IMG/VR virus record: IMGVR_UViG_3300037010_001227
Coordinates: 149,190-213,189 of that record
DNA: 64,000 bases
Direction: 5' to 3' (one strand)
Part shown: positions 1-64,000 of the stretch, in pieces
Position numbering within the stretch: position 1 is the first letter of the stretch
Layout of the letters: each line of letters opens with the position of its first letter
Notes under the pieces: generated by a model
Databases searched by the model: none
What the model was told of the DNA's origin: nothing
Seen by the model: the letters and a program-made list of their open reading frames with translations, nothing else
Translations under genes and position numbers: made by a program

Positions 1-528
1 TAGAGTTTTTACTATAATGTTTTAAAAAATGTTTTTTAAGTGTTTCACAAAACTGTGTGGTTCCAAGAATAGAGATAGATAGTTGCCCAGCTTTAGTCAT
101 ATTTACAGAACCGTTACCATCAAAATAACCACGAACAAAGTGTGGTATTAGAGAATCTGGTAGAAACGTTGGAAAAGTTACTTTAAGACTTTTGGCTTTT
201 ACTAATCCCAACGTTTCTACCTGCTTACTAATATGTTTATTGGTTATAGATAGACAATATGTTGCTTTAGATTGATACTGTTTATCTTTAACTGTATTCA
301 ATCTTGAGGGTCTAAAGGTTAATGGTTTTGGTGTGTAATATGGATAAGATTGCTTAACTGTTCTAAAAGAGTTTTATCTGATTCTGTTAATATAAGTCTT
401 ACAGAATTGGTTTCTGGACTATTACAACCATCAGCATATAGAATACCAAGAAAATATGCTTTTTCAGGTGTATTAATACTATCAAAATAATCTTTTTTGA
501 GTTGATATTTTCTACTTCGCTCATTCAT
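1..528 (-). pseudogene. Double-motif LAGLIDADG homing endonuclease, frameshifted near 335, running off the window start
   Basis: ORF 319..528 has AYFLGILYADG. A second frame read manually continues ...LIPHFVRGYFDGNGSV... to the window edge. Confidence 0.85.
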
Positions 529-690
529 AGATATAATAGTTACATTTTGGTTTTCAAAAAATTAAGTAACCCTGTGCAAGAAACACCATAATCTGGAGCC
601 ATTGATAGTGCTAACTCACCATTTACATATCTACTAATCAACCCATCTTTTACAGCTAATAACTTTGATACTGCTGGCATACTATTAATT

Positions 691-996
691 GTGTTTGGAA
701 GGTTACCATGGAGTAAAATAATGAAACTACCTCAGTTGTCTCCCTTGAATTTTACTTATTGCTCTTGGGAAGCTGGTGCATTTCATAAAGAACTTGGCAT
801 TGAACTACGGTATGAAAAACTAAATCAAGAGCATGTTCGACGTGTATTTAAAGAACATGCTCTTGGTTGGTGTCCTGCTGAGAAATTAACAGTAAGACCT
901 AAAGTTGATCATGTTGCAATAATGCTTGAAGTTCAAGGTCAACTTGGATGGTTTCATTTGACCAATAATGAATTTAATCTAATATTTGGAGATTAA
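691..996 (+). CDS. Hypothetical protein (likely start ATG 721)
   Basis: ORF track; GGAG before ATG 721; abuts the next ORF. Confidence 0.65.
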   Translation: MFGRLPWSKIMKLPQLSPLNFTYCSWEAGAFHKELGIELRYEKLNQEHVRRVFKEHALGWCPAEKLTVRPKVDHVAIMLEVQGQLGWFHLTNNEFNLIFGD

Positions 997-1272
997 ATGT
1001 TTACTCCTTGGGATATAAATCAACCACCAGATTTTGTAAATGAGTTGGGTATTAAATGGTGGTTTGACGCTGAAACTACTAAGTGGGCACACAGAAAGGA
1101 TTCTAAAGGAATTTCTCTACCTGATATTCATTGTTTTTTCATTGAAAAACCTGATGGCTATAAATCTCGTGTTTTAATTCAAAATAATAAAGACATTTAT
1201 GAATCTCAGTCTCTTGAAGCAGTTGCTTGTCGTATTGACATTTTAAAATGCATTAAACAAGAAGAAGTATAA
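997..1272 (+). CDS. Hypothetical protein
   Basis: ORF track; translationally coupled to the previous ORF. Confidence 0.7.
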   Translation: MFTPWDINQPPDFVNELGIKWWFDAETTKWAHRKDSKGISLPDIHCFFIEKPDGYKSRVLIQNNKDIYESQSLEAVACRIDILKCIKQEEV

Positions 1273-1559
1273 ATGAAAATATGACTCCTAGTTAAACTTT
1301 AAATATATCTTATACTGAAAGTCTTAAAAATCTGTTTGGTGAGATAAAACTTATTATGCTGTTTAAATGGAGTATTTTAAGTTATAATCCTGTAATAAAT
1401 TCAATCAACCTTTTAAAATACACTGAAGGTATAAAAGAAATTACAGTATTTAAACTAGGTGGATTTTAATAAAGGATGTAAAAATAGTAATTATTGGTAA
1501 ACTCGTGCTGTTGAATCAGCAGTCAAACTATTATTTCGTTCATTTCGTAGGAGATCAAT

Positions 1560-1958
1560 ATGAATATCCACCAAAAATACTATAGTAAGACTATGGAAGA
1601 AATGCTTACTTTAACAGAATGTGCTGTTCGTGCAGATTCTTATTCATCTCGCATGCTTTGGGTTGAAAATAGAACTCATTTTGATCCTAAACATATCAGA
1701 ACTTGGGAACAAATCAATTTTGGATTTAGTCCAACTATTGATTATGTTAAACTGACAAATTCAGAATATACTGATGAAGAGTATCCAATTTGTGTGGAAT
1801 TGTTTTGGGCTGAAGTTTCTAGCAAACTGATCCTTTTTTATCATTGTTGTTCCATGGTGTCACACTATGCAATTGTAGAAGAGTGGATTGACAAGATGTG
1901 CCCAAATAAGAAACATAAAACTGATGCAATGAATTTTTATACTTGTTTTAGAGACTAA
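1560..1958 (+). CDS. Hypothetical protein
   Basis: ORF with AGGAG SD upstream. Confidence 0.75.
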   Translation: MNIHQKYYSKTMEEMLTLTECAVRADSYSSRMLWVENRTHFDPKHIRTWEQINFGFSPTIDYVKLTNSEYTDEEYPICVELFWAEVSSKLILFYHCCSMVSHYAIVEEWIDKMCPNKKHKTDAMNFYTCFRD

Positions 1959-2272
1959 ATGCATTATATACTGGATTTTAATTTCATCTATTTTCTATGC
2001 TTGAGAATACTTTTCTAACCGGTATACTCTTGAACCTAGAATACCTTGGGTGCTATTAGTAGTAACATCATATTCTATTGGAGTTCTTTTATGGCTACCT
2101 GCTGCAATACATCAGAAAAATCATTTGAGTATAGCAAGCACTATTTGGCCTGTAGTTGCATTAACAATGACAGTTTTAATAGGCTTGTTTTTATTTAATG
2201 GACATTTGAGTTTAGTAAATTAGATAGGACTCTTTCTGGGAGTAGTAGCAATACTATATTACTAAGTGTATA

Positions 2273-2689
2273 ATGGACAAAACACTATTTAAATCAACTG
2301 GTAAATTACATTACTCAATAACAGATGTAGGATACAAATTAATAGTTGCTGTAGATCCTGGAATAGCGATGTATTATCGTAGTATGATTCCCAAATACAT
2401 CGCTATTCCCAGACCACAGAAATATCCTACTCATATATCCGTTGTGAGAAAGGAAATCCCGCCAAATCTACAGTTCTGGGGAAAATATAACGAGGAACTT
2501 GTCGAATTTTTCTATAGCCCTGTTATCCATAATGACGATAGGTATTTCTGGCTTAATGCTTTTTGCACTCGTTTAGAGGATATTAGAGCAGAGTTAGGAT
2601 TACCTATATCCTCTAAATACACAAGACCTCCTACTGGGTTTGAAAAGTGTTTCCATATCACGATAGGTAATATAAAGGAAGTAAAATGA
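2273..2689 (+). CDS. 2H phosphoesterase family protein
   Basis: Two HxS/T motifs (THISVV, FHITIG) about 75 aa apart in a 138-aa protein. Confidence 0.7.
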   Translation: MDKTLFKSTGKLHYSITDVGYKLIVAVDPGIAMYYRSMIPKYIAIPRPQKYPTHISVVRKEIPPNLQFWGKYNEELVEFFYSPVIHNDDRYFWLNAFCTRLEDIRAELGLPISSKYTRPPTGFEKCFHITIGNIKEVK

Positions 2690-2962
2690 TTACCTTAGAC
2701 AAGGTTTTATTTAGTGTACTATTCATTATCTACATAGTACTAATAGAGCTTGTGTAGCGGTAGAAACATTAAATTTGGTTTCTCTACTTCAGGAATAGCT
2801 GATATAATTGAGAAAAGAAACTATTATTTGAAACAGTAACCATTAGCGATGAACAACAGGTCTTAAATATCCCTGCCTGCCATTTCAAGCGATATTGCGG
2901 TGGTGCAGGTAATTGGAAGATTCATACTAACTTTTAATCACAAATCTCTTTGAGGTAAGAAA

Positions 2963-3169
2963 ATGGCAGAGGGCCAGACAATACCAAAACTCTATATGGT
3001 AATTGGTATGTTCAACGATAATATTTATGGTAAACATACCTCTTATACAGACGCTTCAAAACAGGCTTCTGACCTCTGTAAAACTGCTCCAGACAAAGAT
3101 TTTATTGTATTTGAAGCAGTTACTCGGCATAAAGCTGTTCTTATGGTTGAATCTATACCTATGAGATAG
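2963..3169 (+). CDS. Hypothetical protein
   Basis: ORF with GAGG SD. Confidence 0.65.
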   Translation: MAEGQTIPKLYMVIGMFNDNIYGKHTSYTDASKQASDLCKTAPDKDFIVFEAVTRHKAVLMVESIPMR

Positions 3170-3393
3170 TTATGAATCAAATTATTGTAACTTACTTTTT
3201 TTACAATGGTAATTCAATCTTTAGTTAAACTTGCGGGCACGGCAGGCGGCAGTGGTGGGTTCTATCCCTGTAAATGGAGATAAAATGAAGATAAAGTGAA
3301 GATTACTTGTAGTATTGCACTATAAGTAACTGATAGAATTTGGCTAATTAATCAAAATGGAACAATAGAACTTTATGCTACTTTGGAGCAATA

Positions 3394-3774
3394 ATGACAA
3401 AGGAAGAGATTGATAAACTTGCCATTATTTATAAAGGCAATAACATTGGATATTTAAATCCAACTCTTATCAAGAAAAACAGTATTACAGACAACGAAAT
3501 AGAAGAGTTAAAACGTCTTCATTGTATCAAAGCTCATATTTTTGAGCAAATGGAGAAAACAGACGATCCAAAGTTACTCAAATCATTTGCTAAAGATGTA
3601 ACAGAAACAGAGTTTGCACTTCAAAAAACCTGGCGTTTCATTCCTGATGAAACAATGCATGAATGGTATAAAGTTCCTAAATGCCAATGCAGTAAGATGG
3701 ATAACGCAGAACGACGTGGGACAAAATACCAAGTTATTAATGGTAATTGCCCTGTTCATGGTAGTGCAGAATGA
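3394..3774 (+). CDS. Hypothetical protein with C-terminal Cys/His cluster (CQC...CPVH)
   Basis: ORF with GGAG SD. Confidence 0.7.
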   Translation: MTKEEIDKLAIIYKGNNIGYLNPTLIKKNSITDNEIEELKRLHCIKAHIFEQMEKTDDPKLLKSFAKDVTETEFALQKTWRFIPDETMHEWYKVPKCQCSKMDNAERRGTKYQVINGNCPVHGSAE

Positions 3775-3885
3775 TTACATTACCGTTCTATACAGTAGTG
3801 GAGAAGTTCTGTTTCTAAGTGAGATAGTAGAAGAAGTATATGGCTGGCTTCCAATTCCTGAATGTCCTTTTGCACCGGATAAATC

Positions 3886-4077
3886 ATGACCCCGCGAAGA
3901 AAAGAACTTATTAACGGAGTTAAAATAGAAGAATACTATTGGGCAGGTGATTATCCATGTTATGTTGATAATCTTTTGTCTAAAGATTCTTATAATATAA
4001 CAAAAGAATTGTTATTATCTGGTAAAAAACCAAACTTAGTCACTGCACCTAGGAGAAATAATGAAGATTGCTGCTGA
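3886..4077 (+). CDS. Hypothetical protein
   Basis: ORF overlapping the start of the next gene. Confidence 0.55.
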   Translation: MTPRRKELINGVKIEEYYWAGDYPCYVDNLLSKDSYNITKELLLSGKKPNLVTAPRRNNEDCC

Positions 4078-5065
4078 TAAGATTGTATTTAGTGGCCTTG
4101 CTGGTTCCAGACTTTATGGAGTAGCTAATGCTAACTCGGATACAGACATTAAATGCGTGTTTGCACATAGTTTAGATGGTCTTATTTTGAATGAAAAAGA
4201 CACGGATAGAATAAAAGATCCTTCTGTAAATAGTGAGACTGAGTGGTTTTCAATTAGAAAGTTCTCCAGCCTTCTTGCACAGAACCAGACTGTAGCAATT
4301 GAACTTCTATTTATTCCACAGTCTCATATTATTACTACATCAGCAGCTTGGGAAGAACTTCTTGAGAATAGAGATAAGATTATCTCCAAAAACATTATGC
4401 CTTTTGTAGGATATGCACGAAATCAGGCTCGTCTATATTCTGTAAAGGGTGATAGACTTGAATTTCTGCATGAAATTAAAAAACTTGTAGAACAATTCAA
4501 GAAAACTTGTGTTGCTTTAGAACCAACTTGTATTGGAATTACAGAATATCTAAATACATTTGATATTCTTGATACATGGATTGATAAGGATTTTATTTCC
4601 TTTGAAACAAGAAAAACACCTAATGGTAAAGATAACAAAATGGTGATGATTCTTGGGCGAGGGTTTGAAGAATTTTGCACTCCAGACCTCTGGTTAGAAC
4701 GAATCGAAACTCAAATCAATAAATACGGTGAACGTGCTGAAATGGCTGAAGAAAACAAAGGCCATGATTTAAAGGCAACTTACCATGCTGTTAGAATCAT
4801 TCAAGAAGCAATGGATCTTCTTGATACTGGAATATTAGAGTTTCCGCGACCAGAAGCTCAGTTACTTCGTGAGATTCGTAATGGTAAGTATGATTATCGT
4901 TACACTTGTGATCTAATTCAGGCTATGACTAAAGAATTAGAAATCAAAATGACAGCATCTACTTTACGAGAAACTCCAGACAAGAATTGGTTAACTTCTT
5001 GGGCACTTCGTTATCAACGTGCTTATGTTGTAGATGATTTTGAAGTTATCGCTAAAATCAATTAG
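4061..5065 (+). CDS. Pol-beta superfamily nucleotidyltransferase, RlaP/Nuc-transf-like
   Basis: GSRLYG...SDTD motif; C-terminal helical region with HAVRI and FPRPEA typical of this family. Confidence 0.8.
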   Translation: MKIAADKIVFSGLAGSRLYGVANANSDTDIKCVFAHSLDGLILNEKDTDRIKDPSVNSETEWFSIRKFSSLLAQNQTVAIELLFIPQSHIITTSAAWEELLENRDKIISKNIMPFVGYARNQARLYSVKGDRLEFLHEIKKLVEQFKKTCVALEPTCIGITEYLNTFDILDTWIDKDFISFETRKTPNGKDNKMVMILGRGFEEFCTPDLWLERIETQINKYGERAEMAEENKGHDLKATYHAVRIIQEAMDLLDTGILEFPRPEAQLLREIRNGKYDYRYTCDLIQAMTKELEIKMTASTLRETPDKNWLTSWALRYQRAYVVDDFEVIAKIN

Positions 5066-5609
5066 GATTATATAATGAGCCGACGAGATGTGCAAGTAAT
5101 TGATGATCGTTATGATATTCTTACTAAAGAGAATGCAGAACTAAAACGTTAATTAATTGCCATTTCGTCGGTAGCTAAATAGCTTGACAGCATGAGAGAT
5201 AATGAAAGTGCTAAATTGAAAGCTGAGATAGTTGACATAACTCTTTATGTTGACGAGGCTACACTAACTCGCACTAAAATGTTAGCTGAACGCAGATATG
5301 GTCTTGTTTATTATTATTATAAAGCTGTTGTTTTAGTAGGACAGCAAGCCAGTCTTAATTTTTAAGGGTTTACTGGAACATAGCCCAAACGAACCTTGGT
5401 ATACGGTTAACTGGGCTTTGGTAATGCTGTAAAATACCTTATTAGTTGTAGTAAATATATACCTTTTACTTCTACAACTAAAAGATATTCACATATTACG
5501 AGAAATCCAGTATGCAGATTACAACTAACAAAAACAATTATTAATTTGTTTAAAAACAATTTTGTGTAAATAACAATTTACCTGTTACGAACAGAAAATG
5601 GAATAATAT

Positions 5610-6209
5610 ATGATATTCATAACAAGTGACTTACATATAGGACATAAGAGGATATTGGAATTATGTCCTAATCGACCGTTTAAAACTGTCGATGAAATGA
5701 ATGAAAAATTAGTAGAAAACTTTAATGACGTTGTATTAAAAACAGATATTGTCTATTGTCTTGGTGATTTCTGTATGGGAGATAGAATACAAAATCTAAA
5801 ATATCTTTCAAAGTTCAACGGACAGTGGCATTTAATCGCAGGCAACCACGATTATCCTTATGATCATCGAGATAGGGAAAAGTGGTTAAAGATTTATTCT
5901 GATGCTGGCTTTGAATCAATTCAAAGAGTAGCTGTGCTAACAGATGTTAAACTTAAACACTGGACAAAACCCATCCGACTACAACACTTTCCTTTGCTTG
6001 AAGCCGGAATCCAGGATCATATTGATTCCAAAGTCAGGTTTGCACATGACAGGCTTCCAGATAATGGTAGCCTTCATCTTTCTGGCCATACTCATAGTAC
6101 TAATAAAATAGCGTGTAAAAATAATATTCATGTTGGTTGCGATGCCTGGGATTTTCGTCCTGTAAGCATCATTGATATTATACACCTTCACAATGAGCAA
6201 GGTTGGTAA
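5610..6209 (+). CDS. Calcineurin-like metallophosphoesterase
   Basis: SDLH, LGDF, GNHD, GHTH motifs. Confidence 0.9.
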   Translation: MIFITSDLHIGHKRILELCPNRPFKTVDEMNEKLVENFNDVVLKTDIVYCLGDFCMGDRIQNLKYLSKFNGQWHLIAGNHDYPYDHRDREKWLKIYSDAGFESIQRVAVLTDVKLKHWTKPIRLQHFPLLEAGIQDHIDSKVRFAHDRLPDNGSLHLSGHTHSTNKIACKNNIHVGCDAWDFRPVSIIDIIHLHNEQGW

Positions 6210-6439
6210 TGACCCATTGGAGATTGTTTTTACTACCAGAAGGTCCATTTTTTGAACGGCAATTTATAACAAAAGAAGCTGTCGTTCTCTTTATAAGAGA
6301 TAATTTATTTTTTTGTTCCAATATTAAGAAGCCTTATAATAAAGATTTCTTAATCGCGGCGCCCGATATGGTTTCATTTATTCCAGAAGAATATACTGAG
6401 ATAGAAAAATGTTTATTAGAAATAGTGGAGGTAGAATAA
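6203..6439 (+). CDS. Small hypothetical protein, paralog family
   Basis: ORF; N-terminal WRLFLLPEG; C-terminal LLEIVEVE. Confidence 0.65.
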   Translation: MVMTHWRLFLLPEGPFFERQFITKEAVVLFIRDNLFFCSNIKKPYNKDFLIAAPDMVSFIPEEYTEIEKCLLEIVEVE

Positions 6440-6679
6440 ATGTATGCAATAATTCATTTGGGGACATCTGAACGAGTTGTTGAATCCACCAATAAAAATT
6501 GGTTACACAATATTGTTGATGGGTTCAAGATTTGTAAACATAATAAAACATACAATTGGAGAATAGTCCGTCCTGAATATAATGTAACCAAGATAGATTA
6601 TACTGTTTATTCTAAGTGTGAGTTTGAGATAATGTCAATTGAACATTCTACGGGAGATAAACTCTGTTATGGCATATAA
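6440..6679 (+). CDS. Small hypothetical protein, paralog family
   Basis: ORF; YAIIHL...KCEFEI. Confidence 0.65.
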   Translation: MYAIIHLGTSERVVESTNKNWLHNIVDGFKICKHNKTYNWRIVRPEYNVTKIDYTVYSKCEFEIMSIEHSTGDKLCYGI

Positions 6680-6914
6680 ACTTTTTCATATCCCAGAATC
6701 TACTTTCGTTGAATTTCTATTTGACGGAATTAGATCAAAAACCAACTGGAAAAAGTGGTTAAAAAATAACAAAATTTGTTATTATCCAAAAGCTAAAGCA
6801 TATGGTTGGAGGAGTAATTCTTGTGCAAAAAAGGTTACTAGTTATCCAGGTAAAGATATAATTCTACTTAACAGTAAAGAATTTGATATTATTGAGGTAA
6901 AAGATGCAAAATGA
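6639..6914 (+). CDS. Small hypothetical protein, paralog family (likely start ATG 6669)
   Basis: ORF; YKLFHIP...KEFDII. Confidence 0.65.
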   Translation: MNILREINSVMAYKLFHIPESTFVEFLFDGIRSKTNWKKWLKNNKICYYPKAKAYGWRSNSCAKKVTSYPGKDIILLNSKEFDIIEVKDAK

Positions 6915-7188
6915 TATTAAATGGGCACTGTTTCATGTGCCTAAGTCAGATGTTATATTTGTATCAGAAACAAGACACTTCATTGAAGAAACTCTGAATA
7001 ACTATTGTATATACCTTCAAAATGGTGTATACTTTTACACAGCACAAGAAGATTTTCCTCATAAAGAAAAGGAAGCAATCAAGCTTGATAAAGCTGAGTT
7101 TGATCTTCTCAAAATTCAAGTATTACAATCAACGGACACGGTATTTTCTTACAAGGTTTTAGAGCACGCTAAAATGGACAAAAAGTGA
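6904..7188 (+). CDS. Small hypothetical protein, paralog family
   Basis: ORF; WALFHVP...AEFDLL. Confidence 0.65.
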   Translation: MQNDIKWALFHVPKSDVIFVSETRHFIEETLNNYCIYLQNGVYFYTAQEDFPHKEKEAIKLDKAEFDLLKIQVLQSTDTVFSYKVLEHAKMDKK

Positions 7189-7369
7189 GCTTAAGCAGCT
7201 ATTTGCATCACGATTAAATAAAGAACAATTTGCCTCTAAGATGGCAGAACGTGGAACTCATATTATAACTCCTGATATGGCTTCTACATTAGACTATCGG
7301 ACAGATCGATCAAGATTCTTTGTTAAGCTTGATCCAACTGGTATTGTTATTGGAGGAGATTTTGGATGA
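7174..7369 (+). pseudogene. Peptidase inhibitor I78/potato-inhibitor-like small protein, interrupted by one extra A
   Basis: Manual translation: ATG GAC AAA AAG TGA; removing one A gives MDKSELKQ...IITPDMASTLDYRTDRSRFFVKLDPTGIVIGGDFG*. Confidence 0.5.
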
Positions 7370-7597
7370 CTGGAACTGCTTGCTCATTACTGATATTCAA
7401 ATGAATGGACCTGAAAGACTGTTAATAGGACTCTATCAAAAAAAGTATTGTGAACAGATAAAACTGGAAGAGTGAAAATAGCAGTTAACAAAAGTAATGA
7501 AATAGCATGGTCATACTGTTTCATTACTGCAAGCGACTTTAATAATAGATTCCTTGCCTCATGAATATGACTATATTAAACATTGTAATAGGAGGGT

Positions 7598-8602
7598 TTG
7601 ATGAATGTTACGCAGAACTTGATCAACAACATCCTTAAAGCTAAGACAGTTTACTATCATTCTGGTTGTCCAGACGGTATTATTGCAAGGGAGTTTATTT
7701 TTCGAACATTAACTGAAGGTATGAATAAACCTTGCACGGCTGTGTTTGAACCATATTTTCCTGGTAATAAGTTGACTGTAACTGACAACTGTGTTTTCAT
7801 TGATGTTGCTCCAATTCAAGAGCAATATGAAGACTTTTTAAAAGCTGGTAGTGTTATTATGGACCACCATATTACCAATAAGCCAAGCAATTATGATGAG
7901 CTGGATATTGCTTATCCAGATCAACTTAGATTTGGTCTGAATGCAAACAATGAGAGTGGAGCCCAACTTGCTTTTGAATGTTTGGAGTTTCACCTAAAAG
8001 CAAAGGGCTATATTGGCTTTACAGGTAGTATTGAACGACATATTGCCAATCTTATTGCGATTGGTGATTGTTGGGATACTAAAAGTCCTTTTTTTGAAAA
8101 AGCCAGATTCCTTGGTCAATACATTGCAATGTATGGGAATGATTATGACAAAGGTATCCCTGGACAAAACTTCATTGAACAAGCCTACGAATATGGTAGA
8201 CTAAGAAAGAGAAGTTTTGAGCGGACGGTCAAGAAAGTTATTATCCAACAGTTTTCAATGAGTGTTCCTGAAAGAGTAATGAAAATTGCTTTTATGAACA
8301 CTCATGATGGAATATCTGATGTGTCTGAAATACTTAGAATAGAACAGAATATTGATCTAATTGTTGGTTGGATTATCCAAAAGATACTGATTGACGGTGT
8401 TCCAACTGACGTAATTTCTTACTCACTTCGATCTAATGACAAGTTTGACTGTTCTAAGTTTGCTAAATACTGCAATATTCGTGGTGGAGGTCATCCAAAA
8501 GCAGCTGGATTTATTATCAACCTATCTGAAACAAACAGACTTAATGGTATGGATTATTTTATGCAACTTCTAGCTACTTACTCACCTAAAAGTTATGTTT
8601 AA
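7598..8602 (+). CDS. DHH/DHHA1 phosphoesterase (NrnB/nanoRNase-like)
   Basis: YYHSGCPDG, VIMDHH, SLRS, GGGHPKAAG motifs. Confidence 0.85.
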   Translation: MMNVTQNLINNILKAKTVYYHSGCPDGIIAREFIFRTLTEGMNKPCTAVFEPYFPGNKLTVTDNCVFIDVAPIQEQYEDFLKAGSVIMDHHITNKPSNYDELDIAYPDQLRFGLNANNESGAQLAFECLEFHLKAKGYIGFTGSIERHIANLIAIGDCWDTKSPFFEKARFLGQYIAMYGNDYDKGIPGQNFIEQAYEYGRLRKRSFERTVKKVIIQQFSMSVPERVMKIAFMNTHDGISDVSEILRIEQNIDLIVGWIIQKILIDGVPTDVISYSLRSNDKFDCSKFAKYCNIRGGGHPKAAGFIINLSETNRLNGMDYFMQLLATYSPKSYV

Positions 8603-8780
8603 TATAGAACCACATGCATTTAGCAAACGAATTAAGATGATGCCTTATGTGGTTTGTTCGAAATGTGGTATGGTGAAACTAAATAACCCATTTTCTTTAT
8701 GGTGTATTAGAATGGGTTGTGACCACGAAGAACATCCAGACTATAACAATCAACGAAGTAAGGCATTACATGTATCTTGA
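8595..8780 (+). CDS. Small Cys/His-rich hypothetical protein
   Basis: CSKC...C...CDH; overlaps the upstream stop. Confidence 0.6.
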   Translation: MFNIEPHAFSKRIKMMPYVVCSKCGMVKLNNPFSLWCIRMGCDHEEHPDYNNQRSKALHVS

Positions 8781-9041
8781 ACTTGAATTACACAACAAGA
8801 CTTATACATCTATAAAAATAATAGATGTTAAGGATTCATAGGGACTTATTAATAGGTTTTCAATCAATTCATGAGTGGTCATGGATCTCTTAGTTTAAAT
8901 CTTATTAATGGTAATATATTAGTGTTAAGTAAGTAGCACCTAAATGCAGGAACACTCACAATCGTGGAATGATTTGTTTGTTGCTGCTATTACTAAACCT
9001 CACGGTTTCATCACATTTTCAATCCTTCTAAGGAGACTACA

Positions 9042-9482
9042 ATGGTAGAAGAGACACAGCCTAGAGATTACAGAGAGATTCGTAAGTGGATTAAGGGATT
9101 CCATCGGGGTTCTTATAATCTTATTGGGTTTCTGATGGCTTCTTATAATAAGGAAACTGAGTCAGTTAGAGTTGGTTGGAGTTTTTGTGCTCCAACAGAT
9201 GTTTTCAGTAAGAAAGTAGCTGAAAACATTGCTCGTGGACGTATCGACAAGATGACTACAGCTCGTATCCCCAAGCGTTATCTGGATGAAGTTGAAATAT
9301 TCGTTCAGACTTGCAAAGCATATTACAACACGAATGAAATCTATGTTTGTTGCGGTAATACTTGCGATACTGATCCAGGCTATTTTGATGAAGAAGATTG
9401 CAATTGTTCTATTTGTGATACGTGTGAGGATTTAGATTGCAAAGAATGTACAGAGTGTGATGGTTGTTCAGAGTATGATTAA
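9042..9482 (+). CDS. Hypothetical protein with Cys/Asp/Glu-rich C-terminal tail
   Basis: AAGGAG SD; 11 Cys in the last ~45 aa. Confidence 0.75.
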   Translation: MVEETQPRDYREIRKWIKGFHRGSYNLIGFLMASYNKETESVRVGWSFCAPTDVFSKKVAENIARGRIDKMTTARIPKRYLDEVEIFVQTCKAYYNTNEIYVCCGNTCDTDPGYFDEEDCNCSICDTCEDLDCKECTECDGCSEYD

Positions 9483-9767
9483 ACAAGCGGTAGGAGACTG
9501 TTAGTCAATGCTGAGGTCTAAATAACCAACTGTCAGAAGTGCCCAACTGCAAGACTGAAAGAACTCCTAAAGCAGGTTTTGCACACGAGTATTACGGTTC
9601 AAGTTCACCCTTTCAAACAACAGTAAGGAAAATGTCGTAATAATAGTAACGGGGTGGTATGTATAGTAAATAAACTTATTACAACAAATAGAACAATCTA
9701 AAATGGCCATCTGAAGCACCACACGGTAATCAGATATCAGATTGGTGTCCACTTTCACAGGAGAAAT

Positions 9768-10292
9768 ATGAAGACCCAGCCTATTAAGACATTTGAGTTT
9801 GTAGTTGCAATAACTTCAGAAGAACCAAAGAAGGTTGAAATACCTTCTATTACAGCACTAAGTAACCATCTTCAGTATCTGATTGATCATCAGGCTGGAA
9901 GTTGGATTGGTCAGGATTGGGTTCCTGAACAGTATTATAATCCACAGCTTGATTATTCAATTAAAGAACTTGAAAATTTCTTTAAGACTCAGGCTAATGT
10001 TATTGCAAAGTGTAAGGAAACTCAAGTTAAACTTGAGAAACTTTACAGTGACCTTTGTAGGGAAATTGAAGAAGAAAAAGAAGAAAAAGAATTCAAAATT
10101 GGTGATAGGGTTATTCGAAATTGTCCTCCTGTTGACATTGGACCATATAGCATCATGAACGGTGAAATTGGAACAATCGTAGCAATTTCACCTAATGTAA
10201 ATAATTGTTATCGTGTTATTTGGGATAGATTTCCAAAATTCAAATGTTCATATAGTAAAAATCATTTACTGAAATATGGAGGAGGTCGTTAA
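9768..10292 (+). CDS. Hypothetical protein (possible C-terminal SH3-like barrel)
   Basis: AGGAG SD; FKIGDRV...GEIGTIV pattern. Confidence 0.7.
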   Translation: MKTQPIKTFEFVVAITSEEPKKVEIPSITALSNHLQYLIDHQAGSWIGQDWVPEQYYNPQLDYSIKELENFFKTQANVIAKCKETQVKLEKLYSDLCREIEEEKEEKEFKIGDRVIRNCPPVDIGPYSIMNGEIGTIVAISPNVNNCYRVIWDRFPKFKCSYSKNHLLKYGGGR

Positions 10293-10846
10293 TGAGAATA
10301 ATGTTTGTTGGAAAAAAAAGAGCCGGAAAAGATATCGCCACTTCTTTCTTTAGAAGTCATTATGGTGGTTATACCGATAGTTTTGCGGCACCAATTTATG
10401 AGATTATGTATAGTATCCAAGATAAACTTGGTATTGCTCGTCACAAAGACAGAGACATTCTCAAGTTTGTTGGTGCTTTAGGCCGTGCAATTGATCCTAA
10501 TTTCTGGATTAATAAGCTGAAAGAACGAGTTTTTGAATCTGCTCACCGTAATGAGAATGTGTTTATTTCAGACGGTAGATTTGAAAATGAGTTGAATGAA
10601 ATGCGTAAGATGGGATTCATTCTTGTTAAAATTCATTGTTCGGATTCAATCAGAAAGAATCGGCTACTTCCAGAAGATGTAGTTAATGATGCTGATATCT
10701 CTGAAAACGGTTATCCTGCCGATTATCCTTTCGATATGGTAATTACTAATGAAGGGACTCTTGAAGAGTTTCACAACGCTCTTTGGGAACTCGGAAACAA
10801 AGTAACCAAGAATGAAATTAAGCCTAGAACAGTATTTGATTCCTGA
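10292..10846 (+). CDS. Deoxynucleoside monophosphate kinase
   Basis: N-terminal P-loop GKKRAGKD; FAAPI; ISDGRFENE; HxSE-like ISE; NEGTLEEF. Confidence 0.85.
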   Translation: MRIMFVGKKRAGKDIATSFFRSHYGGYTDSFAAPIYEIMYSIQDKLGIARHKDRDILKFVGALGRAIDPNFWINKLKERVFESAHRNENVFISDGRFENELNEMRKMGFILVKIHCSDSIRKNRLLPEDVVNDADISENGYPADYPFDMVITNEGTLEEFHNALWELGNKVTKNEIKPRTVFDS

Positions 10847-11225
10847 GCATAGATTTCCAATTCCATTTCATCCTTTCAAGGAATTGGAATGCTATCACTA
10901 CTACGATGGTCCTGTTTGTGCTCTCGTAGAAGATGGAAGACAAAAATATATTTCAATTTATTGGAATGAGAACAGAGAGGCTCAAACTCAAACATTTGTT
11001 TATTTTCCTACGGATGAAGTTACAACAGATGCCTTAGTCAATAATAAAATAACATTGCTAGAGTTTGAACTATCTGTTCCTTATATAATAGTAATACGAG
11101 AATACTTTAAAGATATTTATCCTTCAGCATGTTGGAAAGTATCTCCACTATTAGTAGATCCAAAAGAATTTGCGAGTCCAGGAGTATATATGTTTCTGGA
11201 GCCGCCAGCAGAGGAGAAACAATGA
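10812..11225 (+). CDS. Hypothetical protein
   Basis: ORF track; chained overlaps. Confidence 0.65.
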   Translation: MKLSLEQYLIPEHRFPIPFHPFKELECYHYYDGPVCALVEDGRQKYISIYWNENREAQTQTFVYFPTDEVTTDALVNNKITLLEFELSVPYIIVIREYFKDIYPSACWKVSPLLVDPKEFASPGVYMFLEPPAEEKQ

Positions 11226-11830
11226 ATCTAGTAGTAGAAAACATCGGTAAGGAACGGGCTTCTTATGTAATCGGTTTTGAAGGTCATATCAATGCTGAAA
11301 CTAAGGAACCTATTCATATTAGTAAGCGTAGTGTAGAAGTTCTAAAGCAGATGATTGATCTTGGTAACCAGTTTAATGCTGCAAAGCCAATGCTAGAAAA
11401 GGGTGTCTTTGATCGTCTAAAGGGTTTTCCCAATGGCGAAGATATTCTTCTCTATCTTGAAAACAATGGTATTGATGTGTTCGAGTATATCGAAACTGCA
11501 TCAAAGACCTTTGAAGATACCGTCAAGGCAAGTGGAAACACAGGTGAACGTGCAAAGAGGGGTCAGGGATATATTTCCAAATCTCAGAAGTTCGCTAATA
11601 ACAGTGTTGCTAAGTTAGCTTGTCTTCTAGCGCCTGCATCTAAGACTGGCACAGTATCAGACGAACAGCTAATTGCTGGTTTTGACGCTGCTGTTAAGAT
11701 GATGAGTGAAGTAACACAGGAAAACGCTGTAGCTATCGCTCGTAAGATTGCAGAAAAGACTGGCTTGGATAGTGATGGTAGAATAAGGCTTCGCGCAGAA
11801 AGTGTTAAAGAAGAAAATACTGAAGAGTAA
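11222..11830 (+). CDS. Hypothetical protein (track start 11129; ATG 11222 preferred)
   Basis: GAGGAG SD before ATG 11222; strong codon bias. Confidence 0.75.
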   Translation: MNLVVENIGKERASYVIGFEGHINAETKEPIHISKRSVEVLKQMIDLGNQFNAAKPMLEKGVFDRLKGFPNGEDILLYLENNGIDVFEYIETASKTFEDTVKASGNTGERAKRGQGYISKSQKFANNSVAKLACLLAPASKTGTVSDEQLIAGFDAAVKMMSEVTQENAVAIARKIAEKTGLDSDGRIRLRAESVKEENTEE

Positions 11831-12430
11831 GTTGTATTTTTAGTTTTGTGCTTCTTGCATTTTAACTTGATTTTCGGGAGAAATTTTTCTATTTTGTTCT
11901 TTAGCGATTTTAGATAATTTCTCCCGAGTTTACTTAGTGTGTAGTTTACCAGGAATCTGTTTGTGAGTATCTGACATTTTTCTGGTTTCTTCTAATATAG
12001 GTTCTCTTATTTTATTGGACTGACGAATTTTCTCTTTAGATTCGTCAGTCCAAACTCTATTTTATTCCATTCAATTAACCGTTGGCGAGCCTCTTCTGAA
12101 ATTGGATGAGGTTTGCCAGTAGCTAATATGGATTTAGCTTTTCGTTGTTCTTCAGTTAGTGGTGATTTCTTTATTACCAACCAGCCTGCTATTATACCCA
12201 TTGTTATAGGAATCAGAAATATCCATAGCACACTGTTCATAAAATAATAGATTTTTAAGTTCACAATATAGTAAAATTTCAAAAATAAAGTTAGCTTCGT
12301 CATGCTTATTCCAAGAGTTTTGTAATCTTGGTGAATAGTGGTTATCAGTTTAACTGGCCATACTAACAAGTTCGAAAGGTTACTATAGAACCTATATATA
12401 TAATTTTCCAGTTACTAAATTACGAAGTTG
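11831..12430 (-). pseudogene. GIY-YIG homing endonuclease with NUMOD3 repeats, frameshifted
   Basis: Manual minus-strand translation across frames: TGKLYI/YIGS, NHYSPRLQNSWNKHDEANFIFEILLYC, GYN, then NUMOD3-like repeats. Boundaries approximate. Confidence 0.8.
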
Positions 12431-12695
12431 ATACATATCTGATATCTGTGGTAGTGCTTTGCTTGTCATATATTTACTTGTGTGGATGAATACGACTACG
12501 ATACAGTGGACGCTACTATGACAAAAGTGTTCAAGGTCATTAAACGTTACAGTTGGTAAAGTTGCTGGACAGGGTGGAATTTCTGACCTAGTCCTGTAAA
12601 TAAGACTTTAGAAAAGTGCCTTTCGACCCGATTACATAGTAAGCCGGCTGATTTAAAACAAAACAATCCCACCCAGTCACGCAAAAATTGACCCT

Positions 12696-12719
12696 TGCCT
12701 CTCTTTTGAGGCATTTTTT
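12696..12719 (+). terminator. Rho-independent terminator-like hairpin
   Basis: TGCCTC-tctttt-GAGGCA followed by T6. Confidence 0.6.
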
Positions 12720-13247
12720 ATGTTTGGAGTTTTTGAAATGAAAATTGCGGGCATGTATCAGTTTGATAATATTCATAATGTTTATGTTAATGTTACACAG
12801 CCAATTGTAATGCTAAGTAATTTACCAGCTTCTATCAAACGTGGATTTGAAGCAGCTCTTGTGGCATCTAATCATTCTGATGGATTGCAAAGAAGATTGA
12901 GAATGGGAGCTGCTATTTATGCTGGCTCCAGACTTTTGAGTATAGGCTTCAATCAGTATCAGAAAACAAAGCCAGGAAATAAGTTCTTCAAAGTTGGAGA
13001 AAATGGTGTGGTCAAAGAGTTTCTAAAGACCATTCATGCTGAACAAAATGCATTGATTAAAATCAGGCATAGAGATTATAGTAACAACAAACTCAGTATG
13101 TATATTTATAGATCTGATTCAAATGGAAATCCTGCTACATCAGCACCATGTCCATTATGTCAAGCTGATATTAAAAAAGCTGGTATAGCTAAAGTTTATT
13201 TTATAGCTCCTGGTGGATATCTTGGTTATTGGAATACTGGTATTTAG
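12720..13247 (+). CDS. Cytidine/dCMP deaminase-like Zn protein (likely start ATG 12738)
   Basis: HAEQNAL and PCPLC Zn-binding motifs. Confidence 0.85.
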   Translation: MFGVFEMKIAGMYQFDNIHNVYVNVTQPIVMLSNLPASIKRGFEAALVASNHSDGLQRRLRMGAAIYAGSRLLSIGFNQYQKTKPGNKFFKVGENGVVKEFLKTIHAEQNALIKIRHRDYSNNKLSMYIYRSDSNGNPATSAPCPLCQADIKKAGIAKVYFIAPGGYLGYWNTGI

Positions 13248-13511
13248 TATCTCTTTTTATATACCTACTAAATAATCGTATTTACCACATACTAGCTAAC
13301 GTAATTTGTATTTCTTTATCTAAAGTATTTTATAAAATACACTAAATTGTGTTTATTTCTACCATTTATTTTATTTGTTTCATTCCAGTATACATAGTTT
13401 TTGCATAGTTATACTTATTATCAGAGATAATAATAAATTTATTAATAGCTTCTATTTGCATAAGTCGTTTAGGCTAATATACGCTATGTATCAGACTATA
13501 CAGGATACCAG

Positions 13512-14138
13512 ATGAGAATCTCCGCTAAGGAATATATTAAGCAGTATAGAAGTGGTTGCGAAGATTACATTATGCAGTTTTTCGGAAATAGAGAAGAACT
13601 AGTAATTGAGGGTGGTTTCCTTAAATGGGAACAGGATGCTTCTCAATGGGCTGGGCCTTGGATGGGAAATTTTGTTCTGTATGTAGTTTCTGATTTCAGA
13701 CAAACCAGACTGCCGAAAGAAGAAGAACTTAAAACTAAATATTCCGAATACGTAATGGCTAATATAGATTCGTATCCACAGGATGTTGTTAGTAAGTGTT
13801 TTACTGAAGATCAATTTACCTGTTTCGTAGATGGTAAGAAATGGATAAGAACACAATTAACACTGGATGAACGAAGAGAGATTGTGGCAAATCTCTCCAG
13901 ACAGGAAGTTATGGATCTGAGTTTATCTATTAGAACTCAGATAAATCATTTCAATACAGTTGAAATATTGGGAGATGTTTGTAAAGAGCGTCCTTTTAAG
14001 TTGTATCTTTGCGGAAACAATGATACAGCATATTCTAAAACTTTTGCTACAAAGGAAGAAGCACTCTCAATGTTAGCCAAACTAGAACAAACTTCTAGTT
14101 GGGATATCATCTTTAACTATTTTGTATTCACTAAGTAG
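13512..14138 (+). CDS. Hypothetical protein
   Basis: 208-aa ORF with AGGA SD. Confidence 0.75.
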   Translation: MRISAKEYIKQYRSGCEDYIMQFFGNREELVIEGGFLKWEQDASQWAGPWMGNFVLYVVSDFRQTRLPKEEELKTKYSEYVMANIDSYPQDVVSKCFTEDQFTCFVDGKKWIRTQLTLDERREIVANLSRQEVMDLSLSIRTQINHFNTVEILGDVCKERPFKLYLCGNNDTAYSKTFATKEEALSMLAKLEQTSSWDIIFNYFVFTK

Positions 14139-14372
14139 AAGCATTTATGACCAGTGCTGATGCACGATTCAAACACGATTCAAACACGATGAACTAATGT
14201 TTCGATTATTTATCAAACGAGACAATAATACAATAATACAATAACTCAAGAAGAAAATAAAAATCTTCTAGAATAAATGGATAATCTATGGTATGATCTA
14301 TCTGAAGATGAACTGGATAAAGTTAATGCCTTAGTAAGGTAGACCGTAAACAACTATGAATTAAAGGAACCT

Positions 14373-14804
14373 ATGATGGGACGGAAAGCGTATAGAGCAG
14401 TAGATTTAGACGGAACTCTAGCATATTATACTAAATATGCTGGAGCTACTGTTATAGGAAAACCTATTGAACCAATGTTAGCTCAGGTAAAGAAGTGGCT
14501 TGAAAACGGTGATAGAGTGGCTATTTTCACGTCAAGAGTAGATCCTTCAGCAAAAGACCATAGAGAAGCTACTCTTGCTGTTGAACATTGGTGTAAAATT
14601 CATATTGGGCGCATTCTTCTTGTTACTGCTGTAAAGTCAAAAGATTTTACACATTTCTATGATGATCGAGCACAACAGGTTATCAAGAACAAAGGTATTA
14701 TAGTAGAATCACCCAACTTTGACGAAATAATTACTGACATTAATGATAATGGAAACCGTGCCGAAAGTATTCGTGTAGCTGGAGGATTAAATGGCAACTT
14801 CTAA
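14373..14804 (+). CDS. HAD-superfamily phosphatase (PNKP-phosphatase-like)
   Basis: VDLDGT, IFTSR, K, FYDDR motifs. Confidence 0.8.
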   Translation: MMGRKAYRAVDLDGTLAYYTKYAGATVIGKPIEPMLAQVKKWLENGDRVAIFTSRVDPSAKDHREATLAVEHWCKIHIGRILLVTAVKSKDFTHFYDDRAQQVIKNKGIIVESPNFDEIITDINDNGNRAESIRVAGGLNGNF

Positions 14805-15218
14805 GTATTATGGATATTGAGAATGTAAGGCATGAAGAAAGATTTCTGTCTTACTCCTAAATTTGAATTGACAGATAATCAGGTTCTTTATGTGGATTAT
14901 TCAGGGCATGCTGTTGTTATGGACTTGAAGGCTAGTGGTCACCAGATACAATTGATTGGCATCAAATAGCAATGAAACCTGTATGCTATTTTACTCCACA
15001 AGAACTTGTAGATTTGGCCAGACAGCGTATTAATTAAGGAGTGACATGAAAATCATACACTATCAAAACATAAATCCCATTATTTCTTACTTTACTGCAT
15101 GGGTCTTAGCTCTTATATTTATGATGAGTTTTGGCTCTGCTAGTTTTTATCATGCTTTTGCTACTATTGTTGCGGCCCAGTTTATTATTTGGGCTAATGA
15201 CATCTTAAAGGGTGTTTA

Positions 15219-15452
15219 ATGAAATTTACAACTGAAAATTCTGCTTATGAGGTGAATTTAGTAAATAAGGAAATTAGACGTTTAAAAGGATCTAGTGATC
15301 CTACTCCACGACAAGGTGAAGATGGTGTATGGAAGAAATACGAAGATATTTCTAAAGTAAGACCTGGGGAACCTGTTATAATTATCTGGCCTCCAGATAA
15401 AGGTTTAGCAAAAACTACTGTAACTTCAGCAGTTGTTAAAATAGGAGTGTAA
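15219..15452 (+). CDS. Hypothetical protein
   Basis: ORF; F.T.NS.YE N-terminus seen in small phage proteins. Confidence 0.65.
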   Translation: MKFTTENSAYEVNLVNKEIRRLKGSSDPTPRQGEDGVWKKYEDISKVRPGEPVIIIWPPDKGLAKTTVTSAVVKIGV

Positions 15453-15674
15453 ATGGCTATATTAAAAGGGATTAGAAGCATCTCTGATGTTTACAGGGAT
15501 ATGGATCTTTTAGTAAATATCACTGATGGTAGTGAAGCTTATCATAAAGAGGCAGATGAATTGGTGTGTGAGTTGTTGAGAATCGTTTCTCATTCTAGTT
15601 CCAATAAAACAGCGATGCTAACAATTGCAGACAACTATAGAAAAATCATCACTTATCATGAGAGGTTTAAGTGA
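15453..15674 (+). CDS. Hypothetical protein
   Basis: AGGAG SD; abuts the previous ORF. Confidence 0.65.
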   Translation: MAILKGIRSISDVYRDMDLLVNITDGSEAYHKEADELVCELLRIVSHSSSNKTAMLTIADNYRKIITYHERFK

Positions 15675-15959
15675 AACCTTTAAAGTTTCCATACTAAGCT
15701 AAACTTGTATTTCCATTCAACTTAGAGCCACATTATAGACATGGATATCCCTTTTCTGAAGGTGATATTGTCTGTGTACTAGGAGAACTTACTGGAATGG
15801 ATGGACATTATGTTATTGCTTTAAATACAGATAGAGTAGTATTTGGTTTTTCATAGTGATTTCTAGAACCTAGTGATGATAAAACACCAAAGGATATGCT
15901 GTGAAATTACCATTTTGAGCCATATCTACCTAATTCCCATCCTTGCTGAATATAAACAT

Positions 15960-16550
15960 CAATATCTTCTAGTTTAACCATTTTAGCACATTGAAGTTGC
16001 TTATTATGAACATATTTTTACCATAACTTCCATTTCCAGCTCCAGTTCGTAAAATAGCTAATTTAGCTTTAGTTTCTTTTGATTTAGGTCCAAATTTTCT
16101 ATCTTTTATTCAAATAAACTGATAATTCTGTATTTCTAATTCTAATTGAGTTACCATTTTTAGTTACCCAGCAAGTTCCTTTAGATCTTAGATTATCTTC
16201 ATTTTAAGATTTACTCCCTAGTTCTTTAGTTTGTTGTGAACATTTTCTACATAAGTGAACTTGTCATAATAGAGCAACTCGTAAAGAACATGCTTTATTA
16301 TAATCTTCTGTTAGAATAATAGTATCAGGAGTTCTTCCAAGATTAAAACACGACCATGCAAAGGTAGTTTAGGATTCGTTTTGTCACATCGCCATAGTAA
16401 CCAATGGGCTATAAAATGATTTTTAGTAGATAATAATTTGTTATTCCAAGGATTAGCTTTTAATGATTTTATATTCTGGAAATAACCATTTTGGTAAAAC
16501 GTGGTGTTTCTCATATTTTATTTTGGTGATTCACAAATAAGTATAAAATT
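15960..16550 (-). pseudogene. HNH homing endonuclease with NUMOD3, fragmented
   Basis: NPWNNKLLSTKNHFIAHWLLWR (Mob-like HNH end); KFGPKSKETKAKLA NUMOD3 in another frame. Boundaries approximate. Confidence 0.7.
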
Positions 16551-16604
16551 AGTATACTCATCTATAGTAGATTGATCTGGATGTTTTAATTTTGCTGTTA
16601 AGGT

Positions 16605-18107
16605 TTGTTTCATATATTTATTAATTGGAGTCTAATGATGGTAAATATTCCTAAAGTTCTTAATGAAAATTATTGTGCGAGAGTAGTAGAAATTGAAAAA
16701 ATTGTAGCTCTTCCCAATCGGGATAAGATTGTTGGAGCTTTGATTTTTGGCAACCAAGTTATTGTCAGTAAAGATACCAAGGTAGGTGATGTTGGTATCT
16801 TCTTTCCAGTAGAAACTGCACTCTCTGCCGAGTTTATGGCTTTCAACAATTTACATCAAGACAATACCCTTAACAACGATCCTTCTAAGAAAGGATTTTT
16901 TGGTTCTAAGGGACGTGTAAAGTGTCAGAAGTTCGGTGGTCATAAATCTGAAGGTTTCTTTATCCCTCTTGATTCTCTTGAGTATGTGTTTCATGCTCAA
17001 ATTACAAAAGATGATCTTCCAGTTGGAACCAAGTTTGAAATACTGGATGGTAAAGAAATCTGTAAGAAGTATGTGATTAAAGACTCTCGAACTCCAAGAG
17101 AACCTGGATCTAAGCAGAAGAAATCTGTTAAACTGAGTCGTCTTGTAGATAATCAGTTCAGACTACATTTTGATACCTTAAATCTTCGGATGAATGCTCA
17201 TAAGCTAAATCCGAATGACTATATCAGTATTTCCAGTAAGTATCATGGAACTTCTTGGGTCGTAGGTAAGGTGTTAGTAAAAGACCCAATCTGGCAACAT
17301 ACTCTTGCTATGAAGATTACTGGTATTGATCTTTACAAGAACAAGAAGATAGCAAAATATCTTAAGTATTTGATTAAGCCAGCTGAAAAGTTTCAGAACT
17401 ATCTGATTGGAACTCTACTAAATGTAGACAACAATTCAAAGCCTTTTTATGATGTGATTTGGTCTTCTCGTAAGGTAGTTAAAAATGCCTTTGCCAATCC
17501 TAATCCAGTTCATTACTACGGTATGGATATCTGGGGTGAAATTGCAGAACATGTGAAAGATCATATTCCTGCCGGTATCACTCTTTACGGTGAGTGTGTT
17601 GGTTATCTCCCTAATGGATCAGCAATTCAGTCAAGTGAAGGTAAGTGTTTTGACTATGGTTGTGAACCAGGAACTTATAAACTCATCGTATATCGTATTA
17701 CTTCTACGAATGCAGAAGGTAAAGTATTTGAGTTCTCTTGGCCACAAATTCTTGAGTTCTGCAATAGGATAAGCCCCTATATTGGTTCTGGAACTTGTGT
17801 AGGTCTTGAAACTCCTAATACTTACTATTACGGTAAGGCTAAGGATTATGCACCACAGATTCCAATTGAAACTCATTGGAATGAAAACTTCCTTGCCAAA
17901 CTTGAGAAAGATTTTATGAAAGATGCCGATTGTCCTTTCTGTAAAAATGTAGTTCCTGAAGAGGGAATTATCATTTCTAAAGAAACTCTCTACGAGAGGG
18001 AATCTTTCAAACTTAAGAACTTTAGATTCCTTAATAAAGAATCTGAAGAACTTGATAAGGAAGTAGTTGATATTGAAACTTCTCAATCTGAAGAAGACCC
18101 TGTGTAG
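16605..18107 (+). CDS. RNA ligase, Rnl2/DRB0094-like, with N-terminal OB/tRNA-binding domain (likely start ATG 16635/16638)
   Basis: SKYHGTS (motif I KxxG), TLYGE, EEGIII, FKLKN; N-terminal VALPNRDKI...VIVSK. Confidence 0.85.
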   Translation: MFHIFINWSLMMVNIPKVLNENYCARVVEIEKIVALPNRDKIVGALIFGNQVIVSKDTKVGDVGIFFPVETALSAEFMAFNNLHQDNTLNNDPSKKGFFGSKGRVKCQKFGGHKSEGFFIPLDSLEYVFHAQITKDDLPVGTKFEILDGKEICKKYVIKDSRTPREPGSKQKKSVKLSRLVDNQFRLHFDTLNLRMNAHKLNPNDYISISSKYHGTSWVVGKVLVKDPIWQHTLAMKITGIDLYKNKKIAKYLKYLIKPAEKFQNYLIGTLLNVDNNSKPFYDVIWSSRKVVKNAFANPNPVHYYGMDIWGEIAEHVKDHIPAGITLYGECVGYLPNGSAIQSSEGKCFDYGCEPGTYKLIVYRITSTNAEGKVFEFSWPQILEFCNRISPYIGSGTCVGLETPNTYYYGKAKDYAPQIPIETHWNENFLAKLEKDFMKDADCPFCKNVVPEEGIIISKETLYERESFKLKNFRFLNKESEELDKEVVDIETSQSEEDPV

Positions 18108-18120
18108 GAATAATGCAGCT

Positions 18121-18184
18121 AATATTATTAATAATACTAAGTATACTAGTATTAGTACAAGTATTTTGTATTATTAATAATATT
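18121..18184. repeat. 17-bp perfect inverted repeat (AATATTATTAATAATAC), 30-nt spacer
   Basis: Arms 18121-18137 and 18168-18184 are exact reverse complements. Confidence 0.8.
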
Positions 18185-18614
18185 TAAAATTTATTGGATA
18201 TATAAAAAGAGTAGCTCTGATTTGGTCAAAGTATACCAAACTCTGGAAATATAACAAAATGTTATTTCATTTTTGGATCTGGGATGTAGAGAAATGAAAG
18301 ATGAGTAATAATTGCACCGGCCGTATAAACTTCCTCAAGTTCAAATTAGATCGTGGGGAAGTTTATGCAATTTGTAAGTTTTATGATTGCAGGCCGAAAG
18401 TGATCGTGGGTCATAACTGTGAACATTTTCTTCCAGTACATTAACTAAAACGTATTAAATGAAAGTTGAAAGGTGCATTGAAAGAGTCACTATAGGTTAC
18501 AAAAAAAATCGTGGTTCTTAGAATTGCCTAATTTTACTGCTATTATGACTCCATGGAAATCTGAATTAGTTTAGGCAGGAAAATTTGATCAAGTATATCT
18601 TGATCAAGTAAGAG

Positions 18615-18800
18615 ATGATAGTCTTCCAGGTATGCCTCGAAGGAGTTATAGGAAACTCATTTAATGGTGAATATATGTTCAAATATAAGTGTCAGAGATG
18701 GTATGATGCTTTGAAAGAACATTGTAGTGAAAATCAAGGTATTTACAATGTCCTAAAAATAGGAGGATTAAATGAAGACAAGAACAGGCTTTGTAAGTAA
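18615..18800 (+). CDS. Hypothetical protein
   Basis: ORF track; short. Confidence 0.45.
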   Translation: MIVFQVCLEGVIGNSFNGEYMFKYKCQRWYDALKEHCSENQGIYNVLKIGGLNEDKNRLCK

Positions 18801-19410
18801 TAGTTCTTCAAGTTCTTTCATTCTTGACTTTGGAAAGTTTATAACAAAAGCTGAGGATCTGTATCCTTTTATTACAATTCCAAATGAAGATCAAGAACTA
18901 TGGAGAGGTTCTGATTATGTAGAACCAACTATAGAACGAGTAGCAGAATACATGTTTGCTGAAATGAAGCTGGTTAATAAACCTAGGCTTTTAAAACTCT
19001 TGGAACAAGAGTTTGATCCAGAACAGTTTATTGAGACTGAAGAAGAAAAAGACAGGTATGCATGGGCTTGTGATGCTAGATGGAATGCTAGAGATGAACT
19101 CCTCGCCCCATTACTTGATAAATTTGGTCTTAACGGTGAATATGAAATTACTAGAGGACCAATTATAAATCTTCAGATGTTCAACCTCGCGTATGGTCCA
19201 ATTCAACTTCAACTAAATAATATTTTAAAAGAAGCTAATGAAGTTAAAGCTATGATATTAGATAAATACATTCCAATAGCATTAGCTAAAATTGGCGATT
19301 CTGAACATATTTACGAAGCAAAATTTGAAGACCATGACGTGATAGGTAGCATGCTTGAACATGATGGACTATTAGATAAGTTCACTATCATGAGATTTAG
19401 TCACCACTAG
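18772..19410 (+). CDS. FVSNSSSSSF-motif protein 1
   Basis: Starts MKTRTGFVSNSSSSSF; GGAGG SD. Confidence 0.9.
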   Translation: MKTRTGFVSNSSSSSFILDFGKFITKAEDLYPFITIPNEDQELWRGSDYVEPTIERVAEYMFAEMKLVNKPRLLKLLEQEFDPEQFIETEEEKDRYAWACDARWNARDELLAPLLDKFGLNGEYEITRGPIINLQMFNLAYGPIQLQLNNILKEANEVKAMILDKYIPIALAKIGDSEHIYEAKFEDHDVIGSMLEHDGLLDKFTIMRFSHH

Positions 19411-19737
19411 TGAAAACAAGAACTGGTTTTGTGAGCAATTCAAGCTCAAGTAGTTTTGTTATTACTACAAAAGAACCATTAAGTAAACAACACCTTTTGG
19501 AGTTATTTAAAGTTCCTGTAGAGTCTCCTTTATACTATTTTGTTGAAGAAATGGCAGAATGGTTTGAGCGATATTCTGAACAGGTTACAGTAAAACATGA
19601 GCATTGTTAACAAGAAGTTGATTTACGTTGGTTCTGCTTCAGATGATGCTTATGAAGAAATTGAATTATCTATTTGTTCAATGACTATTAATCATATTAG
19701 TGCCGATTTTTCTATTAAGAAAGATGGTAACTACTAA
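19410..19737 (+). pseudogene. FVSNSSSSSF-motif protein 2, apparently frameshifted near 19590-19610
   Basis: GTG start overlaps the upstream TAG. ORF stops at 19610, but another frame continues SIVNKKLIYVGSASDD...KDGNY* to a TAA overlapping the next ATG at 19737. Confidence 0.7.
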
Positions 19738-20150
19738 TGAAGATTCGAAAAGGTTTCGTAAGTAACAGTTCAAGTTCAAGTTTCTGTATTTACGGAACTA
19801 GCGTTGATTCACTAAGTGAAATTACTGGAGTATCAGTACAAGAGATTAATGAGAAACGAAAACAAAAGTTTCTAGAGGGTTACGGGAAGCAGCATCCAGA
19901 GCTAGTTCCACAATCTGATGAAGAATGGCAAGAATACTTTGATGAAGATTGTGACTATGCTGATTATGTCAGCGGAACTGGCTTAGAAATCTACAGTAAG
20001 GATGGTTACGAGTATTACATTGGTAAGTCTTGGCATCTTATTGGAGATGATGAGACTGGTAAAGAGTTTAAAGCTGCTGTTGAGGCTAAGGTTAAAACTC
20101 TTATTCCTAAAGCTAAATGTGAAACTTACTTTGAGGAGTATTACTGCTAA
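19737..20150 (+). CDS. FVSNSSSSSF-motif protein 3
   Basis: MKIRKGFVSNSSSSSFCIYG; TAATG coupling. Confidence 0.9.
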   Translation: MKIRKGFVSNSSSSSFCIYGTSVDSLSEITGVSVQEINEKRKQKFLEGYGKQHPELVPQSDEEWQEYFDEDCDYADYVSGTGLEIYSKDGYEYYIGKSWHLIGDDETGKEFKAAVEAKVKTLIPKAKCETYFEEYYC

Positions 20151-20611
20151 TGAAAACCCGTCTTGGTTTTGTCTCGAACTCCAGTAGCTCTTCATTTTGT
20201 ATCTATGGTATTCAGTTTGATTCTTATGACGAAGTTCTTCGTAGTTTACAGAAAAGTGATAAAGAGTTTCTACATGGTTTCTTTGTACAGTTCAACAATA
20301 AATATAAACGTGAATTAGAAGATAATGAAATTGCAGAAGTTACTACAATTGATGAATTAATCAATGCTATAAATGAGCTTGGTTACGATATGTGGGAGTT
20401 TTGCGATGATTTGTTTAAAGATGACAAAATAATACGTGTTCACACAGGTAGTGAATATAATGCTGGTATGGTTTCCATTGGAAGAGAATGGCGCTTTATT
20501 GGAGATAAAGAGACTGGAGAAGAGTTTAAGGAAAGCATTCGTAAACGATTAGAGTATTATTTTGGTAAGAAGCTCAAACTTCAAACTATTGAAGAATCTT
20601 TTCGGTGCTAA
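20150..20611 (+). CDS. FVSNSSSSSF-motif protein 4
   Basis: MKTRLGFVSNSSSSSFCIYG; TAATG coupling. Confidence 0.9.
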   Translation: MKTRLGFVSNSSSSSFCIYGIQFDSYDEVLRSLQKSDKEFLHGFFVQFNNKYKRELEDNEIAEVTTIDELINAINELGYDMWEFCDDLFKDDKIIRVHTGSEYNAGMVSIGREWRFIGDKETGEEFKESIRKRLEYYFGKKLKLQTIEESFRC

Positions 20612-20974
20612 ATGAAAACTCGTTCAGGTTTCGTAAGTAATAGTTCAAGTTCAAGTTTCGTAATTCTTGGTGTGAAAGTAGTTGAAGGTTCCAAAGAGTA
20701 TAACCACATTAAGGAACTTTTCTATGATGTTCCAGCAGATGAGGATAATGGAGTGAGTCCTTGGGAATGGGAACTACCTAACAATGTAAGTTATATTACC
20801 ACTGGTGATAACAATGATCAGACTTACTTCGGTGAGTATCTTGCCCAAGGTGAGTATACGGAATTTGAAGAGTTCAGCTTTAATGATCTAAAGAGAAAAT
20901 CTAAGGAATTAGCTGATCTTCTTGAAGTTCCTGAGTCTGACGTAAGACTTGTAGTAGGAACTGAGTATATCTAG
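20612..20974 (+). CDS. FVSNSSSSSF-motif protein 5
   Basis: MKTRSGFVSNSSSSSFVILG; abuts the upstream stop. Confidence 0.9.
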   Translation: MKTRSGFVSNSSSSSFVILGVKVVEGSKEYNHIKELFYDVPADEDNGVSPWEWELPNNVSYITTGDNNDQTYFGEYLAQGEYTEFEEFSFNDLKRKSKELADLLEVPESDVRLVVGTEYI

Positions 20975-21021
20975 AGCAATTAGCATTAGTAATTATTAGT
21001 AACTTTATTTTGAGGTTGCTA

Positions 21022-21402
21022 ATGAAAGTGAGAACAGGATTTGTAAGCAACAGTTCAAGTTCTAGCTTTTGTATACTAGGCAGATCTGGAGATCTTTACA
21101 AATTTAAGGACTATATGACTTTTACATTCCCAAATTCTTTTAACGTTAACGACTTAGAAGATGAGGGTGATATTTTAAATGAGATTGTATCGTTAGTAGA
21201 AGATATGACTGGTCTTGATTGTCTGTATGGTTTTGAAAATGAACAATGCTATATTGGTTACTCTTTTTCAAATAGTAATCTTTATGATCGATCTGTAAAT
21301 GAACTGATCAAAGAAGTTGATAACAAGTTTAAGTTACTAAACATTCCACAAGAAGTCTTTGACATTGCTACAACACTTCATTATGGCGAGCTTTACCACT
21401 AA
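21022..21402 (+). CDS. FVSNSSSSSF-motif protein 6 (track start 21010)
   Basis: GAGG SD then ATG 21022: MKVRTGFVSNSSSSSFCILG. Confidence 0.9.
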   Translation: MKVRTGFVSNSSSSSFCILGRSGDLYKFKDYMTFTFPNSFNVNDLEDEGDILNEIVSLVEDMTGLDCLYGFENEQCYIGYSFSNSNLYDRSVNELIKEVDNKFKLLNIPQEVFDIATTLHYGELYH

Positions 21403-21429
21403 ACAAAACTAGGAAACCTAGGAGATAGA

Positions 21430-22512
21430 ATGCTTCATTTTACATCAAAAGAATGGCGGTCAGTTCGTTCAGAAAATTACAATTATGATTTCAATACTGT
21501 CACAGGTTTCTTTGCTCGTTGGGGAGCTACAAAAGAAGAAGATCCCATCGTAGCTCCAGCACCTGAAATCTTGGACCTGGAAGTTAGTTATGGTGGTAAA
21601 TGTTTTGGTAACTGTGCCTTTTGTTATAAAGGGAACGGTGGTGATCAGCCTGTAGTTAATATGACTTTAGATCAGTTCAAAGTTATATTTTCTAAAATGC
21701 CAAAAACTTTGACACAAATTGCTTTCGGTATTATGAATATCTCTACAAATCCTGATTTATTTTCTATGATGGAATACGCAAGAGAGAATGGTGTGGTTCC
21801 AAATTACACCTGTCATGGCCTCGACGTTACTCCTGAAATTGCCAAACGAACTTCAGAGCTTTGTGGGGCGGTCGCAGTATCAGTTTATTCCTCAGAAGCC
21901 TCTTATAACGCGATTAAGATGTTTACTGATGCGGGCATGAAGCAAGTTAATATTCACTTTATGTTAAGTGAAGAAACTTATGAAAGAGCGTTCACTATTT
22001 TACATGATCGTCTAACTGACCCAAGACTTGCTGAAATGAACGCGATTGTATTCCTTGGTTACAAACCAAAGGGTAGAAATGCTGGTGGTTTTCATCCAGT
22101 ATCTACTGAGAAATACAAGAAGTTAATTGAATATTGTAATCGTAACAATATCAGTTATGGTTTTGATTCTTGTTCAGCTCCTGTAGTTCTAAAATGCATT
22201 GAGAACTCTGAAGATTATAAGAGGATTTCACAGTTAGTAGAACCTTGTGAATCTTCTTGTTTCAGTTCTTATATTAATGCAGATGGTATTTTCTACGCCT
22301 GTTCATTTTGCGAGGGCGAAGGTATGTGGAAAGAAGGCATTGATGTTTTAAATTGCAATGATTTTGTTAAGGATGTTTGGCAACATCCTAAAACAGTAGC
22401 ATTTCGAGAAATTTTACATCAGAGTACAAAATCTTGCGGTGCGTGCAAAAGTCAATCTATTTGTAGACATTGTCCAATGTTTCCTGTAACAAATTGCCAC
22501 AATGAGCTATAG
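21430..22512 (+). CDS. Radical SAM protein with C-terminal SPASM domain
   Basis: CFGNCAFC (CxxxCxxC); C-terminal CESSC...INADG...AC and CGAC...C..C Cys clusters. Confidence 0.92.
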   Translation: MLHFTSKEWRSVRSENYNYDFNTVTGFFARWGATKEEDPIVAPAPEILDLEVSYGGKCFGNCAFCYKGNGGDQPVVNMTLDQFKVIFSKMPKTLTQIAFGIMNISTNPDLFSMMEYARENGVVPNYTCHGLDVTPEIAKRTSELCGAVAVSVYSSEASYNAIKMFTDAGMKQVNIHFMLSEETYERAFTILHDRLTDPRLAEMNAIVFLGYKPKGRNAGGFHPVSTEKYKKLIEYCNRNNISYGFDSCSAPVVLKCIENSEDYKRISQLVEPCESSCFSSYINADGIFYACSFCEGEGMWKEGIDVLNCNDFVKDVWQHPKTVAFREILHQSTKSCGACKSQSICRHCPMFPVTNCHNEL

Positions 22513-22523
22513 TAGTTGAGTGT

Positions 22524-22565
22524 TCCATGAAAGAGCATATACGGTTAATTATGCTCTTTCATGGA
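22524..22565 (+). promoter_or_regulatory. 16-bp perfect hairpin overlapping the SD of the downstream HNH gene
   Basis: TCCATGAAAGAGCATA-10 nt-TATGCTCTTTCATGGA; GGAG at 22563-22566, ATG at 22573. Confidence 0.65.
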
Positions 22566-22572
22566 GACTTGA

Positions 22573-23127
22573 ATGCTTTGCAAACAATGTAATACAGAGT
22601 TTATACAAAATAAACCACATCAAGTATATTGTTCAGAAACGTGCAGAAATTCTTACTGGGGTCATACATAAACAGTATGAAAAAAAATAAAAATAAAATA
22701 GCTAAAAAGAATAATAATGATGAATATAGAAAGTATCAAAAAGAATTAACAAAACAACCATATAGAAAACAAGCAAGAAATGACTATTTAAAAGTAAACG
22801 AAAATCTGACATAGTATTTAAATTAAAACACTCTATAAACGATAGATTACGTCACGAATTTTCTAATTTTAGTGTAGTTGAGTTAGAAAGTTATTTAGGA
22901 TATTCTATTTTAGATTTATCTAATTATTTATTCCAAACAGATGAAGAAAAAGAAGAATATCTTGCTGGTAATTTAGAACTTGACCATATTATACCTTATA
23001 ATTGGTATATAGTTTTAGCGTTAGGTGATGGCGAGTTTAAAAAATGTTGGTCCTTTGAAAATTTACGATTATTATCAAGTATAGACAATAAACAAAGAAG
23101 TAAAAAAATTGATTGTGTTTTTAGTTA
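22573..23127 (+). pseudogene. HNH endonuclease with N-terminal Zn finger, frameshifted
   Basis: MLCKQC...YCSETC at the start; ELDHIIP...CWSFENLRLL...DNKQRS at the end; stops and frameshifts in between. Confidence 0.75.
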
Positions 23128-23291
23128 AACAACAAAAGATAAGTCATCTTTTACCTATAGGAGCTAATGAAATACGGAAATTGTTCTAAATACTTCGGAA
23201 TTAGTGTTATGTAAACCAAAAAAGAAAAATAGAATTTGATTCTTTTGAGTATAGTGTTATAGAAGCTACTGAAAATATAGCTTATCATAGA

Positions 23292-23501
23292 ATGAAATTT
23301 ATGTTTCAACCAAGCGGTAAAACTACTATAGTCTTATCCTGTTTTGGACAAAGTATTTTAGAACATAAATTTGAAACACCAATTTCTGTTATAATATATT
23401 GGCCTTATAATGGAGTAGGTATATCATCAGAAACTTTTGCCCAAAAAGATATACCAGGAAGAAGAACAGTATATTTTACATCTTGTCATAAGGAGTTATA
23501 A
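23292..23501 (+). CDS. Hypothetical protein
   Basis: ORF track. Confidence 0.5.
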   Translation: MKFMFQPSGKTTIVLSCFGQSILEHKFETPISVIIYWPYNGVGISSETFAQKDIPGRRTVYFTSCHKEL

Positions 23502-23504
23502 ATA

Positions 23505-23879
23505 ATGAAAATTCGAAAAGGTTTCGTAAGTAATAGTTCTTCTTGTAGTTTTACTCTTTACGGAGTATATTTAGATCCAGTAGAAGAAGCAGTTTATGCT
23601 AATCTACAAGATGATATTAAAGCAAGATGTTTAATTGAAGCAGAGAAACGTGGAGGTGATCTAGATTTAGAAGTATTTATAAAAGTTATGTGGGAAGAAT
23701 TTAAAATAGAAGCTACTTGGGGTCAAGATCACTATACTCTCTATTTTGGTTTCAGTATTAACGACATGAAAGATGATGAAACTAAAATACAATTTTATGA
23801 TCGGATTGAAAAGTTTTTTCAAAAGATTTTTAAAGAAGTAAGCTGTGATTGGCATTCAGAAGCATGGTATGACTCTTGA
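23505..23879 (+). CDS. FVSNSSSSSF-motif protein 7 (Ser-to-Cys variant)
   Basis: MKIRKGFVSNSSSCSFTLYG; AAGGAG SD. Confidence 0.9.
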   Translation: MKIRKGFVSNSSSCSFTLYGVYLDPVEEAVYANLQDDIKARCLIEAEKRGGDLDLEVFIKVMWEEFKIEATWGQDHYTLYFGFSINDMKDDETKIQFYDRIEKFFQKIFKEVSCDWHSEAWYDS

Positions 23880-24070
23880 GTAATTAAGTAGTATGACAAC
23901 TAAAATATGTAGTAGTAAATGTAAAGATTTAAAGATTTAACAGATTTTTATTCAAACTCTTATAGATAGTAAAGATTATCATACTAATGTTCATAATAAT
24001 GGAGCATATAAACAATAAATAATGAATTTACTATAGTTTTAAATAATTATATAACTACTTTGGATAATTG

Positions 24071-24331
24071 ATGAAAACAAGAGCAGGTTTTGTAAGTAAC
24101 AGTTCTAGTTCCAGCTTTGTGTTGGATAAAGATCATCTTTCACCAGAACAAATTGATCAGATTAAGAGACATACCAAACTTGCACAAGATTTTGGTATAG
24201 AACATTGGATGATAGAAGAACGAGAGCATATAATCCTGCTAGAAACTTGGATGGATAACTTTAACATGTCTGAGTTCCTGGAACATATTAAGGTTCCAAC
24301 AGAAGCCATATTACGTCACAACAGAGACTAG
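24071..24331 (+). CDS. FVSNSSSSSF-motif protein 8 (track start 24068)
   Basis: MKTRAGFVSNSSSSSFVL. Confidence 0.88.
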   Translation: MKTRAGFVSNSSSSSFVLDKDHLSPEQIDQIKRHTKLAQDFGIEHWMIEEREHIILLETWMDNFNMSEFLEHIKVPTEAILRHNRD

Positions 24332-24332
24332 C

Positions 24333-24857
24333 ATGACAAAGGAAGAGTTTATCAGCAAAGCCGTTGAGCGTTCTAAAACTTTTATTAAGGATGCTCAACT
24401 TGACATTAGAAAAATTAGTGAGATGCAATCTCATATTGTTAATTGTCTTTTTAATAATCAGCCGCTATCATATTCTGTAGTGGACAGTGAAGCAAAAGAA
24501 TGTAAGAATATCTACATTATGTTAGATACTCCTTATATCGACCATACAGAAGAAGAAGCGTTCTGTGTATTGGATGTTATTAACTATTACACATTTCCAG
24601 TTACAGCTATTCTTGATTCAATTTCTCTGTCTAAAAAAGGTAAGTTGACAGAAGCTCTTGATATTAGACCATTCATGTTCAGCGGTCCAGCTCCAACTCA
24701 AATTATTTGGTCTGGATCTGATATTTCCACAGTTAAAACTGTAGGTTATCCTTCGCTAACTAATGAAGATGCAGTTGCTGCATTTAAACACTGGATTCAT
24801 TATGTATTCGGTTTACATTTAAATATAGAAACAGGCTACCTGGAGGATTCTTTCTGA
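24333..24857 (+). CDS. Hypothetical protein
   Basis: ORF track; coupled to neighbours. Confidence 0.75.
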   Translation: MTKEEFISKAVERSKTFIKDAQLDIRKISEMQSHIVNCLFNNQPLSYSVVDSEAKECKNIYIMLDTPYIDHTEEEAFCVLDVINYYTFPVTAILDSISLSKKGKLTEALDIRPFMFSGPAPTQIIWSGSDISTVKTVGYPSLTNEDAVAAFKHWIHYVFGLHLNIETGYLEDSF

Positions 24858-25147
24858 TGCTTAGAACTTTGGATTCAACCCAATGTTTGGGTGTAGTGAA
24901 CGGAATTATAGAATACCTGAAAGAAATTGAACGAGCTTCTAATAAACCGTGCTATATGGAACTTATAGATTTTGAAGTAACTACAGAATTTGTAGATTTA
25001 CTCGAATTTGTAGGTTTAGCTTATTTTCAAACAAAAGATTCTTGCGTAATAGCATGGAAGGGTAACATTGACAAAGCAATCTCCTGCATCGACGCCGAAC
25101 GAGAACACAAGCAACTCCGAAACAACCGAAATCTTTTCGGAGAATGA
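24857..25147 (+). CDS. Hypothetical protein
   Basis: TGATG coupling. Confidence 0.65.
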   Translation: MLRTLDSTQCLGVVNGIIEYLKEIERASNKPCYMELIDFEVTTEFVDLLEFVGLAYFQTKDSCVIAWKGNIDKAISCIDAEREHKQLRNNRNLFGE

Positions 25148-25466
25148 TAAGCTTGTAGTTTGGGAAATTCCTATTGTTCAGATTTTTAATCTGGTTCATT
25201 GGCCGGACGGTTGTAAAACTGTCCCTACATTTGAACAGCTTGAAGATACTCTTAACATCGTTGAAGGATATAAACAAAGCCCAGAAGAATACGATGAGCC
25301 TGATAAAAAGGCTATTGAGGAATGGCTTAAAAAGAACTCTTTAACTAAATTCAAAAAAGCATACATAGAAGCTGTTCAAGAACATGAACGGCTTGAAAAT
25401 ATTAAACATGACTGGTTTAGAGATAACAAGTTGTTTCCACAACAGTATATGAGAACTGACAACTAA
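25068..25466 (+). CDS. Hypothetical protein (start uncertain)
   Basis: ORF track; 80-nt overlap with the previous ORF. Confidence 0.55.
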   Translation: MTKQSPASTPNENTSNSETTEIFSENDKLVVWEIPIVQIFNLVHWPDGCKTVPTFEQLEDTLNIVEGYKQSPEEYDEPDKKAIEEWLKKNSLTKFKKAYIEAVQEHERLENIKHDWFRDNKLFPQQYMRTDN

Positions 25467-25472
25467 GGATTT

Positions 25473-25718
25473 ATGACAAACAAAAAGAAACTGGGATTAT
25501 GTCTTATCCTTGTCTTAATTTCTACTGGTGGAAAGTATGTAACTGCTGGATATATTATTTACCAGTTAGTTTTACATGGGTTTGCTGAATCTTTTATTAG
25601 TTACTACTTGTTACTAATACTTCTGTTGTTCGCATGTTTTAAACTTCAGAAATCATTAGAGGAATTGGCACTAAGTTATATTACTATCGAACCGGATAGC
25701 AATGAAGAAAAACAGTGA
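25473..25718 (+). CDS. Small membrane protein
   Basis: Two hydrophobic stretches; AAGGA SD. Confidence 0.65.
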   Translation: MTNKKKLGLCLILVLISTGGKYVTAGYIIYQLVLHGFAESFISYYLLLILLLFACFKLQKSLEELALSYITIEPDSNEEKQ

Positions 25719-26410
25719 TAACTTTACAAGATCTAACAAAAGAGTTTAAAAAAGATTCTTGGATTTGGGAAACCAACGACAAAGACAAAGTTGAAGTAAT
25801 ATTACCATCAGTAGAAATTATTGATTCTATGGATGGTGTTAGTATTCTTAAGAAATTAGAAAAGATTATTAGAGTAGCATACAAGAGTGAAGATAAAATC
25901 ACTGATACTTCTTATGAGAAGATGCTGAATGTTATTCTAGCAAATAATCATCTATCTACTTTAGAACATGAACATATCACTTTCAAGATAGTGACAAATC
26001 GTGGTGTAACTCATGAATTGGTTAGGCATAGACTAGCTAATTATACACAAGAATCTACACGATATGTTAACTACAGTAAGAAAGGTGGCCAGGTAATTTA
26101 TCCTGCTTGGATGGTTGGTAAGTCTGACAAGGATAAGATGTTCTGGTATGCAAGAATGTGTAGTGCTCTTATGGGATACAATCAAGCTATTACTGAATTT
26201 GGTTGGAAGCCACAGGAGGCACGAGGAATTCTCCCGCATGACGTTAAGACTGAAATCTATTCTACTATGAATTTGCGAGAACTACGGCATGTTGATAGTC
26301 TTCGTGGAGAAGGTGCTAACGCGGCCCATCCAGATATTAGAATAGTTATTTCTGAACTGATGTCACAACTACAATCAAAAATTCCTATTATTTTTGATGA
26401 GAAAGTATGA
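25715..26410 (+). CDS. thyX: FAD-dependent thymidylate synthase
   Basis: HLSTLEH; HELVRHR...TQESTRY signature; EARGILP. Confidence 0.95.
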   Translation: MITLQDLTKEFKKDSWIWETNDKDKVEVILPSVEIIDSMDGVSILKKLEKIIRVAYKSEDKITDTSYEKMLNVILANNHLSTLEHEHITFKIVTNRGVTHELVRHRLANYTQESTRYVNYSKKGGQVIYPAWMVGKSDKDKMFWYARMCSALMGYNQAITEFGWKPQEARGILPHDVKTEIYSTMNLRELRHVDSLRGEGANAAHPDIRIVISELMSQLQSKIPIIFDEKV

Positions 26411-27276
26411 ACGTCGATGTAGGTGTATTAAACAGATTTGATCCCGCATTTGCTAGTCATTTACGTGATATTTTGTCTAATTCATTAAGTATTGAAGAAG
26501 TAAGTAACATTATGGCTAAAGGTAGATATTGCTTAGCTGGAGGTGCTATTAGAAGTTATTATGATGACACAAAGTTAAATGATTTAGACATTTATGTGTT
26601 AGATGATAACACTTGGGATGAAATGAGTAGTCTTGCCCAGGCGTATTCTGCTGAAGAAGACGTAAAAAAATTACGAGCTTCACAACCTGGTATGTATAGT
26701 TTTGGCGCAAGATTCGGAACTTACAAGTATCCATATAAGCACATTGACCATATTTCTTTTGATGGTCTGAAACCAAGAGTAGAATTTTTACGGATCCGTT
26801 ATGTTCCAGACTACAAGAACAGGTTTAATAATAGAGATCTTCCTAAAGTTGCTGACTTGACTGAAGCTGAATTCATCACAGCTACCTCAACGTCAGAAAT
26901 CTTAGAAGGTTTTGATTTTATTTGTTGCACCGCAGCAGTTGAATTTGAAGTTTCTAGTGAAACAAATGATTTGTTTAGTTCTTTAAGAAAAACTCAACAA
27001 GCTATTACAGCAACTAAGAAACTAAGACAACTGGGTATAAAGTTAACAAACTATAAACAACACCCATTGTTTCTGACTTGTATCATCAAGAAAGATTTAC
27101 GACTGACTCCAAGTAAAAATATGCAAAAGTGCGGTATAGCATATAAGAGACTTTACAAATATTTTTCTTATGGATACAGAATTCTTCGTGATTATGATTT
27201 TAAACAGTTAGAAATGCAGAGAGCAGAGGCAGTTCTTTCTGGTTTAGACATAACAATTGCTCAATACGATGTGTAG
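26407..27276 (+). CDS. Pol-beta superfamily nucleotidyltransferase of unknown specificity
   Basis: LAGGAIRS...NDLDIY head motif; FDFICC. Confidence 0.65.
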   Translation: MNVDVGVLNRFDPAFASHLRDILSNSLSIEEVSNIMAKGRYCLAGGAIRSYYDDTKLNDLDIYVLDDNTWDEMSSLAQAYSAEEDVKKLRASQPGMYSFGARFGTYKYPYKHIDHISFDGLKPRVEFLRIRYVPDYKNRFNNRDLPKVADLTEAEFITATSTSEILEGFDFICCTAAVEFEVSSETNDLFSSLRKTQQAITATKKLRQLGIKLTNYKQHPLFLTCIIKKDLRLTPSKNMQKCGIAYKRLYKYFSYGYRILRDYDFKQLEMQRAEAVLSGLDITIAQYDV

Positions 27277-28018
27277 AAAATACATCTTAAATGTAGCATT
27301 CATTAATAGCTTCTTTTCTTCTTATGGCAACTATAATAGTCAATTTAAACAAATTGTTGCTAAACATGTAATAGAAGTGCATAGAGAACAGTTTGAACTT
27401 CTAGAAAAAGATGTTCCAATGCTTCTACGGCAAGGAAGCAAAATTATTCCAAAACTTTGTAATGCCACAAGTTTCACCACAGAGTTATACACTCAAAACT
27501 ACTTAAAACTGGTTTTGGGTGTTTTATATTATTATGTGGAAGCTTCACATTGGTATAAAGATATAGTTTATAAGAGAGAACAAGGTGATGTGGATTCATT
27601 AATCTTTTTTGAACTATTTGATGCGGAAGAGAACTTACTTTACTCTCCCATGGATTTGTTAAATCCCATTACAATAGATTATGAATCTAGAAGTCATTGG
27701 TTTTGTCGTCGCAATAATTATACGGGTGTTACTAGATGTGAGTTTACTGATGATAAAAATCAAAAGTTTGTTCTAGCAAAATCACAAACAGACTTTAGAA
27801 CAGCAATAGATATGATTGCAACATCTGTTGATATTTATCGTCTTAGAGTAAATCCAAACGCTAACTATCACTATGATGACTTTGACTATCTTAGTTTGCA
27901 GTCTATCTATAGTGAATATACTGAAGATTCCACCTATGTTTTAGGTGAAACAATACCATGTGAGACTGAAAAATCGTTTTTATTCTTGTCACACATTAAT
28001 AATGAACTACTTCTTTAA
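27257..28018 (+). CDS. Hypothetical protein
   Basis: 253-aa ORF. Confidence 0.7.
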   Translation: MLNTMCRKYILNVAFINSFFSSYGNYNSQFKQIVAKHVIEVHREQFELLEKDVPMLLRQGSKIIPKLCNATSFTTELYTQNYLKLVLGVLYYYVEASHWYKDIVYKREQGDVDSLIFFELFDAEENLLYSPMDLLNPITIDYESRSHWFCRRNNYTGVTRCEFTDDKNQKFVLAKSQTDFRTAIDMIATSVDIYRLRVNPNANYHYDDFDYLSLQSIYSEYTEDSTYVLGETIPCETEKSFLFLSHINNELLL

Positions 28019-28019
28019 A

Positions 28020-28700
28020 TCTTGGTTTTACGTAAGTTATAGTTAGCATTTCTAGTGATATTCAGTTTTCGTGTTTCTAATGAAATTATATGTTTACCTT
28101 TGTTTGAATGGAAATTTTAATTTTAGTTTCATTAGAATGCGGTTGAGGTTTATCTGTTTTATAAGTAGATAATTTAGCTTTAGTTTTAGCAGGCATTGGA
28201 ACATCCTTACGACCCTTTGAGACAGCTTTTCGCTATTCAACAGTAAATTTCTACCTACTTGGGATTGTCGAAGTTTTTCTTTATGCTCTTTTGTTAAAGG
28301 TTTCTTTTTCTTGCCTTTACCAACAAGTGACATTTTGAGTTTTGTTTCCTCTGAATGTTTGCGAGGACTTGGTTTAGTTGTTTCTGACATATCTGCTGGG
28401 TTATTACCAACAGCTTGTATGTTATAACCATTTACAACAGAGTCAAATTTATTTATTATTACTTGTGCTATATCAGCAAGAAATGATTTTAAAATAGAGA
28501 GTACAAAATAAGATTCACCATGCAAAATTCCAAGATGATGCTTGTAATTTTGGATTGTGATGATTATCAGCTTTAATGCGCTTTACATACATCGTCTATT
28601 AAGATTAACAATAGAACCAATATAACCTTTATTAGTACTAGTATTAGTAATACAGTAGACACCTGAGGTTTTGTTTATTTAGGAACCTCACTACGTTTAA
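28020..28700 (-). pseudogene. GIY-YIG/NUMOD3 homing endonuclease, frameshifted
   Basis: SGVYCITNTSTNK..YIGS, HNPKLQAS, HGESYF, GYNI, RKHSEETKLKMS across frames. Boundaries approximate. Confidence 0.8.
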
Positions 28701-28713
28701 TTCATCCCATTGT

Positions 28714-29346
28714 ATGGAGATATTAATGGAAACCTACAACAACTCTAAGAGCAATCGTTCTTGTATTGTAGTCCTGAACCAGGCCAATATCACAGGGTTT
28801 CTCAACAATCATGAAAACTCAAATGGCAAAATGCGTATCGACTACAGTAAGCTCTTAGAACAGGCTGCAAATGGTCGAAATCTAATTGGTGCTCTTTGTG
28901 TTTCTCAATGCGATTCACAGATTATGGGGCTTAAGCCCCAGGATTACAAAAAGAAGAACCGGAAGTTCCTGTATTCACTACAGGCATTCGGTTGGACACC
29001 ACTTGAAGTAGAATACAACAGCCTAACTCAAGATGTTACTCAGGTAACTCAGTCAGTTTATAATGCTGTTTGCGAGATGTTATTGGACTCTGAAGGTAAT
29101 CCTAAATATGATCTCGCAAACCTAGACCTTATATTTATTACAGGTTCTAGTCTTTGGTCTACTGTAATCGCACCTTTTAGTGAAAACGGACTTGCAATTG
29201 AAGTTCTGTATCCCAGAAAGTCTACGTCTTCTGCACTATACAGTCAGTTTGTATTCCGTGATCTGTATCCTTTCATCGTAGCTTCTAATACAGAAGTTAT
29301 GTCTCGTCGGCTTGAAGCACTAGCTAACAAGACAACACGGATTTAA
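28714..29346 (+). CDS. NYN/LabA-like PIN-fold protein, catalytic acidic residues apparently lost
   Basis: IDYSKLL and LIFITGSSLWSTVI...G..IEV resemble NYN motifs, but VLNQAN and TGSS replace DxxN and SGDxD. Confidence 0.5.
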   Translation: MEILMETYNNSKSNRSCIVVLNQANITGFLNNHENSNGKMRIDYSKLLEQAANGRNLIGALCVSQCDSQIMGLKPQDYKKKNRKFLYSLQAFGWTPLEVEYNSLTQDVTQVTQSVYNAVCEMLLDSEGNPKYDLANLDLIFITGSSLWSTVIAPFSENGLAIEVLYPRKSTSSALYSQFVFRDLYPFIVASNTEVMSRRLEALANKTTRI

Positions 29347-29417
29347 GAATAGAGGAATTAAAACCAAGTATGGACTTGGTTTATTAGTGCCGGAATACCA
29401 AAAATAGAGAAACTTAC

Positions 29418-31400
29418 TTGACAACAGATATTTCGATTTCACCTGAAAAACTATTACAACTTATTTCTGAAACATTTGTAGGTGATTGTCTTACTGAGCT
29501 AACCACTGGAGAATATTCCTTTTCCAGTGGTTTTTCTATTGACAAGAATATCACTGATGAATCTATTTACCGGGATATTATTGATTTTAACTATAATATC
29601 AAATACACTTTTTTCTACCAGCTAGTAGATAGACTCAGTAAAGCTAGTAATAGTTTTAATACAATTAGGGTTAGAGATAACCTAATAAACACCTTTTTTG
29701 ATAAACTATCCAGTATTTATACAGATGCTGCTTCGAATTGTAAGCTGTTCGTAAAAGATAATCAGGTTATTTCTATTATTCTCGGTAGAACATTACCAAT
29801 GAATGCTGGATATGACTATGAACGTGCCGGCATTCCTGAATGTAGTGAAAACTTTGAAATGTCTGAAGGTCAGATATGTTTTGGTCAAGGACAGTGGAAA
29901 GGTTCTAGTGATCCTAAAGATGTAATAGTTATATCTAGAGATTACTTTAGAATCAATGCTTTAGAATATTGTAGTGGCAATCTTAATCTCCTTGTGCATC
30001 CTGAATATGAGCCTTTTTTCTTTGATGATCTCAATTCACAGTATGGCCAAAAGCTTGAATCGTATATTTCAGCTTGCCATTATCCAGAAGATAATTATAA
30101 CTATAACTACTTACTTTCAAGGATTGATTCACCACGAAGAGCAGATAAAAACTCTTGGTATACGAAACGGTCAAAAGATATACGTGTCTTTACGGATTCC
30201 ACAAAATTAAAAGCAGTAAAAGGTTACATCAAACTTCCTATAAAGCATAGTGAAGATTCTATGCAAGCTAAATTTGAAGCAGCTAAAGCTTCAGGAGCAG
30301 AGATTCTGTATAAAGAAATTTCTTTGCTAGACAAAGAAAAACTTATTAAATATGATAAATATGAGATTATTTGCGAAATTGGTCCAATTTTTATCTCCTG
30401 TAAAACTAGTAAATGTCTTGATATCATTAAGAAAACTGAAAATACAAAAACCTTTCGGTTTGATATTTTAAAAAACTTGGTAGGCCCAGTAGCAGATTGG
30501 ATTCTTGGAGATGAACTAAACTATAAGAATCTTAATAATCAGCCATTTCTGTATGTTATACGAAATCTTAATTCAACATTTGTAAATGATATTACATCAG
30601 AAGCTACAGGTTTACTTGGAGTATCTTGGAGAACTAATCCGACTGATGCTCTTACAGCAGTTCGTAATAAGCTAGTAGAAAGAATTCTGTTAGATGAGAA
30701 ACAGTTCAAAGATACTCTAAGACAGCATGTAAAGACTGTGTTCTCTAATAATTCACGGGCACAGTTCCTTGGTCTTGTTCCTGATTTGGCATACAAAGGA
30801 TATAGTAGTCACCCAGGATGGTATATTAAAGAATGTGTTAATGATTCTTTTGGTAGACGCAATCGACGGTTTTCACCGTATTCGTTCAAAGATACTGTTT
30901 TAACTATTGATTTTATTGAATTACTTTCTTCACTATATACTTCAACAGATTACAGATATAGAAGTGTTTTAGGTATTACTAAACAAAGTCAGCTCATGGA
31001 TTACTATCATGATAACTTCATTCCTCAGCCAGATATTGAGAATTCAATAAGCAGCATATCTGATGATCGTTGTTCTAGTGGTTTATTTAAACACTATTTC
31101 CCTAAAGGAACTATTCTTCCTGCAGAATGTATTACTTTATCTACAGAAGCAGTAGAGATTCTAAAAGCAACTGGTTCAATTAGAACTTATAGTGAACTTA
31201 ATACTTGGTTCACATTTGCTAAGAGTTATCTCTCTAACAATACATTCCCATCCTTGCTAGCAAAGATAGATTCAGATCATACTGATATTATCTCTGTTAT
31301 GCATACACTCTGTAAGTTTACTTGTTTCTTACAATATACGGAATGGGCACTTACAGTTCTTGAAGAAGAAGAACTTGTATTGCTCCAACAGCAACAATAG
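29418..31400 (+). CDS. Large hypothetical protein (660 aa)
   Basis: Long open frame; no recognised motif. Confidence 0.8.
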   Translation: MTTDISISPEKLLQLISETFVGDCLTELTTGEYSFSSGFSIDKNITDESIYRDIIDFNYNIKYTFFYQLVDRLSKASNSFNTIRVRDNLINTFFDKLSSIYTDAASNCKLFVKDNQVISIILGRTLPMNAGYDYERAGIPECSENFEMSEGQICFGQGQWKGSSDPKDVIVISRDYFRINALEYCSGNLNLLVHPEYEPFFFDDLNSQYGQKLESYISACHYPEDNYNYNYLLSRIDSPRRADKNSWYTKRSKDIRVFTDSTKLKAVKGYIKLPIKHSEDSMQAKFEAAKASGAEILYKEISLLDKEKLIKYDKYEIICEIGPIFISCKTSKCLDIIKKTENTKTFRFDILKNLVGPVADWILGDELNYKNLNNQPFLYVIRNLNSTFVNDITSEATGLLGVSWRTNPTDALTAVRNKLVERILLDEKQFKDTLRQHVKTVFSNNSRAQFLGLVPDLAYKGYSSHPGWYIKECVNDSFGRRNRRFSPYSFKDTVLTIDFIELLSSLYTSTDYRYRSVLGITKQSQLMDYYHDNFIPQPDIENSISSISDDRCSSGLFKHYFPKGTILPAECITLSTEAVEILKATGSIRTYSELNTWFTFAKSYLSNNTFPSLLAKIDSDHTDIISVMHTLCKFTCFLQYTEWALTVLEEEELVLLQQQQ

Positions 31401-31408
31401 GAGAATTT

Positions 31409-32050
31409 GTGATAGACAAAACATTATTCCATCTAAGATATAAGTTGGCACAGTTTCTTGTGGCTGACATTGTCTTTTCTGGAATAATCAAACAACCTAA
31501 TTTTTCTGATCTCTCTTCATTAGAGTTGATCCAGGAGGATAAGGGGTTTTATCTTACCGCACTACGATTAGTAACAAATCTTACTCAGTTTGATACAAAG
31601 TCTGAACAGGATTCTGAAATGTTCAAACAGAAAATCATTGATGGTAAGACATTGTATTTTAACAAAGGAGTGTTAGAATTAGCAGCTAATAAAAATCTAA
31701 CCGAAGCATTAGCAGAAGCAAAGGATGTAGATGAATTGATTAAGGTAGATCTGTTTGATACCTTAGTTTATCAGAAAATCTATAATGCTTACTTCATGGC
31801 TTTTGAACAGCCAGATTACAACTATCAATTTCTTGATGATGAAACTGCACAGTTAGCAAATTCAAGTATTCCAATCAATGCTTTCAGTTTGTTTGATAAT
31901 AAAACTCTACAAACTATCGAAGGCTTGTTTGATTTTGAAGATAACAAAGCAGTAAGAAAAGTCATTAAGTTCATGAAAGCTCATGAACATATTAAGACTT
32001 ATACGCAGTTTATTGCTTTAGTTGAACGATTTGCAATTGTTAAGAAATAA
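31409..32050 (+). CDS. Hypothetical protein
   Basis: AGGAG SD, GTG start. Confidence 0.8.
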   Translation: MIDKTLFHLRYKLAQFLVADIVFSGIIKQPNFSDLSSLELIQEDKGFYLTALRLVTNLTQFDTKSEQDSEMFKQKIIDGKTLYFNKGVLELAANKNLTEALAEAKDVDELIKVDLFDTLVYQKIYNAYFMAFEQPDYNYQFLDDETAQLANSSIPINAFSLFDNKTLQTIEGLFDFEDNKAVRKVIKFMKAHEHIKTYTQFIALVERFAIVKK

Positions 32051-32110
32051 TGAATAATATTAGTATTATTAGTAATAACTTTTAACGTAATACAATTTCG
32101 GAGTATACGA

Positions 32111-33415
32111 ATGGCTGACGAAAAGATTGCTAAGGTTGATTATTTCACTTCTGCTTGCCGAATGACCTTAGCACAAGTTCATAAGTTCTTCACAGATGTT
32201 CTTCTAAAAATGGATCCCGCAGATGCTCCTGCTGTTGTCCTTTGGGGCGCACCTGGAATTGCTAAGACTGCCATCATTGAACAGGTTTTTGGAGGTCATG
32301 AATTTGGTCTGGCTACTGTAATTGCTAGTCAGATTGGTCCTCTAGATTCTAACGGACTACCTCACATCGAAAAGCAGAAGATTACCGATGCTTCCGGTAA
32401 CATTGGTGAGACCGATATTACCACTTTTACTCCTACTAACATTTGGGGTCGTGGTAAGAAGAATCTTTTCCTTGACGAACTAAATAACGCACAGCCTTCT
32501 ACTATGGCTGCACTACAGAACCTTCTTTCTTCAAGAATGATGGGTGGTGATAATTTCAACGGAGTTTACATTGTAGCTGCTTGTAATCCTCCTAGCACAA
32601 ATAGTCTTGCTAACGATCTGAACCATCCTTCTGTTTCTCGATGCCTTCACATCATTGTAGACTACACTCTTAATGATTTCATAAACTATGCTATGGAATC
32701 TGGTAAGATTCATCCTGCTATCGTAGCATTCCATAAGAAGACTTCTGGACAGTATCTACAGGCAAAGTGGGAAGTTGTTAAGAATCATGGTTATCAGGTT
32801 CCTGAACCTAGCGCAAATGAGCCTTTCCCCTGTCCTCGAACTTGGACTCTTGCTTCTAATTTCCTTAATGCAATGGCTAAGACTGGAAAGATGGAATATG
32901 CTTTCATACAGCCTATTGTTGAAGGTTGCGTAGGTGTTGCAGCAGCTTCTCAGTTCTCTACTACTTATGCTTATATGAATCGCCTTCCTGATATTGAAGC
33001 TGTATTCGATGGTAAGCTAACTTCCAAGGGAATTGATATGAAGGGTGAAGTAGCAGTAGAATATCTAACTGCATTCTCAGCGATTAATCTTGCTGCAATG
33101 AAGATCGATGAAGCAAAGAGTTCCGGTATAAAGTGCATTATGCCAAAAGCTGATGACGATAAGAAGACTCCTGCTTGGCATCTCCTTGCTGGTCTACATC
33201 GTCTAATTCAGTTCGTTTCCACTGTTTGCTCTCCTGAACTAGGAACTATGGTTATGTCTAACGTAACTGATCGTATTCGCATTCTTCCTTCTTCTTTCCT
33301 AACTGCGATTTATAGCGATATCGACGTTAAGAACGGTCTAACTCGGGCAAAGACTTTCTCTAAGACCGCTCTGACTAATTCTGAGAATCGTAACGCTATT
33401 GCAGGTTCTTTCTAA
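32111..33415 (+). CDS. MoxR-type AAA+ ATPase
   Basis: Walker A GAPGIAKT; Walker B LFLDELN; AACNPP; PCPRTW. Confidence 0.9.
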   Translation: MADEKIAKVDYFTSACRMTLAQVHKFFTDVLLKMDPADAPAVVLWGAPGIAKTAIIEQVFGGHEFGLATVIASQIGPLDSNGLPHIEKQKITDASGNIGETDITTFTPTNIWGRGKKNLFLDELNNAQPSTMAALQNLLSSRMMGGDNFNGVYIVAACNPPSTNSLANDLNHPSVSRCLHIIVDYTLNDFINYAMESGKIHPAIVAFHKKTSGQYLQAKWEVVKNHGYQVPEPSANEPFPCPRTWTLASNFLNAMAKTGKMEYAFIQPIVEGCVGVAAASQFSTTYAYMNRLPDIEAVFDGKLTSKGIDMKGEVAVEYLTAFSAINLAAMKIDEAKSSGIKCIMPKADDDKKTPAWHLLAGLHRLIQFVSTVCSPELGTMVMSNVTDRIRILPSSFLTAIYSDIDVKNGLTRAKTFSKTALTNSENRNAIAGSF

Positions 33416-33581
33416 TACAACTTTTGGAGGTTTAATATGTTGTATCTAATTATTGCTCTTAGTGCTATTTATATCACAGATACCTAATCTGCACGTAGAA
33501 AAAGAATTGACAACCCAAAAAGTATCAACAAAAATTACAAAACTACCGCATCAATTTTTTTTAACGGTATTCTTGAAATAC

Positions 33582-34353
33582 TCAATAAGTTCTAGTTTGT
33601 TTCTCTAAAGTAGCTTTACGTGCAGCAACTCTTTTAGCACTTTGTTCTGGTGATTGTTTAGGTCTTGGAACTTTAGACATATTCTTCTTACGTTTTTCAG
33701 ATAGAGAAACTCCAGTTAGTTTATCAAATATCTGTTTACGTAATTCAGCAGAACCAGTTCTACCAGAGTTAGCTGCACTAATTTTAGCTTTAGCTTCTTC
33801 AGAGTGACTTCTACCTAACATAGTTAGATAGTTAGACCTTCTGGTTTACTACCTTTACAACGTTCAGAACGTGTTTTGGCTTCTTCTAATTGTTTAACTT
33901 TAGGTCTAATACTGGCAGCAACGTCAGCAGTAATTTTAGCTCTTGCTTCACGCATTTTAGCTTTAGTTTCTGCTGATTTTGGTTTGCTGCTGGCAATACG
34001 AAGGTTTTCTTTAGTAGTTTCAGAGCATTGTTTACCATATTGGCCATTTAGTTCACCAACATGGTGAACTACAGCAGTTTTATCTATGTTATATCCTGGA
34101 GAATATAAAGAAAAAGATAATTGTTCTTTTCAATCAATTGCTCTTTTTCACAAAGTAAAATAATTTCAAGTTTAAATGAAGTTTCTCCATGTTTCTTCCA
34201 ACTACGTTGTAATTTTTCGTTAGGTGTTTATTAAAACCGTAACATACTTATATGTTTAGCCCAGTGATTTTCAATATTAATGAAAGAGACAATATAAAGT
34301 TTGTTATTATTTGTATTAATGATTTTATAAATTCCGCACGATTTTGTTTTCAT
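33582..34353 (-). pseudogene. GIY-YIG homing endonuclease with multiple NUMOD3 repeats, fragmented
   Basis: GAGG SD + MKTKSCGIYKIINTNNNKLYI; KLQRSWKKHGETSF; PGYNI; HSEEAKAKIS repeats; several stops. Confidence 0.85.
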
Positions 34354-34438
34354 GTGAACCTCATATGTAACTGTGTATGAATGAGAATGTTTAAACAAAA
34401 TATTTCTATTTTATGTAAGTCCTTCAATTGGAGTTAAA

Positions 34439-35758
34439 ATGGATTTCACAGAGTATATAAAATTACATTGGGACGACGTAACTATCCCAGTTGTAAATAT
34501 TTCGAGCCTGAGGCAATTCCTGATTCGGAAGTGTCCATTTTATACTCAGGTTCTACAGTTAGTTAATGTAGAGTTTATTGATAATGCAAAGATTCCTGCT
34601 TGTGGTTATACTAATGGCCACAAGATTTATCTCAATCCTAGGATTTATGCAATTTCTGAAATGTATTCCAAGGAGAATAATATGCCTTGGTTTAAAACCC
34701 CTGAAATGGGTTTTGCATTTATTCTAATGCATGAAGCTGGACACCTTGTTTTTGATAGTTTTGGAAGACAGGGTGGAAGAGATGCAAGAATGTGGAACTC
34801 TGCAACTGATTATCAGATTAATCAGTTCGTAGTTAAACTTCTTAAAGAATCTCAAGTGTTCTCTACTCCACAGTCTTATCAGGAATTTCTTACTGTTATC
34901 ATGAAGAACTTCCTATTAGATCCTGCAAAATATGAGAAGATGAATGCTGAAATGACTTATGATGATATATATAAGATCAAAATAGGTTCTGGTAACGGTG
35001 ATGTTCCTAGTAATGGCACATTAGCTGGTGACCTGGTTGAGCCAGAAGATGATATGACTGATCAGGAACGTATGGATAGAGAGATTGTTAAATCTGAACT
35101 TAAGGACTACGCTACTAAGAACGCTTCTAAGTTAGCAGGTGTTGGTAGCTGTTTCCGAGAGTTTGAATTCTTACAAGAGCCTCCCAAGGTTAATTTGAAA
35201 ATGGTTCTGCGTCAGATTACTGATAAAGAGGTAGCGGACGATTGGGGATGGCATAATCGTGGTTCTCGTATGGATCATTTGCTCGCAGAAGGTTCAAGAC
35301 TTCCTTCTGTAGTTCCTTGTAATCCTGACATAGTGAGAAAGGTGTTCTTTGTTCTTGATTCATCTGGTAGTATGTCAGATGAACAGCTAAATGATGCTCT
35401 CAACATCGTTAAAGACTGCTTAGGGAAGTACACTAGACAGCCTATTTATCTTATTATCCACACAAGTGAAATTGTGTTTAGTAAGGATATTAAGAGCCAC
35501 AACGATGTAATTAAGAAGTTTTCTGGTGGAACTGCTTTTAGACCTGTGCTTGAAGAAATCGCACGAGTTCGTAAGAAAGAACATATTGAGCCTAGCGTAG
35601 TAATTTGGCTAACAGATTACTATGGCGAAATGCGGCCACAAGCAGAAGACCTTCGTAAGGCTGTAAAGAATCCATTTAAGCAGTTTAAATGGATTATCTC
35701 TGGCAGTCGAGAAGTTCCTGATTGCGGAGCCTATTATTACATTGATGATGTTAATTAA
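34439..35758 (+). CDS. HExxH metallopeptidase-like plus VWA domain protein (DUF2201-like), usual MoxR partner
   Basis: YTNG, LMHEAGH, WNSATDYQIN; MIDAS DSSGSMS; GGT.F; WLTDYYG. Confidence 0.88.
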   Translation: MDFTEYIKLHWDDVTIPVVNISSLRQFLIRKCPFYTQVLQLVNVEFIDNAKIPACGYTNGHKIYLNPRIYAISEMYSKENNMPWFKTPEMGFAFILMHEAGHLVFDSFGRQGGRDARMWNSATDYQINQFVVKLLKESQVFSTPQSYQEFLTVIMKNFLLDPAKYEKMNAEMTYDDIYKIKIGSGNGDVPSNGTLAGDLVEPEDDMTDQERMDREIVKSELKDYATKNASKLAGVGSCFREFEFLQEPPKVNLKMVLRQITDKEVADDWGWHNRGSRMDHLLAEGSRLPSVVPCNPDIVRKVFFVLDSSGSMSDEQLNDALNIVKDCLGKYTRQPIYLIIHTSEIVFSKDIKSHNDVIKKFSGGTAFRPVLEEIARVRKKEHIEPSVVIWLTDYYGEMRPQAEDLRKAVKNPFKQFKWIISGSREVPDCGAYYYIDDVN

Positions 35759-36190
35759 AGATTATATCGACGAAGTATACAAAAGTATCAATCTGACCAG
35801 TCACATATCCCTTTAGAAACTATAAAATCTGATTTTTCATTATTTGAAAAGCAAATCAGTATTTTAATAGGAAAATTAAATGCTGATGTAAGATTGGTAT
35901 CTAATACTACTGTAGTAACATTTGAAAATTCTTCAGTTAAAATTACTGATGACGCGAGTTTAAAAATTGTAATGAGGGAAGGCCCATATAAAGGCACGTT
36001 ATATATTGGGAATAGACAAAAATGGATTGATTTATATACTTTTTACAGTAGTTCAAACAAATTCAATTGGACTATTTTCTGGACAGTTTTAACAGCTTTA
36101 CTTGGAGCTATTGTAGGTGGAGTAATTTCAGAATATTTTAAGTCATGTAAACCTGGACTAATTCAAAGGAAACATTCATGCCAACTATGA
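35748..36190 (+). pseudogene. Frameshifted hypothetical protein with C-terminal TM helix
   Basis: ATG 35748 frame (MLIKDYIDEVYKSI...) stops early; the second frame is open 35759-36190 and ends with IFWTVLTALLGAIVGGVI. Confidence 0.45.
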
Positions 36191-36232
36191 CATGGGTAGA
36201 ACTCCAAAGCTACTGCTTTCCAAAACCGACTA

Positions 36233-36266
36233 AAATAAGCCCTATCAACCTAGGTAGGGCTTATTT
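36233..36266 (+). terminator. Terminator-like hairpin
   Basis: AAATAAGCCCTA/TAGGGCTTATTT 12-bp inverted repeat. Confidence 0.65.
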
Positions 36267-36299
36267 ACTTATTGCTAATTATTATTATGAGGGTTAATC

Positions 36300-36725
36300 T
36301 TGACTCGTACTGTTATAGTAGGATACGAAACCTTTAGTAAATTAAACATAAAAGATTACCCAGATCATTTGATTGAAGTTAGAGTCGATGAAAAGGATCC
36401 AAATACTGTAATAACTATTTTAAGTGTGGATGAAACTGGTTCAAAACTATGCCACGTAGAGCACTATTTATCTTCAGTAGAATTTGCTACGGTCTCAATG
36501 AAGCAGGTTTTAACAATATATGTAAAACGTAAGATTGTTAGCATGTTTCCAGAAACATTTACTCCAGATGACCCAAAACTTCATTCTTATATCAGTCGAT
36601 TAAGTTATGAAGGTATCAAATATGTTTCTGAACATATTGAACAGTTCGCAAAGGAATTCAAAAGCGGTAAAATCGTAATGAAGATTCCTCAGAAACAATA
36701 TCAGAAAGACAAACCTAGGAGGTAA
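36300..36725 (+). CDS. Hypothetical protein
   Basis: GAGG SD, TTG start. Confidence 0.7.
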   Translation: MTRTVIVGYETFSKLNIKDYPDHLIEVRVDEKDPNTVITILSVDETGSKLCHVEHYLSSVEFATVSMKQVLTIYVKRKIVSMFPETFTPDDPKLHSYISRLSYEGIKYVSEHIEQFAKEFKSGKIVMKIPQKQYQKDKPRR

Positions 36726-36726
36726 C

Positions 36727-37527
36727 ATGACGAAAAAGAAACTAAGACTTCCAAAAGATTCTGAGATTTTGGATGTTATCAAAGAGAAAGTTTTAGTAAG
36801 TCATGCAGTAACTCTAGCAGCAGAAGATTATATCAAACAGGCTGTTACAGATTATCTCACAAGTTATCTACTGCAAGAACTCGGTTTTGTAGTAGTAAAT
36901 AAAGATCCAAAAAACTTAGAATCTTCTATGTTAACGTCTTCATTTCAGCATATAGACGATATTAAATACATTCTTCATGGATGTGTTTCTTCAAAGAACG
37001 GCGCTAAGTTTGTTTCTACTTCAGATGAAAAGCTAACTGAAGAAGAAAAGAAAAGATTGAAGACACGAGAACAACTGTCTATTTGTTCTTTAGAACAGAT
37101 TATTGAAAACACTCAAAACTCTGATGGACAGCCTAGAGTAAAATATATTAAGTTCCGAGAAGATTTACCAGCAAATGCTTCTAGTGCCCAACAGGTTATA
37201 AATATGTTGGCAAAAGAGATCGGTGACTTTGTTTCTGTTCAGAAACCAGCAGAGATTGATTACAAAAAACTTGATTTCTCTAAAATAGCTAATGATAAAG
37301 CATTGGACAAGTTTCTTACTGATATCATTGCTTACGAAGCTGGACTTAAAGATACTCTTGAAGTGGCTTTGGATTTATTTGATCCACTTATTAGAACTCT
37401 TGTATTTGACAAAATGCCAGTTTGGCATGAATTAGCTATTAAAGAAGCTCAAATCTCCAACTTTAACGATATTAGTTTTCAAGTCGTTGAAGATCCTTGG
37501 ATGAACTTATTTAATAACTTAACATGA
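36727..37527 (+). CDS. Hypothetical protein
   Basis: AGGAGG SD. Confidence 0.8.
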   Translation: MTKKKLRLPKDSEILDVIKEKVLVSHAVTLAAEDYIKQAVTDYLTSYLLQELGFVVVNKDPKNLESSMLTSSFQHIDDIKYILHGCVSSKNGAKFVSTSDEKLTEEEKKRLKTREQLSICSLEQIIENTQNSDGQPRVKYIKFREDLPANASSAQQVINMLAKEIGDFVSVQKPAEIDYKKLDFSKIANDKALDKFLTDIIAYEAGLKDTLEVALDLFDPLIRTLVFDKMPVWHELAIKEAQISNFNDISFQVVEDPWMNLFNNLT

Positions 37528-38045
37528 ATTTTACCATAGAAGATTTATTTTTCGATCATAAAGACTTCGTTTTTACTAAACTTATGATAGCCTCCGCTAC
37601 AATAGATGATAAACATTGGGCATCTGTGATAGGTTGTTTGGCGTCTAAATATAAGTTCGCAGTTTCTACCGACACCTTTGCTGGTATGTTAGGGACTGAC
37701 ATAGTGATAATACCGGACCAAAAAGTTTTATTTTCTGCTAAAGTTTTTGAACTCTTTGTCCGATATAACTTTATGAACGATCAGGACGCAGCGGTTCACG
37801 AAATGCTTCGGTCTGAACAGTTTTCAAAGAGGGAGTTGTTTCCTTCAAATAAGTATCCAAATGTTTACCATAGATTTGCTGCTCCAGCAGAAAAACATAG
37901 AAGTCCCACTAAGGGTGTTATCATAATTGATACAGAACTGGACAGTAAGTTTATTACACAGTGGAACTTCTTGAAAAATTACTCCAAATTAAACGGTAAT
38001 ATTAATATGTATCTTAACAAATTAAAGGAACTTTCAAATGAATAA
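37524..38045 (+). CDS. Hypothetical protein
   Basis: ORF track; chained overlaps. Confidence 0.75.
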   Translation: MNFTIEDLFFDHKDFVFTKLMIASATIDDKHWASVIGCLASKYKFAVSTDTFAGMLGTDIVIIPDQKVLFSAKVFELFVRYNFMNDQDAAVHEMLRSEQFSKRELFPSNKYPNVYHRFAAPAEKHRSPTKGVIIIDTELDSKFITQWNFLKNYSKLNGNINMYLNKLKELSNE

Positions 38046-38298
38046 GAGCGATCTAATCCTATCAGTAGCCAGTGCCCAGGAAATTTCCCAGCGTAAAGCT
38101 GGTGAGGTTGTTGATACTGTAATCTCCAGCATCCTAGAAGGTCTGGATAATGATGGTGAAGTAACTCTGCGTGGTTTTGGTAGTCTACAGGTTGTAAAAG
38201 CTGCTCCTAGGACTGGTCGGAATATTAAGACTGGCGAAGCTATTAGCATTCCTGCTCGTAGTCGGGTTAAGTTCAAGAGCTATATCGAACTCGTATAA
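38038..38298 (+). CDS. hup: HU/IHF family DNA-binding protein
   Basis: MNKSDLI...V.LRGFGSL...RTGRNIKTGEAISIPA...KFK. Confidence 0.97.
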   Translation: MNKSDLILSVASAQEISQRKAGEVVDTVISSILEGLDNDGEVTLRGFGSLQVVKAAPRTGRNIKTGEAISIPARSRVKFKSYIELV

Positions 38299-38331
38299 TT
38301 TAATAACAAACTAATTAAAAGATTTATATCA

Positions 38332-38366
38332 AATAGGACTAACATCGTGTTAGTCCTATTTTACTT
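38332..38366 (+). terminator. Terminator after hup
   Basis: AATAGGACTAAC-atcgt-GTTAGTCCTATT then T-rich. Confidence 0.75.
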
Positions 38367-38397
38367 TCTAACAATTTAAAATAATAAGGCTATACAA

Positions 38398-38634
38398 ATG
38401 TCAAACCTAAACAAACTTTCCGTAAATTCTTCCAACTACAAGGGAACTATCGGAAAGGAAACTCTTTACATTTGCCAGACTTGCCAGCTACATGAAAAGG
38501 AACTGGCTCTACCTTCACGAAATTACAAGTATTGCAGTGATTGTGGCAATATATCAATAAAGAGTCATCTGGTTGAAAGTTTTAACTGGGTTAACAATAA
38601 GGTTACCCCTAACTTTGATAACAATGAAGAGTAA
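38398..38634 (+). CDS. Small Zn-ribbon hypothetical protein
   Basis: CQTC...CSDC. Confidence 0.65.
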   Translation: MSNLNKLSVNSSNYKGTIGKETLYICQTCQLHEKELALPSRNYKYCSDCGNISIKSHLVESFNWVNNKVTPNFDNNEE

Positions 38635-38640
38635 CTCATA

Positions 38641-39183
38641 GTGCCTTTAGTTACAAAAGAACTACTTGAACAAAAATTAACAAAGTGGACATTATCAAGT
38701 CAGGTTCATAAAGTTCTTGGTTTTACAGATGAGCAGGAGCTTGAAGTAAAGACAGAACTTAATACTCTTGCTTCCCTTGGTGTAGTAGATAAAGATGGTG
38801 CCAAGAGAGGTCTTAAATACAGATTAGCTGGTATCGTAGATTCAGAAGGTTCAGAAGAAGAACTTGATGAAGAAGATTCAGAAAAGCTCGTTGAAGAAGA
38901 TAGAAGTGTAAGAAATTATAAAGTAGTTAGACAATCTAACGTTATTGCTACAGAAAAAGCAAACTTTTACGAACTATTGGAATGGATCACTAACGTAGAC
39001 GTTAATAGAGATCCATATCTCAATTCCATGGCATTAGTAGTAAAAAAACTTAGTGATGGCTCTATTGATGTAATCACATATGCTGGAATTATGAAGTTAC
39101 GAGATACTAACTACTCTCCAGACGAATTTAGCAAGTTCATTCACAAGTCAATTACTCCTAAAAACACAAAGGAAACAAAATGA
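38641..39183 (+). CDS. Hypothetical protein
   Basis: 180-aa ORF. Confidence 0.75.
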   Translation: MPLVTKELLEQKLTKWTLSSQVHKVLGFTDEQELEVKTELNTLASLGVVDKDGAKRGLKYRLAGIVDSEGSEEELDEEDSEKLVEEDRSVRNYKVVRQSNVIATEKANFYELLEWITNVDVNRDPYLNSMALVVKKLSDGSIDVITYAGIMKLRDTNYSPDEFSKFIHKSITPKNTKETK

Positions 39184-40064
39184 TTCTAAAATCTTTCAAA
39201 GACGCTCGTAAGGCTTTTTCTTCTAATCTGACTGCAATTATGGCAGCATTAAATTATACACCAGCTTCTCTATCTATGAAGCTAAATGCTGAAGCTACTT
39301 CAAATGGTAGTGTTAAGTCCATTGTAACTGCAACAGAAATTTCTGAGTGGATGACTAACAAGAAGATTCCAAGCCTTTATGCTGTTTTTAAACTTGCTTC
39401 TTTCCTGCGTGTTTCTATTGATCTTCTAATGGATCCAGAACTAGATGTTATGGAGGTAGCAGCACACAGTTTTGCTTTACAGAGTAGGACTACCCCTAAG
39501 ATTGCAAATAGTCAGGAAGCTAGATTTAAGCCAAATAAGCCAAAGGGTATTCCTATGACTGATATAGTAGAGGTTCTACAACCTATTTCTGAAGCTGAAA
39601 TCCAGCTTGCTCAGAACCACTCTAATAATGCCCTTGGTAAGGATGTTAAGAACACTTTCATCGATTCTCTAACAGATGATGATTTCCTAAATGCAGCTTC
39701 AGCTACTGCTACTGCTATCGTTCCTAAGAAGACTGGTATACAGGCTATTACTTCTCAGCGTGTAGTGGCTCCAGTTAAATCTACTAAGGATCTTGCTAAG
39801 ATTTCTGTAGAGAAGCACACCACAAGCACTAAGTATAATGTTAAGCTCGCTTATGCAATTCTAACTTCTAAGTATTCTGTGAAGGAAGTTGCTAAGGCTT
39901 GTAACATTGGTGCTTCTACTCTTCGTGGTTATATGTATTACAATGTTCCTGTTCCTAAGAATATCGCTTACAAGATTCTAAAGACCATTAAGGCTTGTAA
40001 TTATGCTTCTCTTGGACTGAAATATGATGAAGTAAAACTTAAGTATACTCATCAGACAGTCTAG
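39180..40064 (+). CDS. Protein with two XRE-type HTH domains
   Basis: N-terminal ...EISEWMTNKKIPSL...KLASFLRVSIDLL; C-terminal SVKEVAKACNIGASTLRGY. Confidence 0.7.
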   Translation: MILKSFKDARKAFSSNLTAIMAALNYTPASLSMKLNAEATSNGSVKSIVTATEISEWMTNKKIPSLYAVFKLASFLRVSIDLLMDPELDVMEVAAHSFALQSRTTPKIANSQEARFKPNKPKGIPMTDIVEVLQPISEAEIQLAQNHSNNALGKDVKNTFIDSLTDDDFLNAASATATAIVPKKTGIQAITSQRVVAPVKSTKDLAKISVEKHTTSTKYNVKLAYAILTSKYSVKEVAKACNIGASTLRGYMYYNVPVPKNIAYKILKTIKACNYASLGLKYDEVKLKYTHQTV

Positions 40065-40082
40065 TATTAATTAATCTAAGAA

Positions 40083-40116
40083 AACAACATCCGGGTTTAA
40101 CCGCTCGGATGTTGTT
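40083..40116 (+). terminator. Terminator-like hairpin
   Basis: AACAACATCCG/CGGATGTTGTT 11-bp inverted repeat. Confidence 0.6.
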
Positions 40117-40136
40117 GTATTTAGAGTTGGGATGGT

Positions 40137-40418
40137 ATGTTTAAGCGTAAAAAAGATAAGGAAAAACCATTAAAGTTTTCTTATACTGTTACCATTACAG
40201 AAGATACTAAAGAAGTTAAAATAACTCATAATTTGGCTTGCAGAGCGGGATCTCTTCCAGTGGCTTATCTAATCAAAGAGCCTGATAACGATAACGAGAT
40301 TAAAATCCCAAACAGCTTTTATAGTTGTGACGCTGTAAAGAATGATCCATATTCTGTAATAGTAAAGGCACACAGAGGGTTTCTACAAGCAGGTTGGAAA
40401 GTAAAGCTGGTTATTTAA
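40137..40418 (+). CDS. Hypothetical protein
   Basis: ORF track. Confidence 0.65.
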   Translation: MFKRKKDKEKPLKFSYTVTITEDTKEVKITHNLACRAGSLPVAYLIKEPDNDNEIKIPNSFYSCDAVKNDPYSVIVKAHRGFLQAGWKVKLVI

Positions 40419-40464
40419 TACTGAGAGTTGGAATTACTTTGCTTTAGTATAGGCATGTAACGGT

Positions 40465-40492
40465 CGATAATTACTAAGGACGGTAATTATCG
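40465..40492 (+). promoter_or_regulatory. Hairpin over the translation start of the SF2 helicase
   Basis: CGATAATTAC-taaggacg-GTAATTATCG; loop holds AAGGA, the right arm ends on the G of the GTG start. Confidence 0.5.
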
Positions 40493-41961
40493 TGAAAGCA
40501 ACCAAGTATTCTAATTATTGGATTCAGATGGAATTTGAATCCGAAGCTGAAAGAGAAGCCTTAGAACGAGCGACCTCCTTTTCTATTCCAGGTTCTCAAT
40601 TCTCTGCTTCTTATACAGCAGGCTGTTGGGATGGTAAGAAACGATTTCTTACTGCTGCCAACAAACTTCCAATGGGGCTTTTTAAGAGTCTCTTTCCTAC
40701 TCATAGTTTGGTTTATAATACAAACCCGGATTATAGCTTCAATGACCTATCATTTTTTAGAATGAATCCACAATTTGCTGGGCGAAAGTATCAACTTGAA
40801 GCTATAAATACTATTTTTACCGAAAAACGACTTATTATTGCAGCAGTTGTAGGAGCAGGTAAAACTCTTATAGCTGCTGCAACCATCCTGAAGCATTTGG
40901 AAACTTTCCCGAAAGGGAAAGTTTTATTTGTAGTCTATGACAAAAACATTCTAAAACAAACTGCCGATAAGTTCACGGAATACGGTATTCCATATACCGT
41001 GTTTGGTGGTGGCACTAAAGATCTAACTGGTGATGTAGTAATTGCAACTATTCAGACTTTGAATAATCTCAAAAATCCAACAAAGTCATTAGCTGCTTTT
41101 ACTATGTGTTTTTCTGATGAAGCTCATCACTCTAAAGCAAAAACCTCCAAAGATATTTTCTCACGACTTAAGGGTTGTGAATACTATATTGGGTTAACTG
41201 GAACTCCTCCAAAACAAGGAACTTTAGACTATGCTGAGTTAGTTTGCACATTAGGACCAGTTCGATATGAATACGGATTTCAGACAGCTACTACTGCGGG
41301 TAATATTGCTCCTGTTAAGTGTTTCTTCCTTAGAACACCTTTCAGTTTCGATACAGCTGGTAAGACTGTGAACAGAAAGAATTATCAAACTATCTGGGAG
41401 AACGGTATACGGGATAGTGAAATAAGAAACAAGACAATAGCATCTGTTGTTGCTACTATTAATACGTTGTTAAAAACTCCTACATTAATTATGGTAGACA
41501 GAACGGAACATGGTTGTAATATCGGTGAACAGATAAAACAATTCCAAAACATACGTCACCTAGAAATGTATGGTGAAGATTCAATAGTAGTTAGAGAGGC
41601 TAAACGAGAATTTCTAATGAATAATGATATTGACATCTTAATCAGCACCTTAAACAAAGAGGGGGTCGACTTCGCTATATCGCCTGTGGTAGCATTTAAT
41701 GCTGCTGGTAGAAAAAGTTTCGTGAGTCAGATTCAATTCTTGGGAAGAATAGTTAGAAAGAATGAGGATTTTAAATCATTTCGAGTTTACTATGATTTCC
41801 TTGATATTGCACATCCTAAGCTCAAAGAACATTCAGAAGAAAGACTCCAGGCTTGCAGAGATACTGGATCGTCAGTAGTTATTTGTGAAAGTATTAATGA
41901 GCTATTAGCCAAAACTATTGAATACTATAAAGAGTGTGGTTTAAAGGCACCAACGTTTTAA
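40492..41961 (+). CDS. Superfamily 2 DEAH helicase (UvsW-like)
   Basis: VGAGKT; SDEAHH; GLTGT; EGVD; QFLGRIVR. Confidence 0.9.
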   Translation: MKATKYSNYWIQMEFESEAEREALERATSFSIPGSQFSASYTAGCWDGKKRFLTAANKLPMGLFKSLFPTHSLVYNTNPDYSFNDLSFFRMNPQFAGRKYQLEAINTIFTEKRLIIAAVVGAGKTLIAAATILKHLETFPKGKVLFVVYDKNILKQTADKFTEYGIPYTVFGGGTKDLTGDVVIATIQTLNNLKNPTKSLAAFTMCFSDEAHHSKAKTSKDIFSRLKGCEYYIGLTGTPPKQGTLDYAELVCTLGPVRYEYGFQTATTAGNIAPVKCFFLRTPFSFDTAGKTVNRKNYQTIWENGIRDSEIRNKTIASVVATINTLLKTPTLIMVDRTEHGCNIGEQIKQFQNIRHLEMYGEDSIVVREAKREFLMNNDIDILISTLNKEGVDFAISPVVAFNAAGRKSFVSQIQFLGRIVRKNEDFKSFRVYYDFLDIAHPKLKEHSEERLQACRDTGSSVVICESINELLAKTIEYYKECGLKAPTF

Positions 41962-43331
41962 TTGGCTGTAGTGGGAGAATGGAAAAACAAACAATACAAT
42001 TACCCTTTAACAAGAAATTTCAGGCTGGATTAATTGTAGCAATGATTAAGGATTACGATTTCTATCGTAATATCGCTGATGACTTGCTACCAAGTTATTT
42101 AGATGCAGGACAAGCTCATATCAAGCTATTAAAGATTGTAAAGAGCAAAGCATCTTTATACAAGAAGCCTTTAACTATTGACATTATCAGAAATTCGCTG
42201 ATTGCCTTAGAAAAAGAGGGAGTATTTACTGAACCTGAAATCGCTGGCATTAATGCAGTGATTGATACTGGTTTAGGTTTAACTTTATCTGAATCAGCAT
42301 ATGTTAAACGTGAAGCATTTGAGTTTCTAAAGAAACAGGTAGTAGCTAAAGCAGTAAGCGAATCTATTGTTTATTTAGAAGAAAACAAATTAGATGAAGT
42401 CTATACGGCTATTACCGAAGCCTATAAAAAGACTTATGGTATTGGCGAGAACATAGGATATGATTACAAGAATTCTTCTATTTCTGATAGGTATTCTGAA
42501 CCACCAAGAAAAGGTATTTGGTCTTCTGGCTTTGCTAAGTTAGATCAATATATTGATGGTGGTTTTGCTTCTAGTGAGGCTTATACAGTAATTAGTCCTA
42601 CTGGTCGTGGTAAGACAGCCTTACTATGTAATTTTGGTGTAACAGCACTAACACAGAAAAAGAAATGTCTGTTCATTACACTTGAAATGCGAGAAGGTCA
42701 GATTGCACAAAGACAAGACTCAATTCTTTGTGGCTTTAGCGCAACTGAAATTGCAAACAATAGAGAATACCAAATGATTTTGGATCAGCAAATTCAGAAC
42801 AAAATCACAGGTGAGAACTTTATTAAGGGTTTCAACCGGGGTTCTTTAAGTATGGGAGCATTTAGAACATACTTAGATAGGTTCTGTAATGATATGTGGA
42901 AACCAGATGTTCTCATTTTTGATTGGTTAGGTTGCGTAAAATTGACTGGTGGAAAAGATGCCAAGAAACACGAACAGTTAGCAGAAATTGCTGACGATTT
43001 TATTAACCTAACAAGAGATTATGATTTAACTGGTATTTCTGCACATCAGAGTAATAGAAGTGCAGTATCTCAAGATGTGTTTGCTTATGATGTAGTTTCT
43101 GAATCATTCGCATCCTTGTTTGGTATGGATTTAGTGTTAGGTCTTGGTGCTACAAATGAAGCCAAAGATGCTGGTAAAAGAACACTCAGTATTCTTAAAT
43201 CTCGTATGGGTCCAGATTCAGTTTACACTAAGTTGATGGGTGATTTACCTGGTAAACCTTTAACTTTTAGGTTCAAAGAAAGTCTAATTGATGACGATGA
43301 AGAGAAAGAACTTCTTGAGGAGCAGCAATAA
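41934..43331 (+). CDS. dnaB: DnaB-like replicative helicase (likely start ATG 41979)
   Basis: SPTGRGKT; FITLEM; IFDW; AHQSNR; LKSRMG. Confidence 0.88.
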   Translation: MWFKGTNVLIGCSGRMEKQTIQLPFNKKFQAGLIVAMIKDYDFYRNIADDLLPSYLDAGQAHIKLLKIVKSKASLYKKPLTIDIIRNSLIALEKEGVFTEPEIAGINAVIDTGLGLTLSESAYVKREAFEFLKKQVVAKAVSESIVYLEENKLDEVYTAITEAYKKTYGIGENIGYDYKNSSISDRYSEPPRKGIWSSGFAKLDQYIDGGFASSEAYTVISPTGRGKTALLCNFGVTALTQKKKCLFITLEMREGQIAQRQDSILCGFSATEIANNREYQMILDQQIQNKITGENFIKGFNRGSLSMGAFRTYLDRFCNDMWKPDVLIFDWLGCVKLTGGKDAKKHEQLAEIADDFINLTRDYDLTGISAHQSNRSAVSQDVFAYDVVSESFASLFGMDLVLGLGATNEAKDAGKRTLSILKSRMGPDSVYTKLMGDLPGKPLTFRFKESLIDDDEEKELLEEQQ

Positions 43332-43624
43332 TGAAACGTGGTGATATTGTTGTATATACCAGTAAAGACAATGAATTTGGTGATTGGCAAGAACTTCAAA
43401 TTGCTTTTAGCGATACAGAAGTTATAAATATTTTTGGTGAGGTAGGTAGCACTCAGATGTTACCTGGAGAATACGAACAGTCTATAGTCACTATTTATAC
43501 TAAGCTTGATGCAGAATGGCAGAAGTTTTATAACCAGTTTTGTGAAGAAGCAGCTGATTGGAAGCAACAGGTATTAACTGATATTAATGTAACTGAACAG
43601 TTTATCAAAGAACTGGGGCAGTAG
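43331..43624 (+). CDS. Hypothetical protein
   Basis: TAATG coupling. Confidence 0.7.
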   Translation: MKRGDIVVYTSKDNEFGDWQELQIAFSDTEVINIFGEVGSTQMLPGEYEQSIVTIYTKLDAEWQKFYNQFCEEAADWKQQVLTDINVTEQFIKELGQ

Positions 43625-43965
43625 TGGAAGACGTTAAGCATGACCTCCTTAGTATTGAATACACAGAACTCGACAGCGGACTTCCTGCTATTTTAGTGAA
43701 TGGAGAGATTCCATTTGTAGTAACAAGTCTAATGTTTGTAAATAGTTTTGTGACATTTGCTAATAGTGATGTATTAATGTTCCGATTAAATAATCTTTCT
43801 GGAAATAAATTATCCTTCACTATATTGGCGGATTTAGGAGAAGCATCAATTTTAGAACTAAAATATGATAATGTTTTAGTAGGGAATGTGATGCTATTGG
43901 AACTCTTGGATATTATGTATACAATCCAAGCTACATTAAAAACTTTAAAAGAACAGTCTCTATAG
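43624..43965 (+). CDS. Hypothetical protein
   Basis: TAGTG coupling. Confidence 0.7.
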   Translation: MEDVKHDLLSIEYTELDSGLPAILVNGEIPFVVTSLMFVNSFVTFANSDVLMFRLNNLSGNKLSFTILADLGEASILELKYDNVLVGNVMLLELLDIMYTIQATLKTLKEQSL

Positions 43966-45834
43966 ATGTCAAAAATACCGGTAATTTCAGTTTTAATTGT
44001 ATGTAAGATTACTGAAGACCAAGCAACAAATAAGATAAAAACTCTTCATGAGTATTTACCAACTGGAACTTGCTTATGTAATACCTTCACACTGTATACA
44101 ACAGAAATACAAGATGTTGTAGCATTCATTGAAGCAAATCCAGAAAAGTTAGATTTAATAATTCAATATGGCTTAGGAAATGACCTCTTATGGGAATCCG
44201 ATAAGTTTAAGGGTATTCCAACAGTATCAAATAATAATTCTTATGAAGAGCTATTTGGTGCTGACCACATAATGAGTGGTGAGTTATTTCCAAAAATCAA
44301 GAAGGTATACACTGGAATAGATGATTATAAGTCACTACCAGAAGGTCTTCATATTGCAAAAACCAAAGAAGATTTGAAATATATCACAGATAAATGTCTA
44401 GCTGAAGCATTTGGTGCTGACACTGAAACAAACTTCTTAAATCCATTTCTGGAAGATCCAAAACCAGAAATGGTCTGTTTCTCTGTGGCTTGGTTGAGTA
44501 ATGAAGATGAAGGTTGGTGTATTCCAACAAACCAAAAACTAATTGATTCTGGTGAATGTGAATACACAGTAGAAGAAGCAATAAGAGCAGCAGAGATAGT
44601 TTTCTTTGAAACAGAACAAGATCAGTATTGGCAGAACTTTCACTATGACGCTCTAGTTCTTTGGGAACTTTTCGGTGGTAGAAAGCCGAAAAATTTTGCC
44701 GCTTGTACAATGTTGCTTTTGAACTTGTATCATAAAGCTATGAAACCATCTTCGTTAGATAAAAACGTTCAGATGGTTGGATTACCAGCATATAAAAATG
44801 CAGCTAAAGATTGGATTGCTGAACAACCTAAACGAAAGAAAGGACAAGATCCTTATACTTTTGCAGATGTTCCTTTAGAAATCATTGGACCGTATGCTGC
44901 ATTAGATGCTTTGGCAGTAGTAAGAATTGTTAACTTCTTAAAAAAGAACTTACCCAACAAACAATGGGCATTCTACTATACTGTTATGCATCCAGTTCTT
45001 TTAAGTTCTCTTGATCTATGTATCCAAGGATATGAAATTTCTAGAGACCGATATATGTATTCTAAATTGTCTGTTGAAGAACAGATTTTAGAAGTATTCA
45101 AACAGACTATTGATGTTGTCAAACCAGAGATTCCAGAGCGGTTTAACATCAATAGTTCAAAGCAGTTAGCAACTTTAATGTATGATAAACTAAACCTCCC
45201 TGTGTTAGCAAAAACAGACGGTGGAGATCCTGCTACTGGTAGTAAAGTATTGGATGATTTGATTTTATTTCATCCTTTCATCTTCTATCTTAGTAAGTTT
45301 AAGAAGTTGATGAAGCTTTATACATCATATGTTTTAGGTTACGAAAACGTATTAGGCCCAGGTTCTAGACACGTTAAGACTAATAGCAGATTCATCTTTA
45401 ATGCTCAGTTGAAACAAATCAATAGAACAGCTAGACTTTCATCTACTAATATGTTTGGGTACAAGAAGACCACCAAAAAAGGTGGCAGCATTCTTACACT
45501 TCCTGGCACTGGGTCAATGGTAAAACATTATTTTGCACCAAGAGAGGTAGTTGCTGTCGAAAATGAATTGTATTCTGAGATTTTAGAAGCTCTTAAACAA
45601 TCCAACGAGGAAGAATATACAAAAGTTATAGCAGCTTTTGAGCTGGATATTACAAAGACAGTTAAGCCGCCTAAAGAAGTAAAAGAAAAGAAACCACGGG
45701 TCACGAAGAAGAAGCAGTTGTTAGCTGCACAACTACAGGCCGCGCAATTGTCAAATCCAACGTTGCTTAGTGAACTTGAGGAAGAAGATGAAAGTAATGA
45801 TTCTGTAGACTCTGATTTACCGTGGAATGAATGA
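43966..45834 (+). CDS. polA: Family A DNA polymerase, N-terminal part (3'-5' exonuclease, thumb, start of palm)
   Basis: ExoI ADTET; ExoII QNFHYD; ExoIII YAALDA; FNINSSKQLA; KLMKLYTSY; RTARLSSTN; lacks motifs A-C. Confidence 0.9.
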   Translation: MSKIPVISVLIVCKITEDQATNKIKTLHEYLPTGTCLCNTFTLYTTEIQDVVAFIEANPEKLDLIIQYGLGNDLLWESDKFKGIPTVSNNNSYEELFGADHIMSGELFPKIKKVYTGIDDYKSLPEGLHIAKTKEDLKYITDKCLAEAFGADTETNFLNPFLEDPKPEMVCFSVAWLSNEDEGWCIPTNQKLIDSGECEYTVEEAIRAAEIVFFETEQDQYWQNFHYDALVLWELFGGRKPKNFAACTMLLLNLYHKAMKPSSLDKNVQMVGLPAYKNAAKDWIAEQPKRKKGQDPYTFADVPLEIIGPYAALDALAVVRIVNFLKKNLPNKQWAFYYTVMHPVLLSSLDLCIQGYEISRDRYMYSKLSVEEQILEVFKQTIDVVKPEIPERFNINSSKQLATLMYDKLNLPVLAKTDGGDPATGSKVLDDLILFHPFIFYLSKFKKLMKLYTSYVLGYENVLGPGSRHVKTNSRFIFNAQLKQINRTARLSSTNMFGYKKTTKKGGSILTLPGTGSMVKHYFAPREVVAVENELYSEILEALKQSNEEEYTKVIAAFELDITKTVKPPKEVKEKKPRVTKKKQLLAAQLQAAQLSNPTLLSELEEEDESNDSVDSDLPWNE

Positions 45835-46568
45835 TAACCGATAATCCTTTTTTCAGTGACAACCATTGCAATGCTTATATAAGTCAGTTAATAACTAAAC
45901 AAACACATGAATCAGCACTAGAACTTGTAAACATAGATAGTTTCAGGTATTCTGCTTTATATAAAGACCTTGGAATGAATCAGTCAGCAATGACAACTGG
46001 TAATAAATTAAACCAAGCTACTTATGTAACAAGTAATTATTCAACAATAGTTGATGGACATATCTTTAGAGGTAAACACTCTAGTCCTTCAGGGCCACCT
46101 GTTCAGAGCGGAATGTGTAAGGTTTCTTTATATTTGATTCCTGAAGATTCTGCATATGTTGGTGGTTACAGCGCAATTAGTATTGATTGTTTCATAGAAG
46201 TATACAAACTTCTTGGGGCAAGAAGTGTCTGCACAAATGATTCTTTATATTGGTTAAAGGGAAATACTTCTAAATTAGGATTACAGTTAATACTTTCAGC
46301 TGTAAAATGTGAACATGGTGACTATCACGTTGAAACCTATGATTTCATGACAGCTGATTCTAACAAGTATTTTTTAATTAAACTCTTACATATGTTTTTA
46401 GCTTCTTACTCATATATTAACAATCTGTATGACACAAGTGATCTAATATGTAAAGAGTTTTCTGATTTGATTTATAATAATATTGTATTACCTTGGTCAC
46501 CCAATGTTAGTAAGACAATCAGTGACGAAATCAAATATTCCTGGCTTAAGCATCACCTTATATTGTAA
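45831..46568 (+). CDS. Hypothetical protein
   Basis: ATGA overlap with the polA-N stop. Confidence 0.7.
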   Translation: MITDNPFFSDNHCNAYISQLITKQTHESALELVNIDSFRYSALYKDLGMNQSAMTTGNKLNQATYVTSNYSTIVDGHIFRGKHSSPSGPPVQSGMCKVSLYLIPEDSAYVGGYSAISIDCFIEVYKLLGARSVCTNDSLYWLKGNTSKLGLQLILSAVKCEHGDYHVETYDFMTADSNKYFLIKLLHMFLASYSYINNLYDTSDLICKEFSDLIYNNIVLPWSPNVSKTISDEIKYSWLKHHLIL

Positions 46569-46574
46569 TTTTAT

Positions 46575-47315
46575 ATATAACATGCGGAATATATAAAGTT
46601 ACAAATACTATTAATAATCATTTTTACATTGGTTCATCAAGTAATATTCAGTATAGATGATCAAAGTATAAACATGATTTAAAAAACAAAATAAATATTT
46701 TAATAATCATCTTCAAAATGCTTGGAATAACTATACAGAACCTGTATTTGAGTTTTTATTTTAGAAACCTGTAAAAATCTAAATTAGTTGAGCGGGAACA
46801 ATATTTTTGGACTTATGCTATGATAATCATAATATACATTATAACACTAATAAAGTTTCTACTTTAAAGTAATGTTGATTATAAGCATACAACAAATAAC
46901 AAATTCTAAACAAAAAATATCTACTGCCAAGAAAGGGAAGCCTGGTAAAAATACCGTCAGCAGAAACTAAACAAAAAATAGCAGCCTTACTCATTGGTCA
47001 TTTTGTATCGGAAGCAACTAGACAAAAATTGACTGCTAATAGACTTAATATAAAACATACAGAAGAAACTAAAATATTAAAATGTCTATTAGTCATAAAA
47101 CACGTCAGACGTAAAATATCTGCTTCTAGACAAAATATATCAAAAGGAATTAAACAAAAATGAGTGATAGTCATAAAACATTTCTGATAATACAATGCTA
47201 AAAGTTATGACATATCTCCAAAATAATGAAATACCTATAGTACAAGCAGCAAACCAGTTTAATATACCAAAAAAAAGTATTTTGTATCGCAGAACAAGAG
47301 AATATACAAAGTTAA
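46575..47315 (+). pseudogene. GIY-YIG/NUMOD3 homing endonuclease, fragmented
   Basis: TCGIYKVTNTINNHFYIGSS, EREQYF, ETKQKI-type repeats, many stops. Boundaries approximate. Confidence 0.8.
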
Positions 47316-47318
47316 TCC

Positions 47319-47936
47319 TTGACAACAATAACGCTATCTAAGAGTAATACTAAAATTGGGAATATTGCTAGTTTTTCTATACCCTCCAAAGTTAGATGCT
47401 TGGGCAAAACACTCTGGTGTGAAAAACATTGTTATGCGTATAAATTAGAAGTTAGATTTCCAAATGTACTATCAAGTTATAAACGTAACTTTGAAGCTAC
47501 AAAAGATATGTTCTTTGTAGATAATATGGAAATAGCAATTAAAAAATTACCAAAGAAAATAAAGATTATCCGTATTCATGTATCGGGTGATTTTTATTCT
47601 CAAGATTATATTTATGACTGGACTAATATAATTGCTAATCATCCTGATTATCAGTTTTATACTTACACCAAAGCTTGGAGGATTACAGAACTTCTTCCAG
47701 CTCTAGAACTTATGAAATCTTTACCAAATCTTACTATGTTTGCATCTACTGATATAGATACGGTAGCAAATGGTGAGAAAGTTCCACAAGGTTGGAGAGA
47801 AGCTTATTCTGGAGATATTCAACCAAAAGGTTCTGTATTTTGTCCAAATCAAGCTGGTAAGATAGACACATGCGAACATTGTAAACTTTGTGTCAAACCA
47901 AAACTAACATCGACAATTTATTTCAAAACACACTAG
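47319..47936 (+). CDS. Gp88-like Cys-rich protein (radical-SAM-like Fe-S fold suspected)
   Basis: C...WCEKHCYA; IRIHVSGDF; YTYTK; CP...C..CKLC. Confidence 0.7.
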   Translation: MTTITLSKSNTKIGNIASFSIPSKVRCLGKTLWCEKHCYAYKLEVRFPNVLSSYKRNFEATKDMFFVDNMEIAIKKLPKKIKIIRIHVSGDFYSQDYIYDWTNIIANHPDYQFYTYTKAWRITELLPALELMKSLPNLTMFASTDIDTVANGEKVPQGWREAYSGDIQPKGSVFCPNQAGKIDTCEHCKLCVKPKLTSTIYFKTH

Positions 47937-47941
47937 GAATC

Positions 47942-48337
47942 ATGAAAATCGTAAAATTTAAGGATATGCATAGTGGTGGTAGAAATAAAGAATCTTATGC
48001 GTATATCTATATTGAAGCAATGGGAGAAGACACTGCAAGTTTAATATTTTATAATCGGTTTGGTCATAATCCAAATAGAGTCACTTGCACCTGTTGTGGA
48101 GAAGATTATAGTATTGATGAACACAATGATTTATTATTAGCAACTGCATATGAACGTGGATGTAAATATGATGAAACCTTATGTGCTTATGTAGAATGTC
48201 CAGATGTAGATAAGTCTTGGAGACCTTACGAATCTTTATCAAAATATCTAAACCGAGAAGATGTTCTTTTTATTTGTGATGAGGATGTAAAATCAGAAGA
48301 ACGTTGTGGAGAACTTCCTAAACAGGGTTATGTCTGA
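47942..48337 (+). CDS. Hypothetical protein with CxCC motif (track start 47888)
   Basis: AGGA SD before ATG 47942; DMHSGG...RVTCTCCGEDY. Confidence 0.7.
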   Translation: MKIVKFKDMHSGGRNKESYAYIYIEAMGEDTASLIFYNRFGHNPNRVTCTCCGEDYSIDEHNDLLLATAYERGCKYDETLCAYVECPDVDKSWRPYESLSKYLNREDVLFICDEDVKSEERCGELPKQGYV

Positions 48338-48348
48338 GTGGACTAAAG

Positions 48349-48735
48349 ATGAATAAAAAATACCAAGTAGTTCTGATGCAGGGACATTTACTCTGTAGCA
48401 CGCTAGAAAATAGGCTATCCCTTCCTCTTGATAATAGTTCATTTAATATTATTAAACTCAATAAAAATGAACTTAAAGAGTATATGAAATCTGCAGTCAT
48501 TTTTTCTGGAACACGACCCCTACATAATAAGTCTTGGACTATTGTGTATAGGTATGATTTGCCACACTACCATCTTGATGGTGTTCTACCAAAACTTCCA
48601 GAAGATTACGTCTGGATTCCTGTAGAGAGATTTAGAGATGGCTCTTATGACTCAAAGGAAACTCAAAATCAATTTCTTCCATCTCATTTAACCAAACTTA
48701 AGCGAATGCTTAATGATATTGAGGCATTAAAATAA
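48349..48735 (+). CDS. Hypothetical protein
   Basis: ORF; TAATG coupling to cca. Confidence 0.7.
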   Translation: MNKKYQVVLMQGHLLCSTLENRLSLPLDNSSFNIIKLNKNELKEYMKSAVIFSGTRPLHNKSWTIVYRYDLPHYHLDGVLPKLPEDYVWIPVERFRDGSYDSKETQNQFLPSHLTKLKRMLNDIEALK

Positions 48736-50018
48736 TGCTTAACATAGATATCCCAATGGATTTGGTAGAGATACTCAAATCCTTTGAAGCTCAAATTCCT
48801 GGAACAGAGTTTAGGTATGTTGGTGGTTGTATTAGAGATACCATTCTTGGGATTAAGCCTAAAGATTGGGATATCGTTACTGATGCTTCTCCTGAACAGC
48901 TTGAGTCTCTTGGATTGTCCAAGGTAGGGAAAGACTTTCCAGTTTTTCTCTACCAACATCCTACTTATGGGCAAATAGAAATAGCTTGTTGTAGGACAGA
49001 GAGAAAAGTAGGAACAGGCCATAACGGTTTTGAAGTTAAAGTCTGTAAATCTTTTGAAGAGGATTTGAAACGACGAGACTTGACAATCAATGCTGTTGCT
49101 TGGCACCATAAGAATGGTGGAACTATTTACTCTCCTGTTCCTCTTGAACTCTTGGAGTATGATTTTGAGAATCATGTTCTCTGCCATGTGTCTCCAGCTT
49201 TTGCTGAAGATCCTTTGAGAGTTTTGAGAGTAGCAAGGTTCCAAGCTAAACTGTCTTGTCAAAATTCTACTATTCAATACTTTTTCAGTGTTGATACGAC
49301 TACTTTGGCATTGATGGCAAGTTTGAAAGATGAGTTAAACAAGGAACCAGTAGACAGAGTAAAGAAAGAGTTTGAGTCTGTAATGCTCGGTTCTAATCCA
49401 AAGAATATCTATCTTTTCTTCGCAACTCTTTATAATAGTAGATGTGGAGACTGGTATAGAGAGATTTGTACTACAATGTCCACACCTACTTCTAAGTTCT
49501 ATATCTTTCCAGAGACTTGTAAACAAAGAGTAGATGCTTTGTATCTTCATTTTGCTGAGGCAGCATATAATTTGGCTGGACCAATAGATACAAAACATAT
49601 GATTGCAGAAGCTAGTTGCAAGAGACTCAAACTTGGTTTGGTTTCTGAAATGAAAACTTATCTAGACTTGAGAACACGAATCTCAGAATTTTCACTTGGT
49701 ATAGCAAACAACAGTTTCTTTTGTTCTCCTCAATTAGCTAAAATGGTAATGCTTTGTAAACAGTTGAATCGCGGTAAGTTTCCGGCTCATATTTACTTTG
49801 ATATGATCCGAGAAATGGCCGCTCCTAGATGGTTTATGAAGAGTAATCATATAAACTATCAAGAGCAGGCTCTTGACATGTTTGAGTATATGTATTTGGC
49901 TTTTACTAATCTCAAGTTTAACAATACACAAACTCCACAAGAGATATTTGCTATCCAAACAGATTGTGTTACTGAGTTTGTTGAGATTTACTGTAAGAAA
50001 ACTATAAAGGATATATGA
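48735..50018 (+). CDS. cca: tRNA nucleotidyltransferase (CCA-adding, class II)
   Basis: VGGCIRD...KDWD; EDLKRRDLTINA; FAEDPLRVLRVARF. Confidence 0.9.
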   Translation: MLNIDIPMDLVEILKSFEAQIPGTEFRYVGGCIRDTILGIKPKDWDIVTDASPEQLESLGLSKVGKDFPVFLYQHPTYGQIEIACCRTERKVGTGHNGFEVKVCKSFEEDLKRRDLTINAVAWHHKNGGTIYSPVPLELLEYDFENHVLCHVSPAFAEDPLRVLRVARFQAKLSCQNSTIQYFFSVDTTTLALMASLKDELNKEPVDRVKKEFESVMLGSNPKNIYLFFATLYNSRCGDWYREICTTMSTPTSKFYIFPETCKQRVDALYLHFAEAAYNLAGPIDTKHMIAEASCKRLKLGLVSEMKTYLDLRTRISEFSLGIANNSFFCSPQLAKMVMLCKQLNRGKFPAHIYFDMIREMAAPRWFMKSNHINYQEQALDMFEYMYLAFTNLKFNNTQTPQEIFAIQTDCVTEFVEIYCKKTIKDI

Positions 50019-50228
50019 GAGATGAACAAATATATATATAAGACTTTACATGCAGGAACTGAACAACGTCTGAATGTGTAAAATAGTATACATCACGATC
50101 AACGTTTTGTAGGTTTGTTATACGTTGTTATACTTGTGATAGAAAGTTTACAAGCAGCTGGAGATATTATAGCTTGCTCTTATAAAATGGACTCGCAAAC
50201 CCTATGTGTTCAGAACTAAAGGTATCAG

Positions 50229-50582
50229 ATGAGTAAATATAAAATCTTACTTATACCTGAAGGTAGATGTTTATCAGAAGGTGAAACTACTGTATATGTT
50301 ATTTTAGAGCAAATTAATAATTTAACTAAACTTGCAATGATGTATTATAAAGAATATTTATTTGAGCAACAGCAGGATCCCTTTAGTAACCATGCCAAGA
50401 ATATCATCAAAGACTTAGATGTTGTGTTACAAAAAAGTAGCCTATTACGAGCCTCCTTATGTAAGGAAGCTGTATTTATATCTTACAAAAAAGCTCAACA
50501 GGGATTACTATTTTATTTAGACTTCAATTCTCCAGAAGATAAAAAATATCACTTAACAGAGTTCGAGTTTATTAAGGAATAA
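50229..50582 (+). CDS. Small hypothetical protein, probable member of the 6.2-7.2 kb paralog family
   Basis: YKILLIPEG...TEFEFIKE. Confidence 0.65.
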   Translation: MSKYKILLIPEGRCLSEGETTVYVILEQINNLTKLAMMYYKEYLFEQQQDPFSNHAKNIIKDLDVVLQKSSLLRASLCKEAVFISYKKAQQGLLFYLDFNSPEDKKYHLTEFEFIKE

Positions 50583-50583
50583 T

Positions 50584-50952
50584 ATGGCTAAGAAACCATT
50601 AAAAGTTCCCTTTGATCCAATCTCAGGAGAACTTCTTCCTGATGGATATATCCCACACCAAATTTTTGATGACTCTATTAAGGCTTATATAGCAAATCCA
50701 TCCAGTGGAATGGAGATAGATTATAGAGATAATTTTGTTTTTCATACTAAAATGAAAATCGAAAAGATGACGTCTACTTATAGCGGAAGTCCTAAAATAA
50801 TCCTGTCTGAAGTAGATTCAGGTTTCAGATTTAAAATGTATAGCAACGAGTTTAACGACGTAGTTGATAGAATTCAAGAAGGTGGTATTCTTGATTTAGA
50901 TTGGACTTTTTGTAGTAAGGGTGGTAATATTGCTGTCAAAGCTGTTTTATGA
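50584..50952 (+). CDS. Hypothetical protein
   Basis: AAGGA SD. Confidence 0.7.
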   Translation: MAKKPLKVPFDPISGELLPDGYIPHQIFDDSIKAYIANPSSGMEIDYRDNFVFHTKMKIEKMTSTYSGSPKIILSEVDSGFRFKMYSNEFNDVVDRIQEGGILDLDWTFCSKGGNIAVKAVL

Positions 50953-51238
50953 GCGAAAGAAAATCTATCTCAAAGAAGCAAAAAGTTAAGATTTATAAAG
51001 CTAACAATAGACTTCAGACTATGTGGATGAAGTTGTCAACTAGAGTAAGAAAAAACAAAAAGAAAGATATAACACCATTGAGGGATGAATAAGTATACTA
51101 GGAATTATTGCACTTAGTTTTTGCAACTTATCTGTATAGTTATTCAGCTATACAATATGAGTATAATAGAACTTTAAATATATGGTTAGTATTGTTAAAT
51201 CTAACTTTATTTATAATTAGTCTTTATCAATTTCTCAA

Positions 51239-51778
51239 ATGATTTTACAACCACATAAAACGGCTATTAAGAGAAATAAGCCATCACGAATTGCTAAATA
51301 TATTGTTGAAACTATTATTCCTGAAACAGGTTTTAAATCAATACTAGATTATGGATGTGGAAAAGGTGATGATTGCAATTATTATTTTTCAAATGATTTA
51401 CTTACTAGTGGTTATGACCCCTATTACATTCCGCATCTGAATAATGAATTTAGATATGACATAGTTGCATTAACCTATGTGTTAAATGTAATAGATAATG
51501 AACAAGATAGAATATTAACATTTAAAAAAGCATTAGACAAAGTGAAACCTGGTGGTATTTTTGTTGTTACTGTAAGATCAGACAAATCTATCTTTTATCA
51601 GGCTTCTACAAAATCTTGGAAGTTTCATAATGATGGTTTTATTACATCAGAATCTAAAGGAACCTTTCAAAAAGGATTCTCAATACAAGATTTAATGTCA
51701 TATGCTAATTACTTTAACTTTACAAATGTAGAATCCATATTTGACGACGATTGTGTAAGTATCTTACTTAGGTGTTAA
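51239..51778 (+). CDS. Class I SAM-dependent methyltransferase
   Basis: HKTAIKR; ILDYGCGKG; GYDPY; YVLNVI; GTFQK. Confidence 0.85.
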   Translation: MILQPHKTAIKRNKPSRIAKYIVETIIPETGFKSILDYGCGKGDDCNYYFSNDLLTSGYDPYYIPHLNNEFRYDIVALTYVLNVIDNEQDRILTFKKALDKVKPGGIFVVTVRSDKSIFYQASTKSWKFHNDGFITSESKGTFQKGFSIQDLMSYANYFNFTNVESIFDDDCVSILLRC

Positions 51779-51780
51779 TT

Positions 51781-52303
51781 ATGAAGGTTTTAGTTGCATG
51801 TGAATTTCAGGTAGAGTAAGGAAGCAAAAGGTCACGATATTCTAAGTTATAATTTACTTCTAATTAAAATTCCTTGACCACATTATCAAGGTGATATTAA
51901 AGATATCATTACTGGTGGTTGAGATATAATGATTGCGCATCCACCTTGCACTTATCTGACTGTTTCTGGTGCAGCATGGTTTTAAAAAGAGCAAGCAGAA
52001 GCATTAGAATTTGTTAAACTTCTTATGAATGCACCAATTGAAAAAACTTGTGTTGAAAAATCCAGTCAGTATTATAAATACTAAACTAAAAACCCAACAC
52101 AAATTATTCAACCTTAGTAAATTGGTCATCCTGAATTAAAACGAACTTATCTCTGGTTAACAAACTTAGAACCATTAGTTCCAACTAATACTGTTGTTTG
52201 TAGAATATGTAACATTCTTAAAATGTCTCCACTAGATAGTTAGAAAGATAGTAGCAAAATTTACCACGGCATTGCAGATGCTATGACAAGTCAACGTGGT
52301 TAA
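51781..52303 (+). pseudogene. Phage-type C5 cytosine methyltransferase-like gene, multiply disrupted
   Basis: MKVLVACEF/SGRVREA, IAHPPCTYLTVSGAAWF, GIADAM; frameshifts and in-frame TGA codons. Confidence 0.75.
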
Positions 52304-52603
52304 AGTAAACCGACTTAACTGAAGATGAGCTTGAAGTTCATATTGGTAAAGTTGAGTTTATAGAACAACAAATAGAAAACACATACAACAACAGTGAGAA
52401 AGGGTTTGGAGAGAACAGGCCAGAAATCTTGGTAACTATGACTCTATTCTGAACAAGTTAAAAGAGATAAGAATAGATTGGTAGAAGAAAGACAAAACAA
52501 TTGGTTTAATAAACCCTAAGGAAAAGGCTAAGAAAACCATTCAATACTATCTTTCAAATAATTCTCAATATCAAAACTGTGAGTTGAAATCATAAAGGCT
52601 AAC

Positions 52604-53048
52604 ATAACAATAGGATTTTATCTAGGTAGTTTCAATCCACTTCATTTTAGTCATTAAGGTGTTATTGAAAAGGTATTAAAACTATTTGATATTACAGTTG
52701 TTGCACACGGTGTAAATCTAGAAAAGCATCAAGCTTTAAATGCTGAACAACCTATCAGAATTGCCATAAGTTTAAACTTAATGTTTGATTATAGAGTTCA
52801 TCTGATTAGGTTTTCTGGTCTTTGATTTATGGTTGATGCAATAAAAGATTACGAAACTGATGGAAGGTGGAAAATTATTACAGTAATTCAGTAATTATAA
52901 TGATTTACAATATGAAATGAACCAACAGTATTAGAATAAAGATTTAGGTCTTGGAATCCCTGTTGTATATTTTATTACAGATCAAAACCTGGCTCATATT
53001 AGCAGTTCAGTAATTAGAACAATAGAGCAACTCAAAAAGAAGGTATAG
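52604..53048 (+). pseudogene. coaD: Phosphopantetheine adenylyltransferase (CoaD)-like, disrupted
   Basis: IGFYLGSFNPLHFSH*GVIEKVLKLFD and AHISSSVIR; start mutated, internal stops. Confidence 0.7.
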
Positions 53049-54376
53049 TGATAACGGCGGAATTAGAAAAACTACATCAATCGAATTTCAAGTCTCTAAC
53101 AAAGGCTGGAGTTGACTGGTATAATATTGTAAAAAACAATCCTAAGTTATTAGAAAAATATTTATGCTATTTAAAACTAAAGTCTGAATATATCATGGTA
53201 AACATTGACTTTAGTCAGTTAGAATTATATGTTCTGGCATCTTTAAGTGGCGATCCAGATATGATTGCAACTGTGAACTCTGGACGAGACTTACATGATG
53301 TGAATACTGAAAAGGTGTATGGCATTAGCAAGTCTGAACGTGAAGCTGCTCATAAGCTGGCAGAAGCCAGGTTTAAAGAAAATCCCACAGAAGAGAACAA
53401 TAAGTTAGTTAAATCAGCAGAGATGCTATTAGAAGATTTCAAGACTAAACGTAAGTTTATTAAGGCTCTTAGTTTCTCCCTAACTTACGGAGCAGGAGCT
53501 AATAAGATTGCGAGAGACTTGAAGATTACAATGGCAGAAGCTTTAAAACTAATCAATGACTTCTACAACACATATCCAAAGGTAAAAGAATGGCAGGAAA
53601 AGACCTTCTTATTCGCCATTCGTAATGGATATGTAGAAACTCCTTTTGGTAGACAACGAGGAACTCCACGTATTCATAATAGAATGGATGCTTATGAAGC
53701 TCTGGTTTTAGAGAAGCCAGCAGTAATCAGTAAGTTAAAGAAAGCTGGAGAGTATTGGTCTTTACGAGAAGAACAAAAAGTTTGTAAAAATACTCCAGTT
53801 CAGTCTACTGCAACTGATATGTGTTCTTTATCTTTCTGTATTATTAGAAAAGAGTTCAGAAAGAATCTACTTCGTAGAGCTAATCCATTTTTCTGGGTTC
53901 ATGATGCTAACGTATTTTCCTCTCATATTGATACAGCAGTAGATAATATCAAATATGTTGTAGAAATCATGGAGAACAATGTTAAGTATAAAGGCGATCC
54001 AGTCAACTATCGTGCTGAAGCAGAAGTTGGTTATAATTACGAATACGTAGCTGGTATCAAACGTTCTGAGATTTACAGTGATGCTTTTACTAAAGAACTA
54101 ATTCTGAAGAAATTAGAAGAATCTTTAGTAGCTGATCTTAAAAAGAAGTTCAAGTTGGTTATCAAATCTACTGGCACTTCTATGGATAAAATTAAAGACT
54201 ATGTAGATGCACAACGAGAAGCTAAGGGCCAGTATTTCAACGATCTTGTGGAATCTCTTGGATTAGGTGTTTCTACTCCAGATAATTACATGGCATTAAT
54301 GAACCAAATGACTTTATCAGAATATATAGAAGCTGAAGAGACACGATTAGGTGAAGATGAGGAAGAAGATGAATAA
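53048..54376 (+). CDS. polA: Family A DNA polymerase, C-terminal part (motifs A, B, C)
   Basis: DFSQLELYVLA; RKFIKALSFSLTYG; ETPFGRQR; KNTPVQSTATD; WVHDA. Confidence 0.92.
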   Translation: MITAELEKLHQSNFKSLTKAGVDWYNIVKNNPKLLEKYLCYLKLKSEYIMVNIDFSQLELYVLASLSGDPDMIATVNSGRDLHDVNTEKVYGISKSEREAAHKLAEARFKENPTEENNKLVKSAEMLLEDFKTKRKFIKALSFSLTYGAGANKIARDLKITMAEALKLINDFYNTYPKVKEWQEKTFLFAIRNGYVETPFGRQRGTPRIHNRMDAYEALVLEKPAVISKLKKAGEYWSLREEQKVCKNTPVQSTATDMCSLSFCIIRKEFRKNLLRRANPFFWVHDANVFSSHIDTAVDNIKYVVEIMENNVKYKGDPVNYRAEAEVGYNYEYVAGIKRSEIYSDAFTKELILKKLEESLVADLKKKFKLVIKSTGTSMDKIKDYVDAQREAKGQYFNDLVESLGLGVSTPDNYMALMNQMTLSEYIEAEETRLGEDEEEDE

Positions 54377-54770
54377 AAGTTCTTATTAAAAGTATGGATT
54401 ATGCAGATGAATTTGGTATACATGGTTTATTGTATTAGACAAGGAAAATTTAATTATTATGACTCTAGGACTAAAGAATATTTCGACTTTAATAATGGAG
54501 CCGAAATTGATTATAGTTTTAGGACTAATGAATCTGTTGTTTTAGATTCTTAGTATAAGTGGGAATCTGCATTAATTGTAACAGATATTTCTGGTACTTA
54601 GGACGAGGTTCTTTAAAATTATTTGGTAAATGGGGCTTTGGACTAACATTTATTTTAGAACTTTCAGAACAGTTAGATTTTTTGGAAGATACTTAAGAAA
54701 TGAGTGGATGATAGTGGGCTATAGTTATTATTTTATTTTGTATTCGATAATTGTAAGTTAAAGGACTAAT

Positions 54771-55193
54771 ATGAATAATGAACCAAAACAAGTTATTGTT
54801 GTAAGAAAAGACTTACATATGAGGTCTGGAAAAATTGGAAGCCAGTGTGCCCACGCCTCTATGAAAGTTATTTTAGATGCTGGTATATATGAAACTAGAA
54901 ATAGATATAATAATGAACATCCAGAAAAAATAACATCATTTTCCATTGATTTAAGCGAGGTTCTTAAGCAATGGTTAGAAGGAAAATTTACTAAAATTGT
55001 AGTTAGTGTTGATTCAGAAGCAGAATTGCTTGAACTTCAAAAACAAGCAAAAGAAGCTGGTATTTTGAATGCTCTTATTACTGATTGTGGACTTACAGAG
55101 TTCCATAATGTTCCAACTAATACATGCCTAGCAATTGGCCCTGATTGGCCAGATAAAATTAACAACCTAACTGGACACTTAAAACTACTATAA
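54771..55193 (+). CDS. pth2: Peptidyl-tRNA hydrolase, Pth2 type
   Basis: KQVIVVRKDL.M..GK...QCAHA; F.KIVV; DCGLTE; TCLAIGP. Confidence 0.93.
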   Translation: MNNEPKQVIVVRKDLHMRSGKIGSQCAHASMKVILDAGIYETRNRYNNEHPEKITSFSIDLSEVLKQWLEGKFTKIVVSVDSEAELLELQKQAKEAGILNALITDCGLTEFHNVPTNTCLAIGPDWPDKINNLTGHLKLL

Positions 55194-55349
55194 TGGGATA
55201 CTTCTCACCAATAAATAGATGTTCATAACCATGCTGGTAATTGGAGTGTAGATCATAATACAACAATGAAATATAGTTTGACAAACTGTAGTATGTGTGA
55301 ACACTTGTTTGAATTACCAACTTATAAAAACGTATAATTTGTAGTATAT

Positions 55350-55805
55350 ATGGCGAGTGGCTTGGAAATCAAAATGAAAAATCTATATATAGACACAGAG
55401 TTCAACGGTTTCAATGGCCGTCTAATTTCAATGGCTATTGTCGCTGATCTTAATAACTATTTCTATGAAGTTATTGATATTGATGATGGCGAACCAATTG
55501 ATCCTTGGGTAGCACAAAATGTAATGCCCAAACTTAATCAGGAGCCACTAAAGAAATTATTTTTTCAGTCTAAACTGATTCTATTTCTAAATCAGTGGCC
55601 TGAAGTAAATATCATTGCAGATTGGCCGGATGATATTTCTCACTTCTGTAAGATTCTTATGACTCAGCCAGGAGTTAAGATCAGAACTCCTAGACTTCAT
55701 TTTGAAGTTAATCCAGACCTTAAAGATGTAATTTCTGAATTGCCACATAACGCTTTAGAAGATGCTAAAGCTATCTATAAATCCAGTTGGGACTACGACG
55801 AATGA
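55350..55805 (+). CDS. DEDDh 3'-5' exoribonuclease (Rv2179c-like; likely start ATG 55374)
   Basis: YIDTEF; LISMA; HNALEDA. Confidence 0.8.
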   Translation: MASGLEIKMKNLYIDTEFNGFNGRLISMAIVADLNNYFYEVIDIDDGEPIDPWVAQNVMPKLNQEPLKKLFFQSKLILFLNQWPEVNIIADWPDDISHFCKILMTQPGVKIRTPRLHFEVNPDLKDVISELPHNALEDAKAIYKSSWDYDE

Positions 55806-56125
55806 GATACGCAATACTCTGTCTGGCAAATGGAGAATATATTAGAACAAAATCTCCAGCTATTTTTAGATTTTGTGAAACTTTTGTAAGAACTGAATCT
55901 AATTATGATACAATAATGCACAATTGGTATCGTAATGTCAATGAGACAAGAATAGAATTTACTACAAAAGAAGCTGCTGATTGGTTTATTAGACGTAGGT
56001 TATCTTTTAATCCAAATAGAAAAGAAAGTAGTAAGTTGATGGCAATGAATGAGTTGTTTGAATTCAATGGAATAAATCCTCTATCACGCAAAACTGAATA
56101 TGAAATTCATGAGATTCAAAATTGA
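55787..56125 (+). CDS. Small hypothetical protein, paralog of 6203..6439 (likely start ATG 55802)
   Basis: YAILCL; FTTKEAADWFIRRRL versus FITKEAVVLFIRDNL; TEYEI. Confidence 0.65.
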   Translation: MGLRRMRYAILCLANGEYIRTKSPAIFRFCETFVRTESNYDTIMHNWYRNVNETRIEFTTKEAADWFIRRRLSFNPNRKESSKLMAMNELFEFNGINPLSRKTEYEIHEIQN

Positions 56126-56253
56126 TTGATTTTTTAATATCTTTGGAAAAGTTTAAATAAACCAACAGACCATGTTTTTGGAGTTTCTACAACTTCAAAA
56201 TGTCCTCATTGTGGTAAATCTATTCGTAAATACTCTGGAACTGGACCTCGATA

Positions 56254-56619
56254 ATGAATACACTCGAAACAATTGAAACCCTTGAAAGAACTTTGCTACC
56301 ATTAATGAAGTTTTTAGCTCCTCAGCTTCAAGAGACTATCAATAAAGATATTGCAAATATTAAAGCTGAAGCAAAGTTGGAAAGGACACGAAATGAAGTT
56401 CTTCTTGAAACCATTGAACGACAAGATAACACAATAGAAGAACTTGAATCTCATATTTCTTTATTGGAAGCAAAAACAGAAGAAGAAGAATCTGACTATA
56501 ATGATCTGTTGACAGTAATAGATGATTGTTATAAGTTTGGATATAATGCGGATCGACTTGAAAAAATCAATGATGAGTACCGAATTCTCTGTCTTAATGT
56601 AAAGGAAGTGGTTCTATGA
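56254..56619 (+). CDS. Coiled-coil hypothetical protein
   Basis: Heptad-like E/L-rich ORF. Confidence 0.7.
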   Translation: MNTLETIETLERTLLPLMKFLAPQLQETINKDIANIKAEAKLERTRNEVLLETIERQDNTIEELESHISLLEAKTEEEESDYNDLLTVIDDCYKFGYNADRLEKINDEYRILCLNVKEVVL

Positions 56620-56840
56620 ATAATGAATTAGCAAAAGGTTTTGATATTGTATTCACACCAAATGAATGCAAGGCACAGATTCTAACTGTGTATCGTGATT
56701 ATTACTATCTTCTTTGGTCTGGTAATAATCCCACTTATTATCGTGAAGCAGAGAAGATTAAGAAACTCCATAATGACCTACTTCAGAGCTGTATTCTAGG
56801 TGGAGTTCTAGACGAAGACGAATGGGAGATGCTAGAGTAG
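56616..56840 (+). CDS. Hypothetical protein
   Basis: ATGA overlap. Confidence 0.65.
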   Translation: MNNELAKGFDIVFTPNECKAQILTVYRDYYYLLWSGNNPTYYREAEKIKKLHNDLLQSCILGGVLDEDEWEMLE

Positions 56841-56849
56841 TGGTGTAGT

Positions 56850-57570
56850 TAGTTCATAAATAGTTTTACATAAAATAATAAAATATTCCATGGTAAATAT
56901 TATATTTATGGACTCATTGAACGTTATCTATAGTGTATCCTTTTGAGGAGTCAATTCTGTACAAACTAGCGGTGTTGTTATAAATTTGTTTGTCTGCTCT
57001 CCGTCTACTAGTGCCAGAAACTACAGGTAACTTAGTAAAAGCACACAAAGAGTGCTGATTTTATAATAATAAAGTAACTTCTTCTATTGTTATTAAAAAT
57101 GAAATGACTCTTCATTCATCCCTCTTTTAACACTCGTAAAATATCTTTTACTTACAAAATCAGTTCCTTTGTATTGCGGATGTTCTTTTTCTTTGTATTA
57201 TTTCTACACTTGATATAACAATTTGCTTTATAAAAGAACTTTTAGTAGCAATATACGTATTTCCACAAAAACATTCCACCTTTAATTTAGAAGATCTACT
57301 GGAATCTTTTTCTTCATTTACTATGCCAATGACTGTTAAATTACTGTGTGTATTTCATACATTAAAGCAGCACATTGTTTACATACTCTACCACTGAAGA
57401 TAGCTCTTTAACTGGACTATATTAAAAAAGGGTTTAATTATATTTCCGCACTTACATTTTTTGCTATTAATGATATACGGTGAATTTTCAATGATTAAAT
57501 TACCATATATCACCTATGTGAACTTGTTTATAAAAAATCATCTTTTTATGTATATTAATTCATCATATAT
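56850..57570 (-). pseudogene. HNH endonuclease, heavily decayed
   Basis: KCKCGN; TASLYRIDSSKGYTIDNVQ*VHK (from ASLDRIDSSKGY...NVQWVH). Boundaries approximate. Confidence 0.75.
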
Positions 57571-57578
57571 GGAGAAAT

Positions 57579-58187
57579 ATGTCCAAACCAATCATTGGTG
57601 TAGATTTGGATGATGTAATCTACCCATTTACTACAGAGTTTATGAAGTTTGTCAACAAACAATTAGGTGTAGACAAGACTATTAAAAACTGTCTTGTTTA
57701 TAGCCTAGCTGTAACATATGGGATTCCAGAACAGCAGATTTATGATTTTATTGCCTTATTTATGAATACCAGAGCAGCAAAGAATGCTCTACCAATTCCT
57801 GGAGCAAGAACTTCACTAAAAACACTAAAAGAACATTACGATGTTCATATTGTTACAGCCAGACCAGAAACATTAAATAAGGATACACGAAACTGGCTTG
57901 ATAAAGATTTTAAAGATCTTTATTCAGATATTCATTATTGTAGTTTTTACAGTTTGGGTGATAAAAAGGAAGTAAAACTATCAAAAACAGATGTTTGTAA
58001 ACAACTAAACGCTTTTTGTCTTGTTGATGATAATGTTTGGAATGCCACCGATTTCCATAGAGCTGGATTTTTAGGCGTTTTATTTGGAAACTATCCTTGG
58101 CAAAGTTCTGCTGAACGTGATATAGTAAAAGCATCTAACTGGGCTGAAGTTAAGCAAATATTGGTTGGTAAGGAACATTTAGTATAG
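57579..58187 (+). CDS. 5'(3')-deoxyribonucleotidase-like HAD
   Basis: GVDLDDVI; IVTAR; K..VC; LVDDN. Confidence 0.85.
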   Translation: MSKPIIGVDLDDVIYPFTTEFMKFVNKQLGVDKTIKNCLVYSLAVTYGIPEQQIYDFIALFMNTRAAKNALPIPGARTSLKTLKEHYDVHIVTARPETLNKDTRNWLDKDFKDLYSDIHYCSFYSLGDKKEVKLSKTDVCKQLNAFCLVDDNVWNATDFHRAGFLGVLFGNYPWQSSAERDIVKASNWAEVKQILVGKEHLV

Positions 58188-58410
58188 TAAGAGTATTAAT
58201 TTCTGAGACTAGTAATGGTAATTTTAAAGAACTTGATTTAACGGATTATTTACAAGATAATCTAAGCTTAGATATTAGTGTAATTCGAGGAAATCATGGT
58301 TCTAGACTATCTATAAAATTATTGTTAGACGAAGAATATAAACACGGAGTTTATAAACCAGTTGAACTGTGTGAAAACTCGATAGACATAAAAGGTATTG
58401 TGGAGGATTA

Positions 58411-59109
58411 ATGAAGGTTCTTGTAACATCTGGTGGAACTAAGATTAAAATTGATATGGTTCGTTCTATTACTAATATGAGTAAAGGAACATTTGGAGCA
58501 AAAATCGCAGAAGCTTTTCTACTCCAAGATTCTGAATTAGACGTAGTATTTCTTCATGCGAAAGGTTCTAGATTGCCTTTTGATGAAGCTGATGACTATT
58601 TTGAAAAATATTCAAAGAGTGTTGAGTTCGTAGAATATGAGACTTTTACTGATTACCAAGACAGACTAGATGAACAACTTAAGCTACAACCAGACATTGT
58701 TGTTCTAGCTGCTGCTGTATCTGACTATGGTGTGGCAAATTATGTTAGTGGTAAAATTCGAAGTAAAGAATCTATGACTATTGAATTAACACCACTACCA
58801 AAGCTCATCAGCACAGTAAGAGATACATGTCCAACTGCTGTTATTTGCGGATTTAAACTTCTTGTTAATTCTACACAGGGAGAATTACTTGTAGCTGGAA
58901 TGGAATCTTTGTTTAAAAACAGACTTGACTTAGTTGTTGGAAATGATCTTCGTGACATCAAGGCAAATAACCACAAGCTGACCATCATAGAAGGAACTAC
59001 TAGTGATTGGAAAGCTACTGTATATAAGAAGCATGAGCATAGTCTTCCGAATGTTGTAGTTAACAAGTGTTTTGAACATTTACATATTGAGCGGTGCAGC
59101 GAGCTATGA
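58411..59109 (+). CDS. coaB: Phosphopantothenate-cysteine ligase (CoaB-like)
   Basis: VLVTSGGT.IKIDMVRSITNMSKGTFG; LAAAVSDY; GFKL; VVGN. Confidence 0.85.
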   Translation: MKVLVTSGGTKIKIDMVRSITNMSKGTFGAKIAEAFLLQDSELDVVFLHAKGSRLPFDEADDYFEKYSKSVEFVEYETFTDYQDRLDEQLKLQPDIVVLAAAVSDYGVANYVSGKIRSKESMTIELTPLPKLISTVRDTCPTAVICGFKLLVNSTQGELLVAGMESLFKNRLDLVVGNDLRDIKANNHKLTIIEGTTSDWKATVYKKHEHSLPNVVVNKCFEHLHIERCSEL

Positions 59110-60155
59110 TGAATATCCTCTTAGGAATAACAGGTAGTGTAGCAGCTACCTTAATTGATAAGTTAACCAAAGAATTTATAGGTCGAGGTCATGACATTAG
59201 AATAGTAGTGACTGACAGAGCTTTCCAATTCTTACCTTCAGAAACTTATCAATTCTATTATGCTGACTCAGATGAGTTCTATCGACCTGGAGAATATCAA
59301 AAGGATGGACTTGTCACGCATATTGATCTTCGTGATTGGGCAGACGTTTTCATAATAGCTCCTTGTAGTGCAAATACCATGGCTAAATTAGCTAACGGTA
59401 TATGCGACAATCTTCTTACCTCTATAGCAAGAGCTTGGGACTATAAGAAGCCCTTCTATATCGCTCCAGCTATGAACACGTTAATGTGGACTAATCCAAT
59501 GACAAAAATCCACATTGACTTTCTTTCAAAAACATTTGGAATAAAAACTATCTGGCCGACATCAAATAAACTTGCTTGTGGTCAATGTGGAATCGGAGCG
59601 ATGGCTCATGTTCATACAATTGCCAATATAGTTGAAGGACATAAGTGGTATATGCCTATTAGTTTTTATGGTCATAATACATTCCTTCCAGAATATCCTC
59701 ATCCAGGAGCTTTTGGAACTACACGAGCAAAATACAACCATACCGGAGTAGACATTTATAGTGATTTATGTCATAGTATAAATGCGGTTGAAGATGGAAT
59801 TGTAGTAGCAATAGAACCATTTACTGGAACTGCTGTAAATATGCCTTGGTGGAATGATACATATCATATTACCATAAAAGGTAAGTCTGGCCTTGTTGTT
59901 TATGGAGAACTCAACCCACATGACTGGATAAAAGTTGGTAGTGAACACAAAGCTGGATATTGTGTTGGATATGTAGAAAAAGTAATTAAAAATAGTCCAG
60001 AAATTCAGCCGGATAATTGGCGGCCAAATATGTTACATATTGAACTACTACATCCAGATGCACCTTGTGTAACAGCATTAGATTGGCCGTTAAATACAAG
60101 TAAACAATCGTATTTGTTAGACCCAACACCATATTTAAAACTATCTCAAAATTAG
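59094..60155 (+). CDS. coaC: PPC decarboxylase (CoaC, HFCD flavoprotein) fused to an M23-peptidase-like domain
   Basis: GITGSVAA; HIDLRDWAD; APCSANT.AK; PAMN; LACG..G.G; then HPGAFG...HTGVD...YGEL...LHIE. Confidence 0.85.
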   Translation: MQRAMMNILLGITGSVAATLIDKLTKEFIGRGHDIRIVVTDRAFQFLPSETYQFYYADSDEFYRPGEYQKDGLVTHIDLRDWADVFIIAPCSANTMAKLANGICDNLLTSIARAWDYKKPFYIAPAMNTLMWTNPMTKIHIDFLSKTFGIKTIWPTSNKLACGQCGIGAMAHVHTIANIVEGHKWYMPISFYGHNTFLPEYPHPGAFGTTRAKYNHTGVDIYSDLCHSINAVEDGIVVAIEPFTGTAVNMPWWNDTYHITIKGKSGLVVYGELNPHDWIKVGSEHKAGYCVGYVEKVIKNSPEIQPDNWRPNMLHIELLHPDAPCVTALDWPLNTSKQSYLLDPTPYLKLSQN

Positions 60156-60163
60156 GAGAAATA

Positions 60164-60412
60164 ATGAAAAATATTCCTGCTGAAGTTAAAGCATTAGTAA
60201 AAATGGGTTGCGCCGTTCTTTTAGTAGTATTAGCAGTCATTTTCCTTTGTATTAGTGGCATTTCTTGGTTGTTTTTATTCATCTGGAAAACAGTAGCTGT
60301 TGCTAAGTTTGCAGCGCCTGTGTTAACATATTGGAATATATTTGGTATTGTAACTGCCATTTGGTTTGTTGGTGGTCTTCTATTTGGAAATAACAATAAA
60401 AAGTCTAGTTAA
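60164..60412 (+). CDS. Small membrane protein
   Basis: Two or three hydrophobic segments. Confidence 0.7.
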   Translation: MKNIPAEVKALVKMGCAVLLVVLAVIFLCISGISWLFLFIWKTVAVAKFAAPVLTYWNIFGIVTAIWFVGGLLFGNNNKKSS

Positions 60413-60423
60413 GAAAGAAGATA

Positions 60424-61188
60424 ATGGAATCTGCTGTAGAAAAAATTGTAATAAATGTTGAAGATTACATTCCTTATGTAGATAGTATTGCATACAGACT
60501 TTGTAGAGCTTTTGGTTGTTTAAATGATTTTGATGATTTAAAATCTTGTGGTTACTTTGGATTAATGGAAGCTGTTAAACGTTACGATGATACTAAAAAC
60601 GTAACGTTTAAACAGTTTGCATATATCAGAATTTCTGGTGCGATTCTTGATGGTATGCGATCTTTATACGCAGGTAGTAAGAAGGCTGTTTCTTTTAAAA
60701 AGAAGCTAGAAGAAGTTTCAACACGATTGAAAACGGATCAAAGTGATATTCTTGCAGAAGAACTAGGAATGTCACTAAAAGAATTCAACAAAAACAAGAA
60801 TAACCTCAATAAAATGTGTAGAGTAACTTTCACAGATCTTTGCGGAAGTGGTAAATCAGCTTCTACTAATCAGATAGAAAATAAAGACGATTTATCTGAT
60901 CTACCACAAATTTTTGCAGATTATTTAACAACTCCTGATGTAGATTCATCTTTGATTTGTGATGAAATTTGGAAGTTTATTGCATCCAGGTATGATGAAC
61001 GTGAATGTGCAATCATGGATATGATTTATAGACAAGAAATGACTATGGCTGAAGTTGGTCATACCATCAATCTAACTGAATGTCGTATTTCACAAATTCA
61101 CGTTCAGATTATTAACGATATCAAGTATAGGTTATTTAAATTACCAAAACGAGAAAAACAAAATGGAAAGAAAGATAAAGATAACTAA
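60424..61188 (+). CDS. Sigma-70 family sigma factor, FliA/WhiG-like
   Basis: DLKSCGYFGLMEAVKRYD; FKQFAYIRISGAILD; region 3 LAEELG; region 4 EVG..INLTECRISQIH. Confidence 0.88.
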   Translation: MESAVEKIVINVEDYIPYVDSIAYRLCRAFGCLNDFDDLKSCGYFGLMEAVKRYDDTKNVTFKQFAYIRISGAILDGMRSLYAGSKKAVSFKKKLEEVSTRLKTDQSDILAEELGMSLKEFNKNKNNLNKMCRVTFTDLCGSGKSASTNQIENKDDLSDLPQIFADYLTTPDVDSSLICDEIWKFIASRYDERECAIMDMIYRQEMTMAEVGHTINLTECRISQIHVQIINDIKYRLFKLPKREKQNGKKDKDN

Positions 61189-61317
61189 AGCAGAACGAGA
61201 AGAGCATAACCTCTGGCTGAAAGAACAAAAGAAGCTAGATAAAACAACTACTAAGTCAATTGTTACAACATTACCAAAACAAATTAATAAATCTGGACTA
61301 ATACGATAAGGATAACA

Positions 61318-61857
61318 ATGACTTGTATAGTTGGGCTAGTTGATAAAGGTAAAATATGGATTGGAGGAGATTCTGCTGCTGCAAGTGGCACAGAACGACA
61401 TCAATGGAAAAACGCCAAAGTATTTAAGAAAGATAAGTTTATTTTTGGTTACGCTGGATCATTTAGATTTGGCCAAATAATTGAGCATGCTTTTGAAATA
61501 CCTTCAAAATTAGAAGACCAATCTGATTTAGCATACTTTGTAACTACTTTTACTGAATCTCTTATTACTACATTAGAAAATAATAGATTCATGAAAGAAG
61601 ATCAACGAGAGCTAACAGATGCTTCATTACTTATCGGTTACAATGGTTGTTTATATGAGTTCCAAGAAGATTTCACTTTTGGTATTCCAGCAAGAAATTT
61701 TACAGCTATTGGTGTTGGAGATTCCTTTGCATTAGGTGCTTTATACGTTCTGTATGGAACAAATCTAACACCTAAAAGTATCCTAACAAAAGCTCTCGAT
61801 GCTGCAACAACTTATTGTGGTGGTGTAATAGAACCATATACAATTGAATCTGTTTAA
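61318..61857 (+). CDS. HslV/proteasome-beta-like Ntn hydrolase
   Basis: MTCIVG (Thr2 nucleophile position); IGGDSA; AIGVG...ALGAL. Confidence 0.75.
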   Translation: MTCIVGLVDKGKIWIGGDSAAASGTERHQWKNAKVFKKDKFIFGYAGSFRFGQIIEHAFEIPSKLEDQSDLAYFVTTFTESLITTLENNRFMKEDQRELTDASLLIGYNGCLYEFQEDFTFGIPARNFTAIGVGDSFALGALYVLYGTNLTPKSILTKALDAATTYCGGVIEPYTIESV

Positions 61858-61860
61858 TTG

Positions 61861-61892
61861 AAAAAAGCCCGGAATCATCCGGGCTTTTTTTT
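61861..61892. terminator. Bidirectional intrinsic terminator between convergent gene blocks
   Basis: AAAAAAGCCCGGA-atca-TCCGGGCTTTTTT. Confidence 0.9.
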
Positions 61893-61945
61893 GGTCTTTT
61901 TAAAAATAAAAAAATTATGAATAGCTCATATTGAAACTTTACAAC

Positions 61946-62431
61946 TTATAATCCTAAACTTTGCTTAAGAGAGTCTATGTTTTCAGGTTTGAAAGCAACT
62001 AAAAATATTTCGCCGGGAGTAGTAGAATTAGATGATTTATTACCAAAAATATCTGGATCAAATTCAGGAGAAGTTTCACAAGGTTCATCTTCACAAACCT
62101 CTAGATCTTCGATTACATCAGTTGTTTCATCTGTGTCAGTATTTTCTACTGACTCTTCTTCAGCTTCCTCAAAAATTGAGATTAAGTCAAGATCATACAT
62201 ATCTATAAATTCTTGTATAGAATGTGTAATACTTTCTTCACAACCATCCTCAGAGGCTTTAAAATTTGGAATAGAACTTACTATAATATCATATGTTTTA
62301 GGAAGTAACTTTTTTGAAATAATTGCTGCTGCTTCTTCGTCTACTTTAGCTGGAACTTCGCCTAAAGCTACTAAAATCTTGGAAGCACTTTCATTTTTAA
62401 TAAGAGTAAGAGTGAATATTTGGTCGTTCAT
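61946..62431 (-). CDS. Acidic hypothetical protein
   Basis: 161-aa ORF; part of the minus-strand chain. Confidence 0.75.
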   Translation of the reverse strand: MNDQIFTLTLIKNESASKILVALGEVPAKVDEEAAAIISKKLLPKTYDIIVSSIPNFKASEDGCEESITHSIQEFIDMYDLDLISIFEEAEEESVENTDTDETTDVIEDLEVCEDEPCETSPEFDPDIFGNKSSNSTTPGEIFLVAFKPENIDSLKQSLGL

Positions 62432-62447
62432 AAATGTTTTTCTAAGA

Positions 62448-63479
62448 TTAATTGTAGAAAATGTCTAATGGTCCTGAGTAGTTTCTACTTTCATACTGAC
62501 TTGTTCTATTTCTATTAGGGGCAACATCTTCATCTTCTAAAGCACCAGCTCTAGCTATACGTTGTTTAACTGCTGGATCTTGTAACTTAGCAGCACCTTG
62601 TGTATAAGATGCCATATCCTCTTCCGCTTGATTTCTTGCAGGGGGTGCTGGTGGTAATCCATCAGGACCAGAAAGAGGTGTTCGTGGAGTTGGAGGAACT
62701 GGTGCTTTTGCTGGCTCAGAAACAGGTTCAGGTGCTTTTGCTGGCTCAGAAACAGGTTCAGGTGCTTTTGCTGGCTCAGAAACAGGTTCAGGTGCTTTTG
62801 CTGGCTCAGAAACAGGTTCAGTTGGTGCGGGAGACTCAACAGGAGTAGATGCCGCTGATGGCGCTTCGGTTTTCGCTGGTGAGGCCGCTACAACAGGTCC
62901 AGTGGACATTAAATTAGCCTTCTCTATATGAGTTAGCATGTCTTTTTCGTCACTATTAATAGTGTTCATAATACCGGCGGCTTCAGAAGCAGTGATTACT
63001 TTTCTACCACTAAGATCATTTTTGGCCTGAGTTAGTGTAGTAATAGTTTTAGTCAGATAGTCATTTAAAGTAGTCTTTAGATTCCATGGAGCATTATCAA
63101 CAGCTCCTATAGTAACATGTTGTCTTTCTGCAAAGGCTCTCTGTTCTGGAGTAGCAATAGTGTAGCCTGGATAATGTCTCATCACATCTTTGGCTGCTTG
63201 GCTGTCTGGTTTGACTTCTGGAATGCCTACAAATTCATTACCTTTCACCAGTAACATACCATTTCTAATAATGGAGGCATCTGTTCCGATAGCATCACCA
63301 ACAGCGTGAACTTTATCAGAAATCTTACCTTTTGTGTTTCTAATGCCATTCGCGGCATACCTTGCTTTATCTTTTATAACATCTAATAAGTTCTCTTCTA
63401 ATGGCTCTGAGTTTACCTTCTCACAGGTTAGATTGAGATCTTTTAATACAGTTAGGACAACAGATTCTACAGACTTCAT
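62448..63479 (-). CDS. Hypothetical protein with Pro/Ala/Glu linker repeats
   Basis: 343-aa ORF; EPVSEPAKAP repeats. Confidence 0.8.
   Translation of the reverse strand: MKSVESVVLTVLKDLNLTCEKVNSEPLEENLLDVIKDKARYAANGIRNTKGKISDKVHAVGDAIGTDASIIRNGMLLVKGNEFVGIPEVKPDSQAAKDVMRHYPGYTIATPEQRAFAERQHVTIGAVDNAPWNLKTTLNDYLTKTITTLTQAKNDLSGRKVITASEAAGIMNTINSDEKDMLTHIEKANLMSTGPVVAASPAKTEAPSAASTPVESPAPTEPVSEPAKAPEPVSEPAKAPEPVSEPAKAPEPVSEPAKAPVPPTPRTPLSGPDGLPPAPPARNQAEEDMASYTQGAAKLQDPAVKQRIARAGALEDEDVAPNRNRTSQYESRNYSGPLDIFYN
62701..62820. repeat. Four exact 30-nt tandem repeats
   Basis: GGTGCTTTTGCTGGCTCAGAAACAGGTTCA x4. Confidence 0.97.
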
Positions 63480-64000
63480 TATTTTACCGCTCCAGTGCTT
63501 AGTGCCGCAATAACTAACTTAGCAACCCATAATAGGAGGCTGCCGGCAAAGATTAATACTAATTTACTACTTAAAGCAGTTTGTAGTTTTACAACCACTT
63601 TGTCAGTAGGAGAATATTCAGTTCCATCTTCTTTTAAACCAGCTGATTTATATAAAGGAGCTAGTTTTTTATCTAGATGTTGTTTACTTGTATCATTTCG
63701 TGCATCAAGTGCTCTTAATAATTCTTGTTGTGTAGATATAAGAGTTTCTGTCTTAGTTAGTAACTCTTTTAAGTCTACTCTAATTTCATGGAGTTCATTA
63801 TCTTTATTTAGATCAGATGAAATTAGGTCTGTGACGCCTTTTGCGTATTCTACGTTAGCCTTAATTACTAAAGACAGTGCTGTTAATAAAGACTCATTTG
63901 ATACTTCTTGTCGTTTGCTAATTAGTGCTTCCTCTTCAAGAGAAGAAGCGCCGTCTTGAATATCGGTTGATCTAACCCTAACTACTCTTTTAACGTTCAT
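63479..64000 (-). CDS. Coiled-coil protein with C-terminal TM segment (may extend beyond the window)
   Basis: ORF track; LVLIFAGSLLLWVAKLVIAAL at the C-terminus. Confidence 0.65.
   Translation of the reverse strand: MNVKRVVRVRSTDIQDGASSLEEEALISKRQEVSNESLLTALSLVIKANVEYAKGVTDLISSDLNKDNELHEIRVDLKELLTKTETLISTQQELLRALDARNDTSKQHLDKKLAPLYKSAGLKEDGTEYSPTDKVVVKLQTALSSKLVLIFAGSLLLWVAKLVIAALSTGAVK

Follow-up and report, generated by a model that had tools for sequence, protein, structure and literature searches.

Two polymerase genes and the position of the cut

For this phage's own DNA the analysis covered the window, a stretch of 64 kb on a contig that has another 149 kb. It contains two genes, here called PolA N and PolA C, which together carry the parts of a family A DNA polymerase, and both open reading frames lie exactly where the original prediction had placed them (Table 1). 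Genes for UvsW-like and DnaB-like helicases just upstream place the polymerase genes in a replication module.

Table 1. Features of the locus (nucleotide positions refer to the window)
Feature	Nucleotides	Strand	Residues	Remarks
UvsW-like SF2 helicase	40492..41961	+		upstream context
DnaB-like helicase	41934..43331	+		just upstream of the polymerase genes
PolA N-subunit gene	43966..45834	+	622 aa
N-subunit, N-terminal domain without assignment			1-125
N-subunit, 3'-5' exonuclease			129-329	ExoI D152-T153-E154; ExoII N224/D228; ExoIII Y310/D314
N-subunit, thumb and first palm strand	up to 45540		up to 525	ends in VKHYFAP
N-subunit, 97-aa extension	45541..45831			invariant E532-N533; Lys-rich, then acidic tail
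Gene X	45831..46568	+	245 aa	ATG overlaps N-subunit stop (ATGA)
Decayed homing-endonuclease remnant	46600..47320	+		low GC; 21-31-nt direct repeats encoding NUMOD3-like 'K.S...G' fragments; short HTH-like ORF
GP88-family gene	47319..47936	+		cargo
Two small ORFs	47888..48735	+	149 and 128 aa	cargo, common to L118
CCA-adding/poly(A) polymerase-family nucleotidyltransferase	48735..50018	+		cargo
Two small ORFs	50229..50952	+	117 and 122 aa	cargo, common to L118
Methyltransf_23 methyltransferase	51239..51778	+		cargo
Three pseudogenes	51824..53042	+		each intact in closest relative L118
PolA C-subunit gene	53048..54376	+	442 aa	GTG start with own GAAGG ribosome-binding site
C-subunit, N-terminal extension	53048..53185		1-46	modelled as four helices
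C-subunit, motif A	53207		D54
C-subunit, motif B	53450..53491		R135-G148	includes F143
C-subunit, motif C	53900..53905		H285-D286
C-subunit, conserved C-terminal helical domain and acidic tail	54041..54373		332-431 (domain)

The N gene product comprises the 3'-5' exonuclease, the thumb and the first palm strand of PolA. Pfam assigned DNA_pol_A_exo1 to aa 129-329 and positions 22-125 of the DNA_pol_A profile to aa 385-495, and alignment to the PDB structures of Bst, Klenow and Taq polymerases ends at RLSST (aa 494), after which the protein continues to ...GSMVKHYFAP (aa 525) and then for 97 residues more. The earlier reading of the gene is confirmed, with VKHYFAP ending at 45540 and the extra residues with their acidic tail after it. 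The extension begins with Arg-Glu and is partly low-complexity, with E532, N533 and P568 conserved, and the exonuclease motifs are invariant in an alignment of 25 related N-pieces.

The C gene product supplies motif A, the fingers (motif B) and motif C. Its residues 47-95 align to Taq 603-651, D54 corresponding to the motif A residue D610, and residues 135-215 align to Taq 659-739, with R135, K139, F143 and Y147 matching R659, K663, F667 and Y671, so that F143 is the 762-equivalent Phe. The predicted order of novel N-terminal residues followed by motifs A, B and C is thus confirmed, the extension being aa 1-46. Motif C reads VHDA, and the third carboxylate of the motif (HDE) is replaced by Ser or Ala throughout the clade; because HDS also occurs in SPO1 and in MEP401, this is no argument for inactivity. 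Among 29 C-pieces, no variation occurs at D54, E59, R135, K139, F143, Y147, G148, H285 or D286, and F14, L17, G21 and W24 are conserved in the extension. In four related lineages the Asp codon of motif A is the site of an RF2-type +1 frameshift cassette. In an AF2 model of the C-piece (pLDDT 87, pTM 0.77), the extension forms four helices (pLDDT 74-93) running into the motif A strand, and Foldseek matched the model to KlenTaq, Klenow and Bst over ~285 columns (E ~1e-15).

The cut lies inside the palm, as had been proposed, in the hairpin immediately before the catalytic Asp: the strands on its two sides are ~3 residues apart in Taq and are carried here by different genes. The domains and motifs of the two products are complementary, none being missing and none duplicated, and, with the cut inside the palm, neither product has a complete polymerase domain.

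Conservation and selection across related phages

Among 5.8 billion proteins, ~54 metagenomic clusters were of the N type, with 561-626 aa and 44-57% identity, and ~79 were of the C type, with 47-87% identity. Wherever a related locus had enough flanking sequence, as in at least 16 distinct genomes, N was upstream of C and on the same strand, the intervening gap ranging from 575 nt to ~8.5 kb. The N-piece search admitted hits of up to 1088 aa, and over the range from E 1e-133 to 1e-13 it yielded no relative with an unsplit gene. The comparison with related phages proposed earlier therefore shows the same cut recurring, with no contiguous polA among close relatives, and points to an old, selected enzyme of two, possibly three, pieces rather than a broken gene or an assembly error. 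As judged from these loci, the cut appears to be ancestral to a large clade of uncultured phages with genomes of roughly 210-245 kb.

In a comparison with L118, which is 87% identical, the C gene as a whole has a dN/dS of 0.07; taken part by part, the values are 0.08 in the N-terminal extension, 0.05 in the core and 0.12 in the C-terminal domain. The clade-wide cut, catalytic residues invariant in both halves, purifying selection that extends to the added N-terminal residues and the lack of an unsplit close relative together uphold the original view that one family A polymerase is divided between the two genes.

The N-piece could in principle work by itself, as an exonuclease for proofreading or repair that has a DNA-binding thumb, and the C-piece as some other nucleotidyltransferase. 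Replication would then fall to another enzyme, for which the contig's other 149 kb would leave room. Stand-alone exonuclease and polymerase genes are known in T7-like cyanophage clade B (PMC12695635). In those S-TIP37-like phages the cut falls naturally at the exonuclease/polymerase domain boundary, and the family A replicase is itself encoded by two genes whose products presumably assemble, as is likely here (PMC12695635). In the window clade, by contrast, the cut runs through the palm sheet, so that N keeps the thumb and one palm strand while C receives the catalytic strands; the two genes occur together in every genome examined, directly behind the helicase genes in the window, and both proteins bear clade-specific conserved extensions exactly at the cut. 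We consider independent functions quite unlikely.

Gene X and the DNA between the halves

Gene X, directly after N, was overlooked in the original inventory of the gap; the intact genes named there are confirmed (Pfam: GP88, 5e-30; PolyA_pol/CCA head, 2e-19; Methyltransf_23, 7e-9). An ORF of 171-248 aa occupies this position in every related locus examined. X evolves fast, and searches returned no family assignment for it. One tentative extension of the two-subunit explanation, compatible with it, is a three-component holoenzyme in which X would be an obligatory subunit that bridges or clamps the halves, or else serves processivity or has an accessory role. Its constant position, its translational coupling to N, the stop/start overlaps or 1-3-nt spacers that bound it in minimal loci, and the way X types follow polymerase subclades are all consistent with this idea. 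The Xa family (26 sequences) has a very confident AF2 model (pLDDT 91.9, pTM 0.90), implying a real, folded, selected protein, and only 17 members were found among 1.84 billion representatives, all within this size range. On the other hand, homology among the groups Xa, Xb and Xw (the window's own) could not be demonstrated (BLAST found nothing, and hhalign gave E 0.013-0.24 over a colinear C-terminal stretch only), the ESM Atlas prediction for the window's X is poor (pLDDT 0.28), no fold or family match points to DNA or polymerase binding, and no structural neighbor of the Xa model was found. The position could also mark a class of selfish or moron genes replacing itself at the site, and we regard an obligatory role as possible but doubtful.

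The remainder of the 7.2-kb spacing consists of lineage-specific cargo, a decayed homing endonuclease and three pseudogenes. Against their L118 counterparts, the first pseudogene, C5-methyltransferase-like by its PPCT/ENPV motif only and without a Pfam match, has seven in-frame stops; the second, a relic of a 111-aa gene, has one; and the third, CTP_transf_like (coaD-like), has three and a frame change. At 52241, where the window has one of the pseudogene stops (TAG), another sample reads TGG. Two of the relics first proposed therefore stand, the C5-methyltransferase by motif, whereas the endonuclease debris is NUMOD3-like and only putatively of the GIY-YIG type. The debris is missing from a 243-kb relative, in which X adjoins GP88, and the GP88-family gene of relatives lies within the gap or just outside it. 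The origin of the split by endonuclease insertion that was first suggested would be conjectural, although homing endonuclease genes sit in the gap of several relatives. In several, LAGLIDADG endonuclease genes are directly upstream of C. No repeats flanking the gap were found. Gaps of only 575-680 nt in relatives, and cargo shared by close relatives of the window, bear out the suggestion of later gene accretion; the 7.2-kb spacing is a trait of this lineage and not of the split system.

The pseudogenes and decayed endonuclease show that the region tolerates decay, and could be taken to mean that the polymerase genes are themselves relics of a disrupted polA, or that their separation is an assembly artefact. 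An independent 27.9-kb contig, however, covers 47401..53400 without a difference and without joints, across the C start, and three further samples cover parts of this interval, so misassembly was not borne out there; from the N stop to 47400, assembly support comes only from the gene order of the 243-kb relative. Two related assemblies corroborate the gene order, and many samples and pipelines gave independent assemblies with the same architecture. With the low dN/dS and catalytic residues invariant across 25-29 diverse relatives, relics or an artefact are the least probable explanation, extremely so.

The halves might instead be joined into one chain, whether through an intron spliced in cis or in trans, through a split intein or through ribosomal bypassing. 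Group I introns are common in phage polA, and in SPO1-like Bacillus phages one interrupts gp31 in the same short, highly conserved palm stretch, ~25 codons upstream of the window's cut, within RLSSxxPNxQN, with endonuclease gene 31.2 inside the interruption. With 97 and 46 aa, the extensions bear a superficial resemblance in size to the two parts of a split intein, and LAGLIDADG genes such as those next to C are usually borne by introns or inteins. The SPO1 exons, though, are spliced at the RNA level (a joined CDS is annotated, with a partial Intron_gpI match in Rfam), whereas the window has separate starts and stops, translated conserved extensions and no group I/II intron signal in 45300..53400 at E<=5, in a search mode that gives E 4e-4 for the SPO1 polA intron. 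Pfam found no Hint/intein domain, and the junctions lack intein ends: the N extension does not start with Cys/Ser, and the C extension terminates in ...KSEYIMVNI-D rather than His-Asn followed by Cys/Ser/Thr. Both extensions are conserved as protein, the C extension under purifying selection and with helices contiguous with the palm strand; up to 15 independently conserved protein genes lie in the gap, and C has a ribosome-binding site and start of its own. Among the sequencing runs listed with this sequence, none was from RNA. The original prediction of neither intein ends nor an intron core is thus sustained, and joining is very unlikely. The sequence evidence supports a natural, non-intron, non-intein split of PolA, whose two translated genes would have to cooperate.

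A two-subunit model and its precedents

We estimate at roughly 0.75 the probability that the two genes encode a single replicative family A DNA polymerase in two pieces, each of them indispensable. Proofreading exonuclease, thumb and outer palm strand would come from the N-subunit; the fingers and the two catalytic aspartates, those of motifs A and C, would come from the C-subunit. Because the division into two chains separates the DNA-binding thumb from the palm sheet, neither half should polymerise alone. Translated separately, the halves would associate non-covalently, probably via the clade-specific extensions flanking the cut, candidate contacts being the conserved 'V...EN.LY..IL..L' segment that follows the last strand of N and the four-helix module preceding the motif A strand. 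The ancestral layout was most likely a tight N-X-C operon. Homing endonucleases and cargo genes have since settled between X and C, and in the window's lineage this space has expanded to its present length and is now partly decaying.

The same structural site is cut in a PolA already published for MEP401/MEP402-type phages of OM43 (Methylophilales), which are related to Zobellviridae (PMC10580990; OP830906). MEP401 ORF13 carries the exonuclease and the N part of PF00476, ending ...GRLSSSSPNLQNFDGEIKTLFLSRYGE, and ORF15 begins MILNADAKALE... (motif A), placing the cut after the 'RRAF' strand and before that of motif A. The relationship between the two polymerases is no more than distant (E 9e-5 over 72 aa), so the cut probably arose independently. 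The MEP401-type genomes are 43-kb and podovirus-like; MEP401 has a single small ORF of 77 aa between the halves and lacks the extensions at the cut and the C-terminal domain, both of which the window clade has; the gap is never expanded in the published genomes. The system is known from its genes, and its authors left open whether it represents an intron or a split (PMC10580990).

Both PhiKZ and the T4-like phages with split gp43 have family B rather than family A enzymes, with another gene arrangement and no sequence relationship to the window's genes. In the chimallivirus PhiKZ, the DNAP-N and DNAP-C halves are stably associated, as shown by cryo-EM, whereas for the window's PolA we only infer assembly, and the accessory subunit Rhc boosts activity (PMC13648687). 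PhiKZ provides a working precedent for a two-polypeptide jumbo-phage replicase, including a possible third subunit.

Two polymerase genes and the position of the cut

In Pfam scans, the 622-aa product of the upstream gene (the N-piece) matches PF01612 at aa 129-329 (E 3.8e-5) and profile positions 22-125 of PF00476 at aa 385-495. Its alignment to Bst, Klenow and Taq ends at RLSST (aa 494), beyond which the sequence runs on to ...GSMVKHYFAP (aa 525), the counterpart of Taq ...IRRAFIA, and is followed by 97 more residues. The 442-aa C-piece aligns to Taq from aa 47 (Taq 603), with D54 in its motif A (IDFSQLELY) equivalent to the motif A Asp, Taq D610. Motif B residues R135, K139, F143 and Y147 are the counterparts of Taq R659, K663, F667 and Y671, F143 therefore being the 762-equivalent Phe, and motif C reads VHDA (H285-D286).

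The ExoI (D152-T153-E154), ExoII (N224...Y227-D228) and ExoIII (Y310...D314) residues are invariant or nearly so among 25 N-pieces, and D54, E59, R135, K139, F143, Y147, G148, H285 and D286 show no variation in 29 C-pieces. The third residue of motif C is Ala or Ser clade-wide, and Ser also in SPO1, a Bacillus phage with a polA group I intron, and in MEP401, an OM43 phage with a split PolA; therefore, the Glu of HDE is not conserved in these phage lineages. All family A motifs tested (ExoI-III and motifs A, B and C, with the catalytic Asp pair) are present across the two pieces. The single-polypeptide layout, which is usual for the family although not strictly defining, is absent: the two ORFs have a separate stop and start. 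In Taq, the strands carried here on two genes are only ~3 residues apart (FIAEEGWLLVALDYSQ), so that the cut lies in a hairpin inside the palm and not at a domain boundary. The Pfam matches, the alignments to Taq, Klenow and Bst and the motifs agree with the original prediction of a PolA in two genes, cut inside the palm between segments a few residues apart and carrying Phe at the 762-equivalent position of motif B.

A search of 5.8 billion proteins yielded ~79 C-type clusters (420-454 aa when full-length, 47-87% identity) and ~54 N-type ones (561-626 aa, 44-57% identity), often on the same contigs, among them contigs of 225-243 kb. The N-piece search admitted proteins of up to 1088 aa and had no matches with E values from 1e-133 to 1e-13, the value of bacterial Pol I; no unsplit close relative, that is, no contiguous polA of the kind that the original prediction proposed to look for in related phages, is therefore on record. 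Every related locus with enough upstream flank has the two genes on one strand, with N upstream of C. The clade-specific extensions flanking the cut are conserved as well: the N-side pattern 'P..V...EN.LY..IL..L....KP' includes invariant E532, N533 and P568 (25 N-pieces), and the C-side pattern 'KKL...SF.SL..LG.DW...V..NP.L...Y..YL..K' invariant F14, L17, G21 and W24 (29 C-pieces). Nei-Gojobori comparison of the C gene with that of the closest relative, L118 (87% identical), gave dN/dS of 0.07 for the whole gene, 0.08 for the N-terminal extension, 0.05 for the core and 0.12 for the C-terminal domain. The low dN/dS together with the conserved residues indicates that the N and C genes are functional and not relics. 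Judging from the sequences, the palm split is genuine, old and maintained by selection.

The window forms the final 64 kb of the 213,189-bp IMG/VR contig IMGVR_UViG_3300037010_001227. Its DNA was found in microbial-mat and sediment metagenomes, with no RNA run containing the C gene among those listed. Compared by megablast with 50,697 phage records, the region as a whole matched no cultured phage, and tblastn against phage records reached at most 31% identity.

Features of the window and of related metagenomic loci (L-handles)
Feature	Sequence	Position	Remark
UvsW-like and DnaB-like helicases	window	directly upstream of N gene	+ strand; polymerase genes within replication module
N gene	window	43966..45834	+ strand
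Gene X	window	45831..46568	ORF directly after N gene
Low-GC repeat region	window	46600..47320	probable dead homing endonuclease
ORF with minor C-terminal truncation	window	47888..48337	terminal TGA at 48335..48337
CCA-adding-type nucleotidyltransferase	window	48735..50018	
Three adjacent pseudogenes	window	51824..53042	PPCT/ENPV-motif methyltransferase-like; 111-aa gene; coaD-like cytidylyltransferase
C gene	window	53048..54376	+ strand
PTH2 peptidyl-tRNA hydrolase	window	54771..55193	downstream of polymerase genes
NT5C nucleotidase	window	57579..58187	downstream of polymerase genes
CoaBC-like genes (DFP plus Flavoprotein)	window	58411..60155	downstream of polymerase genes
Sigma factor	window		downstream of polymerase genes
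LAGLIDADG-type endonuclease gene	L012	2827-3639	directly upstream of C gene, slight overlap
LAGLIDADG-type endonuclease gene	L044	2502-3320	directly upstream of C gene, slight overlap
LAGLIDADG-type endonuclease gene	L122	3678-4490	directly upstream of C gene, slight overlap
LAGLIDADG-type endonuclease gene	L124	558-1364	directly upstream of C gene, slight overlap
LAGLIDADG-type endonuclease gene	L126	177-1136	directly upstream of C gene, slight overlap
Frameshift cassette	L041/L042	about 10127-10146	
Frameshift cassette	L124	about 1505-1524	
Frameshift cassette	L123	about 300-319	
Frameshift cassette	L126	about 1252-1271	

Expression signals of the halves and a putative frameshift cassette in relatives

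Rfam searches gave no match in the window at gathering thresholds and nothing intron-like in 45300..53400 at E<=5; the SPO1 polA intron, used as a control, was missed at the gathering threshold and matched Intron_gpI with E 4e-4 in the same permissive mode as used for the gap. Pfam scans found no Hint or intein family in either piece. The junction residues (...YFAP/REVV... and ...MVNI/DFSQ) are wrong for a Cys/Ser start and for a His-Asn plus Cys/Ser/Thr end, and the C extension is modelled by AF2 as helices, in contrast to the beta-rich Hint half expected of a split intein. The reported absence of a group I intron core and of intein ends is upheld by these searches. Misassembly of the gap, raised originally as a way in which the reading could fail, is not borne out for 47401..53400, where the contigs of four samples show no joints, and no direct repeats flanking the gap were found. 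The extensions are conserved as protein (dN/dS 0.08 for the C extension), unlike exons that join without extra coding sequence. The N stop overlaps the start of X (ATGA), and a GAAGG ribosome-binding site precedes the GTG start of the C gene by 5-6 nt. A scan of 43000..55000 was uninformative, with promoter-like sites at shuffled expectation and no convincing + strand terminator in the gap. As far as the sequence tells, no intron, intein or DNA excision brings the halves together, and we infer that splicing is unlikely.

In four related lineages (L041/L042, L123, L124 and L126), the reading frame of the C gene breaks off right at the codon of the motif A Asp, where the gene carries the cassette …UGGUGAAUCUUUGAC…. 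In all four, the 0 frame reads (I/L)-L-V-N-L-stop via ...YTG GTG AAT CTT TGA C, and the +1 frame, GAC TWY TCN CAG, encodes D(Y/F)SQLELY... and continues the conserved protein. The consensus for +1 frameshifting in prfB, which encodes RF2, is CTT_TGA_C with an upstream SD (PMC3711429), and the cassette has these features, with the CUU UGA C shift site in phase and an SD-like element ~3 nt upstream. The 15-mer TGGTGAATCTTTGAC is kept although upstream synonymous codons vary between lineages (ATC/ATT/CTA; TTG/CTG). The cassette lineages are scattered in a tree of 76 sequences, and the non-shifted members use varied codons, the window having GTA AAC ATT GAC without a shift. The cassette looks like a case of programmed +1 frameshifting in a phage polymerase gene, in which termination at TGA would release a 56-64-aa extension peptide alone. 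The cassette pattern was not found in IMG/VR contigs. One further candidate, C-piece P0074 of L122, was discarded, its truncation being a scaffold N-gap artefact. L124 and L126 have both the cassette and a LAGLIDADG gene ahead of the C gene; conceivably, the altered motif A DNA of the cassette lineages is connected with immunity of a homing site.

The space between the halves and gene X

The distance from N stop to C start is 7213 nt in the window, compared with 575 nt in L010, 590 nt in L007, 621 nt in L047, 656 nt in L043, 676 nt in L003, 1530 nt in L044, 1650 nt in L012, 2648 nt in L040, 3798 nt in L005, 3841 nt in L008, 4590 nt in L042, 5172 nt in L038 and about 8500 nt in a 243-kb ENA contig. 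On this last relative, the gene order is N, a 248-aa ORF, GP88, a Dam-type methyltransferase, NMNAT/NUDIX, a deoxyribosyltransferase, a CCA enzyme, Methyltransf_23, a cytidylyltransferase-like gene, small ORFs and finally C; L118 has GP88 through C in the same order as the window. Compared with L118, the three pseudogenes next to the C gene have 7, 1 and 3 stops in frame, many of which arose through TGG>TGA/TAG or AAA/CAA>TAA changes. Another sample has TGG in place of the TAG stop at 52241 (52242 A>G), and the decay is therefore recent and polymorphic. The C5-MTase and coaD relics first read in this stretch are thus confirmed as decayed, the former being methyltransferase-like by its motif. 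Elsewhere in the gap, the terminal TGA of the truncated ORF aligns to a Trp of the L118 orthologue, three codons before the end of the latter. With gaps in relatives starting from 575 nt and cargo common to the closest relatives, the comparison favors the later gene accretion originally proposed: by sequence comparison, the 7.2-kb spacing is a secondary, lineage-specific accretion that is now partly eroding.

Between X and GP88, the window contains a low-GC region with tandem 21-31-nt repeats encoding NUMOD3-like fragments and an HTH-like mini-ORF, which has no counterpart in the 243-kb relative; it resembles, and probably is, a dead homing endonuclease. LAGLIDADG or Endonuclease_7 genes occur in the gap of other relatives and, together with the remnant in the window, mark the space between the halves as a landing pad. 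The CCA-type, PTH2, NT5C and CoaBC-like genes, along with the decayed coaD-like gene, suggest a former phage-encoded coenzyme A pathway.

In all loci (the window, L003, L005, L007, L008, L010, L012, L038, L040, L042, L043, L044, L047, L049 and L122), the N gene is directly followed by X, a fast-evolving ORF of 171-248 aa, commonly with a stop/start overlap. It falls into the groups Xa (214-224 aa; nine sequences from eight distinct loci, with 17 representatives among 1.84 billion proteins), Xb (171-177 aa; five loci) and Xw, the type of the window (245-248 aa; only two close relatives found). Homology between the groups was not demonstrable by BLAST, hmmsearch or hhalign, the best hhalign alignments being colinear C-terminal stretches with E 0.013-0.24. 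Profile search of the 1.84 billion representatives recovered Xa-type members only, and the weakest match, P0208, is unlike the X of the window. The AF2 model of Xa (pLDDT 91.9, pTM 0.90) has no structural neighbor in PDB or BFVD by Foldseek (best E 0.09-0.15, TM <0.25). No X has a family match in Pfam or PHROGs, and the ESM Atlas gave no usable match. Derivation of X from polymerase sequence was considered and dropped, as hhalign against both polymerase alignments gave no signal. X may be a third subunit or, alternatively, a rapidly replaced passenger.

Proposed assembly and known split polymerases

The AF2 model of the C-piece, built from 29 sequences (pLDDT 87.2, pTM 0.77), aligns by Foldseek over ~285 columns to KlenTaq, Klenow and Bst with E ~1e-15. 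In this model, the C extension consists of four helices (aa 4-12, 15-19, 24-29 and 32-47; pLDDT 74-93) leading directly into the motif A strand, aa 48-55. Past the usual PolA C-terminus, an extra conserved helical domain (aa 349-435, pLDDT 65-76) is followed by a disordered acidic tail. An acidic tail also ends the N-piece of the window and is common to several relatives; in the T7 and T4 replisomes, acidic tails are typical protein-protein contacts. The helical domain and tail of the C-piece (aa 332-442; 54041..54376) are clade-specific and without a family match, and so is the N-terminal domain of the N-piece (aa 1-125; 43966..44340), which was originally read as alpha/beta.

A weak BLAST line against RP13 PolA had hinted that the N-side extension (VVAVENELYSEILEAL) is a degenerate copy of the strand and helix of motif A, as an origin by duplication and degeneration would leave behind. 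Profile-profile comparison with the C-piece alignment gave E 0.22, in the wrong region, and this reading was dropped. The RP13 PolA match to the C extension (query from aa 4) is the ordinary RLSS-to-motif-A stretch of an unsplit enzyme.

The two pieces, which are complementary in content, co-occur, are conserved and under selection, and have separate translation signals, would be translated separately and assemble into one polymerase. Proofreading, the thumb and the outer strand of the palm would come from N, the fingers and both catalytic Asp residues from C, and the interface would likely be formed by the clade-specific extensions at the cut. Of the two-subunit PolA originally proposed, the core stands on the clade-wide cut, the invariant residues and dN/dS; the binding of N to C, their stoichiometry and the roles of X and the acidic tails are what we infer. 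In the fullest reading, to which we give roughly one chance in four, the replicase would be a three-part machine of N, C and X with the helical extensions as the assembly interface, and an RF2-sensing +1 frameshift at the motif A Asp codon would act as a gate on C-subunit synthesis in some lineages, coupling polymerase output and the release of the free 56-64-aa extension peptide to the termination capacity of the host.

The OM43 phages MEP401 and MEP402 have been published as carrying PolA on two ORFs that a small unknown ORF separates (PMC10580990). In the MEP401 record, ORF13 ends ...IKTLFLSRYGE and ORF15 starts MILNADAKALE, which puts the cut at the same structural position as in the present clade. 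In both, the N gene encodes the exonuclease and the N part of PF00476 and the C gene encodes its C part, the cut separates the RRAF strand from the motif A strand, and at least one ORF lies between the two genes. MEP401 differs in having no extensions at the cut, and the C parts are only distantly related (29% identity over 72 aa, E 9e-5). Because of this precedent, the clade of the window counts as a new lineage, far larger and more elaborate, of a kind already known, although uncharacterised. In clade B of the T7-like cyanophages, the exonuclease is split from the polymerase at a domain boundary (PMC12695635), whereas here the cut lies within the palm. The family B polymerase of PhiKZ has been proven to consist of two chains and has an additional subunit (PMC13648687). 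The jumbo-phage survey of Iyer et al. describes a split Pol III alpha and split RNA polymerases, with no palm-split PolA in the passages retrieved (PMC7824862).

Gene annotation is affected, since pipelines label the halves 'hypothetical' or 'partial DNA polymerase', and PolA surveys of virioplankton that use the 762 position would pick up the C gene only. Family A polymerases are workhorses of molecular biology and nearly always single chains. An ancient, widely conserved cut in the palm would mean that the catalytic sheet can be built from two polypeptides, and helps to understand the tolerance of gene fission in an essential enzyme. The pair of extensions may do the joining, and could be of use for engineering split or conditionally assembled polymerases. 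The gap series from 575 nt to 8.5 kb, with its endonucleases, cargo and pseudogenes, illustrates cleanly how a cut within a gene can become a landing pad in the genome. The X gene and the RF2-type frameshift of the relatives are testable leads to new replisome biology and phage recoding.

What the first reader, a model, noticed from the sequence alone, without database searches (positions are those of the whole stretch)
59094..60155. CoaC flavoprotein fused to an M23-peptidase-like domain
Seen: after a complete HFCD/PPC-decarboxylase domain (~180 aa), the same frame continues into HPGAFGTTRAKYNHTGVDIY...AVEDG.VV...VVYGEL...LHIEL...LDPTPYL. This matches M23 architecture with HxxxD intact and the second HxH replaced by HIE. 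Established: M23 domains are Zn peptidoglycan endopeptidases or their inactive binding homologs; CoaC is normally fused to CoaB. Inference: an unusual fusion, either accidental loss of a stop codon or a functional link between an oligomeric flavoprotein scaffold and a wall-binding or lytic domain.
Basis: partly seen in the sequence, partly recalled or inferred. Interest (0 to 1): 0.62.

Follow-up and report, generated by a model that had tools for sequence, protein, structure and literature searches.

The report
Phage CoaC fused to remodelled M23 domain
A jumbo phage gene joins a coenzyme A biosynthesis enzyme (phosphopantothenoylcysteine decarboxylase) to a zinc-site domain with the fold of cell-wall M23 peptidases but without their catalytic histidines; the pairing recurs in hundreds of huge-phage sequences, so it is a real, uncharacterised functional unit and not an accident or a lysin.

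Summary
Window 59106-60155 (+) is one intact 349-aa gene in a 213-kb phage genome. Its N-terminal half is a complete PPC decarboxylase, with the catalytic His, Asn and Cys aligned to AtHAL3a H90/N142/C175. Its C-terminal half folds confidently as M23/LytM (Z about 15).

HxxxD is kept. "MLHIE" aligns to canonical "HLHxE", so the first His of HxH is Met and the second, a Zn ligand, is kept. The mid-domain catalytic His is Glu.

This signature is essentially invariant in 321 relatives, almost all from phage or metagenome contigs. The domain ("M23L") occurs as:
- CoaC-M23L fusions (at least 171 clusters)
- M23L-CoaC
- M23L-CoaC-CoaB
- an unfused CoaC-CoaB-M23L operon
- solo genes
- fusions to NUDIX and other domains

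CoaB is adjacent, usually overlapping. One megaphage with the fusion also encodes CoaD and CoaE, and the window holds a decayed CoaD. No family member has an export signal or a conserved lysis context.

Verdict: this is a genuine phage CoA-pathway module with a cytoplasmic metal-binding accessory domain of unknown chemistry. Stop-codon loss and cell-wall lysis are both unlikely. I found no paper describing it.

The parts
58411..59109 (+). CoaB: phosphopantothenate-cysteine ligase (PPCS), 232 aa. Its stop overlaps the start of the fusion gene (ATGA).
   Evidence: Pfam DFP PF04127 E 1.9e-29. NCBIfam best hits are the monofunctional coaB models, E 1.8e-37 and 3.7e-34, below the equivalog cut-offs. 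A CoaB gene lies next to the fusion in L002, L005, L006, L007, L040 and L055.
59106..60155 (+). Fusion gene CoaC-M23L (349 aa from ATG 59106; the open frame begins at GTG 59094).
   Evidence: The AF2 full-length model has pLDDT 95.4 and pTM 0.93.
59106..59636 (+). PPC decarboxylase (CoaC/HFCD flavoprotein) domain. Catalytic residues are His76, Asn128 (PAMNTLMW) and Cys162 (LACGQCG), in P0001 numbering.
   Evidence: PF02441 E 4.9e-32. phmmer against human PPCDC 1qzu gives E 4e-41 and against AtHAL3a 1e20 E 1.3e-40, with the residues aligned to H90, N142 and C175. Foldseek finds 46% identity to 1mvn. These residues are invariant in 117 homologues.
59637..60152 (+). M23-fold domain with a remodelled active site (M23L). 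His216 at 59739-41, Asp220 at 59751-53, Glu272 at 59907-09, Met313 at 60030-32, His315 at 60036-38, Glu317 at 60042-44.
   Evidence: Residue conservation across 321 relatives is.
52600..53040 (+). Decayed CoaD (phosphopantetheine adenylyltransferase)-like pseudogene: a GSFNPLHFSH motif followed by a stop, further stops, and what looks by eye like a frameshift.
   Evidence: PF01467 match of 26.8 bits with a stop inside it; translations. Compare the intact CoaD of megaphage LR756501.

Best explanation
Shown:
- The gene is a genuine, selectively maintained huge-phage gene.
- With the overlapping upstream CoaB gene it forms a two-gene module for steps 2 and 3 of coenzyme A synthesis (4'-phosphopantothenate + cysteine -> PPC -> 4'-phosphopantetheine).
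- The C-terminal M23L domain keeps the M23 fold and the three metal ligands (His216, Asp220, His315).
- Everywhere in the family, the two catalytic histidines are exchanged for Glu272 and Met313.

Inferred:
- M23L works in the cytoplasm and is not a cell-wall lysin.
- It is an autonomous metal-dependent module, since it also exists as a solo gene, that phages repeatedly couple to PPC decarboxylase.
- Most likely it is a hydrolase that uses the metal-bound water with Glu272 as general base on a small, side-chain-poor amide or thiol metabolite tied to the cysteine-dependent steps. Examples would be a cysteine-supplying peptide such as Cys-Gly or gamma-Glu-Cys, or a pantetheine-type amide.

The exact substrate is unknown. 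The confidence of 0.5 is for the whole statement. The shown part alone (a real, conserved CoA module that is not a lysin) I put at about 0.85, and the specific 'hydrolase' reading at about 0.35-0.4.
For: Real and conserved:
- More than 120 clusters cover 97-99% of the protein.
- 171 CoaC-M23L fusions are among 321 family members.
- The big profile search finds 485 clusters at E<=1e-30.

Functional coupling (Rosetta-stone pattern):
- CoaC-M23L; the reverse order M23L-CoaC (P0228); the triple fusion M23L-CoaC-CoaB (P0305).
- An unfused operon CoaC, CoaB, M23L in L028.
- Well-supported branches of the domain tree force at least 6 gains or losses of the fusion.

A genuine CoA pathway:
- CoaC residues align to AtHAL3a H90, N142 and C175.
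- CoaB is adjacent in the window and in 6 other loci.
- Megaphage LR756501 also has adjacent CoaD and CoaE.
- The window holds a CoaD remnant.

An active-site-like constellation under selection:
- H216, D220 and H315 are kept in 100% of members, E272 in 317/321, M313 in 320/321.
- R211, Y222, T244, W252/W253, T256, Y270, E317 and D343-P-T are also conserved, identically in fused and solo forms.

Cytoplasmic: no TM or signal peptide, and no conserved membrane-protein neighbour.
Against: - No biochemical datum exists for any family member.
- M23L occurs solo in complete genomes that lack CoaB and CoaC: PA5oct and the 482-kb and 437-kb records.
- It is also fused to unrelated domains: NUDIX, phrog_21276, repeats. 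Its function is therefore not specific to the CoA pathway and could be binding rather than catalysis.
- LECT2 shows that an M23 fold with an intact Zn site can be non-enzymatic.
- I could not inspect the model coordinates, so I do not know whether the metal site faces the CoaC active site.
- The complex prediction for the unfused pair gave no verdict.
Confidence: 0.5

Rival explanations
1. M23L is a non-catalytic, Zn-stabilised binding module, like LECT2 or the LytM-type protein-protein adaptors. It docks whatever enzyme it is attached to (CoaC, NUDIX and others) onto a host or phage partner, or regulates that enzyme.
For: - Both canonical catalytic His residues are lost.
- Several unrelated fusion partners occur, in both orientations.
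- Solo genes are common.
- The best structural matches include the non-enzymatic EnvC, DipM, SpoIIQ and LECT2.
- The pTM of 0.93 implies rigid packing on CoaC.
Against: - Degenerate LytM adaptors usually lose their metal ligands (my own knowledge of the family); here the ligands are 100% conserved.
- An acidic residue invariably sits at a catalytic position, together with many other invariant polar residues. That is more typical of an active site.
- No partner has been identified.
Confidence: 0.3
2. M23L is a true peptidoglycan endopeptidase (endolysin or lysis accessory) displayed on the oligomeric CoaC scaffold.
For: - The fold and the HxxxD motif are M23.
- Weak PHROG endolysin hits, E 6e-4 to 5e-3.
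- In the window a 3-TM 82-aa ORF follows directly at 60164-60412.
- The PA5oct homologue was annotated as a murein hydrolase (PMC7318152).
Against: - Both catalytic His residues are replaced throughout the family.
- There is no export signal.
- The TM neighbour is not conserved in the other loci.
- The neighbours are a nucleotidase, a sigma factor and PTH2, not a lysis cassette.
- Partners are cytoplasmic enzymes.
- In BFVD the subfamily stands apart from phage lysins: E 1.8e-13 for its own kind against 5e-6 or weaker for canonical M23.
Confidence: 0.06
3. The CoaB-like and CoaC-like pair does not make CoA. Instead it attaches and decarboxylates cysteine on another carboxylate (a peptide, RiPP-like or nucleotide-linked substrate), and M23L is the associated peptidase.
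For: - HFCD enzymes include the LanD peptide decarboxylases.
- Another huge phage (LR745208) has a CoaB-like domain fused to an aldolase-II-like domain next to a methyltransferase, and a solo M23L.
- NCBIfam scores are below the equivalog cut-offs.
Against: - The Cys equivalent to AtHAL3a C175 and the PXMNXXMW motif, which are typical of PPC decarboxylases and not of LanD enzymes (the PPCDC-versus-LanD distinction is from my own knowledge), are invariant.
- Identity to plant and human PPCDC is 42-46%.
- CoaD and CoaE are in the same megaphage, and a CoaD remnant is in the window.
Confidence: 0.07
4. The fusion is an artefact: a lost stop codon, an assembly error or a gene-calling error in this one genome.
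For: I could not check reads.
Against: - The same fused frame is found in more than 170 clusters from many samples.
- It is also in GenBank megaphage LR756501 at 35% identity.
- The linker is modelled with confidence.
- GC content is similar in the two halves: 0.377 and 0.355.
Confidence: 0.01

Closest known systems
Monofunctional PPC decarboxylases (Arabidopsis AtHAL3a, human PPCDC, streptococcal CoaC)
   Same: The N-terminal 177 aa are 42-46% identical and share the fold. The catalytic His, Asn and Cys align. CoaB is a separate gene, as in streptococci and eukaryotes.
   Different: The window protein carries a 172-aa C-terminal M23-fold domain. None of the PPCDC or HFCD structures matched in PDB has such a domain.
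Bifunctional bacterial CoaBC (Dfp)
   Same: It performs the same two pathway steps, and CoaC is the N-terminal domain of a two-domain protein.
   Different: Here M23L occupies the C-terminal position instead of CoaB, and CoaB is encoded upstream. Identity to M. smegmatis CoaBC is only about 25%. A rare relative (P0305) is M23L-CoaC-CoaB.
Catalytic M23 peptidases (lysostaphin, LytM, MepM, zoocin A)
   Same: The fold matches (Z 12-15). HxxxD and the last His ligand are kept, as are the FGxR, Y-x-[HE]-L and L-H-x-E strands.
   Different: Both non-ligand catalytic His residues are replaced (Glu272, Met313). A family-specific FTG...PWWxDT loop is present. There is no export signal, and the context is cytoplasmic fusion. 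The window protein scores below the Pfam cut-off.
LECT2 and degenerate LytM domains (EnvC, NlpD, DipM, SpoIIQ)
   Same: All have the M23 fold without peptidase chemistry. LECT2, like M23L, keeps the Zn ligands (LECT2's own residues are from my own knowledge); profile E 1.5e-3, Z 14.1.
   Different: These proteins are extracytoplasmic protein-binding factors, and EnvC-type domains have lost the metal ligands (own knowledge). M23L is phage-encoded, predicted cytoplasmic, and has an invariant Glu at the catalytic position.
PA5oct gp441 and its homologues in related Pseudomonas jumbo phages ('peptidase M23' or 'hypothetical protein')
   Same: It belongs to the same M23L subfamily: 39% identity over aa 198-349.
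   Different: It is a solo 164-aa protein in a genome with no CoaB or CoaC. It was annotated as a murein hydrolase by bioinformatics only and was not detected in virions (PMC7318152).

Membership tests
PPC decarboxylase (CoaC, HFCD flavoprotein family) | Flavoprotein (PF02441) fold and domain over the curated cut-off | tested here: met
   111.2 bits against a cut-off of 22.7. Foldseek to 1mvn, 1e20 and 1qzu gives E 5e-19 to 1e-14.
PPC decarboxylase (CoaC, HFCD flavoprotein family) | Catalytic His (AtHAL3a H90), Asn of the PXMNXXMW motif (N142), and Cys of the substrate clamp (C175, which separates PPCDC from LanD enzymes) | tested here: met
   His76, Asn128 and Cys162 (P0001 numbering) align to H90, N142 and C175. 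They are invariant in 117 homologues. The roles of these residues are from my own knowledge of the AtHAL3a literature.
PPC decarboxylase (CoaC, HFCD flavoprotein family) | FMN binding and decarboxylation of PPC to 4'-phosphopantetheine | not testable with these tools
   Needs a purified-enzyme assay.
Bifunctional CoaBC (Dfp) | CoaC and CoaB domains in one polypeptide | tested here: not met
   CoaB is a separate overlapping gene at 58411-59109.
Peptidase M23 (catalytic Zn endopeptidases) | M23/LytM fold | tested here: met
   Z 14.9 to 4bh5, 14.7 to 9gy1, 13.8 to 4lxc. hhalign against MepM gives probability 91%.
Peptidase M23 (catalytic Zn endopeptidases) | Pfam PF01551 gathering score | tested here: not met
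   18.5-20.8 bits against a cut-off of 28.7 for the window protein. Some relatives pass at 29-44 bits.
Peptidase M23 (catalytic Zn endopeptidases) | HxxxD motif (two Zn ligands) | tested here: met
   H216-T-G-V-D220 is aligned to MepM HRGVD and is kept in 321/321 members.
Peptidase M23 (catalytic Zn endopeptidases) | HxH motif (catalytic His plus Zn-ligand His) and the mid-domain catalytic His | tested here: not met
   M313-L-H315 replaces HLH, and Y-G-E272 replaces Y-x-H. Met is present in 320/321 members and Glu in 317/321.
Peptidase M23 (catalytic Zn endopeptidases) | Access to the cell wall (signal peptide or TM segment, virion location, or a lysis cassette) | tested here: not met
   There are no TM or signal segments in the family and no conserved TM neighbour. 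The window neighbours are not lysis genes.
Degenerate LytM activator domains (EnvC/NlpD type) | Loss of the metal ligands | tested here: not met
   All three ligands are invariant. The defining feature itself is from my own knowledge.

The most novel reading that the evidence does not exclude
M23L is a new kind of cytoplasmic metalloenzyme built on the M23 fold, with His/Asp/His ligands and a Glu base in place of the His pair. It would add an undescribed activity to coenzyme A metabolism in huge phages. Examples: liberating cysteine for CoaB from small thiol peptides, or hydrolysing or handling the thiol-amide end of PPC or 4'-phosphopantetheine. The activity would also be used on its own by jumbo phages such as PA5oct.
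Probability: 0.3. Interest if true: 0.8.

Novelty: new variant of a known kind. Interest (0 to 1): 0.62.

Why it matters
- M23 domains are regarded as extracytoplasmic cell-wall enzymes or their inactive adaptors. A large, strictly conserved, virus-restricted subfamily that sits in the cytoplasm, keeps the metal site and swaps the catalytic pair would widen what this fold is known to do.
- The subfamily is currently auto-annotated as 'murein hydrolase/endolysin', which is probably wrong. That matters for phage-therapy genome annotation, for example of PA5oct-like phages.
- Huge phages appear to carry up to four of the five CoA biosynthetic steps. The repeated physical coupling of M23L to PPC decarboxylase marks an unknown requirement at the cysteine-dependent step.
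- The question is directly testable with two small soluble proteins.

Tried and rejected
- The search for related loci: the domain alignment had no stretch conserved enough, and the single protein found nothing in IMG/VR. I replaced it with a degenerate DNA pattern for the PWWNDT motif.
- The same pattern in cellular genomes gave 120 matches, none a family member.
- Complex prediction on the naturally unfused CoaC and M23L pair of L028 scored 0.00, no verdict. This is no evidence either way.
- Holin-endolysin idea: the 3-TM ORF downstream in the window is not conserved next to other family members.
- 'Amidoligase plus M23L' as a general rule: one solo gene overlaps an R2K ATP-grasp gene. The upstream neighbours of the other solos share no family with each other or with CoaB, and have no Pfam hit.
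- Pantothenate kinase types III and II were not found in five fusion-bearing genomes. The type II control rang nowhere, so that result is uninformative. Type I was not searched.
- ACP (PF00550) and PPTase (PF01648) are absent from the window's genome.
- Rfam found nothing in the window, and there are no tRNAs.
- Literature searches found no description of the fusion.
- DNA-level search in the phage collection found no match.
- I used the big profile search because the word search and family scans left the C-terminal domain's role open.
Full report
WHAT IS THERE

The window is the last 64 kb of a 213,189-bp IMG/VR virus record that CheckV rates 95% complete. Its GC content is 34%. A single frame is open from 59094 to the stop at 60153-60155. 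The probable start is ATG 59106. It overlaps the TGA of the upstream gene as ATGA and gives the 349-aa protein that is on record (P0003).

Pfam finds a full Flavoprotein (HFCD) domain at aa 6-176, E 4.9e-32. It finds only a sub-threshold Peptidase_M23 match at aa 215-301 (18.5-20.8 bits against a cut-off of 28.7). The upstream gene, 58411-59109, is a DFP/CoaB domain protein (E 1.9e-29). Its best NCBIfam hits are the monofunctional phosphopantothenate-cysteine ligases.

THE TWO DOMAINS

N-terminal half. It is 42-46% identical to the solved monofunctional PPC decarboxylases AtHAL3a and human PPCDC (Foldseek E 5e-19 to 1e-14; phmmer E about 1e-40). In that alignment His76, Asn128 (PAMNTLMW) and Cys162 (LACGQCG), in P0001 numbering, pair with AtHAL3a His90, Asn142 and Cys175. 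From my own knowledge these are the catalytic His, the motif Asn, and the clamp Cys that separates PPC decarboxylases from LanD-type peptide decarboxylases. All three are invariant in 117 homologues.

C-terminal half. Folded alone with 80 homologues it gives pLDDT 95.6. It matches M23/LytM structures far above everything else: VIA-align Z 14.9 to the EnvC LytM domain, 14.7 to StM23, 14.1 to LECT2 and 13.8 to lysostaphin. The next fold, EIIA-Glc, scores 6.5 (Foldseek). A profile of the domain finds zoocin A (E 5e-4), LECT2 and lysostaphin in PDB. hhalign against the E. coli MepM M23 domain gives probability 91%, E 1e-6.

That hhalign alignment settles the motif question:
- HTGVD pairs with HRGVD, so HxxxD is kept.
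- Y-G-E pairs with Y-M-H, so one catalytic His has become Glu272.
- M-L-H-I-E pairs with H-L-H-Y-E, so the first catalytic His of HxH has become Met313. The ligand His315 and Glu317 are kept.

The metal-ligand triad is intact, and both non-ligand catalytic histidines are gone. The full-length AF2 model has pLDDT 95.4 and pTM 0.93, which implies the two domains pack rigidly. I could not read the coordinates.

NOT AN ACCIDENT

The word search found more than 120 clusters (at 90% identity) that cover 97-99% of the protein at 39-84% identity, on contigs up to 622 kb. GenBank megaphage LR756501 (735 kb) has the same fusion at 35% identity, with CoaB immediately downstream. In L005, L006 and L007 the pair CoaB then CoaC-M23L recurs with overlapping stop and start while all other neighbours differ.

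A profile search of 1.84 billion representatives found 485 clusters at E<=1e-30. Among the best 150 the architectures are:
- 56 or more CoaC-M23L fusions
- 45 solo proteins
- one M23L-CoaC (P0228)
- one M23L-CoaC-CoaB (P0305)
- NUDIX-M23L (P0294, P0276) and M23L-NUDIX (weak, P0328)
- phrog_21276 fused on either side (P0291, P0322)
- repeat-containing and unknown extensions

In IMG/VR locus L028 the three activities are three separate overlapping genes, CoaC, CoaB, M23L. On a poorly resolved tree of the M23L domain, fused versus unfused needs 31 changes against a shuffled mean of 54. Well-supported branches alone force at least 6 changes. Fusion in both orders, a triple fusion and an unfused operon together form a classic sign of functional coupling.

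A VIRAL, CYTOPLASMIC SUBFAMILY UNDER STRONG CONSTRAINT

Across 321 members (171 CoaC fusions, 104 solo, 46 with other extensions), conservation is the same in every architecture:
- H216, D220 and H315 are kept in every member.
- E272 is kept in 317 members and M313 in 320.
- R211, Y222, T244, W252/W253, T256, Y270, E317 and D343-P-T are nearly invariant.

No member has a predicted TM or signal segment, and no membrane protein is a conserved neighbour. The 3-TM ORF at 60164-60412 in the window is specific to its lineage.

The PWWNDT-motif pattern hit 34 true family members among the 80 IMG/VR loci examined (of 92 matching stretches), and none among 120 loci from cellular genomes. ESM Atlas clusters of the fusion and of the solo form are 100% and 85% viral. 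In BFVD the only close match is a 164-aa viral protein (E 1.8e-13), whereas canonical phage M23 lysins score 5e-6 or weaker.

Solo M23L occurs in complete genomes that have neither CoaB nor CoaC: PA5oct and the 482-kb and 437-kb records. PA5oct gp441 was called a murein hydrolase from bioinformatics alone and was not detected in virions (PMC7318152).

THE CoA CONTEXT IS REAL

Megaphage LR756501 also encodes an adjacent CoaD (149 aa) and CoaE (205 aa). That makes four of the five pathway steps. The window itself carries a decayed CoaD-like gene at about 52600-53040, with in-frame stops and what looks by eye like a frameshift. No ACP or PPTase is present in the genome.

HOW IT MOST LIKELY WORKS

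Shown: the module supplies PPC synthetase and PPC decarboxylase, and M23L is a conserved, metal-ligand-bearing M23 fold that phages repeatedly tie to the decarboxylase.

Inferred:
- It acts in the cytoplasm and not on the wall.
- An invariant Glu at a catalytic position, many invariant polar residues and a conserved remodelled loop (FTG...PWWxDT) together look more like a re-tooled active site (metal-bound water plus a Glu base) than like a decayed one.
- I therefore favour a small-molecule or peptide amidohydrolase linked to the cysteine-dependent steps.

The main rival is a Zn-stabilised adaptor like LECT2, which the many different fusion partners would fit. A lytic role, a non-CoA substrate for the CoaB/CoaC pair, and an artefact are each unlikely. 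The evidence for and against each is listed under the rival explanations.

COMPARISON AND NOVELTY

The CoaC half is an ordinary, monofunctional-type member of its family. The M23 half passes the tests for fold and Zn ligands but fails the tests for catalytic residues, export and (for this protein) the Pfam threshold. I therefore do not file it as an M23 peptidase. It also fails the definition of degenerate LytM adaptors, because the ligands are kept.

The architecture exists in databases under automatic names. I found no paper that describes it. I rate it a new variant of a known kind, with a real chance (about 0.3) that it hides a new enzymatic activity.

LIMITS

- No read check was possible.
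- The complex prediction gave no verdict.
- The domain tree is weakly resolved.
- Residue roles in AtHAL3a and LytM are from my own knowledge of the literature.

Noticed in passing
window 52600-53040 (+): Decayed phosphopantetheine adenylyltransferase (CoaD)-like gene with TAA/TGA stops and what looks by eye like a frameshift. It lies in a stretch of about 1.3 kb with no long ORF, between a methyltransferase gene and a DNA polymerase A fragment.
   Followed up: partly
window 53048-54376 (+): This 442-aa ORF holds only the C-terminal (palm/fingers) part of a family A DNA polymerase (PF00476 profile positions 204-379). I did not look for the N-terminal part, so the polymerase may be split or interrupted.
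   Followed up: no
window 60164-60412 (+): An 82-aa ORF with three hydrophobic segments and a charged C-terminus lies 8 bp downstream of the fusion gene. It looks like a holin, but it is not conserved next to other family members.
   Followed up: partly
window 62448-63479 (-): The 343-aa ORF contains four tandem copies of a 10-residue PEPVSEPAKA-type repeat in a Pro/Ala-rich region. It has no Pfam family.
   Followed up: no
window 60424-61188, 61318-61857, 54771-55193, 48735-50018, 57579-58187 (+): The phage encodes a sigma-70-type factor, a weakly proteasome/HslV-like protein, a PTH2 peptidyl-tRNA hydrolase, a CCA-adding/poly(A) polymerase-like enzyme and an NT5C-type deoxynucleotidase. tRNA and RNA-repair genes (MnmA, TilS, RNA ligases, CysRS) also lie near M23L genes in other phages.
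   Followed up: partly
L013 1435-2601 (LR745208, 485-kb phage): A CoaB-like domain is fused to a weak class II aldolase-like C-terminal domain and overlaps a SAM methyltransferase gene. The genome has a solo M23L but no CoaC, so this may be a repurposed CoaB.
   Followed up: partly
L016 4168-5552 (233-kb JGI contig): A solo M23L gene overlaps an upstream R2K-type ATP-grasp ligase gene. CysRS, a flavodoxin-like reductase and a glutaredoxin are nearby, a possible cysteine or thiol theme.
   Followed up: partly
P0276 aa 54-124 (NUDIX-M23L fusion): The best NCBIfam hit of its NUDIX domain is CoA pyrophosphatase (E 7.8e-7, far below the cut-off). This is a weak hint that a second fusion partner is also CoA-related.
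   Followed up: partly
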